From Hydrolagus affinis (taxonomy: Eukaryota), in contig JAAILG010002313.1 of NCBI GenBank assembly GCA_012026655.1, positions 1 through 55,808 of the forward strand: a stretch of 55,808 nt of DNA, in the 5' to 3' direction. Made by a program: the position numbers and the translations under genes. Within the stretch, counting starts at the first letter, position 1. Every line of letters begins with the position of its first letter. Positions 1 to 55,808 of the stretch are shown one piece after another. Under the pieces are notes generated by a model that searched no databases, had not been told where the DNA came from, and saw nothing but the letters and a program-made list of their open reading frames with translations.

Positions 1-140
1 TGGGGTGATGGTGGCTGTTTTGAGGGAGGTAGGGACGGTGCCTGAGGAGAGGGAAAGGTTGATGGTGTCAGAAATGAGCGGGGCCAAAAGGTGGAGCTGG
101 GTGCGGAGGAGGGGGGTGGGGATGGGGTCCAGTGAGCACG
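1..140 (-). mobile_element. L2-clade LINE ORF2 fragment (region just N-terminal to the RT core), 5'-truncated here and continuing off the left edge
   Basis: Reverse strand translates without stops as CSLDPIPTPLLRTQLHLLAPLISDTINLSLSSGTVPTSLKTATITP, matching the L2/CR1-group motif C.LDPIP..LL...I..IN.SL..G.VP..LK.A.ITP; abrupt switch to AT-rich DNA at ~141. Confidence 0.9.
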
Positions 141-298
141 TATAAATACATTATAAAAGCTTGCTTCAACTATGAAATTATTTGTAATTTCTTTTGTGCT
201 CTTTGTCGAACCCTTGAGTCATTAGAAACTGCTTTCCATGTCTTTGGAAGATAACGAATGAAAGAGATCATACACATTTCTCACCTTTAAAATATGGA

Positions 299-391
299 GT
301 CACTATACAGTGATTCCTGTGAAGTGCTTTGAGATGCCTCGATGATATGTTAAGGTGCTATACCAAATACAGTACAAGGATTATTAATATT
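299..391 (+). mobile_element. SINE 3' tail fragment (main SINE family)
   Basis: tgtgaagtgctttgagatg...gtgctataccaaa...caaggattatt aligns to the tail of the full copy at 8519-8824. Confidence 0.75.
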
Positions 392-2189
392 CCCCTGTTC
401 TTATGATTCAATGATCCATTGTACACAGTACTTTAGAATGGAGTGGTGAATTGCCATAAGAACTGAGTGTGATTTGACAGAATAGGGTAGTTTTGACAAG
501 AGATAAAAGGCATCTGCAATGGTTAGATGTCAATCAGATTTGTCATTTCAATGTTTTTCAGGTACAACAGGTAAAGATGAGTAATCTACTCAAATACCAG
601 TAAGTGAATTTTCTTCTGTCAATGTATTCACCATTACATTGATAGATGTACTGTGGAGTTCTTTTGTCTGATAATTTTTACTATTTTTGATATCCTTGAA
701 AATTTAGTTAACTTGCTTGAATGTTACTAAACATTGCCTTGGAAATTAATAAATTGAACAATTACACAAACTAATAAATGCTTGTGTCACATTAATTATG
801 CACATTCTCTTCAAAGATATATATGATCGTTCTATTTCTGCTGACAACCTCCGGTCCGATTACTATTCGAGACTGCAAACTTTAAAGATGGGTCTTTTTA
901 CAGATTAATATCGCCCATTATCTTACAAAGTGTCAACTGTGGAAGATTAAGTTAGGCAACAGAGTAGCAAATTTTTCTAATGGTTTAAAGGCTTCATCAA
1001 GCATAAAAAACTAATTGTAGTCAGCAGCCAAGGGAAGACAGAGTGTGTACTATAAATACAGACCTATGTGTCTGTATTTTGTCACTCTGCCATTAAGCAT
1101 GCAGCGGTAATTCTGATGAATGTATTTAAATTAATACAAAATATAAAGCCATGTTTTTAGCTCTTGATTTTTCTTCTTCAGTACATCCTGGTTATCCTGA
1201 TTCTACTGGAATCAACGAACTTCTGGTACCTTGACTAAACAGCGATTATTTATAATGAGAACCTAAAAAGTGAAGTTATACTTATAGCTAAAAAATAGTT
1301 GTTTTTCTATGTTTTCATAATGTCATTTTCCCATTATAAAGACTTGGGAAAATATTGTTACTTTTCCTGAACCCTTGGCTGTCAGAACTGAGAATTTTAA
1401 TCCAGCAGTCTGGTTTGGATTTGAATCCTGGCCCCACAATTGAAATGTTAATCTTACTGACTGCTGTATTATGTATGATAGAGTGCTGTACCGTGACTCC
1501 TGAAGATATAATGCAATTATTAGCCCTCAGTCTCATTATAATTATTATAAATAAATAATTCTTTATTCAGCTTCATTGTACATCAATTAAACTCCCTGGT
1601 CACAAATGTCTTTGTGAAATTGATAATGAGTATTAAATCCACTTCCTGAGTTTCACTCTGAATTGGAAAGGAAGATGGTTTCCTTGTCTTGTTGAAAAGA
1701 AATGTACAGTACCAACTTGGCTATATGTAATTTTGGACATCCCACTTTTGTTTAGTCCAACTCAACAGTCTATTATTTTAATATTTCCAACCACTATAAT
1801 TTTAGATGACTTTACTATTATTCACATAAATGTTTGGCTTTAGTTATGTATATGCCCAAATCATGTTTCTCTTGTTAACTGGCCACACTGGTTTGGTCTG
1901 TGGGTTTTTGCACACATAACTATCTTAACTGCCCACAAGGAGATCTATCTGAGTGGTTCTAAACCACCTCAAATTATTATTGTAAAGTCTTCTCCACCTG
2001 ATCTATATAAAGGAATTAAGACTCAATCAGTTTAATTCTCACTAAGAGAACCTCGTCAAACCAATGTGAGGTAGCAAGAAACAAGGCAAACAGGGCTGTA
2101 TTGCCACATCATGTGAGTTTACAAGAGATTCGCAAGATGTACAGTATGCTGGTCTTGGATATATAAACACATGTTATGGTTGTTGTTAA

Positions 2190-2645
2190 TGAGTAAAGTT
2201 CTGGTTATAAAAAGGATGTCTGACCCTAGACACAGTGTAGATGAAAGAAACAAAAGCAATCCTCAGTGTTAGGGAAATGAGCTATGCACAAGGATTAGAT
2301 ATACAAGGTCCTTTATCTTTGAAAAGAGCCATTTCACAGGACGCTTTATAGAAGTAAGTGAGATTTCAAATGAGATTGTGAAAATAAGCTCGGAAGAATA
2401 CTCTCAGCAGAACAATAGATTCAGCGCTGCAAAGAGCAATTTCATAACAGACAACAGAAAATATTTATTTACCCAGAGGTAATTAACGGTCAGAACAGGT
2501 TACTAGGAAGGTTACTAGGATGTTGGACTTATTTAAGAAAAAGCCTGATGTTGTATTGGGTGAATGTTATGGTGGGTATTTTGGAATGATGAGATCAAAT
2601 GTGCTGAAGGGCCTTCTTCATCCATTCCAAACCAATCTTGTGCTT
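2190..2645 (+). mobile_element. Degenerate CR1 LINE 3' end
   Basis: Decayed ORF2 C-terminal motifs (atgagctat ~ MSY; tctttgaaaaga ~ SLEKR; agaaaatatttatttacccagagg = RKYLFTQR) followed by a CR1-type 3' UTR (tgtgctgaagggccttcttc). Confidence 0.65.
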
Positions 2646-4249
2646 TTCTGTGGAGGCGCACTCAGGTCTGCTGTGAGGAAATTGAAATGTTGTATTGGAT
2701 TGTGAAGCAGGGAATCATATTCTGAGACTGGAATTCAGACATGTTTTTGGAAAAGAGTAGATTGGCCTTAAACACTCTGGAAAAAGATACATTTCCTGGT
2801 GTCTGTCCTGAAATCGTGTTTTGCAATCTGAACCACAACTGATCTGGAAACCCTCACAAGGTGGAAAAAAAGTAGAAAATGTATCTTTGTGCAAACACCG
2901 GTGGCCTTTACTTCACCTGGTGACTGAAAGCCTCTCTACCTCCATAAAATTGCTTTCTTCGACTGTTCATAGTAGAATGTGGCTGTTGATTTCCAAATGT
3001 CAGATACTGGGAATAGTTAAAGTGAAAGCTCTTTGAACTAGTAATGGTGTTTAATTGGAAATTCCTGGATTAATGATTGCAGTGAACTGAGACAAAGCTG
3101 CCTGACGGTTTCCCAGTAATTTACCAGGTTAGAGTCATCCTTAAACAGTCTCTTATTAGTAAATGATAGTTTATAATCTATTATTAATCATCTTAAGTAA
3201 TAAAAAAGCAAAACCTTTTTAGTTGCCTTGTGATGGAGAGGGAGCAGCAATGTTTGTTTTCTGCATTAACCTGTACTTGTATTTCCAAGGGATTAAACAT
3301 TTCTGCGCCCGCCCCATATAATTTAATCAGTTAATGGTGCCATTGTGAATTAATCTGTGTATTGTTTGTGACAGACTTGTGTCGTTGTGATTCTCTTGCC
3401 TTTCTGTTCATTAAACATATCTAGAATTTAACAACAATCAGATCTATCATTCACAACAACATGCCTTTTTAACAGAAAAATGACCCAGCACTGATGTCCT
3501 CACTGCCTATACTGATAAGTAAGTGATTCAGTGGTGAAATTGACTGTTTAATCCAGGGTTTTGTTGTAGATACAATATTTCAAATCCCTTTTGGACAAAG
3601 TGCCATCACCATTAGAAAATGATCCTAACAATTGGCATATTGATGTCTCTGAGTTAATAAAAACTGATGTTTCAAAATACAAAAACACTCTGGCTTAAAG
3701 ACTTTTACAAGATCTTATTAAAAATTTAGAACATGGAGAGGCAAACAAAACCTCAATGGTTGCTCTTTACGAGACTATTTTTCCAGCTGTATTTATAAAC
3801 AATCTGAGTGTAGAAGACATTCTGATTGAAAAATCGCATTTAAGGTCAGCTTTAACTGAACTCTGAAAGCATTAGATTTCGCTCAGTCTGGGATTGGTCC
3901 CAACGTATCATCTTTAAATCAATGGGTAGGTCCCTCTTTGCTACTCTTCTAGCTCAAACATCGATTGAATGGCACAAACAAAAACTCAGACTCTCCTGAT
4001 CACATTATATATCTGCTAGGAAATCAATACGGAAATTTTAAAATAAAAGGAAAGTACGCCTCACAGCTGAATGAAATCCTATCTGAACTGGAGTGAGATG
4101 CTCACAAAGACAGGGAGTAAAGAGCCCTGAAAGTAGCGCAATTCGATGCGCAATGTCCAACCCTACTAGCACTAAAATGTGGGCAGCTGCACGGAAGAGT
4201 TGGAAACTTGGACATGTTTCACAAAGGATTAACTAAATTGACACAAACA

Positions 4250-4312
4250 AAACCAACAACAAAATTACACTTGTATAGTGCCTTTCACGTTGGGAGGACG
4301 TGCTGAAGACGG
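4250..4312 (-). mobile_element. L2 LINE extreme 3' end
   Basis: Reverse complement acgtcctcccaacgtgaaaggcactatacaagtgtaattttgttg matches the L2 3' end at 31650-31709. Confidence 0.8.
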
Positions 4313-4639
4313 ACCAGAGCTTTGCATTGTTTTTTGCAGCGCAGCCCCCACCACCACCCGCTGTTTCTACCCGGTTGAGCATTTCATTGAAACCATTTTC
4401 AGTTTCAGTTTGATCCATAGACTAAACAGTGAACTTTTGGAGTAATTTTGATCTGATGCAATGTGAATGCACTGATTATTTAAGACAGCTGAGGTTTTTA
4501 CACTGTCCAAAAATAGGTAAGCACTGAAATAAATCTACAGGAAGGTCTATGTGTAATCAAGTAGATGAATTGTACAGTATATAAAGTTTTTCTTTTCAAA
4601 TTAAATTTTCCATTTTTTATCAGAGGCATGAAGTGACTG

Positions 4640-4753
4640 TGTGGCCACAGAAATACAGTCACTACACTTCATCATAACATTTTGTGAAACAATTTGTGAT
4701 GTTGTCCTGATGTGAAATGTGCTATATCAAATATAATGATTAATAATAATAAT
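4640..4753 (+). mobile_element. Degenerate SINE 3' tail
   Basis: aaatacagtcactacactt...tgtgaaa...gatgtgaaatgtgctatatcaaat followed by (aat)n. Confidence 0.6.
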
Positions 4754-5326
4754 GAGATTTGTATTAAAATCAGGTGAGGAAATTATGGAACCACTAACTA
4801 TCATATTTTTTACTGGTGTTTTCCTTTATGGGGTAGATATGAGGACTTTTTTTTAAAAAAAAGTGGGTTTACACTTAGTTAATGACTCTCTTTCTCCTTT
4901 GTCATGGTTCACCCTACTCCTTTTCAAACTCATTCAATCTGCTTAGTGTTCTCTCTCATTAAATCATGTCTGACCAGCCATAAAACCAACTACAGTACAC
5001 TTTCAATTGTAACATCACCAGATTTTCAAAGCAACGCTAAGATCTCTTACATGGGCATGAACATCCTGCAATAATTCAGACTTCTCACCCGAAATATGAA
5101 TTTTCATGACCTTTCTGCAATGTGTTTGTGTCCTTACCCTTTCTCGTACCGTATTAAAGCAGTTTTTCTCTTTGCCTTGTCTACTATAGCTTTTAATGTA
5201 GCAGTGTAATAAAGCACATCCTAGAATTTACATAAACTCGCCAGGAAAACACAAATATCAAATAATTTCCAACACAACAATTTGCTTGGACTCTTGTCAT
5301 TTCTAGCACTGAATTCCATCCATCCC

Positions 5327-5527
5327 AATAATATTATCATAATAATCCTTGCATTTGATATAGTGATTCGCCAATCAAATTGCAACCAGAATTCTACTTA
5401 ATTCTAGGCAAACAGAGGTGTGTGGAGTAAAGAAACATCCTTAAGGTTTTGACCCACCCAGGAATCAAATCTGTGTACTCTCGTTTGTGAGGCGAGCCAG
5501 CTAACCACAAAGCTATGGGTCTCCACA
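5327..5527 (-). mobile_element. SINE with tRNA head and CORE-like segment joined directly to the last ~35 nt of the tail (central deletion)
   Basis: Head (reverse complement tgtggagacccatagctttgtggttagc...cctcacaaacgagag) and tail (ctatatcaaatgcaaggattatt) are both present; the Deu-like segment seen in other copies is absent. Confidence 0.85.
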
Positions 5528-7627
5528 ATCTACCACTTGGAAGCAGTGCAGGTGTAACTGGATTGCTATATGTGTTTTATAACAAAACAGGTACAAACTC
5601 ATATCATGATAGATACTGATGAGACACTGCTCCAGATAGAGGGAGAAAAATTAAGATGAGTTCCCGTCAGCTACTCTCTTCGTTTCAGGTCAGGCCCACT
5701 AAAAAATAAAATGGAAAGGCTTCCAAAAACATGCAAAATGTTAATATTTTAAAATGTGAAAATACATTAAAGAGATTGGCACTAGGTATTGGCATGCACC
5801 TCACGGCAGATCATTGCAAGTTAATTGCCTGTGCAGTAATTCTACCTCCACTTGAAGAATCCAGTTTTTAAATTATCTGTCTATAAAATCAAGATACGTG
5901 TAAACCTGTTAGTGGTGACAACAGGTCATATTGCCATACTGTTCATGAAGATTACTATTGCATGAATGAGTAGATTATTTTGACAGTTCATTATCACTAG
6001 TACGCTGTTTTGTAGATGTGTGCGTGTGTGTGTGCATATCTGTCTGTCTCTCTCTCTCCCTCTCCGTATTTTTTTCGTATTATTTAACACTTGGGAAATA
6101 AGTTGTCTCAAAGCAGTCACACTGGAACAGCAGGCTCAAAGTGACGTCTAGTTTCTTTATCTCTTTGTGAGAAATTCTAATTATGTAAAGTAAAACTAGG
6201 ATTGGAAATGAAAATGTTCAGTCAGTTTAATTCATTGGCTATTGATCTTACATTGACTACTATAGTTAGGAAAGCAAATAAATTTTGATTTGATGATTTG
6301 ACTTGAAAATCAGACTGACATAAAATGCAGAAGTGATTCGAAGATGTTAAACTTTCCTTCAATTAAATATAAAGGCAGAATGGTTACTGTTAATTGATTT
6401 TTTACATAAATTACAGGTTATGAATAATCAAATATGGATTTTAATGTGATATGCAGTTTTGCTAATTGGTTGTATTCTAGTTCACACTGGCAGAGGGCAG
6501 CCTTGGGTAAAAGGTGTGTTGAACACAGCTTAATACTATATTGTGTAAGGCCCATGAACAGTACATCTGCGATGTTTGCCTTGCTCTGGACAAAGGTGTG
6601 AGCTCAGTGGCAAAAATGTTCATATCAACACCTAATGTGTACTAGTAAAATGTGGGAAATTTATTTATTTGTGTTCAGTTTAGCCATTGGTGACACCTGT
6701 CTTGGATGATCAGGAGTCTGGGATATGTAATGAGTATGACTGTGAGTAGCTGTGGTACGGATCCAGCTGATCTGATAACCACTGCTACAACCCTGACACA
6801 GGAATAAATCCAAGGACTCTGCAAAGGTTTTATACTTAATTTCTTTCTAGTCTTATGGTTATTGGCTGGTGCTAATAATCAATTTTATTGTCACTGGTGG
6901 AACCCCAAGAGATATGTTTTGCATTGTGAAATGTATTCCATATGCAGTTGTTAATTTGCTTCACAGTAAGACCTGACTTTAAAGAAGTCTTAGTCTTTTG
7001 ATTTGGGTTTGCTTTTCCAGTGCTTTAAGATGCACATAAAATGTGCTTGAGTTGATTGTATCTGGACTAAACATCCAGTCTAACAAAACCGCACGTCATA
7101 GATTGTGGATAGCAGTTTAAAGGGTCCAAAGACCTGTTTTAATCTATCTGTAAAATATTGTAGGAAGACCAGTTTGGCTGTTTAATCAATGTTGGTTGAA
7201 CATATATTATAGGAATCCAGAATGGTTAAATCAAATGAGTACTTATAATAAAAACTGAAAAGTGATTCAACTGGCAATTAATATTTGTGTTGATTATCGA
7301 CCAATAATCACTGAAAGTATCCAGTCAAAACACATTATTTAAATTCTGTGTGACACTCAAACAAAACATTTTGAATACAATGCCTCTTTTGAGAACTGTA
7401 CTCTACCTTCATCATGGCATTCAAGTGTATAAGAAGAATAAGAATAAGAGATAATTTTGTAATTTGAAGTTATAAGGACAGGCTCACTGGATTTACCTGA
7501 AATGTAGAAAAAAATAATTTCAGCTTCTTGAGAGTCCTTTAACTTTTACAGAACATGCAAGGCAAGCATAAAATTTACAAAACTATCAAATTGCTTTGTG
7601 GTTTCCTCTTTGTTGGCTTCAGCTCCT

Positions 7628-7679
7628 TGTGACGTCCTCCAGATGTGAAAAGAACAAATGTAATTTTGTTGTTGTTTTC
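7628..7679 (+). mobile_element. L2 extreme 3' end
   Basis: gacgtcctccagatgtgaaaag...aaatgtaattttgttgttgtt. Confidence 0.7.
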
Positions 7680-7789
7680 TGGGACAAATCAGGCCAGTGG
7701 CAAATCAGGCTCCACTCTACTTGTTTCTGGAGTGTATTATGTTCAAAGGCCAAAACATGCACCTTTTCATCTCAATTTTAACCTGTTCC

Positions 7790-7835
7790 TCAGTACATCC
7801 TCCTGATGTGAAAGAGCTATACAAATGTAATTTTA
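7790..7835 (+). mobile_element. L2 extreme 3' end (degenerate)
   Basis: acatcctcctgatgtgaaagagctatacaaatgtaatttt. Confidence 0.6.
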
Positions 7836-7837
7836 TA

Positions 7838-8098
7838 TTCTGAGGCAAAATCTTGGGCAAATATCCTTACAGCACATGCCTTATAATAATCCCTCAAGAA
7901 AAAAAACAATAAATTGGTCACTTCCACCCATGACTGTTTGTGGGACGCTGCTGTGCGCAATTGGATACCGTGTTTCGTCCACATATATACAGTCAATGCA
8001 CAAATATACAATCAATACAGAATATTCTGTGAAGCGCTTTGAGACATTTAGAAGATGTGAAAAGCGCTGTATCCAACGCAAGGATTATTATTATTATT
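7838..8098 (+). mobile_element. SINE, short variant, head truncated
   Basis: cttgggcaa (CORE-like), tgtgggacgctgctgtgcgcaattgg (Deu-like), tail tgtgaagcgctttgagac...caaggattattattatt. Confidence 0.9.
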
Positions 8099-8518
8099 CT
8101 TGTTCATTTAAGTTAATCCAGAGAAATACTCTTTAGTCTTGAGAGTTTGTTTCTGCAGTTGACTTGATTGATTTTCATTATTGGTCATTTAAAGTGATGA
8201 CATTGAAATAAATTGGTTTGGTTTGGAATTGTTGTTTCAAGTTGCAGTTGCTGATAAAGAGAAGAGAACAGCATTGATTATTGGAACCGGGCTTTGTCGT
8301 GATGCAGAACTTGAATTCGCAGTCATTGCTTCACACTGAAGCAACACCTTAAAGTTGGATAGAGCTAGATTGCAGCAACTAATCCCCAAAAACCAAGTGT
8401 GGAGGGGCTTTCTGATGCACTTACATGGCGTAAAAAACAGATTTGCTTTGTGATCTGAAGAAGAATCAGCACATACCAATATTTCAAAGAAATCATAACA
8501 CCCGAATAGTAGAAATAT

Positions 8519-8824
8519 TGTGGAGTCCTATAGCTCAGTGGTTAGAGCATGAACCTCACAAACGAGAGACTTGGGTTCAGTTACTGGCGGGGTGAAACCT
8601 TAGGCAAGTTTCCTTACTCCACATGTCTGATAATAATCCCTCAAGAAAAAAAATGGTTCCTCAATCCAGGACTATTTGTGGGATACTGCTGTGAGCAATT
8701 GGCTGCTGTGTTTCACCCACAAATATACAATCAATTCACTTTACATTATATTCTGTGAAGCGCTTTGAGACGTCTAGAAGACGTGAAAAGCACTGTATCA
8801 AATGCAAGGATCATTATTAATATT
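8519..8824 (+). mobile_element. Full-length tRNA-derived SINE, short variant (tRNA head, partial CORE-like, Deu-like, L2-like tail)
   Basis: A-box tagctcagtgg, B-box-like ggttcagttac, Deu-like tgggatactgctgtgagcaattggctgc, 3' stem-loop and (att)n tail; AATATTGT occurs at both ends (8514-8521, 8819-8826), a possible TSD. Confidence 0.92.
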
Positions 8825-9438
8825 GTACACACTTTGTTAATAGCTACTTTTTTGTATCTGTGAAGCTGAAATAATGTCATTCTTGAATCTATCCAACATA
8901 TACAAAATAACTATCCTAGTGCCAACTATCTTTTGTGAGTAGGACTGTGATAATTTCTCCAATTCCCTTTTTGACATGTGCAAAATGTATCAACCTACGC
9001 ATAAATAATACACTTGTGATAAAGTACACATTGCTAACAATGGCCCTTTGAAAGATGTCTCTTTGTTTTAGATTTCAACCCAATCGTGTTCCACATTTTG
9101 CTACAGAACCAGATTACTACAAGATGAAAATGAGTCAACATGCTCCAGTTTTCATCCCTCTTAATGATTTTCTAATGATTAATCAGTCTTGCCTGTTCTG
9201 ATGGTTGACTTGACTCTTTTGTTCTGATTTTTACACCCAGCAACAAAGCTGTTCTTTGCAATGATGTAATGGCAATATCACGTTAGTAGCAGCCTATACA
9301 GAACAGTGAATAACAAAGTGAGTGCTGAAAGCCCAGCTGCAGCAGTGTTGAGATTACTGTGCAATAGAAGTTTATTTTGATTGGGTGGTGAAACGGAGAA
9401 TAACTAACCAATATTAGAATTCATCCCACTGAATATTC

Positions 9439-9472
9439 TGTATGTGTGTGTGTGTGTGTGTGTGTATGTGTG
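9439..9472. repeat. (TG)n microsatellite
   Basis: Direct read. Confidence 0.95.
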
Positions 9473-10458
9473 CAATTGGTGCGTGGTTAACTCCATAGCT
9501 TTTGAACGACAGTGATATTCTATTAAACTTATTTGGCATTTTGTTCATATCAGGAATTTCATGTACATTAGTAGGGATCTTTGCCCACTTGCAGCTGGCA
9601 TTGTGGAGTTAGAAGAAATTCTTACTGGATTATCATATACAGAACATTTTGAACACATGATTGAAATTCTATCTGGTTGGGATAGCCAAGCCTAAGAGCA
9701 GCTATTTACAACACATACGCGCCACACACACACACAAACTGCAATAATGAAGTTCCATCTCACACCAAATGTCACTCACATGGTTATCAAACAAAACCCT
9801 GGATGCTTTGTTGATAGTTCTCTGTCAGTCTCACTACCCGTGTCCTCTCTCCTTAGCCAATACCTCCAGCACTAGATAAACTGGGTAATAGTAAACCAGT
9901 AAATTGCTATTACTATGAGGGTTTTTAAAAAATGCATCAAAGTTGGTCAATACCCTGCTTCACATTACCACCAGGAGGATAAGCTACTCCCATGTAACCC
10001 AGAGCAACATCAGAAATTCAGCCCACTGATCAATCTATAATAGATTTTCCATTTGTGCATGTAAGTGTACACGCAAGACGGTATGTTTGCACATGTGTTT
10101 TGAGAAGGATAAAAGGTCATCCTCCATCTGTGTAATGGAAGAATAAAAAAAACTCAGCTCACTTAGAAATGTTGGATTGTGTGCATGTTAGAGCAATCGT
10201 CTATATTTGCGTACCTGTGCATGAACTCCATTCCCCGTTGAGCTGAAAAACAATCTTCCCATTATTAAGGTGACCTTTAGTCTTTGCAGTAACATGGGAG
10301 GGAAGGGTTGACCAGATCTATATTTCACTATTGTAAATCGAAGCAGCGGAGGTTTTGTTTTACCCCACCCTTGCACCTCGGGATTCAAGATGCATTCTAT
10401 GTTTAATATAAAGAGACAAAATGTCAGGATTAATCTGAACCCTCAAGAGAGACAGAGA

Positions 10459-10487
10459 GAGGGGGGTGGGGGGTGGGGTGGGGGGGC
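10459..10487 (+). repeat. G-rich tract with G-quadruplex potential
   Basis: Four runs of at least 4 G separated by single T. Confidence 0.8.
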
Positions 10488-10984
10488 GAAAAATTGTTTT
10501 TTTGTTTTGCAATTAAATCAGGTCATGCAGAATAAAACTGGATATTCAAGAAATGATTGATGAATCTGTGTAATATTTGCCAAATGAAAAATAGACTGAA
10601 TGAACCAAGATCAGTGTTTCAGCTTTGGCCTTCATTACTACTATTGAAGATTCATGTCAATATTTTAAAACGTGACTTGCTGTGTTTTAATATTTATTGG
10701 AGATCTCAACTTGTTTGACTATATTTTTTATAATTTCTCAAAGAAGCTGCATTCTGGGACCAAAGATTCGACTTTGCTTTGGTTGCTATTCTGGAGGTGG
10801 TGCCAAGTATATGAAACCCTTTAGATCTACTTGTTGCACTGAATGATCATCGTCAATGCTCAAACACAAAAACAGAAATCCTGTTCACTTGCCACTTTGG
10901 TGGTAAGTCAGGATACCTAGCTGCCCTTATTCAAACCTACTGCTCCAATGAGGCATTTTACATAATATAGCATTGGAGACTTTG

Positions 10985-11330
10985 AAATTAGGAAGAGGAG
11001 ATGTTATTTGACTCCTAAAGCTTGCTACCCCTAGAGAGCATGTGTTTATGATGAACTTCACCTGATTTGTTTAATCTCCTGAGGGAGTTCCATGACTTTG
11101 GTAGGAGTTCAATCTAGACATCTTGGAGTCTCTGGAGAGGGAATACTTCTCATCTCAAATTAGTTCTAAAATTACTTGAGGTTTGCCAATTGTATATTCC
11201 TATCCTCTAGATTCGTGATTATAGTTTTTAAATTGTACACCCTTTACTTTAAAAAAAAACTTAGTATACCCTCTCAATCATATTTTCTTCTAAAATCCAA
11301 TTTATTCTGTATCTTTTCGGTTATGTAATC
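10985..11330 (-). mobile_element. Degenerate CR1 LINE 3' end
   Basis: Starts with ttaggaagaggagatgttatttgactcctaaagcttgct (reverse CR1 3' UTR pattern), then decayed reverse-strand ORF2 C-terminal features. Confidence 0.5.
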
Positions 11331-13377
11331 GGTGCGCATTCTGATACAAAGTAGTTTAGTAGATAGTATAGGTTTCTGTTCCCTAGACTGCCAAAAGTTT
11401 TGAGTTCCTGAGAACATTTTCAACACTAACTGATACAATTTCAACAATTTTTAAACATCCGAGGATACGGATCTTTGGGGGCAGAATGAATTCCCAAACT
11501 CATCTCTGATAGAATCTTAAAGAGGGAATTTTTCAGAGATGATTGTGTGGACCCATCAACAAAATGATTGCTCATTTTAGAGATCAACTGCCTATTTGTT
11601 TTCTAGGGTGGTGGATTCATTGACAATATTTGGGTAAATAATCCTGAGTCACTACACGATGAAATCATTGGTACACATATTGTTTTATTCCAATGAAAAG
11701 AGTTTGTCACCTGGACACTCTTGTAAGATATTGGATGGTGAGCAGGTATACACTTTAGGTTTTATGAGCTAATTTGAGATGAGAATGACTTGGAAACAAA
11801 CCTGTGTGTGGCGTTGTTCTTTTTATATTCGTGACAGCTGACACAGCTCAAATATTGAAATGCTGAATAATATATGAGGTTGGGTTGGGAAGGTTAAGTT
11901 TGGTATTGAACCATCTGTCAATATGACATATATTTAATGGTGCGACGATCAAGACATTTTTATGACATTCCGTCAGTAAATCAGGCTCTTGGTATTTCAA
12001 AAACCATTTCTACATTGATACTGAAAGCAAATATGTGGATGAAACAAGGGTGAGAAAAATCACCTTTTGAGGGGTACTGGTGGAAGGGATCATTACCTCC
12101 TGTATTATTTTTGTATGTGGAAGTTATATTTGTCTCATGTTTTACATTAGCACTATTTTCCGTTGTAGAGATAATGCTATAGAAGAAAGTAGACAAAATG
12201 CCTGATATCCATTTTCCAATTTTCCTACTATCACCTCGTTTGTACCCAGGGGTGTATTCAACCCTCACTTTCAGTTCTGTGGAATAATTTTACAATTTAA
12301 TTGCTTTATATTTTGGGAGAAATAAAAGAGAATATTTCCCAGAAAAAAAATTGTCAAGTTGCTTGCCTCCCATATTAGATCTAAATTTCCATTCAATCCC
12401 TGTCTTAATGTATATTATAAGGATTGATTGGTCACTTTCTGTGCCGTATAATTCTATGAAGGAGCGTGAAGTAACCTATTCCCAGACCTAAAAGCTGTTT
12501 GTGATTAGGTATGTGAACATGATGCAGGTTAAGTTGCCTTCCAGCTTTTCTTTATTATGGGCAAGCACCTAATCTTTGCTTTCAAATTCCCTCAATAATA
12601 CACCATGCTCACTGCAAGGGTACAATCACCAACCACACTACGTACTACTCTGAGTTTCACACTCTCAACAATATCTTCAGTCAATTCTCTACATCCAGTA
12701 TTATGAAAGCGTCTCCTGTGGGACGGGGAGAAGCATTTCCTGTTCAAAGTATTTTATATCATCGCGTCAGCACATTCTCTGGTGACTGGCCATGTCCCTT
12801 AGATGTCTTAGATTTACTTATAAACCAAACTGAATGTATAGGGCATGCATTCCCATGCTGATACTCTAAACATTCTGATCTGTTCTTCCACAAGAAAGTG
12901 ATGTGCTGCCCATTGGGAAATCATAGGTGTTTCTACCTTAAGTATAGTCTGCACATAATGTAAATGTTGGCAACATATTAATAATGGACCTGATTGTTGC
13001 CTTTTGTTAATGCAAACACTTTCATTATTCATGCAATTGTTTCAGCTTGCCACCTCATCGTTCACTAAGTACTGGAAAGTAGCCAATGTTAATGTCATAC
13101 TAAAGTATTTAAACTGTCCCATCATTATAAATTAGAAACATTTTTCTAAATGAGTTTTTTGTAAAATAGTATGCTTCATGCTTTATGCTTTAGGGACTAC
13201 ACTAGAGTAGAACTATATAATGCCCTTATCCGTGAGTACTTGAAAAAATTCTGTGTGTGTGTAATACATTAAAGTGTCATTTCAAAGTACAGGTTTGTTA
13301 AAAAGAATATATTATAAATTTAGTGCCCTGTTGACTGCACCTTCCATGCTTGTGGTATTTGTGAGATGTTTTGCTGA

Positions 13378-13430
13378 AACAACAATAACAAATTGGATTT
13401 ATAAAGTGCCCTTCACATTGAGAGGATGAA
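13378..13430 (-). mobile_element. L2-type 3' tail remnant
   Basis: aacaataacaaattggatttataaagtgcccttcacattgagaggatg resembles the reverse L2 tail. Confidence 0.55.
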
Positions 13431-14442
13431 ACATGTTTTGATGCTAATTCTTGCTACTCAGGGATGCCAATGCACAGGAATTTCCATTTAGGTGGGCTGC
13501 ACGTAACTCTCAGTTTGCTTTGGATCCCCTTAAGCAGGTGATGGGTTTCACATGTGTCAGATACCTTGCTGATTTACAAAACGGATTAGCACACCTTGCA
13601 TCACTGAAGACTGAAACAACTTTGTACTTTATAATTTACAAAGTGGATCTACATGAGACTGAGGATTAAATTATAGAGCAAGTTAGAAGCAGCAGCCACA
13701 AACACGGACAGTTTGATTGTTGATAACATAATGAATCACCCCCAATGAAGTATAGGACTTGTGGTAAACCACGCCAAATTACAGTCCTAATTTCAATCAA
13801 GTCTAAGACATCTATTCACATGCAATAGGACCTTGACTTTAAGCACTACCTGGGGTCTTGTGACCTTTCATCAATGAATATAGATGAGTGAAGTGTTGCC
13901 TTAACTGACAGTTCCACGTACTGTACTTTGACATCATTGTAATCTCCTCTCTGCATTGCTTAAGACCTGTATCCATGTGGCATTGTAACTGATAGTTGTA
14001 CAGGTCTAAATGCTGCAAGGCCAGGCAGTACATCCATCTAACTCTAACCTCAAATGGTTGTGGCAATATTCCAATGGATAGTGACGGTATGGAGAAGTAA
14101 ACACAGCTGATGGGTCTAAAGTTATTTGGTTCATTGACTTCAATCTGAAAAGCTATTCCCTGCTTTGACTCTTATTTTTATTTCAAATCAAATTTGATCC
14201 AAACTCTTGCCACCCTGTAATTGGTTTCAACAAGATAAATGAATATATTGTAACGGGTCTCCATGACACTTAATAAAATGCCAATATGTCAATGAAATGA
14301 TGGCTGGAAGCAAATGAGATAGTTTATGAATCATTCCTTGAATCATACTACATTCAGTATGTGTTACTTTGTACAGAAATCATTTGTTGGTAAAATTCTG
14401 GCTTCTTTATAAAACAAAAGGCTGCAGTATGTAGGTTGTTTT

Positions 14443-14566
14443 AATAATAATAATACTAATAATCCTTGCATTTTGATATAGCACTTTTCATGTCTTCAAG
14501 ACGTCTCAAAACGCTTCACAAAATATACTGTAAAGTGAATTGACTGTATATTTATGGGTGAAATGT
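14443..14566 (-). mobile_element. SINE 3' tail fragment
   Basis: aataatccttgcattttgatatagcacttttcatgtcttcaagacgtctcaaaacgcttcaca...gtgaattgactgtatattt. Confidence 0.9.
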
Positions 14567-15007
14567 GTACAATGTTTGACAGTGAGCATTGTAGCCAATG
14601 CAAAACTTCCACACTCAATTTGCAGGTCTGAGATGAAATTCAATGGGTTTTATTTCTTGCTTGTCACAAGGGAAGAGTATGCCATATGTTTATTACAATC
14701 TATAATTTTGCTTCTGGGTTGTAAATCATTTTCTTACAGTCCTGTAAATTCTGTTGCTGACAGTGATGATGTCTCAATAGTCTCTTTCAACACTCTGTAT
14801 CATTTCCGAGCTGCCTTAAACTTGGTGGCGTTATTTTCATGAGTTCAGTGATTCTAAAGAGAATGGACAGTAGTGACCAGGAATTATGCTCCCAACTTTC
14901 AGCTACTCTGTTTCCTCTCTCTAAAATCACTCTACTTCAGTCCCTCCTATTTTGATTTCAAAACCCTTATGAACATTTCTCACTTTCACTTCCCTCCTAG
15001 GATCAGG

Positions 15008-15126
15008 ATAATAAATAAGAATCCTTGTATTTTGATATGGTGCTTTATCACGTCTTTGAGACGTCTCAAAGAGCTTCGCAGAATACACTGCAAAGTAAAT
15101 TGACTGTATATTTTGTGGGCCAAATG
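15008..15126 (-). mobile_element. SINE 3' tail fragment
   Basis: aatccttgtattttgatatggtgctttatcacgtctttgagacgtctcaaagagcttc...aattgactgtatatttt. Confidence 0.9.
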
Positions 15127-15254
15127 TGGTGGAGAGAAAGGAATAACAAAATCTGAGGATATGCTTGTACAGTCGTCTACCACCCTAAGTGTCAGCAGTC
15201 TGATTATTGCATCCCAACTCAGTTAATTGCACATATTTTCATTGCATTGAGAGT

Positions 15255-15490
15255 AGATAAATAAAGGAATAGCCTTCAAGTGAATTATGGAATCTCCAAT
15301 TCCCCTATTAGCAATTGAGGAAGGGCATGTACAGAAACATCTACTCTTACTGTCAGCACGAATGGGAGCTAAGCATTGTCTGGCTTCCTCTTTGAGACGA
15401 AGGTTTGCAGATTTCTTGCTGGAGTATAAAACCTCCACTCACACCCAATCATACAGCATTCTTGGAAGAACAGTGACTAATTTTCACTAC
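15255..15490 (+). mobile_element. Possible Gypsy/Ty3 integrase C-terminal remnant
   Basis: Translation EGHVQ...SLRRRFADFLLEYKTSTH...ILGR resembles the recalled ER.VQ...L.RFLL.YR.TPH...L.GR motif; upstream frame has a stop. Confidence 0.4.
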
Positions 15491-17129
15491 CTACGACTCA
15501 ACAATGAAGCATCAGCTATTGCCCCCTACTTTATTCAGTCCTAGTGAAATGACAAAATGTATTAATCCTACAGTTACTGATCCTCCTAGACTAATATATT
15601 CCACCCTTATTGCTAAAGCTCTGCCAAAGTTACGGTGCTTTGCAAACAGGACTCACAGATATTTCATTTTGGGAGCTTGACTTTGAGTTATGCTTCACGC
15701 TAGAAAAATTAACATAGCAATTTCCACACATAATAAAGGGGGGAAGCTAGTGTATTATTCTTCCTTTATAAAATGCACTAAAGTAACATTTTGCATTTCT
15801 GTTAATGGCTCACATTCATTTTACAAAAGGCATTTCGCTGAATAATAATGGACCTTTCTTTAGTTAAATTTCAGTAGCTAATTGACAACTCCTATTTTCT
15901 TTCTCCTATTGGACTTGCTTCATACTTGACTGTTCTGAGGAACAGGATGGGCTAACCAAATTTTTGTTTATTATGAGCAGAACATTAAATTAGAAGTTGA
16001 AGTCCGGTTGCTGAGTAGTTAATGGTAATTGAAGCATTGTACTAGAGATAAGCTCTTTGTGTAAGAGACGGGAAGGATCACTGAAAGATAGCTTGTATTG
16101 TAAATTGGATTGCACTTTTTAATTATACATATGGTCATAAAGGGGAGCGATATTAGTGCTTTAGGGAAGCTTGAGACCACTATCAACTTTTCTCTCCAGT
16201 AATGGATAGTGAAGGAAATGGGTATACATGTAAAACAGCCAACAATGCAGGTCAAAGGTTTTGTGTGACATTAAAAGTATTGTTGGATTTTGCTTATGCC
16301 ACAAGCAAGAAAGAAAAGGAACATGCTTGTTTTCCCTTTATACTTCAGTCCTGTATTCATAGAAGGATATCTTCATATAGCTATTGTATGATTAAGAAGA
16401 ATATGATTCTTTAGTGTTGATCATAATTGTGTTTCCCTCCTCCGTGTTTGCACTCCAGAACTCCATTTCCCATCAAATGTCCAGATCCTTACATCACATT
16501 CTGCTAATGTTCTATTAGATATACAGATGGTAGAAAGGAGTACTATATAAAGTCCAGACATTCAGGTTAGACGTACAGTATATTGCAATATGAACAACTA
16601 GTAGGCCAAGTCTGAGAATTATTTCAGGAGGCTTGCCTAACCAGATGACCTGGTAGGTGCCCATTTTTTCATGCTTTGTTTAATAAAAGGATTTTTTGGA
16701 CCCAAACAAATGCGTTATAACTAGGTTGTCCTGCTAACGCCATCTTTTGGCCAGATAAAACACAGATCTTATACTTAAACTATTCAGTTTGGATCAGTTT
16801 CTTTTCTGTTTGGAAGACAAAGCAAATGCTTCCAGCAATGAAATAGTTCAGGTGCTCTAGTGCTAACTTATCACAGACCAGTAAACTTTCTGTCCTATAT
16901 GATTAAAATACTCATAAATCGACCACGAGACAACTAAACTCCCAACTAGTGACCTTTGCTAAGAACTTACTTCAGACCAGCTTGCTTAAGTGCCAAGAAG
17001 TCTAGTATCATGCCCTGGTTTGCAGAGCAGTGATGGTAATACCTGTGCTCCCCTTCTTACCAGCTGCAGTAGATCTACAGTACCTTCCTCCTTAAATGTG
17101 TTGAGATGAGACTGAATACAGTACTATAT

Positions 17130-17256
17130 CATTAATCTCCATTGAAACCCATTTAAGAACCAGCTTGATGCTCTAATGGGAAGATGATAGGGTGGATATT
17201 CTGGAAAGTTGAGATCAAATGGGCCGAAGTGTTTTCTTCATCATTATTAAGTTGTG
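17130..17256 (+). mobile_element. CR1 3' end fragment
   Basis: catttaagaaccagcttgatg (FK..LD) then gagatcaaatgggccgaagtgttttcttcatc, similar to 2530-2625. Confidence 0.6.
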
Positions 17257-18654
17257 AAACAAATTGAAATGGAGATAGAGAGAGCTATCTATGAATGTGG
17301 ATATTAGCATTTATCTGCTAGTTTGTTGTTTCTAAAAGAACATTAGGGTTGAGGCACAAAATAGGGAAACAATAAACACTCATTCTTTTCCATTCCTTTT
17401 TTCATGCAATATTTCATTCCGCTGTCCTGTCAGAAGAGGAGGTACACTATTTAGATTTCTCTCAGTAATATCTGGGAAATTTGATTTGCATGTTTATCAC
17501 AACCTAAAGGCCACCACTGTGTACAAATAGGAAATAATCAGATTTAACAAATTCTGGATAACTTGGTTTTCCAGTGCAAATGAGAGAAACATTTGGCCTT
17601 TAAACTCTGTTAAAAACGTAGGTTATCTGATTAAATGTGCACTTAACTAATGGGAGCAACTGTAATGCTAAGCACAGGTCAAAGGTAGGGCAGGCACTTG
17701 TCCCTCTAAAAATCTGTTTAACATTGCAGAATGAGAATTTCTCCATGTTTTGAATGTACAGCTGTATCCAGTAAGAGAAAGACTCAAATTGTTTCCAGGG
17801 TTGTCAGCGCTGTAAATGGGATTGATGTATGATTGGGAAGAATATGCTCCATATTTAGAATTTATATAAAGAGCTTCCTTGGGTCTAACTGAATTTCACT
17901 AGGTTTGGAAGATTAGGTGCCGGAGTTCAAGTGTGAAGAAGGTAAATTATGCAATATCCCCTGGAGGTTGTGAATTTTTTCTGAGTTTAGTTTATGTGAT
18001 GAGTACTGTTTAATGTCATTTCCTACAAAGATATTCCTAATAAGTTTAAAGCAGGACAAGATATTCCAGCTAGATGATTGCACATAGTGATGTTTTAGAT
18101 TGTAACTAATAGCAATGAATTTCATTACAGTGCAGTATCTTAAAGACTATTTAAATGCCTATAAATATTATAAAATCTAGATTAAAATGTCTTGGATGCA
18201 GTAAAATATATAATATATACCAGAACATTACAGCCCAATAAAGCAGAGTGTATTATTTTTGAGTAGAGCACTATATTGCCAATACCTGGCAATGTTGCAC
18301 CCTTGTTTACCCTTGTTGGCTTCTTGTTCAATTTTATTATTGCATCTCAATATAGCACAAAAGTTTGGCGGCTATCCTGATTTCAGAAGTTAAAAAAACA
18401 TTACTGGTGATAATGGAAGATTTTTTGATGTCTGACGTATTCAAGGTCACAATCAAACATAAGTTATGGTTAAAAAATTGGTGTAGCCTTAACCTGTAAA
18501 GGAACATTTCAAATAGCTTGATACTATTTTACAATCTTGCTCTTTAAATGTAGAGAAGGTTGGTCTCTTTACTTCGCACATTACACCATTATCCTTTACA
18601 CTTCCTGTATTTTTCCTTGAGAAGCATAATATAAATGTTTTTCCACAAAAACTC

Positions 18655-18735
18655 AGTTACTTCACTTTAATGGAGTGCTTTAAGACATCCTCCCAATGTG
18701 AAAAGTGTGATAACAAATGTGTGGAATATTATTTT
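18655..18735 (+). mobile_element. SINE/L2-type tail remnant
   Basis: gtgctttaagacatcctcccaatgtgaaaagtg...aaatgt. Confidence 0.55.
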
Positions 18736-19267
18736 TAATAATAACAAACACTTTTTATTGTAAAAGAATCTGATGGATCATGAAAGAAGCGTTGTAAAAA
18801 CAAAGCACCAGTACCTTCTTAACCCCTCTTAATATATGTGCTCTCATAATGAAGTAAGGAAAATAATCTTGTTGCATTTTTGCACCCAAATCAATATTTG
18901 TGTGCAACTTAAGAAGTAAACCATATGTCTGTAAGTTCATGGGGGAAGGGTTAAAGCTACAGCCCCATTAATTATGCTTCTGTGTTCATTTCAGTGTGAA
19001 ATTTACACCTTTCTGTATTGGGGCTTTTTATTTGGGGTATTTTTATATATTTTTAGAAATACATTTTTATAAAAAATATATTATAACAACATGAATTGTT
19101 TTTATTTGGCAGGGGTTTTGTGTCGAAACATTTCCTGCTCATAGAAACCAACCGTACTGTTCCATACATATATATATATTCAGAGGGTCAATATGTAGTA
19201 GAGATCAGGATCTGGAATCCTGATGGATTCTTACTGCTGCCCACCCTCATAATCCACCTTACATCTC

Positions 19268-19334
19268 AACAACAACAATAACTTCGATTTATATAGCGCC
19301 CTCCACGCTGGGCGGCGTCTCAGAGCGCTTCACA
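19268..19334 (-). mobile_element. 3' end of a third L2-type retroposon (distinct tail variant)
   Basis: Reverse complement tgtgaagcgctctgagacgccgcccagcgtggagggcgctatataaatcgaagttattgttgttgttg; CpGs intact. Confidence 0.8.
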
Positions 19335-21432
19335 ATACAGTACAAAACCATACAATTATCTTAGACATACAGCACAAGTAGATACACATCTAAGATGATT
19401 ATAGGCACTGTCAAGTACTAATGGATGGTAAGGCTTTCTGATCCTCGTATCTTAAAATTGCTCTTGCCTTTCTGAAATGTGGGTGGGAAACATTGTACCT
19501 GTATAACACACAGTGCAGCTGAGACACCAAATATTTGCCTATGGATATGGATGGTTGAATTTCCGCAGGTCAGTTGTTGATTCCTGATGAATGACCCAGT
19601 GGTGCTTTGTCCTGTTGATAAAACTGGGGAAGTTACTCATTATCCATCAATGTCATCCTCCACCTTAATCAGCAGTAGGAAATGCACTCACTCAGTTCAC
19701 TTAGGCAGTGATCTCCATTTCTGATCTTTTTGTGTACTTATATCATGATGGGTGGGAGGAGGGAAGTGGGCAATCTCTGTCTTTAAGATGCATTAAGTTA
19801 CCACTGGGATTTGGAAATAATGGACTTTAAAAGCAAATCTCTGCTTAATCCAGGTTTACTGAAGTTGCACTAAATCACCTGAGAGACTGCACTGTAGTGG
19901 CTGCTATAGGCAGGTGGGCTGTTTGCCTCTTCTATTCTCTAATCTACTGTAGTTATGGGAAAGCTCTCTTTATAATGGCAATTGATTTAGGGAAGAACCA
20001 AAATTGGGCTTTAAATTCATGTTTATTCTTTCCCCTTTCTCGGAACAATGTAAACCTGATACTGAGTAAAACTTTCACATTGTTATTCAGCTTCAATGAA
20101 TAAGATGGATTTGAGCTGTTTAGATTTCATGAAAAATATTTTCCTTATCCTGTGTAAAGACTATAATCAATATCATATGGAAATTGAATGTTTATGCATG
20201 AGCCATCCTCTACTTGTGCAAATGATGCAGCTATTAAAGAATAATACCTCCTTGTATTGGCAACACAGTTGGGTATGATCTTTAAGTGCTGTTTTCTCTG
20301 TTATGATGCGTAAGCAAATTGTCCTACACCAGAATTAACACTGATACATACATACCCCTTACAATACCACAGCAAATTGCTGGCTTAATTTTCCATCTAA
20401 TTCATTGCAAATGAAGCATGTAGTTTGCAAAACTTTCTTTTATGTTATCACCTATACAATTGATATTTGATTAAGTCCCTGCACTTGACTTTAATTATAG
20501 AAAGCTAGTGAAAATTAAGCATTGTCAAGGATTTGCTTAAGTGTTTCGAAAAATCTAAACCATTTTACTGATCATACTTCTAAAAATGCTGTGACTGCAC
20601 TAATGACTGTTTCATAACTGCAAACCATCATGTGTATGCTTACTCATGAACTAATGCCCATATTGGACAGAATATGTTACTGTTTATGCAAGCAGATTCT
20701 ACAGAAAGGTAAGGCTATAATTTTCCTGTATCTTTTTGCATTCCTCTGTTTGATTTTGAGTAAATTGGGTGGACAAAATAAACAAAAAATGCTGAAGGGC
20801 AGTTGGAGACTTTCAGATTCCACTATCAGAAAAAAAGACTATTTATTGACTGTACTTGTACTTAATACAGGTACTTGTTTTCCCACAGACATCTGTAGCT
20901 TTTTACAAGCCCATGTTCAAATAGCAACTTGTCAATAAAGAAATCTTAGAATCGGGTTTAATGTACTGGAAGAGATGCATTACATCTTTTGGTTTGGAAT
21001 AAAAGGTGGACAGAAGTTATTTTAAGTGTTACACAATAGAGCAGAGTTACTGCTATATGACTATTTCTGGTCAGTAATGTGTGGATTTGAGCTCAGTCAC
21101 TGTAAATGCAATTTCTTTGCAAGTACAATTTGCAACATCACAATGATGACAGTACTTGAAAGCCATGCTTATTTTGTAAATCCTTCCTGTGTAACGCAAT
21201 CTTCCCTGAGACTCATGTTTACAGCCTGACTGAGTCTGAACATCTATGGTTGAAGTTTGAATTTATGTGTCTTTGTTCTGTTGTTTTACACATTGAGGCT
21301 AAAAGAAACTGCTCTATTCTAAACATAAGGGTAAATCTCCATTCAGTGGTAAGTTTCCAACAACATTAACATTAGCAGCAACAGCTTGCATTTATAATTA
21401 AGTTTAGATGACTTTAAATTGTTTTGGGAGTC

Positions 21433-21800
21433 TAGCTGAGTGCTTGACACATGTAGAAACCCATTGCCCTGCTTAAGAATATCCAAACCAAATTCCAAGC
21501 ATCCCACCTATACATTATTATTCTCGAAATTTCAGAGGTAGGTTGTTGGAATGGAATGCGCACTCACTCCCTGTATGGAGGCATCCTGCTTCCTAATGCT
21601 GGAAATTAGGCACAAGTTGGTAAGAGCGAAGGCTTGGGGATCCCAGAGTGTGAGTCAAAATACTGCCTGAGTCTGACCAGTGAAAACCGCATAGCTTGCC
21701 ATTGCTTACAGGTGTCTGGCAAGCTTTCCCGTTGCTTGTCCAGCTAGGAACACCCGATCCATTAGAGCTTTGGCTTACAGGATAAACAGATGCTGAGTTG
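21433..21800. repeat. Unidentified dispersed structured repeat, copy A
   Basis: Collinear with 51972-52350; identical 22-nt (tgcttaagaatatccaaaccaa) and 23-nt (aaaaccgcatagcttgccattgc) blocks. Confidence 0.9.
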
Positions 21801-22258
21801 CATAATACCCAGCCCCCAGTTAGTGGTCTGCCTTTCCAGGTCTTGCTGATGAGCCAGGTTGGCTGTGTTGTCATCCGCAGTGCCCTGGAATTCTGTGGGC
21901 CTGCCTGGCTCAGAAACTGGATTTCCGAGACCGCCACAGTGGCCTAGCTTGATTCCGATATTCAATTGCCACGCAAGTTACCTTGGAGCCAGTTCAGCTC
22001 CATGGAGACTCTGTGGATTACTGTGATTTCTCTTCATAAATGCAGATCTTAAAGTTTGTTGCATTTTCTCATATTTTGGGATTCATAACAATTTTCATTT
22101 CTCAGTGGTTTGGAAATGCTGCTCTTAATAAAGGCATTTGCTACAATTTGATTTGCACACAGCTGTGGTTTCTCTCAGATTCAATTTCCCGATATCCTCT
22201 TAGTAGCCATCCTGTATTTTCCCAGACAGAATCATGGTAAAGTTTTAAAAAATATATA

Positions 22259-22431
22259 CAGGTATCCCTCCCCAACCACGGAGCATACGTTCCTGTAAAC
22301 CACCATGGTTGGTAAAACCGCGGTTGGAAAATACAGGGCCCTATGGGAAACATGGGGATAGGGGGAGGAAGTTTGGTTGCCAGGATCTGCAGCAATCCGC
22401 TAGGCTGTCTGACTGACTGATCTACACACAG

Positions 22432-22462
<31 letters not shown>

Positions 22463-22991
22463 AATCATGGTGTGTGACACAGAGGGTGGTGTGGTGGGTG
22501 GGGGATGTGCAGAAGGTGGTGTGGTGGGTGACATGGAGGGTGGGGAGTGGTGTGCAAAAGGTGGTGTGGTGAGTGACACAGAGGGTGGGGGGAGGTGTGC
22601 AGAAGGTGGTATGGTGGGTGACACGGAGGGTTGGGGGGTGGTGCAGAAGGTGGTGTGTTGACATGGGGATAGGGGGAGTAAGTTTGGGAGCATTAGCTGC
22701 CTGGATCTACAGACGTAGAGAGACACAGACACAGAGAGAGAGAGGAATCAACAGAGATTTCCCTTAATCCTAAGAGAGAAGCGACATCTCGCTGATTGAT
22801 TGCGACATCGCAAGCAGGTCCTAGCGCCAGACACTAGAGCGAAACTGGTTGATGCAACTGGGACCTAGCGCCAAATGCAATGATGGTTTAAGTAATAACC
22901 ATTGTGTGGTTAGCAAGGGTTGTTGCATTTAGAAAACCGTGGGTAAGTCAGTTTAGCGGTTGACGAGGCCGTGGTTGGGGCAGGGTACCTG
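22259..22991. mobile_element. Non-autonomous Tc1/mariner-superfamily (Tigger/pogo-like) MITE, complete
   Basis: ~23-bp TIRs CAGGTATCCCTCCCCAACCACGG and CCGTGGTTGGGGCAGGGTACCTG; TA on both sides (22257-22258, 22992-22993); no transposase ORF. Confidence 0.88.
22438..22660. repeat. (GA)n followed by a G-rich ~40-bp minisatellite inside the MITE
   Basis: About 4-5 imperfect units of ggtggtgtggtgggtgacacagagggtggggaggtgtgcagaa. Confidence 0.9.
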
Positions 22992-25107
22992 TATACAGTT
23001 CTTCCCCCATTCAATGCAGCTTATTTACATGCAACATAGTCTTATTTTGAAAATGGATGCAATTGAATATTTCCAGTTATATGTCAGAACTGCATTGTTT
23101 CTTTTTCTCAAATGGATTTGCTCAAATTCTTTTATTTGCATAAATTAAGATTCTTGTGTCTGATTTCCAATCGATATTAGTTTCAAACATGCTAATTTCT
23201 ATATGTTTATGATATATAACAACAGGACTCTGAACTAGTGTGTATGCGAATATAGGAGATTGTTCCTATTCTCAGGCACGTCACAACTTCCTCGTTACTG
23301 GAATCCAAACGAGAATATGAATCTATCACTTTTGTTTCAGACATTGATTGGATTTTCTCATTGCTTGCACTGAATTAGAAGATCATTCTTCCTTATTGCT
23401 GAGACTTATCCTCAATCTGTTTCTTTCAGGGATGCTTTATGATACTGGGGTGATGATTTGTTTTGATGGATGCCCATCTCGCCAAAGCAGGCGACAGTAC
23501 TCGCCTTTAGTCTCATAAATTGCCCATGACAATTTTGTTTCTTGCTGAAGCACTTCAGTGCCTCTGTATCTTGCTATGGATTTGTCAAAATAATTTTCAT
23601 ATCTTGAACAGATTCATTACAAACACTCTCACTTCTTATGCACATTCTTCACAGTGTTTTATTTCATACTGTCTATTCAGGTGTCCGTCTGCCCAGATAC
23701 AGTTGTGTTTCTCTAAAGATGAAATTAAAAGAAAACAATAAAATAGCAGCCATGGTTGAGTTCAAACAAATAATAGCTGTCATTCTAATCAGTGAGAAGT
23801 AATTGTTTTCATGGTCAAAATAATTTCTTTGAAAATTGTGCTAATATTGCAGATGTGTGTATTGCATATCAAAGCATTATCTGTTAGTGTGTCCATTGTT
23901 AAGATGGATTTCTTATGGCAGGGTCATTGGCTAATGCAATAAACTTATAGCGTTCTTAATCTACCATCAATATGGCGTTTTTAAATTAAATTATAGCCAT
24001 ATGTTTCTACAATTCGAGATAATGGATCTGCAAATACTTTCTGTTTGTCAATGAGAGCATTTTGATTTCCAGGAGAAATTGAATCTTTCATAAATTAGAA
24101 GAAGGCATTAACCTTTTACAGCACTGGTTACATTTATCACTTCTTTCAGAACATTTTTCACAAAATATATTTCTCAAACACAATATTAATCATTTTAACT
24201 ATTTGTTTTTTTCCCTCCCCAAATCTTTAGTTTCTTCATCATTTTCTCTATGCCATTTGCTAGACGAGGAGATGGACAAAATGGTCGTAATCCCAAGTCT
24301 CTTCAGTACCAGGTTGTAATTGTCATTTGGAGATATTGCTGTGTGGAGAATTGGAAACGTCCCAACAGTGCTGTAAAACTTTGGGATTGTGAGCAATGTT
24401 ACATTGTTTGGCAATTTATGGAGCTTTTGTTCGGTGTCAAATCCAGGTGAGAACCGACCTTCGTAATAATAATAATGGATGAGGAGATTGGAAATGTGTT
24501 AACATTCCAAAGTGGTGAAATCCCATGTCTTGAGGAATCCAAAAATATTTGGGTTAGATTGACATCTGGGTTTCATAAGTGAAAATGAGGACATTATATT
24601 ATACTAGCCCTAGTCTGCTCTCAAAAATGAGTTTATAATTCCTATCTATCATTTATTTATGTAAGTGCTGAATGCGGGTTAGAGGTGCACAAAAATTGTT
24701 GGACGTACAGTATCGGTCTCCGCTGGTGACCATTAACGTTTTACTTCCTAAGAATGATAACACTGTTGTCGGGTGGTTTACATCACAACTCAAGAGCAGT
24801 GTCCCAACCTCATTTTCCACCTAGTCGCACCCGAAAGGCTTTCATCCCAGTAGTGAAAAGATAAATATTTTAGCATATTATATTAATAATTGAACTTCAT
24901 TCATAAAGCTCCAGGGTCCTTGTTCTGCAGTGTCCAAACCCAGCTCCACGAGGTGAAATGAGAGTTTGTAATACATTATATTTTTTTATTAGGAATGCCA
25001 GATGAAGAACCAAGACGTATAACTCAGGACTTCACCAAGAATGAAAGGAATAAGAGAGCACGAGACAAAAAACGGACCTTTCGCGCATAGTCTGTGCATT
25101 TCAATGC

Positions 25108-25150
25108 CATTATAGTGACTTTCACGTTGGGAGGATGTCTCTGAACGTTG
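25108..25150 (-). mobile_element. L2 3' tail remnant
   Basis: tatagtgactttcacgttgggaggatgtc is nearly identical to 4275-4300. Confidence 0.6.
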
Positions 25151-25707
25151 GTGTACCATTGGCTGGGCACCAGACTGTCCTGGGTAGGAGAGGGTTAAGT
25201 GTACAAGAACGTTGTATACGATGACCTTTTCCTTCCAAGTCATTTTATAAACTGGAAGAAACATGGATGTGAATAGGGAGTGGTTGACTTATTTTATGCA
25301 GTCTCCTTTGTTCCCTCTCCTCAACCTCAGGCTATGATTAACCACTAACTTCCAACAATTTTCAATTTGCTTGTTGTGTCTGGATTCTTTGTGCTGGATC
25401 ACACTTTAATTTTCTGCGACTCTTATGTTTTGTAAAGACGATAGACATTTGAATGTACCTGAATATCTGGGTAAATTGATTCAATATTTTAGCTGCCTAA
25501 GGGTTTTTGTTTCCTTGAGGAAAGAGTTGCATTTTGTGATCGCTTTAATTTGATTTGTGAACTCGAGCAAACAAAACCACAAAAAACTAATTATAAATCT
25601 CACTCTGTGTTAATGCTTTATTTCATACATGTCTTTTTGATTTCTATTGAAATAAAAACAAAACATTTGCAATTAATGAGTGAAATATAAGAGGTGGGGG
25701 TGGGGTA

Positions 25708-25763
25708 TTGAGACGTCTAGAAGACGTGAAAAGCGCTATATCAAATGCAAGGATTATTATTAT
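25708..25763 (+). mobile_element. SINE extreme 3' end, little diverged
   Basis: ttgagacgtctagaagacgtgaaaagcgctatatcaaatgcaaggattattattatt. Confidence 0.92.
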
Positions 25764-26131
25764 TGGAGCACTGGAATGTTATGCCAATGATAAGTGGGAC
25801 TTAGCTTTGTGTCTGTGATACCTCATAGAAAGCGAGTTATCAGACAGTGATTTATCTGTCTCCATTCCACTGCTATGGAAAGCCAGGGAAACTGGGGGGA
25901 AAGGGGGGGTGGGGGGGAGGTGTGAGAAACAAATTCCACGTGGCCCTAGGTTTACAGTTAACATTTCAGAGTATGAGAAATTGCAGTGTTATAAACGTGA
26001 GGCTATTTCTCTGTATATTCTTTTAAGAACCACAGAAACCCAGCTGCAAATTGCACCAGAAGGGTTGAACTCTAATCTATTGACTGCACAAAAGTTAATT
26101 TATTTTAAAGAATTCTTTTAGTAGATGCTTT

Positions 26132-26183
26132 GTGGCTAGTTTTACGCTGTGGAAAAGTGGCTAATTTTATGCTGTGGAAAGTG
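26132..26183. repeat. 25-bp tandem duplication
   Basis: gtggctagttttacgctgtggaaaa followed by gtggctaattttatgctgtggaaa. Confidence 0.9.
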
Positions 26184-26724
26184 CGGTCTTAAAAATAAAT
26201 ATAATCAAATTACTGGCACATGGACACAAATTCAATCAATTTCTGACCGCATGCCACCTTCACGGCTTATTGAAAAACAAATGTAACGTGTCAAATGGAG
26301 CAGAATAACACAAAATGAATTGCCTCATGGCAAAATGCTTCCCCATTTCAAAATGTGAAGGGGCTGCCATAAGAATGATCCTACTTTACCTTCACTCTGC
26401 TGAAAAAAACCTTAACAAAAGATGTTTCAAATTGCCCTTAAGCTGTCTGACAGACACAGCTCCAATGAGCTGTGAAAGTATTGCGTGTGGTACCAAAAGA
26501 CACAATGTGTCTTGTGAATTAAAGAATTTGCATGTCCTGCAGATGTTACTCCACACCATCCATGCTCACTGTTGTCTCATTGCAGAAAGTGGAAGTAGAA
26601 CTCTCTATGAACTCATAAAACACTAGTCAATGGGGAAAATGCTGTTATAATACATCGATTATGCAATGTCCTGAATGTCCAACTGAATTATTTTGACTAA
26701 ATATTACAATGTATAATTTATCTT

Positions 26725-26832
26725 GTGGGGGTTTCATAAATTCCCAAAATCATCTCAGCATAGATTTGGGATTGAAACTGTGACCTCCCTTTTCTGTATG
26801 GCTGAGTGCCACATCATGCAGTATGTTTCACC
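26725..26832 (-). mobile_element. Head of an older tRNA-derived SINE family
   Basis: Reverse complement tgtggcactcagccatacagaaaagggaggtcacagtttcaatcccaaatctatgctgag has a degenerate B-box; resembles a recalled ancient chondrichthyan SINE head. Confidence 0.45.
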
Positions 26833-28534
26833 ACAAAGACATCTGTGGAGGCCAGGAAGCAAGAGTTTAACTGAGAATTCAGAAATGTGCAGTCCTGTTT
26901 GTATCCGGTTTCACATGTTCACTTTGTTTGATGTCCTGGGAAACCGTAGGTTCTTACTGAGAAATGTTGACTATAGAGGGGCAAAATGGAGTTTAAATTA
27001 TCAGAGAGAAAATAAGAGGAACATTCTGATGTTACAAAATATAGCAAAACTGTTCAATATTTATGTTACTGGTTATATAATCCTAATGCCTTTTTAATAG
27101 TTCACAAAATTACGATTGCTACAGTTTGGGCATAACATGCCTTTTGGATGGGAAACTTGATTGGGAAATATTGCACACCGAATGTGTTTGCTGTGTTTGG
27201 CGGTAAGAGACCCAAAAGGATCACATCTTGCTATAAGCAAAAAAAAAATCATAATGTAATCAATGGAATTGCACAATCTCACAAGCCTGCCAGGCTTGCA
27301 GGTTAAAAATCAGGAATTTAAAAAAAATCCAGGGTTTTCCTTGGGAATAAACTGCAGAATGAAAGAAACTGCAGTGAGTTACTGAAATGGAACATGTTGA
27401 AGCGGTGATGGAGAGAGGCAAGGTATGCTTTTTATCATAGAGTGCAGCATTTTGACACAATCTGCAGGATTTTCAGGTGAGAAGCAGCACGAGGTCAGGT
27501 GAATCTGCAACCTCACCCAATATAACCATTTGTTCAGAAAATCAGCTCCAGAAAAGGCACTTGCTTCTACCCACTCCGACATTTCTATTTTTTTCACACT
27601 TGATTCTGTTGGTCCAACCTGGCATAATAGAGCTTGGTGTTTTGCTGTTCCCTAGGGAATAACTGATGAGTTAAATAATTATCCTGATGACTTCTCAGAG
27701 CAAGATTGAGAATTAAGTGAGATGTATAATAGAGACATTTAGTTGCTACAGTCAGAAAAGTATAATATTAACAAAGAGGAATTTAGAATGCACTTATTGC
27801 AAGACGGGGTCCTACCATTTTTGCCATGTTAAAACACACACTGTTGTGTAATGTAGGCTACTGAAGATCCATTTGCTTCATACTTCTACATCTTTTATAC
27901 TCATTTTATTAGCATTTTAAAATCAACATAAAACATCCAAACCCACAGTTGTAATTCTCTAGAGAACAATTACTTTTATTATCAACACATTTCCTCCCAC
28001 CTCCCACCACCCCACACCGATTTCAAGGTACTGTACTGTATTAGGGTGGGAGAGTGGACATGGTATTTTAAAGCAAGTTTCTATTCCTTTTTATATAGTG
28101 TTCACAGACTACAGATGGTCTTTAGGTCCCGAGCACTGATCAGGTTGCAGACTGAACCTCTAAGGCGCTTTGTAATTCTCTTTTCAGAAATGGCTAGTAT
28201 ACTTTTAGAACTGCCTCTGCAATTCTTCGGGAATTGCTTGCCAGTCTAGAGCTTGTGTAAAAATAGCAATAAAACTGAAAGAAGATGAATGGAACTTGCT
28301 ATTCTTTTTGCTTTCTGCAATACAGGGAGCTAGCTTTCTGTTTAAGTACAAGAACTTTCTGTTGTATTTGAGAATGCCCAGGCTGCTCAGCATAATTGTG
28401 CAGCACAACAGGAAATGAACAGCTCTGATAGGGTGTTCTTTAAAGAGGTCGTCTAATATCAGTTGTAGTACTTAACAAAGTCATTTGAGACGAAGGTGGA
28501 CAAATGTTCCACAAGGTTCAAAGGGTCTTTTTCT

Positions 28535-29080
28535 GCTGAAGCTGGATGATCTGACTTGAGAAGGTAGCATTCCAGGCATGAGCAGTAGAAATGCAGGAAT
28601 AGATCGATATTCTACTGCTTTACTTGATGATCTGTAGAGATGAGGAAGTATTTTATTTTGAGCTTTCCCTCAGGAGATCCAGAGAAGGGCAATAGCATTC
28701 ATCATACACTGGATATTATATGATCTGCAGAAGGAGTGGGCTTGATTTGTTAAAGGATTTTGACTTGAGTTCAGGTGTTCCTGATTACAAATGCGGCTAC
28801 TGTTCTGCATTGAAGACCGTTTCTCATGTGAACAGAGGCCCGGAAATTGTACACAAAGTTAGAGATCAAAATAGCAGTCACAAAACATGCTTTATCGGTC
28901 TTCAAAATGATTATTTTTGGGGGAAAATAAAGTAAATTTGGTTATGACTAGCATGGTTCAAATGCAAATCAAGAAGTCGTAGTTTGGAAAGCAACTTCTG
29001 GCTTATGAATGCAATTTTAATTCCATTTAGTTCAGTGATGATTGATAGGTTGTGGACATGCTGTGCATGTGAGTGAAAGG
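28535..29080 (-). mobile_element. Probable highly decayed L2 fragment
   Basis: Purine-rich reverse L2-like text (gcattccaggcatgagcag, gatctgcagaaggag); no intact frame. Confidence 0.35.
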
Positions 29081-31239
29081 TCTCCCAAGTAAAACGGAAA
29101 CAAGAAAGTGCAGGATTTCAAATAAACACGTGTAAGAATATGTGGTTATCAGCTATCGATTTAGTGACATTGACATTACTAATCCAATTTCATTGCAGAC
29201 CTGCAGTCTGTGATCAGTCCTGCCCTCCACTTCTTAACAGCTATTTGTGTGGATTAATTCTGTGCTAATGGACTAAAGGTCGGACGCTGTGTACAGCAGT
29301 AATTAAAATATCTTGTTGCAATATCACCGACACAATCTGTTTTGTGATCAATAAACAGTGTGGGTTGGCTGATGAGCTGTGAGTACAACTCCCTGATCGC
29401 ATGTAGGGGGCTATTACATGGCTACAATGAGAAGTAAATCAATTCACTAATGCTCATATGCTTTCATCTAGGTCGCAGAACAAGTTTTCTTTGCCCAGAA
29501 CTTACTATTAAAACAAATCCAGAAATGCGGTTGACACCTAGCTCCTTTCCTTTGATGGTGGATAGGTGTTATCTTCTGCTGTTCATGCTAATATTTCAAA
29601 TCTATAAATCCTGACATTTAAAAGGAAGTTTTTGAAAGATCTGAAAGGAATACCATGTCGAGAGCTAATCAGTTCTTGGTATTCCTAAGAAATAAACTTT
29701 ATTCTTGATTTTAACATTGTTGGTGGCTTTGCTCCAGATGTTGGTTAGTCTATCAGGCTTCATGTTGCCAAACATTACCCCGATTTGCATCGCTTTCTAG
29801 ATTGTAACAAGCAGAGGCAGGATTTCATTTTGTAAGCGATTTGTTCAAGGCTCCCCCTTAACCGCCTCATCCTTCTCACAACACTGACTGCTTGATACAA
29901 CTAGGGATGACATTGCTTTAGTTTTCCCTCTGCATGGATGTGCTCGCCCTCCATTCTGTACACTGTATTTTCGGTCTGGGTGAGATGGCAAACAATTAAT
30001 GCACATCAGGAGGCAGACAATTTGCTTCTAAGTCTCTGCCAACTTTTGTTCTGATCTGGGTCACTAAGAATTATGGACAAAAGAGTTTTCCTCTCCCTCA
30101 CTCCCCAGAAATGAGCCTGGTGTCCTCTTCGCGCATTTCTATGGCAACAGGATGGCATTTGGAAACTGAGTGTGGAGGAAGGGAACTCAAACGTATACAC
30201 TTTAATCGACATTGATGTTCAGTAGTTTTCGTGATCCAATGCATCATCACATTACCAATCTCTTTCCAGACATTCATGTATTATTTTCTTAAGTAACCAG
30301 TCAGATATGGTTTCTACCTGAGCAGTACTGTTGTGAGTTGGTAAGCCAACGCACAGAATAATAGTTTCCTAAAATCAGGTATTCTTGAAAGTTGCAAGTG
30401 TGAGGAAGGCCCACATTGCTATCCCTCAGTAATGTTTTATTCTGTAATTGCTTCTTGCATTAAAAAATAATTGGCTTGGAAAGTCTCCCTAAAAGTAAAT
30501 GATTCAAAGAGAAATAAATAAGCCTTCTCAGCTCCAAGGTTGAAGAAATAATAGATTTTTCATTCTCAAAAGGAACTTCCCTGGGACATCAAGAAAATCT
30601 GTTTCAAATCATTGATCTATGGGTCATGTCTCGACCATTCAAACTTAGATTGTAAATAATATTTGAATTTGATATATTGTATTTCATGCCTTAGAGGACT
30701 CCCCAAAGTCCATCGCACAATTTATTATAAAGTATTGTGACTGAGTATTCTGTAGGCAAATGTGACAATGTGCCCTGAGTGGAGGGCGATATATCAGTGC
30801 AAGGTGTTGTTGTTGTTTTAGGCAAATGTGGCAGCCAGTTTGGCTGTTTGTGGTACATTGCTGTGCCCAATCTTGCTGTATCTGTAAATGTCACAGGATT
30901 CAGCTTTATATTGAACATATTTGAGATAAACTGGTCTGAATTCTATGACATTCACAGTTGCTCCAGGTATTCTCATCTACAAATAGTAACTCATAGCTAT
31001 CAGGAACCCTTTGTAAGGGATTGCTTGACAGCTAACGAAGGAAGGAAGGCAAATTGATACACAATTCAGTGGGCTTGGTATTGTATTACAAACCACAACC
31101 GTGATGTCTTTAGGTTCAGCTGGGATATTCAGCTATGGGTGCCCACTTAAAGGAACAATCAGAGATAAAAGAGAGGGCAAAGTACAGATTCACTTGGTTG
31201 ATACCTGGTATCATTGAGCATACATTCCATATGGACTGT

Positions 31240-31760
31240 CTAAATTGTTTAATCCACTGGAAATAAGGATATCGGAAGGGGAGGCAATAGAGGTGCTTAA
31301 AATAAAAGTGAAATATTTTCCTTTAGTTAGGGTAAGGGGACAATTGGTTCAAGATTGTTAGCTAAAGAATGTCAAACAACATTGCTGGAAAGTTGGATTA
31401 ATAAAAAAGAAGTTGCTTTTAAGAAGCTAATCGGAGGCCGGGCCTTCAGTTTCTCCGCTCCCACAATTCTATCCCCCAATCCCTTCGTCTCGTTTCTTCC
31501 CTTTCCTCTTTCAAGGCCGGTTTGAAGACTTTCCTCTTTGACCGTGCCTTTTGTTCCACCCCGAATTCTTCAACCTCCCATTCGTGTTTCACCCCCGCCC
31601 AAACACTCCCCTCCCAGCTCGGGTCATACTCCCCCTGTGCAGCGCCTTGGGACGTCCTCCCGACGTGAAAGGCGCTCTAGAAATGTAATTTGTTGTTGTT
31701 GTTGTTGTTAATAGTGGCACAGCCATGTGGGCAATCATCTGTGCTAACAAATTCTATGTT
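31240..31760 (+). mobile_element. Decayed CR1 3' end interrupted by a younger L2
   Basis: atagaggtgcttaaaat ~ IEV.KI and a TRGH-like decayed segment before the L2; aaattctatgtt CR1-type terminus after it. Confidence 0.45.
31431..31709 (+). mobile_element. Young 5'-truncated L2 LINE: ORF2 C-terminus, 3' UTR and (GTT)n tail
   Basis: Translates GGRAFSFSAPT / SIPQSLRLVSSLSSFKAGLKTFLFDRAF (L2 C-terminal motif, small frameshift); CpG-rich; 3' stem-loop; (gtt)n tail. Confidence 0.93.
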
Positions 31761-32349
31761 GTATTATGATGGAAACAGTCTGTTTAAAAAGACTTCTGTT
31801 TCCCCTACCTGTTCAGTCTAGGCACGTAGTCTAGAACCATGGAACAAGTTATTTGTCCGGCTGACGCTATCTGTAGCCTGACAAATCAAAATGACAAAGA
31901 GATCTATCAACGAAAATTAGATGAAGCAGATTCAGGCTCTGTTTAGATTTGTAATCTGATCTGAGTTGCACTGAAGACTTAGCTCAGGGTAATGCTATCT
32001 TCAAAATTAAATCAACAACTGCTGTTTTGCAATGATACAAACATTACTGAATAAACGTCTATGCAAAACCAAGATTTTATAACATATCGTTCGCTATGTA
32101 TGATGGTACCTCATTTATCAATTTATTCTGCCCTTTGGGAAGTGTATTTACAATTCAATATGAATAAAACAGTATAGACATCTCCTGATTTATGAATGGC
32201 TACGTAACACTTGTTACAGTGTGATTCTGGCAAAACTTAATTGAGTAAAATCTCATTTCAAATAAGAAAACTGTGCCAGTTTCATTGTAAAGTGCAGCCC
32301 TTACTGTCACCCAACTCTTAGCTTTCCAAACAAGGGGTCACAGTAAGTA

Positions 32350-32650
32350 AACCAGGGTGGGCAGTTGCACTTACAATTGATTTCAACATTTAGGAAGGGA
32401 AAATCACCTGGGATTCCATCTCCTAAACTCTATTGCGTGACGGAATCTTAAATAACTGAAAGTTGTGTGTGTGTGAATGCTGGGTGAGGATAGCAATGGG
32501 CTGAGCTGTAATTCTACCCGTGGCTGGTGGATACTCTGTGTTGAGCCTCTCCATGAGTAATGGCCATTTCAGATGGAATACTGAAATGGAATCATTACCA
32601 CAATAGGAGGCAAAATGTGCTGGACACCTTTAGGAAAGGAGAATGGAAAG
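32350..32650 (+). mobile_element. Body of an older SINE-like repeat (probably the same family as 26725-26832 and 19200-19248)
   Basis: agggtgggcag...ggattccatctcct matches the reverse complement of 19200-19248; tgggtgaggatagcaatgggctgagctgt and aatggccattt resemble a recalled shark SINE body. Confidence 0.5.
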
Positions 32651-34311
32651 TTGATGGAGTGGAAACAAATATATGGTATATTTGTCAGAAATAAGTATTT
32701 TGTACATTTGTATACTATGAATTGCCATTTGCATTAAAAGCATTTTATAACTTGCAAAGGTAATTAAGAGTGCTCAGGCATTCCTTTACCCCACATTTTA
32801 AGCGTTCTCTCAAAACCCACAAGTTTATAGTTGTACTGTATTTTAAAAGCAATGGAAATGGGAGTTAGAAGAGAAATAATATTATTATTTCTATAATATT
32901 ATTGCAAGTTATTGTTAGGTTTATGTTGTAAATCCATCCTCTTAGCGTATAGTGCAGAATATGTTCTTGTTGCAGAAGTAGGTAGAAAAGGGCAATGATA
33001 CCCAAGTACACTTCCTTTTTAAAAAGGAAAACCCAAGCAATGCAAAGTTCTGTTCACGAATAAATAAATATTTTTAAGAAGAGTTAGAGTTGGTTTGTAA
33101 ATTACACAGATCAGCAATCTGCAGATACGGTATCACTAGATCTGCAGAAAACCTACCTCAATGTTCTACTTATCCATCTAAAGACACTTTCTTTCAATTA
33201 ATTGGGGTAGGGGAGGACCGAGCAAGGCAGTTGAGATACATGCTCATGCTCATGGCTTAGACTGCCCTTTCCGCCCAGCATTAAAAATGTGTGGTCCCTT
33301 TGGGAAGTTTAAAGCATAATAATGCTGAAAAGGAACATGGCGTTTCACTTATCAGGTGGTTGGTTAAGTGGGATCACTGGGTAACTGAAGCCGAACCTAC
33401 TGTGCAAAGCACTAAAATCTTTGACAACCAGCAGCTGGGAACAAGGCTCATCTCTCAAGGATGTAAAGGGATTTGGTAGAAACAGTAAAATAGCTTGTCT
33501 AATGGCACAGCCAAAGGTCACTCAGTGGTTGCAAACAATTACTGGTGTGCAAGCTCTCAGATCAGCCTGGCTCACAACAGAACTTTTTTTTGTTTCAAAT
33601 GAATGATTAAATAGTATCTGGCCTGAGTGAATTTTAATCTGATTTTGTGCTAGGAATACTGTGTAGAACCAGACTCAGGATGTTAAGCTGCCCACTGTCA
33701 CTGGAAGCGCATGGTAATTAAGTGAGATGGCTGCAGGCTGTATGGGTACTGCAGTAATTCGACTATCGTTCCTCATAATATCCGAGTAAATGTTTACATC
33801 CAGGAAATGACTTGAAAGCGATGTATTTTTACATCCATTTGGACAGGGAAATCATACACTGCCAAAGAAAGCAGATGGGCAGTGCTAAGGGAAAGTACGT
33901 GCCCTGTTGGATGGATTATTTGGCCACAATTGGACTCTTTAAAAGTGGAGCTTTAGGGATGCAGTTGCACAGAGGCACAACATGTCTAATATTGTAACCC
34001 AACACATCCATTAATATCCTAAAGAGGTGATATTTATAGTATTCCGTTAATTCCCACCACCATTTTTTGTTACTTTACTAAGTTCAGTGCTCTGGATTCA
34101 AGAATCTTGTTTTTACTATGATTTGAATTAATCGCACACTAGCTCTTTAATATCACGAACAACGGTCTCCTTGATAAAAGTTGGGTGATCCACCAAGAAC
34201 CATTTTTGAACAGAAGCTGAATCAATTCTTACCACTGCTAGTGCTATTCTGCTAATGCTCGTTGCCTGTTTAGCATGGCCTCCCTGTTCAGTACAGTCAA
34301 CGTTTTAGAAT

Positions 34312-34439
34312 ATGTCTGTTCAGTTGGACATAAAAAATCCCATGGCATTATTTAGAAAGCATAGGGAGTTTCTCCCAGTGTTTTGGCCAGCCATTCCCCA
34401 GATAAAACGGCTAATAGTTGTTTGTGAGATATTACTGTG
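34312..34439 (+). mobile_element. DeuSINE (AmnSINE1/SacSINE1-like) central domain remnant
   Basis: tgttcagttggacataaaaaatcccatggcattattt...gggagtttctcccagtgttttggcca; homologous to reverse 49780-49856. Confidence 0.7.
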
Positions 34440-34640
34440 GGGAGAGAGAACTGGGTAATGGGAGTGCAGGACACAAGTCAAGGTTTCAGGATGAGTTAAA
34501 GTTTGTGAAGGTGGAGCTCAAACTCACTGAAATTAAAACCGTTCTGTCCTGGGAGATTTTCACCTCAACTGGGAGGACAAGATTCAGTTCAAGCCCTAGT
34601 GTATGTGACCATCTGCAGAGTCTTGACTCATATCCATGGA
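34440..34640 (-). mobile_element. Decayed L2 RT fragment
   Basis: gtcaaggtttcaggatgagttaaagtttg and tgtgaccatctgcagagtcttga resemble reverse L2 RT text; no intact frame. Confidence 0.4.
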
Positions 34641-35314
34641 TCTGTTCAGAAAAAAATACACCCGTAAAGTTCGGGAGTTTGCATTTCCACATCTGTAGTG
34701 TATTAACAATGAAAATATTAATTTTCTATTTAAACGCTATCATGCTCTAGTTAATAAAATCCTGAGGCTTCCGATTTCTGATCACAACGCAATCTATCTT
34801 AGTGATTGATGAAAGAGTCAAGTTCACTGAAGCAAACAGTGAAACTCTAAACACCTCATTAATCCCTGGACCTGTGTTTCAGTAAATGAAAACCAATATT
34901 AAATGTGAAAAAAATACATGTTTGTGGAATTAGAGTTTTCTGTCACAAATGAAAATATAGGGCCCTGATGTTATTTCCTTCAAGGATCAGCACTATTACT
35001 AGAAATATTAATTCAATCTGCAAATCATTTGTAAAAGTGGTGATATTTTCAACTTTGCAGAGTCTTCTGCAAGTCAAATAATTTAATGATGATTACCAGT
35101 GTCATGAACATCTGTTTGAAAGAATATGTCTTATATATGTGCTGACATTGCAGTTTGTTCTGTCCTTAGAAAACTACATGAGCAATATCCCCGAGTCACG
35201 ATGAATAGGGAATAGGAATACTGTACTAGGATTAATAAATGAAATTATAAGGTATAGAAGGGTAAAGGACATTGACAGTCAAAAAGAATGGAGGTGCAAC
35301 AGAGAATAGAGTGG

Positions 35315-35696
35315 TAGTAATAATAAGCCTTGCATTTGATTTGGTATTTTATCATGTCTTTGAGACATCTCCAAAGCACTTCACAGAATATTTGGTAAAG
35401 TGAATTGATTGTATATTTTTTGGGCACTACACAGCAGCCAATTGCACACAGCAGTGTCCCACAACCAGTCATGAATTGAGTGACTAAATTATTAGTATTT
35501 TATCTTTTTGTTAGAAGAAATTATTACTCTCAGAAAAGCGATCCTCCAATTGACTAACAACCAGGTTCCTACTTACAGCTCGGTAAGCCGAGTCTTGTGG
35601 AGTAAGGAAACTTGTCCAACATTTTGCCCAGGAATCGACTCAGGTCTTCTTGCTTGTGAGACGAGTGCTCTAATAACTAAGCTACAGTATTCCACA
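35315..35696 (-). mobile_element. Full-length SINE, long variant
   Basis: Head ends tccaca; contains the extra segment (ccaattgactaacaaccaggttcctacttacagctcggtaag), Deu-like block and tail. Confidence 0.92.
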
Positions 35697-35704
35697 AATT
35701 AAAT

Positions 35705-35815
35705 TGGTATAAAGGAGTAGAGACCGTATAGGATAGATTAGGAAGGGTGGAAGCTTATGTTCTGCAAACCAGTTGGGCCAAATGGTCTGTTGTTGAACCA
35801 TTATACTTAATGTTA
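35705..35815 (+). mobile_element. CR1 3' UTR remnant
   Basis: accagttgggccaaatggtctgtt resembles a CR1 3' terminal motif. Confidence 0.5.
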
Positions 35816-36483
35816 ATATAATTATTTGTAATGTTAGTGACAATTCCTGTACATAGTACATGAAAGAAGTTATGTTAGTGGCGAGCTGACAACTTGAAAG
35901 TGGGACAGGTGCCTTTTATTTTTCGCAGACCAATAAAATCCTGTGCCTTTTTGGAGGGGATCTGCAACACATCTTTACAATGAGGTTACCCAGTATTTCC
36001 CATTCCATCTCATCTCTTTTATTTGCTATTTTATTAATATTTTAATGATGTGCAATCTACGTTGGGGAAAATTGATCTTGGAGACATAGCGGGCTACATG
36101 TTTATTTTCTTAATCTATATAACATTAATGCTTTAATGCTGAAGTGTCAAAAGTGAAATAAAACCATATTTCATTTTTAACATTTTTGCACATGATCAAT
36201 TTGATGTTTTAAATTAAAGAAAGGCAATCAATAACCATTCCCTTACACAAACCTTTAAAATGTTCTGTGCTCCGACATCCACTTGTTTTTAATATAAGTT
36301 AATCAGTTGGCATTTATTAGCATTGCAGCTATTATATTCCTCGCTACAACCAGTAAAAGTAATTCTGTTAGCACTTCTAATTTAGCCATGTGGCACATAA
36401 GATTCAAAGCTTCCTCAACATGTGCACTGACTGCATTTATAAATAAACTATTTTAAAGAATAAAGAACTTTGCAGATTTGAGC

Positions 36484-36705
36484 ATTATAATAATATTTGC
36501 ATTCAATATATTTCCTTTCACATCCAGAGTACTTTACAAAGTGCTTCAACAACAACAAATTACACTTGTGTATAGTGTGTTTCATGTCAGGAGGATGCCC
36601 CAAGGGCGTTGGCTTCTGTAAAGCCTTGTAAGTAAGCTTGGCAGCCAATTGGCATACAGCAGTGTTCCATAAACAGCCATGAAGTGAATGACCATTTTCA
36701 TCCCG
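36484..36705 (-). mobile_element. SINE 3' half with an L2 3' end (36547-36610) inserted into it
   Basis: SINE tail 36484-36546, then caacaacaaattacacttgtgtatag...ggaggatgccc, then Deu-like gcagccaattggcatacagcagtgttcca. Confidence 0.7.
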
Positions 36706-36724
36706 AGAATTATTGACTGGGACA

Positions 36725-36775
36725 CACAACAACAAAATTACACTTGTATAGCACTTCACATGTCAGGAGGACCAC
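36725..36775 (-). mobile_element. L2 extreme 3' end
   Basis: caacaacaaaattacacttgtatagcacttcacatgtcaggaggac. Confidence 0.78.
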
Positions 36776-37316
36776 TGTAACACTCATGGGCTTATTGTGC
36801 TGCGTGAAATCTTTACTGGCGACAACTCTCCCCTTTTCTGTTAATGACTCATTCTTATTGACACGGTACGAGGAAGATTCCTGCCTATCAAAATGTTGAA
36901 ATGCGAGGATGAGAAGTTTGACATTTTTCATCCAGTTTTACAAAGTAATCACTCGAACAAAGAAGAGCCGCTCACATTTGTTCTTCCAATATTCATCTCC
37001 CTTTCCTGGAGGTTGCAGCTTTTACTGGGGCTTAGCTCTTCAGTCACTGACAATCTTCTGGTACCTCATCCCAAGTGCTCATAGTTAATAAATATTGGTG
37101 CTAAATTCAAACCCTGGTATTTTGGTGGAGGAGTGGAGGATTTTTCAGCTGAAATAAGCAGAGGATGCCACAAAAACAACTAGTTCATCTTGATAACGTC
37201 CAGAAAAATATAAACATAGATGGCTTATTCACAAATATTGAGACAAGACACTATAAGTGACTGAAATTCCTATTTAGTAACCGAGGAAGGAGAAAGATTG
37301 AAAAAGGTGAACATCT

Positions 37317-37335
37317 TGCACACTAGGGGGCAGCA
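37317..37335 (+). promoter_or_regulatory. Candidate CTCF binding site
   Basis: tgcacactagggggcagca matches the CCACYAGRKGGCR core except at the first C; motif match only. Confidence 0.5.
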
Positions 37336-37779
37336 ATTAGTTGATTAATTAACCAATAGATTTACCTCAAATGTAGATCAAACAACTGTTTAATTTTATT
37401 ACACTATATGCATATTCTGTTAGGTCTTTCATCTAAATGTACTGTAATACCTGCATGTTTTTTAGTTTGCAGATATAAATTACACGGATGGGGCAGGTTG
37501 ACTGATTGCTAAACTCACCACCATAGTGTCTTGCCAGGGATATCACATTAACATGATATGAGGCTGCTCATATCATGTTATTGTTTTCTCTTGAAGGATG
37601 AAAAGGTTCAAGAACATTTGAAGGATTTTTCTATCTTTAGTAAAGAGTTTAAGTATGGACAAGCAGGATCTAATTTCTCTTACACTCTCAGATGTCTTAG
37701 ACCTTTGAGTCTTGACTTCTTCCACCAATAAGCTAGTTTAATATGATATATCTTTCCCTTTGGGTAAGCATTTTTTTCT

Positions 37780-38062
37780 GTGTAAATTGTTAACCTTCTC
37801 ACTGATTGGCAAGTCAGGAACAAGAGAGCAAAAAATTGAGCATCATTGCTAGAGGAAAACTGGGAGAAGTTAGAACTTACACAAGAAGATGGTTGTTGAA
37901 ATATAACTATAAGTTCATTACTTTAAAGGAAATTCAATTAAACGCAGAGCAACAGAGCAGCTCAATGGGTTTAGTAAATAGTTGAAACTGAGGAGCTAAA
38001 ATCAGCACAGAAACAATGGACTACATGACCTCCTTCCATGCTGTAAATATTCCATGATTCTA
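37780..38062 (+). mobile_element. Degenerate CR1 3' end
   Basis: aacaagagagcaaaaaattgag ~ TRGH.L; terminal atgacctccttccatgctgtaaatattccatgattcta. Confidence 0.65.
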
Positions 38063-38763
38063 TAAGTGTGCCTACGATGAGAGGGATTTGGCAAAATGTT
38101 TAGATCCAGGACACATTTCTCATTGTTCACTAGAAAAACTAAAAACTTAGCCTCACCTTCATTAAATTCTCTGAGAGTTCTCTATAATCCTTTCAAAGGC
38201 TTATTACAAAACAAATGAACAGAACCTTTATTGTGATGTGAAGTATTGCACAACAAGCAGCTCCTTGAATATTTAATTGAGATTTTGTTTCCTTTCACAC
38301 CTGAGAATGCCACCTATTGTGTTTATACTTACCTTGGTTCTAATCACTTTCTGGCAGTTGAAGGGCTGTTTTCTTGTGTGCCACGGTAAGACTTGAATGC
38401 AATCATTATTACACTTGTGAGTTTGTCTGTTGTGTGTAAATGCAAGCTGTCTGTACAACATGAAACATTGGAAGTCTGATTAAAGAACCTAGCGAGGCTT
38501 TAACTATCTGCATATCCTTTGTTGCTTTAATAAAGGGTATATCTTCTGCAGCAGAAGCTGCTTATGGTGATCAGCTTCAGCTACTGTTGGATCAACTTCA
38601 ATAAATCTAAAAGCAGGTATTGTTAGATACTACTAATCTCAGACATGTTGTTGTAATATAGCACAATTACCAAAAAGTGAAATGAGTGTAAGCAGCGTTG
38701 AATAACTGTAATAAAGGGTAGAATATATTATTAATATTAATATTAATATTAAATAGAATTTTA

Positions 38764-39199
38764 GGGGAAATGCAATTGCTGAAGCACGAGGTGTTCTTTG
38801 GAATTTGACAGTATTCAACTGTACTGTTTATTCAAACTATTTCTAAGACTCTGGTACACATCCAAGTTTAATGTCTATTTAATTTCTGATAATATTAATA
38901 ATAAAATATCCCATTTTGTTTGGTTATCTTTGGGTCATAGAGGAATTTCAGATTTCCTTTCCTATGAAGTTTTATCTGTATTTATCACAGAGATCAGCCT
39001 AATAATGATATACTGTAGTCTTAAAAAAGTGAGGTTGGGCTTAATTGAGTTCTCAGGATACAGTGTTGCAGATAATTAATTAATTGGGAAATATCAGGTT
39101 GCTGTAGCAGGGGGTGCTTTTTGGTGGTTGACAATATTCAACAGTGCTGCACATTCTAACTATAAGATACAGTATTGGTATACATCAAAGTTTAATGTG
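38764..39199 (+). repeat. Diverged local direct repeat, ~112-bp units at 38764-38875 and 39086-39199
   Basis: gggaaat..ttgctg.agca.g.ggtg...ttgaca.tattcaac.gt.ctg...tggta.acatc.aagtttaatgt is shared by both units. Confidence 0.8.
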
Positions 39200-39596
39200 C
39201 ATGTAACAGAAATATTGACATCTGTGCACTTTCTTTGCAAATTGAAATAATTCTGAACATATTTATCGGTTGTTCAAAAGAGCCTCACCTGGGGGGAATG
39301 TCGTAAATACGTTTAAAGTTTTGTCGTGATGATGCTCTATTCTGTTGATGTTTTCAGAAGCATTCTCTGCTTGATGTTGACACAAGTGAACAAGATGAGA
39401 TGTCATCAGTCACCAACCATATGTAAACCCAATGGTCGTGGTGTTGAAATACATTGTAGGTCTAGGTAATTATTTGGTCTCTAATTTAATTAGTTTTTAA
39501 TCCGTTTAGTTTCACAATTTGTTTTCAAATAAGGGTATATTGGTGCCAGGTTTATTAACAGCTGGTAGGTGTACTGTAATCCTTTTCATTGCCAGT

Positions 39597-39735
39597 CTAG
39601 GCAATTGGCTGCTATGTTTCACCCACAAGAAAAGAGACAGTCAATTCACTTTACGGTCTATTCTTTGAACTGCTTTGAGTCGTCTTGAAGACATGATAAG
39701 GCGCTATATCGTATGCAAGGATTCTTATTATTATC
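39597..39735 (+). mobile_element. SINE 3' half
   Basis: gcaattggctgctatgtttcacccac...cagtcaattcacttta...gcgctatatcgtatgcaaggattcttatt. Confidence 0.88.
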
Positions 39736-41075
39736 ATGGTAAAGGAGGATGAGCTTTGACCTGCACCTGACCTGTCCCATGTCAGAGTGGGGAATGTTGT
39801 CAGTCGTAGCAAAATTGAAAGGGAATGTTTCATTTCCCTGATGCTATTGCCTCTCACTTTGATGAGCAAGGATGCTCCAAATAAAGAATGGATTGGAGTG
39901 AATAGCAACTGTTAATTGTGAGTGCTGAAAAGTGATGAGGTCTTGTAAATTTAATCGGTGCTACTGCAAGCTGGTTTCCCAAAGGGGGCATTGGTTTTCT
40001 GTAATCTACACAGCTGTTTCTGTGCTCTGTGTATCAATGGATCTTTGCAGGATTGATGGGCAGGAAGGGTCGCTATATTAAATTAATGACTTGGGTGGAA
40101 GAACAGAGGCAGAAAAATCCATTTCCAGTCGTGGCCTCAATAACTGGTGACTGGGCATAACAAATGAGGTGTTTTCCATGTTTATTGCTCTTATTGAAGG
40201 TAATAGATAGGAAATATGAAACACATTAATAAAACTAATATTACTGTCTGGACAGTGAAAGGACGCAGAGACCTCCAGCTTCCCCCCACAATAGTGGCTC
40301 CAGCTAATATCTCTTGATTCAATTGGAGCTTTCCTGGAGGTTTTCTACCTCTGTGGTCATTTTTGTGGCATTGCTCTATGCGTGATTAGGTTAAGAAATG
40401 CCTTGTACTGCACTCAATTTAAAAATAGCGAGTACGATGGTTTTAAATAGAGGATCACAGTATTTGTGTGCCTCCCTCTCTGTTAATTTCTCTGATATTC
40501 CTTTCTTTATATTACATAGAGTATGTGTATTATATATATATTTCTTTTAGTACTCCTTAATACACAACCAGTTTCAACTAGGTGAGTGAATCATCCTTTC
40601 CATGCTGTTGTGTTCTTGTCAATAGATCTGTTAGGACATGCCAGAGCGGGAAGGGAAAGGTGGGACTGATTTTTCCAGGTCAACACTCAAATGAAACTAG
40701 ACTCAAACTATAGTTGAATTGAAGGTTCTAATACTCTACAGTAAATTAACTTGAATTTGTGTATTGAAGCACATAAATAGAACCTCAAATTTATATCACA
40801 ATTCTGGATTCAGTTTATCTTTTACTAATGTTGGTTGAATCAGTTCACAGTGGATGTGAGGCTACTGTGTTAAAGATTGGTGGGAAAAGTGAACATCTAT
40901 CAGATTCTAAGATAGACTCATTGGACAGAGCAGGGAACTGATGTCACAGATGAAGTGGTATATGTATATATGCGTCGTCAGAACCGCATCACTTGTAGCA
41001 ACCGAAGCTTTTGGCTGAGTCTGATACTTTCACCAGGCAGCAGTCATGTAATTGTTACATGTGATACTTTAGTGT

Positions 41076-41150
41076 CATAAGAACATAGGAATTTGTTAGG
41101 CGAAAGAAGACCAAGGTCTATCCAATTCGTCTTCCACCATCCTGGCATGC
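41076..41150 (-). mobile_element. CR1 extreme 3' end
   Basis: cataagaacataggaa is the reverse of the CR1-type (ttcytatg)n terminal repeat, followed by agaccaaggtctatccaattcg. Confidence 0.65.
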
Positions 41151-41199
41151 ACAAGCCATTTTTTCCCAAACTATACATCGTATCTTGTGTCAACTCTTG

Positions 41200-41322
41200 A
41201 ACAACAACAACAACAAAATTACACTTGTATAGCATCTTTCACGTCAGGAGCACGTCCAAGGTGCTGGATAGTCATTGTTTCAGACCCGAGCTGGGGACGA
41301 GGAGGGTGGAAGAAAAGGGGGG
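41200..41322 (-). mobile_element. L2 3' UTR and tail
   Basis: (aac)n, tail stem-loop, and gacccgagctggg matching 31612-31625 in reverse. Confidence 0.85.
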
Positions 41323-41871
41323 ATTCATCCAAGTGCACAGCTGTGTTGCACAGCTTAAATTTATACAATCCTTAGGCAGAATGTCTCTGCCATGGATTTA
41401 CACCTATTATTTTGCATTTAGTAAGCTATTGATCTCATCCACACTGACTGAGTTTAGAGTGGTGTATGTCAGACTGCTGAGGTCGATGCCCCAATGTGGC
41501 AATGATCACAAGCTTGAAGTGATAACTCGTCTCCATTTGCATCATCAGAGGATGTTGAGTGACCAGGAGTGAGGTTCACTAGCTTCCAAATGATACAATT
41601 GTGCAGTTTTGACACCAAAACAACATGTTGTAAGCTTCCATAATACAGATTGTTTAAAAAGAATATTTTATGTTGGTTTTGCATCTGGTTTACATTTGAG
41701 AAACTTTCCAAAACAGCTGCCTGAATGCTAGATTGGTCCCAAACTAAAATTCAGAGGCACTGAGATCGTCAGAAAGTGGGAGTGATAATCAGTACTATGG
41801 GTCTATGAAACTAATCTATGGGATAAAGATCCAGGACATTGAAATGGTTAATCGTCGTGAGCAAAGATAAT

Positions 41872-41934
41872 TGGACGTCCTCCCGACGTGAAAGGCGCTC
41901 TATAAATGTAATTTGTTGTTGTTGTTGTTGTTGT
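41872..41934 (+). mobile_element. Young L2 extreme 3' end (~60 bp)
   Basis: ggacgtcctcccgacgtgaaaggcgctctataaatgtaattt(gtt)n differs from the 31650-31709 copy by one substitution. Confidence 0.93.
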
Positions 41935-42299
41935 ACTTTATTTCTGAGGGAATGTCTGCCTTTTCTATTTGTCGTTTACACCAACAACTGGGAGCTGAAG
42001 AACTAGCTTTTAAGTATTGAAGTGTTTGCATTTAGATAGGAGTTGACATAATTGGCACAATGATAGCTGCACAGACCTTTCCAGCTAACGGACGCCTTGT
42101 ATGTGGTTGACCTCGGGAGGCGAGAGTGTTAGAATGATTAGCCACGGTGAGGAGAATTGAGTTGCCTCGGGACAGGGTTAATGGAAGGTTAACCTGCAGT
42201 AGGCCCGTGCTCCGTCGAGTCAAATTATGGGACCAGTGATGGCTGTGGATGCTGTCTTAGAAGCTGTGCACAACAACATATCACTGCTGTACATCCTCC

Positions 42300-42870
42300 G
42301 AGTTCTGTGCATCACCATATTTTGTTGAAGCCATTTTTAAACATACTTTCTCTTTGATTCCAAGACCTTATTTCCATGGCCTTAAGTGTCGTATTTTCTA
42401 ATGAGTTCCATGAGCTTCCAATCCCATGGCCTCAAGGGTGCCCCGGCATTCAGCACCATGCAACTTCTGAGGAACGCATGCTGATCCCACAAGCTGGAAG
42501 AGCCACACCATGGCTTGTGCGATCAGCATGCATTGCTCAGGAACTACACAGGAACTACAGTGCTGTGCGCCAGTGGCCCAATAAGACCATGGGTACTTCA
42601 CTAGATGGCCTTGCATGATGTTTTCCTGGACTGTCCGTTGCTTCTTATGGGAGATTGGAATAAGTCATACCCAGAACTTCAGAGGAGGTGCAAATCTCTT
42701 TGAAAATCTCTGATTCTATTCCATGGTTTGGCAATTATATGGCATCGGAGTGGAGTACAGAGTAGAACAGTAATCAATCATTGCTTGTGAATGTCTTGTC
42801 ATGTCCTATATTCTTGAATTGTGTGCATCAGTATCGCTGGGAAACTTCAGACCACTGGCCAGTCATCTCC
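42300..42870 (+). mobile_element. Possible decayed L1/Tx1-clade ORF2 C-terminal region
   Basis: catgatgttttcctggactgtccg...tgg = HDVFLDCP..W, similar to the zf-RVT H.F..CP....W motif; higher GC; frames broken. Confidence 0.3.
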
Positions 42871-44053
42871 TGTGTCAATAGGGCAGCCTTTGAAATTCTA
42901 TGGTGAGTGCTGACTCTGAGCCACAGGGTTGGAGTGATCAGTCTACCTTGTGCTACAAGTGTTTATGCCAAAGTACTCCATGCCACGTGAAGGATATCGC
43001 TGACCATAAAGCCTGGGACTGAGTCTGTGCAATGATTGACAAAGGGATTTCGACAACTGAGGATGTATGAGAATGCATCCATACTGTATGCATGTATTTG
43101 TGTGCATGTGTGTATATATACAAATTATGATGCTGTTTGATGTAGGAGAGCCTTGCCACTCCAAGGTTTGCATTACATCATATTTATAAGCCAAATTGAA
43201 AATTCTGCAAGAGTGCAAGGCACCACAAGCAGGTTCAGGCAGATTCCAAACAAAAATATAAAGATTAAAGCTAGATTTGGTTTACAAATGCTGACAGCTC
43301 CTTTCAATTTTATTTGGAGCTACAGTTTTTAATTCATTCAGTGAAGCATAAACAAAATATATTATTTGGGTGCTGGGAATGTCACTAATTTTTAACTTGG
43401 CTCTCGCTTAAGAGATTTGTCAATGTACAAACTCCAGCTCATGTAACCCATATTTAATTATACAAACAACATTCTGAATTTTCATGCCATGCATGTGGTG
43501 CAGAGAACATTGTAAGGGCGGAGTGAAATATGATACGTTTCCATTCTGTGCAGCATTAATAATTCCCCTGAGGCATCAGCAAATTTATTAAGCCAAACCA
43601 CTAATGAAAATCCTTCCAGTTTTAACCTCTCGTCATCTCCCAGCATATATATATATGTAATGTTCATGTATGCTAGTGTTTTTTTTGCTTCATAAAAGAG
43701 ATAAGCAGAATGCTTCAACATGATTTTAAACATGCACTTAGAGCCTGTGGAAACTAAGTTCAGTTTGTCACTAAAACTGACTTCTGTTAGGGATTGACCT
43801 TTCACTACTGCTGATTGATCTTAGAATTGACATATCCAGGATATTGGCTGTGATGGTGATGCAGTATTGGATGCATTTCACAAGTGTAGCTACTTAGCAA
43901 ATGCTTCATTCACTTGTCTTAGATCATGATCAACTCTCCAGCCATCAAAGTCCGTTCATTGCTGGATTGCAGAGTAGCTTCTTGGAGGAAGAAAGCTTTA
44001 TTTAGCCCACTGGGAACTAGGTTGAGATGGTTGCAATCCCTTTTTCTACTGAT

Positions 44054-44084
44054 GGGTGTCTGACATGTGTGGAAACCCATTACC
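44054..44084. repeat. Short end fragment of the structured repeat, copy C
   Basis: gggtgtctgacatgtgtggaaacccattacc versus gggtgtctgacacctgcggaaacccatta at 51977. Confidence 0.75.
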
Positions 44085-44354
44085 AGAAAAGAGGATAAAA
44101 AAATAAGGTACAGTTAACAATGGGGGAAATAATACATCTAATTTGATACGATTTAAAAAAAACATAAGGTGAAATTAAGTAGTATTTTAAAAGTTGTTTA
44201 ACCTTACTTTAATTTTTATTTGAATCATTTAGGTTTGATAGGTGAGTAGCTATATTACTATTATATGTGTTGGGTTCAGCATCACTGTGTGTGAACTGAA
44301 AATGAGCACACACAGGCTTTTTTTTTAAGATTCTTGAGCTGAATCAGTCCATTA

Positions 44355-44420
44355 ACAATACAATACGATTCATAAATTTATATAGTGTCTTTCATGTTGG
44401 CAGGACATCCGAAAGTGCTA
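44355..44420 (-). mobile_element. L2-type tail remnant
   Basis: atttatatagtgtctttcatgttggcaggacatccgaaagtgct. Confidence 0.55.
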
Positions 44421-45039
44421 GTGCTGGTCTGTAGATATAGTGTTTGTGTTCAGGTAAGACGGATGAGCAAAATATTTCATTCTCCAGTCTCTCAGCAGAT
44501 CTGATGAGAACGGCAGGTGAGTTGCCAAGGTTGGCTGTTTTCAGTAGGTGTTGATATCCTCAATTAATTCTCTAGCCCTGTCTGTCATTCCCACTCCCCT
44601 ATACCCTCTCAAGTAAATTTATTTCCTCTTTGTCTTAAAAATGCACCTGTTCTCTGCTGAGCAGGAAGTTTCCTGGCACCAGGTAACATAGAGGCAATCT
44701 GGAGTGTGACTTATGTTCCATTGCTGCTGCTTTTGCTGCTTAAATCAAGATTTATAGGTCAGCTCGCAAAACCCTTGACTGACTGTTATGAGGAACCATG
44801 TTACTGAAGTACTGAATCATCCCAAAGCACAAATATAAACAACAGTTTACTGAATCCTGAAATCACTCCTTGTAACAGGTAATTCTCTATGCTGCTAGCA
44901 CAAGCTGATGTGTTCGATAAACTTCCTTAAAGTTACTCTACTTTTTACAGAAATTCATATGCTCAAAAATATTCATAAGTAGTACATATTCTCATAAAAC
45001 TTTCGTTAATCAAAGACCAAACCTTTGGAATGACTAAGA

Positions 45040-45148
45040 CAGCATGATAAGAGGGCAAAGGGACACTGGTTCAGGGTTGTGAAGGGTAATTTTTTAGCAG
45101 AGGCTGGTTTGATGAGTTGAATGGCCTCCTCCCATTCCTATGTTCTTA
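45040..45148 (+). mobile_element. CR1 3' end with internal deletion
   Basis: gggacactggttcagggttgtgaagggtaa ~ GH.F.L.KG, then gttgaatggcctcctcccattcctatgttctta. Confidence 0.65.
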
Positions 45149-46069
45149 AATAACTGGACATCCAACTGTGGGAATATAAGAATTCACATATAAATCATGC
45201 ATAAAGATACAGATCTATACAAAATGCACAACAAATGCTGAAATTATACCAATTTTGCTGCCTGGTGAATGGGTGGTAAATCGCTTTGGGTTCTGCTCAT
45301 TCACAGTCCAAAGATGACTCTTGCGTGGTCTAATGGACAAATGTCAGTAAAGTTTGTAATATCATTAAATAAGCAGTCACACGCTCAGCCCCTTAACAAC
45401 ATAAAAAAACCTAACCACTAATTCTTTCTCAAATGGTATAATTGTTTCACAGGATAAGGTGCACCTGCGTTCCACAGAACATCTTAAGGAGAATATTTGA
45501 AACCCGTAGCATCAGTTATCATCAGCACTCATATCTTGAAACCAACCTTGTCATTCTTATCCTGGATTCAAGCACAAGATTGGTCCGCTGCTCTCTGAGA
45601 GGTACTGCGTTCCATCAAGCTACGCTGTTTCTTAATTGGCTTGTCTGTGTTTTATTCTTGCGTTATTTATTGGGATTTGGCTAAACCAGCTGGTGATTTT
45701 TATGAGGATCTGTTTCAATTAACAGGCGCTAATTCCCAGAGGTGCCATACAAGACCATGAGGAATGGCTGTGCATTCACAGGGAATTGATGGAGGAACTT
45801 CAGGATGTTAAAATACAGAAGAGATTGAAACGATAGTATATTTTAGAGGATAATTATTTTACTTAGTATCACCGAGGGATTATGATACAGGTTTCTGTGG
45901 GTTTCAGTTTTAGACATTGTAAAATTCAGATATTTACAAAGCCAATATATAGAGCAAATGCTTCCGGCCAATGTGAGGATTCTCATGTGACTCGATGGTA
46001 ACATGGATATTTCCATTTCCTCTCCTTTACTCCTATCACATTGTCTCATCTGATACCTGAACTAAGACT

Positions 46070-46175
46070 ACTTTTTTTTTTGCAGCTTCATCACATCTCC
46101 AGCTTCATCCCTGACTCATGCCAATGCTGCTGAAACCCTCATTTGTGCTTCAGCTCCACCACCGACAAGCTCTAT
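46070..46175 (+). mobile_element. Decayed L2 ORF2 fragment
   Basis: gctgctgaaaccctcatttgtgct = AAETLICA, similar to the L2 AETLIHAF motif. Confidence 0.55.
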
Positions 46176-46868
46176 AATCTTTTTCATGCAAAGAGCGGTA
46201 TAAAAGTATTAGTTGTAGTTAGCTTGACTTTGACCTCTGCAGGTTTGGAAAGATGCATTCATTGTCTTTTCATACAACATTTGGATATAACATGATTGTG
46301 AAGTAAAAAGGCTCACAAATTTGTCTGTGAAGTGGAGTAAAAATAAAATAGTATATTTTGAAAAAAAGCAAATCATATGAGATTGGGTCCCAATGGAGAA
46401 GGATATTATTCAGATAGATAAATAATACACCATCTGTCTATCTGTGTGGAACAGTGAAATCCATGTGCAGATCAAGCAAAAATGATTTCAGGTTCACATT
46501 ATTCCAGTAATGGCAGCGCTGTCTGAGGAACATGCATCTTAAGCAGCATCCACAGTCCACTTTGCTCCTGGAGTGCATTCAGGATGAGGAATGTGAATTG
46601 GTTCAGGGAACAGATGTTCTCCCAAAATGAATGGTCCCTTTGTCTTGGAATCCTTTGAAATGCTTTTATATATTACAATGAAATTCAACTCTACTTGTGC
46701 ATGAAACCAAATTGCTGGTTGTACTGGAAAAATCATAGATGTAATGTTTGGCATGAACAGAACTGACATAATCTGTTGCATGTCCAATATAACATGGATT
46801 TGAATCATTTCCCGTGGTTTCCTCTCCCTTCAAGTTCTGCTCTCAGTTATGGTGCTCTTGTCAGATGA

Positions 46869-46968
46869 NNNNNNNNNNNNNNNNNNNNNNNNNNNNNNNN
46901 NNNNNNNNNNNNNNNNNNNNNNNNNNNNNNNNNNNNNNNNNNNNNNNNNNNNNNNNNNNNNNNNNNNN
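46869..46968. other. Assembly gap (100 N)
   Basis: Run of 100 N, probably a placeholder of unknown true size. Confidence 0.99.
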
Positions 46969-49592
46969 CCAGAGTGAAAACAGGGAGGAAATGATAAAAT
47001 CCTTTACAAAGTGGAAAAGGTTAACAATGGCCATGATCTGTACAAATTAAAATATGTGACACTGTTGTTGCCCAATGGACAAACACGCTGACATTTGTTG
47101 AGATAGGTTGTATCCCTCCAATGTCACCCAGCACTATAACTCAATCATCACTTATTCTGTTTTAATACCATAAGTGTTATCTGGGAAACTGTCATTATAC
47201 TTTTCACAAGCCTGTGCTCTTGTCATTGGAACCTAAATGTATAAAAGGTTGTATGAAATATGGGGTATGCATAGAAATGGCTACGGCTAGTTATGAAGTG
47301 TAATGAATATCATCACTTGCAAGGTTGGCCATGATTTCCTTGTGATTTGGTCCCTAGTGAGTTATCTGGTTGGTCTCACTTGAAGAGTAGCATATCATTT
47401 CTCATTGCTCACATAGCCTTGGTTTAGTGTGATTATTTATAGTGTTATGACATGTCTTGTAACCAGAGGAGAAAAAGTAACTTGAGAAGCGATGCATTAA
47501 AGCCATGCAGTGACACTGCAGGTTGAATTATTTTGTTTCACTTTCTCACCACCTGACTTGCAAGGCACCATTTACAACAAAATGGAGAAGTGTAAAGATA
47601 ATTTAGATGAATATGGAGGTCACTGTGTGCAACAAATGGAAACAATATAATTTAACAAGCGGACTGATTGCACAAGTGGCAACATTGCCAGAGCATTGTG
47701 AGGTTGGGTAGCTCATTTGCAAAATAGCCACATTTTTGTTATGTTCAAATTCATGATTTTGAAAAAGTTAAAAAAGAATATGATTTCATAGTTTTATGTC
47801 AGGACATGTGTCTGTTATAGGACAATATGTGATAGATGGTAGGACAGACTTTTTAAATTTGTTTCACTAACACAGTGATCCATTACTCTGTGTGGCTGTG
47901 CGGGTGGGTGGGGTGTGGATGGAGGGACCATGAATGTAGAGACAATGTACCCTGTGTGACATACTGTACTGCACTAGAGTGGGTCACTGGGACAATTAGC
48001 ACATCTGTTTAAATTGGTCTTGCAATTACACACTCTTGTGAGAGATTACAGTTTACGAAAGGGGACCCTCTTTTTGTCTACATGGCTCTAAATTGGTACT
48101 TTGTTAACTGAACCAATTGATGAGGTTTGACTTTTCAGATGTATTGATAGTTTGCTGGAGGAGGGTGGATGCTGGAAGAAGAGTTGGTCCTCTTCAGTAT
48201 TCATTTTCTTTAATTGATTTTTTTATTGCTACAGCGCTTCCTTTCAAATGTCCGGTGATTTGACTGCTCTCTCATAAATCACAAAGAGTCTCACAACCTG
48301 TCTAAAGAAACTGAACATAACAACATTATTTCTTGCTCTTATAAGCGTTTTTTTTAAAAAATGCAAAAATGCTTAGTTTTACAGTGGTAGGCAGTTTTTA
48401 TTAGGTGTTTTAAATTAAAAGTAATTTTCTGTCTGACAGACGTCTCTCAGCCCATTTTGTCACATTAATCTCAAAGCTCTATATAATTGTATCTTGTATT
48501 AACTGCTCCCTTTCTTACCTTTGCGAATGGATACCTGGTAGCTGTCCATTAAAATTGTGTTGATCTACAACTCATTTATCATAAACTGTTGGTTTAACTA
48601 AGTTGGTTAACATTTCACATTCCTTTTGTCCTGAACTGTCCAATTATTCTAACTAGAAGTGATTCTAACTAGTCTGTGGGAGTGAGTGACTGTAATAATC
48701 CCCAAAAAGCAGATGCTCAACAGGTAAAATTGATTATATGTACAATTAACAGCAACATCCTGCATTCACATCAATTCTGTATGCAGTGGAGTAAGTCTGA
48801 TAAGAGAAGAGTTTGTGCAAATATTGGCCTTAGTTGTGGTGGACTGATGAAAGCCAGGCACCTTTTGTCAAGAGAGAAGAAAATCGGAGGACACTTACTT
48901 TCAAGCTTCTCGTACACATCTCATGGTGACTGTCTGTAGGGCAGCATTGGCAGCAGCAAGGTAATGTCTGATTGGGACAGTCTGTTGTGGGGGTAGACCA
49001 AAGAGAAAAGATTGTCACCCTCTCACAAGGAAGGGAAGAATCACTTTAAACACTGACTGTTTAAGAAATGTCCATCCTGGACCATTCGGTTATCTTTTGA
49101 CACTCTACTGTGTGACAGCCTCATTCTGTTCGGTCCTGTCATGCACATCAGTCACTTATCACCCCTGGAAAATTGCTTGTGCTTTCAACGTACCCTCACA
49201 ATTCTTCCTGCTGTGACTGTTTTACATTAAAGGCATTAATCCTGAGACTGGCAGCAGCTCCAGGGAATACTAGCCATTTTTCTAGGCTTTCAGTCCACAC
49301 ATTGTGACATTGAAACAAACGCTAATATTTACAGTAATAAAACAACTCGTATGTCATTATTTATCATGGCAATAACTAAATGTAAATATCTGCATGATTA
49401 ATGCACAGAAACCTCTTTTTCTAACTCTCTGTTTACTTTAATCTTCATTACTGATAAGTAAATCCTATGTAATCTTTTTTTCTTAGAAATCTAGCAATTG
49501 TTTTTACTATGTTTTCCCTCTGATTGGTGGTATTCATTCTCATGTGTGACCTTTGCCAATGCGTATCAGTGCCTATTTAACCACAAAGGGTA

Positions 49593-49856
49593 AATAATAA
49601 TCATAATGATGATGATCAGTTTTGCATTTGATATGATGCCATTCATTTTTGGAAGGACATCTCAAAGTGCTTCACAAAATTTACTGCAGTGTATATTTTG
49701 AAGACAAACAGAGTAGCCAATATGCATATAGAAAGGTCCCACAAACAGCCATGAAACGAATGACTGGTGATGGTGAATTGTTGGCCAGCAAATAGGGAGA
49801 AAGTCCTTTCAATTTTTTGAACAGTGCCAAGGTATCGTTCATATCCAGCTGAACAT
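49593..49856 (-). mobile_element. Older DeuSINE copy (Deu domain and tail)
   Basis: Tail ttgcatttgatatg...gacatctcaaagtgcttcaca; Deu block gccaatatgc...cccacaaacagc; ttggccag...gggagaaa...agtgccaagg...tccagctgaaca. Confidence 0.75.
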
Positions 49857-50437
49857 GATGTCACTCTTCACCGAATTAAAGGGGTTTTGTCTGTACAAAT
49901 AATTTCACATTTGCTCAAGAGCTCTGGGATTCAAAGGTAAGGATCTTCTTATTGAGGGCTGAGAGCTCAGCTCTTGATCATGGCTGTATCTAATTAGTTG
50001 CCACCTACTTTTTCAGCACTTGGTGTGATTTGTGTTTGTGTTTAAACAATAGGCGGTGTTATTAGGGGTCTATTGACTCGGAAGAGTTGGTAAACTATTT
50101 GCATTCAAATGTGATTGAAGCTGAAAGTGCGCTGGGCTACCAACTGCATACCAACTAACAGTCAGGTTAGTCCACAACTCACTATTGACGTAACATTTTG
50201 TTAAGAATATTCCTGCTTAGAAAAATTATTTGTAAATTTGTAGTTTGAACACAGGTGGAGTGCAAGGCGTGATCTGATTATTGTCCCTGGGATGCTGTAC
50301 CTTTAAGATCTATGAGGGACTTGATGTAATATAAATGACTTATGTACGTAGTTTATTTTATTATTTTTGGGGGCGTCCAAAGATAAAGGCCAAGTACAGG
50401 GGCCCTCCCTCCCACCCGATTTTAGAATGTGTAATTC

Positions 50438-50778
50438 TAATAATAATAGTGGTCCTTGCATTTGATATAGCCTTATCATCTCGTTGAGACATTGCAAAGC
50501 GCTTCACAGAATATACTATAAAGTGAATTGACGGCTTATCCTGTGGGCGAAACCCAGCAGTCAATTGCACGCAGCAGTGTCCCACGAAGAGTCGTGGATT
50601 GAGTGACCACATTTTTTTTTGAAAGGATTATCAAAAGCGATCACCAATTGATTAACAACTAGGTACATACTTACTGCTAGGTAAACAGAGGCATGTGGAA
50701 TAAGGAAACATACCTAAGGTATTTAGGAATCGAAGGTTCACGGCGCGCTCTTCATCCAATATATCGCAAAACTCCATG
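50438..50778 (-). mobile_element. SINE, long variant, head degraded
   Basis: Tail, Deu-like block and extra segment actaggtacatacttactgctaggtaaacagaggcatgtgga are all present. Confidence 0.9.
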
Positions 50779-51971
50779 TACTATATTAACAGATGATTAA
50801 ACAGGGAGTAGAGGGTGCTGAAAATGATTTGTGCAGATACTGCACATGGCCCCCAAGTAATCGAGGAGTGGATGGGCTGTATGTTTCTTTTCCTTCATTC
50901 ACACCTCCTTATATCCATTTATATTGTTCCCAAGTACAGGCATTCCGAAAAAGGAGAGGTGTTTTTACTACTGCCACCAGATGTAAATCAGATTTGTCCT
51001 AATGGTTGCAAATGCCTGCTTTCGGTAATGGTCTGCATGGGAAATGCCTTGACTGCTGTTATGTGGGGTGTGAGGTTGTAAGCCAGTATTCCAGGACATA
51101 ATTGTGCTGGAATTGTACCCTCTCCCACTTGGATTTTGTGGCTGTCTGGTGATAACTTGGCAGCTCCAACGTGCTGCACTGTGTAATGTTAAAACAACAC
51201 AAGAATTGCTGCACTTGACCGCATGGTGAATTCCCATTTCTGTCACAGAGAGCCATTGAGTGAAAGCAGACGCTTCCACACAGAGAGGAAAAGTAGATTA
51301 AGTCATCTCCTCCCTCCTAGTGGCGGATGGAAAAATTAACATTCACAAGCAGCCTGGGGGAAGCAGGTGGGTAGAGGAGGAGGGCATAAAGAATAGGAAG
51401 GAGGAGATCATTCTGAATCTTTGGTAGGATTAGAATCTCACAGCTTGCAGAAATGTTTGGAGCTAAATCAAAGTATCGCCTGTGGTCTGTGCTATGCTTC
51501 TTAAATGGATAAATGATCAGGGGTTTAGGTCTGAGGAAAGTCAATCAAAGCTAAATGGCATAGAAAGAAGAGGTTAAAGTCTCCCCAAACAGCTGGTCTT
51601 TTTTTCCCTCTTATCATGTATTGCCTTTTATGAAATTATGAACCCCATCTTTGTATCTACTCATGGTGGCTGTAAGAAAATGGGTTTCATTGTAAATTCC
51701 ATGTAATTGCATCTTGTGAAATATGAGTATTTTTGTACAGCAATACACCATCTCCAGGGAGTTGGCAATGTGTTTGATTTCTCAAAGATATTATTACTGT
51801 ATTACAGACCACAATTCTATTACGTGTCCTCAGAATCCGATCTTCAGCACTGATTTAGATCAACTTCAAGGTTACGTTGGAAAACAAAAGGGTTGATCAA
51901 TTCATGTAAAGTCATTCAGCTCTGGCAATAAAACATTATCATTACTAGCAATTAATTAATTTATTTATGGT

Positions 51972-52350
51972 TAGCCGGGTGTCTGACACCTGCGGAAACC
52001 CATTACTGTACCATGCTTAAGAATATCCAAACCAAGCTGAGATTTGCATGCATTCCACCAACACAGGGAAATTCCAGAAATAGGTTGTTGGAGTGGAACG
52101 CACACTCTCTCCCTGGAGGGATGCAGCCTGCTTACCTAATTATGGAACATATTAGGTGCAGGTTGGCAAGAGCCAAGGCTGGGAGACCCCTGAGTGTACA
52201 TTGGGGGCATTGCCGGAATCAAACTAGCTAAAACCGCATAGCTTGCCATTGCCATTGATATTGCTGTATGGAAAGCTTTCCCATTGCTTGTTCAGCTTGT
52301 ACCACCTACCCATTAGGACTTTGGCTTGCAGCATTAACAGGAGCTGAGTG
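51972..52350. repeat. Unidentified dispersed structured repeat, copy B
   Basis: Collinear with 21433-21800 in the same orientation; multiple internal inverted repeats. Confidence 0.9.
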
Positions 52351-53510
52351 CGATGAAATTTGTGAGAACATTGCCACTGTCTTCTTGTCTGCAGCTCGGG
52401 CAAATATCCTTTCGCATTGAGCTGCTTGCCTCTCTGCAGGAGAATCAAGGTGGATTCCAGGCTTTGGAAGTACGAGTGTGTCGTGTGTTCACAAAATATT
52501 ACTGAATGCAATAGATGTCTTCAAGCCAGTCTCTTGCCTCTGGGATCTGAGTCTTTTACTGGCAGTATGTAATTAATTCCTAGCTGTCATTTGCCAAGGA
52601 AAACAAGCTGGGGGAATGAAAAAAAAGCAAATTTCCTGCTATCTGTGATGTCTCTAATAAACCAGACGTTATGCTCATTTTATGTCTCATCTAAGAATGG
52701 TTAGTTACTTCTGCAGTAATTGCTAATTAGTCCCAGTGTGTAAATCTCAGCCAGTCTTCCCTATTTCCTTGACTCTTTACAATAGTAATGTTATTGTCAA
52801 TTCTTCATTTCAATGCTACCTTTAGATAAAACAGTAAGGATTTAACATGCGCGGTAAAACTCTAATCTGCCCGTCATTCAAACAAAGGGCTTCCTGTCAT
52901 TTTGTTTCCCTTATGTGACTTTGGAGAGGTGAATCTGACACTTTGCCACCAAAGGGACCATCATGCAGAAGAAAGTCTTTTGACCTGAACAAACCTGTGG
53001 TTTAGATCATTTAGATCACAGGTTGCAAACTAGCATTAACAAATCAACCAGACCAACTCTAAATCTGGAATGCTTACGAAGGAGGATGTGTGGTAATAAA
53101 TTAACATATAAAGTGTAAAAATATATATTTTTTCAGTGAGAAAATGCCGTTCTTGCATAGAAAGCCACTTCTGGCAGAGTCCATTAAAAGCTTTGGTTGC
53201 GCTGTGTGGACTATGCTTTCATCTGTCTGGCCTGTCATGAATAATTTTAATCATCAATAAGAAGTTTCCCCTGAGAAAGAAGTAATCCTTCAGCTGCTGA
53301 CTGGCACTACATCAGGAGCGTGGGGAATTGCTGGTTGTCTTTATGGGATGAACGATACTTGCGTAAGAACAGCATTCCACTCTTCAATACATCCTGTTTG
53401 CCTCTTTATTTAATTTATTTGTTTTGCAGTCATTAGTAATGCTGTGCTGCCCACTAATGACATTGGAGGAAGGACTGGTTCATCCAAACAAATAAAACAT
53501 AGTTATATAA

Positions 53511-53870
53511 TGTGGAGTCCTGTAGCTCGGTGGTTGGAGCACTCGCCTTAAAATTGAAAGACTTGGGTTTAATTCCAGGCAGGATGAAACCTTGGGCAAG
53601 TTTCCTTACTCCACAATATCCTATAATAATTACTCAAAAAAAGCCATAATAAATTGGTCAGTTCAATCCACGACTGTTTGTGGGACACTGCTATGTGCAA
53701 TTGGCTGCCGCGTTTCGCCCATAAATATAGAGTCAATTCACCTTACAGTATATTCTGTAATTAGACTTGCAGTATATTCTGTAATTAGACTTCTAGCTAT
53801 CTCAAATGAGACAGCTAGAAGTCGCAAAAAGTACTATGTCAAATGCAAGGATTATTATTAATATTATTAT
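53511..53870 (+). mobile_element. Full-length SINE, short variant, with an internal ~24-bp tandem duplication
   Basis: Head tgtggagtcctgtagctcggtggttggagc; cttgggcaag; Deu-like block; cagtatattctgtaattagactt occurs twice; (att)n tail. Confidence 0.92.
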
Positions 53871-54071
53871 ACTACACTTAAGATTTGTGAATTGGATAGG
53901 GAAGATTCTGAGATAGCAATAAAGGGGAACATAACCAAAAAAGAAAGGTAAGTATTGTACAGTATAATGTTGAGTGTTTCTCACTTTTACCTAAGAACTT
54001 TTAACTTAACCTTTATTCCCTTTCCCTGAAATAGTAGAAACAAACATCCTGTTGGACATCAGCATATGCTA

Positions 54072-54176
54072 CTAATAATAATCCTAGATTTGATTTAGTG
54101 TCTTATCACATCTTCGAGACGTCTCAAAGCACTTCACAGAATATATTGTTAAGTGAATTGACTGTATATTTTGTGG
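54072..54176 (-). mobile_element. SINE 3' tail fragment
   Basis: aataatcctagatttgat...gagacgtctcaaagcacttcacagaatata...gtgaattgactgtatattttgtgg. Confidence 0.88.
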
Positions 54177-55541
54177 AAAAAACTAAAGCATAAGGCAATG
54201 TATATTTTGTTCCTCTCTTCCTGTGGCAGGTGAAAGTCTCCAGCAGATCTTCAAAGCCAAACAGCTTTAGATCAAGTAACTCGCACCACTGCTCTCCAAG
54301 TGTTGCTAGCTTTGTGAATGTTAACTGGTCCCCTTTATACTGTGTAAAAATAGATTGGAAATATTTTGAAGAAATGTCATGAGATCCAATCCCTCAGCAT
54401 ACATGACTCCTTAAAAAAAGGCATGTTCAGAAATATCAATGTGCGAAAGGCTGTGAGGAACCAAATTCTTATACCCAGATTTCAGCTTCGGGGATCAATC
54501 CCAATGGGAAAGAGTCGAAAACTTACTTAACCGTTCTTCTCTGACTACTTCCTCCATAGCTCTTGACGTCACTAGAATGGAGAGGGATCAGGACTATTTT
54601 TGAACTGGAAGATGAGTGAGTTAATGATATAGTGAATGACCCGAGAGGCCAATCCACCTAGGTCACTAAAGCTATGATTTTTTTGGTATCTAGTTCTCCA
54701 GTATGGCAGCAAACAGTTCAGCTCTGACATTAACAAAGGAAGGAATTCTGAGTTTTGACAAACATGTACTTTGCCAACATTTTCCTTTATTTTGTGGATT
54801 ATACCAATCAGTTGCCATTTAAAATTACAATTTCAAATGAGAAACTTCTAAAAATGCAAGAATATGATTCTCCACATACTGTGTTTGAAGAGTGACAAGA
54901 CTTTGGTTTGATTGCCTTATAGTTTTAAACTCAGTCTGAAAAATCCTGCAGCATAAAAGCACCCTGAGACAAGTGGTTCGAGGTTGATGTACTTAACTAA
55001 GGTGTACATTTAAATGATTCATGAGGCTGGAAACTCATTGTGTACTGGTTTGAATGACTCAATTAAGTTAATTAGTTAACTTACCTTTTATACTTTATGT
55101 TACAAAGCGTTAGATGGCACTGTCATGAGCTGTAATGTTAAACAAGAGGTTAAGTCAGGTCAGACTAATCCATCATGAAGGATGTAAGAAAGACCATCTG
55201 CTTTGATGGTGATATTAAGTGTAAACTGTTCCGATGTCAATTGGTTATTATTCTCCACACTTACCTAGACAGAAGGTCATGCAATCCTTTCAGCCTGTTT
55301 ATTTTCCCTGTTGCAAGCCTGCACCCCCAGATCAAAATAGGGCTTGGGCGGATGTTTTCAAAGAACAGGGCAAATTGACTCGCAGAACAACAAATTAAAC
55401 TGTTGGCAAGTATGGATGTTTCTGACAGCAGAACACAACAGTGGGAAGTCAACCATGACCAAGAATTCATTAGTGTATTTATTTTATATTATACTGTATT
55501 ATATTTTTTCACACACAATACACAGTCACTCCACTTCACAG

Positions 55542-55808
55542 TAGGGAACGTCGATATGGATATTTTCCCGATTAAATATATCGATGGGCTCATATCGAGA
55601 TATACCGAAATATCGATTTTTTCGTACTGCGCATACTCGCGCATTCGGACTGCGCGCGCATTCGGACTGCGCGCGCATTCGGGGCCTATCTTCTCAGGAG
55701 GTAAATATCTTTCTCTCTCTGTGTCTCTCACCCTCTCCATCTCTGTGTTTTTCTGTCTGTGTGTCTCTGTGTCTCTCTCCCTCTCTTCCTCTCTCCTCTC
55801 TCACATCC
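55542..55808. mobile_element. Left end of a putative young hAT-like DNA transposon, running off the window
   Basis: Abrupt CpG-rich start TAGGGAACGTCGATAT, repeated CGAT/ATCG motifs, 17-bp tandem gcattcggactgcgcgc (55641-55682), then CT-rich microsatellite; second TIR not visible. Confidence 0.55.

Follow-up and report, generated by a model that had tools for sequence, protein, structure and literature searches.

An abundant dispersed repeat in Hydrolagus affinis with an RTE-like 3' end, very probably of non-LTR origin

Four copies of a dispersed element and the extent of its family

The window, by which we mean the whole 55,808-nucleotide stretch of Hydrolagus affinis DNA that was analysed (contig JAAILG010002313.1), contains four copies of one dispersed element. 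Copy A (21433–22011, minus strand) is the longest, and is defined by contig depth across 21424–22035, by the ends of paralogous sequences at 22002–22013 and by orthologs in organisms A, B and D. Copy B (51972–52357, minus strand) is 5'-truncated and measures ~385 bp; it was aligned to 52349, and its end near 52357 was placed by eye from the loose-end consensus. Copy C (44053–44084, minus strand) consists of the 3'-terminal 31 nt of the element followed by a short A run (nhmmer E 2e-4). The initial annotation had listed it as a short third copy with a similar left boundary, and it is indeed a 31-nt left-end piece (44053–44083). Copy D (13475–13571, plus strand) had not been reported before; it lies in the opposite orientation to A, B and C and retains the 3'-terminal ~100 nt with a weak A-rich tail (nhmmer match at 13475–13569, E 5e-13).

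The relationship between the two long copies in the same orientation was readily reproduced. Copy A (21433–21798) and copy B (51972–52349) align by blastn at 72% over 388 columns (E 1e-54), and 281 of 357 ungapped columns are identical, with 45 transitions and 31 transversions at the others. The two identical blocks noted earlier are real, one of 23 nt and the other of 22 nt. By column permutation, the probability of a longest run of at least 23 nt is 0.15 and that of a second run of at least 22 nt is 0.012, and conservation between A and B is mildly uneven.

The size of ~370 bp originally given to the element had to be revised, as this is the portion retained by copy B. Paralogous contigs cross position 21800 (records 11 and 12 of run X13 and record 20 of run X7, the last with 25 differences, compared to 4 in the orthologous record 19 of the same run), and the joints in the contig alignment connect the two halves of the element in order. 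Paralogous contig pieces stop at 22002–22013, and depth beyond 22035 is that of single-copy sequence. Because paralogs cross 21800, end together near 22011 and depth drops there, we put copy A at ~580 bp (21433 to ~22011, minus strand), and it is probably near full length. No shared continuation at 22011 was seen among the best 24 of 1,810 loose ends, and this position may be the true 5' end of the family. A GC-rich 45-nt minisatellite (22496–22657, 3.7 copies) lies 500 bp from copy A and adjoins an AG microsatellite.

Sixteen DNA-type datasets from seven studies matched the stretch, and these derived from organisms A–D and a fish gut metagenome. Four runs were aligned onto 21100–22150 with a threshold of 80% likeness, which yielded 6,098 contigs from run X1, 4,536 from X7 and 9,339 from X13. 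Most aligned contigs are less than 90% alike, three fish species are represented, and the differences are mainly transitions. Depth in X1 ranges from 2,800 to 116,000 across 21424–22035 compared to ~30–60 in most flank bins. Depth is not copy number (a warning given by the tool itself), yet the contig counts by themselves suffice to establish thousands of copies. Contigs that bridge unique flank and element were present for organism A with 9 differences in 623, for organism B with 17 in 557 and for organism D with 39 in 347 and a further 17 gaps; therefore, the insertion of copy A is older than the split of these organisms.

Exact-motif scans for further copies gave 0 matches in viral sequences, 0 and 0 in metagenomes, and 0 and 32 in prokaryote genomes. 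The 32 prokaryote matches were rejected as chance occurrences (best nhmmer E 0.03).

The 3' end and signs of retroposition

The orientation of the element can be read from its left end. A consensus of 127 contigs from run X13 contains a long T-run ahead of position 21445 (agreement 0.59), after which the first bases of the element begin. Since a plus-strand T-run corresponds to a minus-strand poly(A) tail, the element reads on the minus strand. In copy A the decayed A-rich tail is at 21413–21425 (minus strand), recognised from its sequence and from the T-run of the family consensus, and copy B has an A-rich, ATAA-like tail at 51950–51968 (minus strand). The tails of C and D amount to 4–5 A. 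The earlier statement that the element has no LINE-like tail is contradicted by the consensus T-run and by the tail of copy B.

The 3' end is present in all four window copies, while their lengths are ~580, 385, 100 and 31 nt. A shared, tailed 3' end combined with variable 5' truncation is the footprint of target-primed reverse transcription. A search for target site duplications around the four old copies gave a best match of 11 of 16 positions in A, which is not significant (p 0.074); non-significant duplications are common among old copies. In line with the initial annotation, no tRNA head, TIR or ORF was found: ARAGORN and Rfam found no tRNA head (0 tRNAs by ARAGORN), no inverted repeat connects its two ends, and 0 Pfam families were found in all six frames. 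A Pfam scan of 42001–55808 likewise gave 0 families, and no partner LINE was seen there or in the element. High copy number, an A-tailed shared 3' end, 5' truncation and presence of the insertion in three species support one proposal of the initial annotation, namely an unclassified ancient repeat or RNA-based mobile element. We consider it very probable that the element falls within the non-LTR class.

The last 35 nt of the element resemble the 3' end of BovB/MAR1 RTE elements, as judged by a motif chosen post hoc. The sequence ATGGG-N10-GTCRGACAC is printed shortly before the tail in MAR1, BovA2 and BovB in the supplement of PMC5786205. This motif has 14 specified bases and was designed with both sequences in view; it has two matches in the window where 0.01 would be expected, and both are at the 3' terminus of a copy (B and C). 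It is thus exact in two of the four copies, and substitutions spoil the match in A, where the corresponding segment (21433–21465, minus strand) is decayed, and in D. The initial annotation had named a match to a known transposable element as a ground for refutation, and this short RTE-type 3' motif is the match that was seen. One RTE 5'-UTR motif gave a single match at 3 mismatches (0.49 expected) and a second gave 0; RTE 5' UTRs are diverse. A 5-bp stem-loop is possible at the 3' end of the family and is predicted in copy D, and it is not better than shuffles; the 3' ends of the copies have z scores of 0.90, 0.38, −0.95 and 0.51. Stringent LINEs recognise 3' stem-loops, which is demonstrated for L2 and not for RTE (PMC4176376).

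The 3' UTR of AviRTE is ~40 bp (PMC4844689). Since RTE 3' UTRs are short, the remainder of the element cannot be RTE 3' UTR if the tail is RTE-derived, and 580 non-coding nucleotides upstream of an RTE-like end fit a non-autonomous composite. Composites of this kind have already been described (PMC5786205). We lean towards the reading that the element is a dead non-autonomous non-LTR retroposon, discrete and head-less, that has an RTE-type tail and was copied in trans by an RTE-type LINE. A master copy would have been transcribed; as the search for Pol III boxes was negative, its transcription was likely by Pol II or by read-through. The LINE ORF2 protein would recognise the small 3'-terminal stem-loop beside the A tail, then nick the genome and copy the RNA into DNA starting at its 3' end (target-primed reverse transcription), and early termination would yield the 31-, 100- and 385-nt stubs seen as C, D and B.

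It is possible, though we doubt it, that the element instead belongs to an autonomous LINE (L1/Tx1, the CR1/L2 group or another) as its long 3' UTR and that copy A is 5'-truncated at 22011. Such an origin would leave the same tail and truncation pattern, and it would account for the absence of a small-RNA head and of RTE 5'-UTR motifs. However, paralogs end at 22002–22013 without a shared continuation among the best 24 of 1,810 loose ends, the terminal motif suggests RTE, whose 3' UTR is short, and the 5' part of the element is GC-rich and hairpin-rich.

The 5' domain, ribozyme-like motifs and RNA folding

The 5' part of the element was absent from the initial annotation. This domain (21801–22011, minus strand) is GC-rich (55%), contains several predicted hairpins and is the more folded part of the element (z −2.1). 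At gathering score, Rfam gave zero matches on any copy; at E ≤ 10 the matches were solely weak and unrelated (6, 2 and 5 rows), with no tRNA, 5S, 7SL, snRNA or ribozyme among them. One of these searches at E ≤ 10, that of 21780–22080, covers the one decayed copy of the head, and it too retrieved no tRNA, 5S, 7SL or snRNA. No Pol III A and B boxes in register and no CORE/Deu body were detected in the element. The tRNA-headed SINE family also present in the window does yield an Rfam tRNA match, so this way of finding a head can work here.

Judged by eye, the 5' domain bears some likeness to 5S rRNA, U1, LF-SINE and UCON3. These likenesses were rejected, as they are short, misspaced or on the wrong strand and have no Rfam support.

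These results make it unlikely that the element is a conventional SINE, in which a tRNA-, 5S- or snRNA-derived head has decayed past detection and is followed by a body and an RTE-like tail. Its size, abundance and tail are compatible with a SINE, RTE-tailed SINEs are known in coelacanth and hagfish (PMC5786205 and PMC7245038), and the head is available from a single decayed copy. Nevertheless, ARAGORN found 0 tRNAs, Rfam at E ≤ 10 had no small-RNA match in 21780–22080 though the other SINE in the window matches tRNA, and A and B boxes are not in register.

A further idea, which we regard as improbable, is that the 5' domain (21801–22011, minus strand) represents a new retroposon head, either an unrecognised small-RNA promoter or an undescribed self-cleaving ribozyme, that drove thousands of insertions via the RTE-type tail in a fish lineage that evolves slowly. 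Were this so, the import of the family would be greater, and its thousands of copies would ease covariation analysis. The transcription of non-autonomous LINE derivatives that lack a head is treated as an open question in the discussion of PMC5786205.

On the plus strand of the 5' domain, CTGATGA (21846) and GAAA (21913) flank a 6-bp stem in a hammerhead-like order. However, the core has 3 extra bases between the stem and GAAA, stem III cannot form, and the strand is opposite to the tail. None of the best 12 of 31 family indels deletes the 3 core bases. The arrangement as a whole (21838–21932, plus strand) has a possible 7-bp outer stem and a defective core. Hammerhead and HDV descriptors, which were built from consensus features, and the Rfam ribozyme models detected no intact hammerhead or HDV fold. 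A relaxed HDV descriptor gave 0 matches on minus strands and 1 on the plus strand of A, against a background of 0.2 per 660 nt. None of 10 TRF rows (period limit 500) overlaps any copy, and each of the four copies stands alone.

By definition, retrozymes are arranged in tandem and each of their units has a type I hammerhead (10.64898/2026.07.22.740005; PMC7229834), and certain RTEs carry 5' ribozymes (PMC5786205). The latter, together with the CTGATGA/GAAA arrangement and a 5' domain that folds better than shuffles, is what would recommend a ribozyme-based self-cleaving element (a retrozyme, a Penelope pseudo-LTR or an HDV-headed element). We nonetheless consider this very unlikely given the overlong core, missing stem III and wrong strand, the absence of a tandem array, the lack of HDV matches on the minus strand and empty Rfam ribozyme models. 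The earlier label of retrozyme-like is not supported, since there is no tandem array and no intact hammerhead or HDV fold.

The initial annotation also proposed that its span folds like a structured RNA. Over that whole span, on both strands, folding is indistinguishable from shuffles, with z scores of 0.21 and −0.13 for A and −0.43 and −1.47 for B. The three conserved stems that were described all exist, but the 9-bp stem is mismatched in B and none of the 21 pairs covaries: 19 are invariant, 2 are broken in one copy and 0 are compensatory. Changes on both sides were seen in none of the 30 named pairs and in 2 of the 88 pairs predicted by RNAalifold, a comparison of two sequences that has little power; covariation was limited to these two because the scans gave no further full copies. 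Identical stems in A and B are expected from descent. Stem positions differ at 5 of 60 sites and the other positions at 71 of 297 (Fisher p 0.006), a circular comparison in that the stems were picked from both copies.

Individual hairpins gave mixed values. Both A and the family consensus have the 9-bp hairpin (21693–21725) intact, and B has one mismatch in it; its z scores are −2.4 in A and −0.7 in B. Of 44 80-nt windows, 3 (each of them on the minus strand) scored below z −3, compared to 1 of 150 in the background. A predicted hairpin at 21480–21560 (minus strand) is common to A and B (52040–52110), with 80-nt window z scores of −3.4 and −3.2, respectively, and three one-sided changes preserve its pairing via G-U on the minus strand. 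Shifting the window brings its score in A from −3.4 to −1.0. We propose that these hairpins derive from the master RNA and are in the course of decay; nothing points to a function at this locus.

A single-cell poly(A) library of organism B supplied RNA reads, and 27% of this run was covered. The element was matched by 1,574 of 13,869,776 records (799 first and 775 second mates), with depth in both directions. A retrozyme would be expected to give abundant linear and circular RNAs. In this run, of a type unsuited to small or circular RNA, no read was 99% alike, none fell in the flanks and there was no pile-up of starts or ends. The reads fit passive transcription of other copies.

Taken with the folding results, these data leave little room for a multicopy functional non-coding RNA gene under structural selection, and we consider such a gene highly improbable. 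The less-changed stems (p 0.006, circular), the pair of long exact blocks (P 0.012) and the few 80-nt windows below z −3 would agree with one. In opposition, pairs changing on both sides number 0 of 30 and 2 of 88, whole-span z scores are near 0, most copies are fragments, and RNA reads come from both strands without pile-up. The initial annotation, which had raised this possibility, had itself named as grounds against it what was then found: no covariation in two copies and folding equal to shuffles. The size, copy number and lack of an ORF would suit a MITE (a non-autonomous DNA transposon) or a solo LTR, but this reading is largely refuted: no inverted repeat connects the ends, the truncation is polar and just one of the ends has an A-rich tail.

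Relation to described families and other repeats in the window

Read as a dead non-autonomous retroposon with an RTE-type tail, the element can be compared to several described groups, of which bipartite non-autonomous RTEs, WALLSI1A-like elements and the RTE-tailed SINEs of hagfish are the closest. Bipartite non-autonomous RTE elements (Bov-A, RTE-N1_Lch, RTE-N2_Lch, RTESINE1/2 and WALLSI3; PMC5786205) are likewise non-coding and headless and have a BovB/MAR1-like terminal motif. RTE-N1_Lch and RTE-N2_Lch are 262 and 286 bp (same source), whereas our element is about twice as long; the RTE 5'-UTR part of bipartite elements has no match above chance in it, and a partner LINE was not found in 42001–55808, so that the element is at most a candidate member of this group. 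WALLSI1 and WALLSI1A (387 and 610 bp; PMC5786205) are similar in size, with a 5' part of unknown origin and an RTE-type tail, and are built of an unknown head, an RTE 5' part and an RTE 3' part. They differ in being marsupial and in their type of RTE tail, as printed there.

The RTE-tailed tRNA, 5S and 7SL SINEs (MAR1, CoeSINE4/5 and SINE1-1_EBu; PMC5786205 and PMC7245038) are equally short, abundant and tail-dependent, and the end of MAR1 is the closest match to the element among those printed in PMC5786205. They differ in having a Pol III head and a CORE/Deu body, which were undetected in the element. Non-LTR retrozymes share with it the traits of a non-autonomous, non-coding animal element of a few hundred nucleotides (PMC7229834; 10.64898/2026.07.22.740005). 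However, they are tandem and have a type I hammerhead, whereas the element is dispersed, tailed and 5'-truncated and has no intact hammerhead.

Diagnostic strings of the element (0 of 6) were not present in the supplement of PMC5786205, and none occurred in that of PMC7245038. No description of the family was found in the literature, a result that says nothing on Repbase or Dfam entries. The family may already be named in Dfam or Repbase, and one this abundant is likely to be in some de novo repeat library already. Gar genomes contain many old inactive transposable elements (PMC12863190). The best reading of the element is one more old non-autonomous retroposon family, which is of little import; it could be used in repeat annotation and as a source of presence/absence markers among related fish.

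The window contains several other repeats. A second, more abundant family is a tRNA-headed SINE (Rfam tRNA 32.7 bits at 53516–53587), with copies at 8515–8824, 53507–53870 and 7848–8104 on the plus strand and at 35312–35697 and 50434–50723 on the minus strand. Its copies are ~79% identical, many additional 3' fragments are present, and we take its body and tail to resemble those of Deu-type SINEs such as AmnSINE1/SacSINE1. A third family occurs in both orientations as pieces of 50–100 nt (31613–31709, 41200–41295, 41871–41943 and 4231–4309), with further pieces at 36547–36772, 7620–7834, 19267–19334 and 13378–13426. Two of its members (31650–31709 and 41873–41932) are 98% identical, and the family likely represents the tails of another SINE or LINE. 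A 92-nt repeat is present in two copies (2531–2622 and 17151–17242; 78% identical), and 46869–46968 is an assembly gap of 100 N. Near the right end of the window, a CpG-rich 17-nt tandem repeat of palindromic character (55630–55682, 2.6 perfect copies) may mark the boundary of a DNA transposon.
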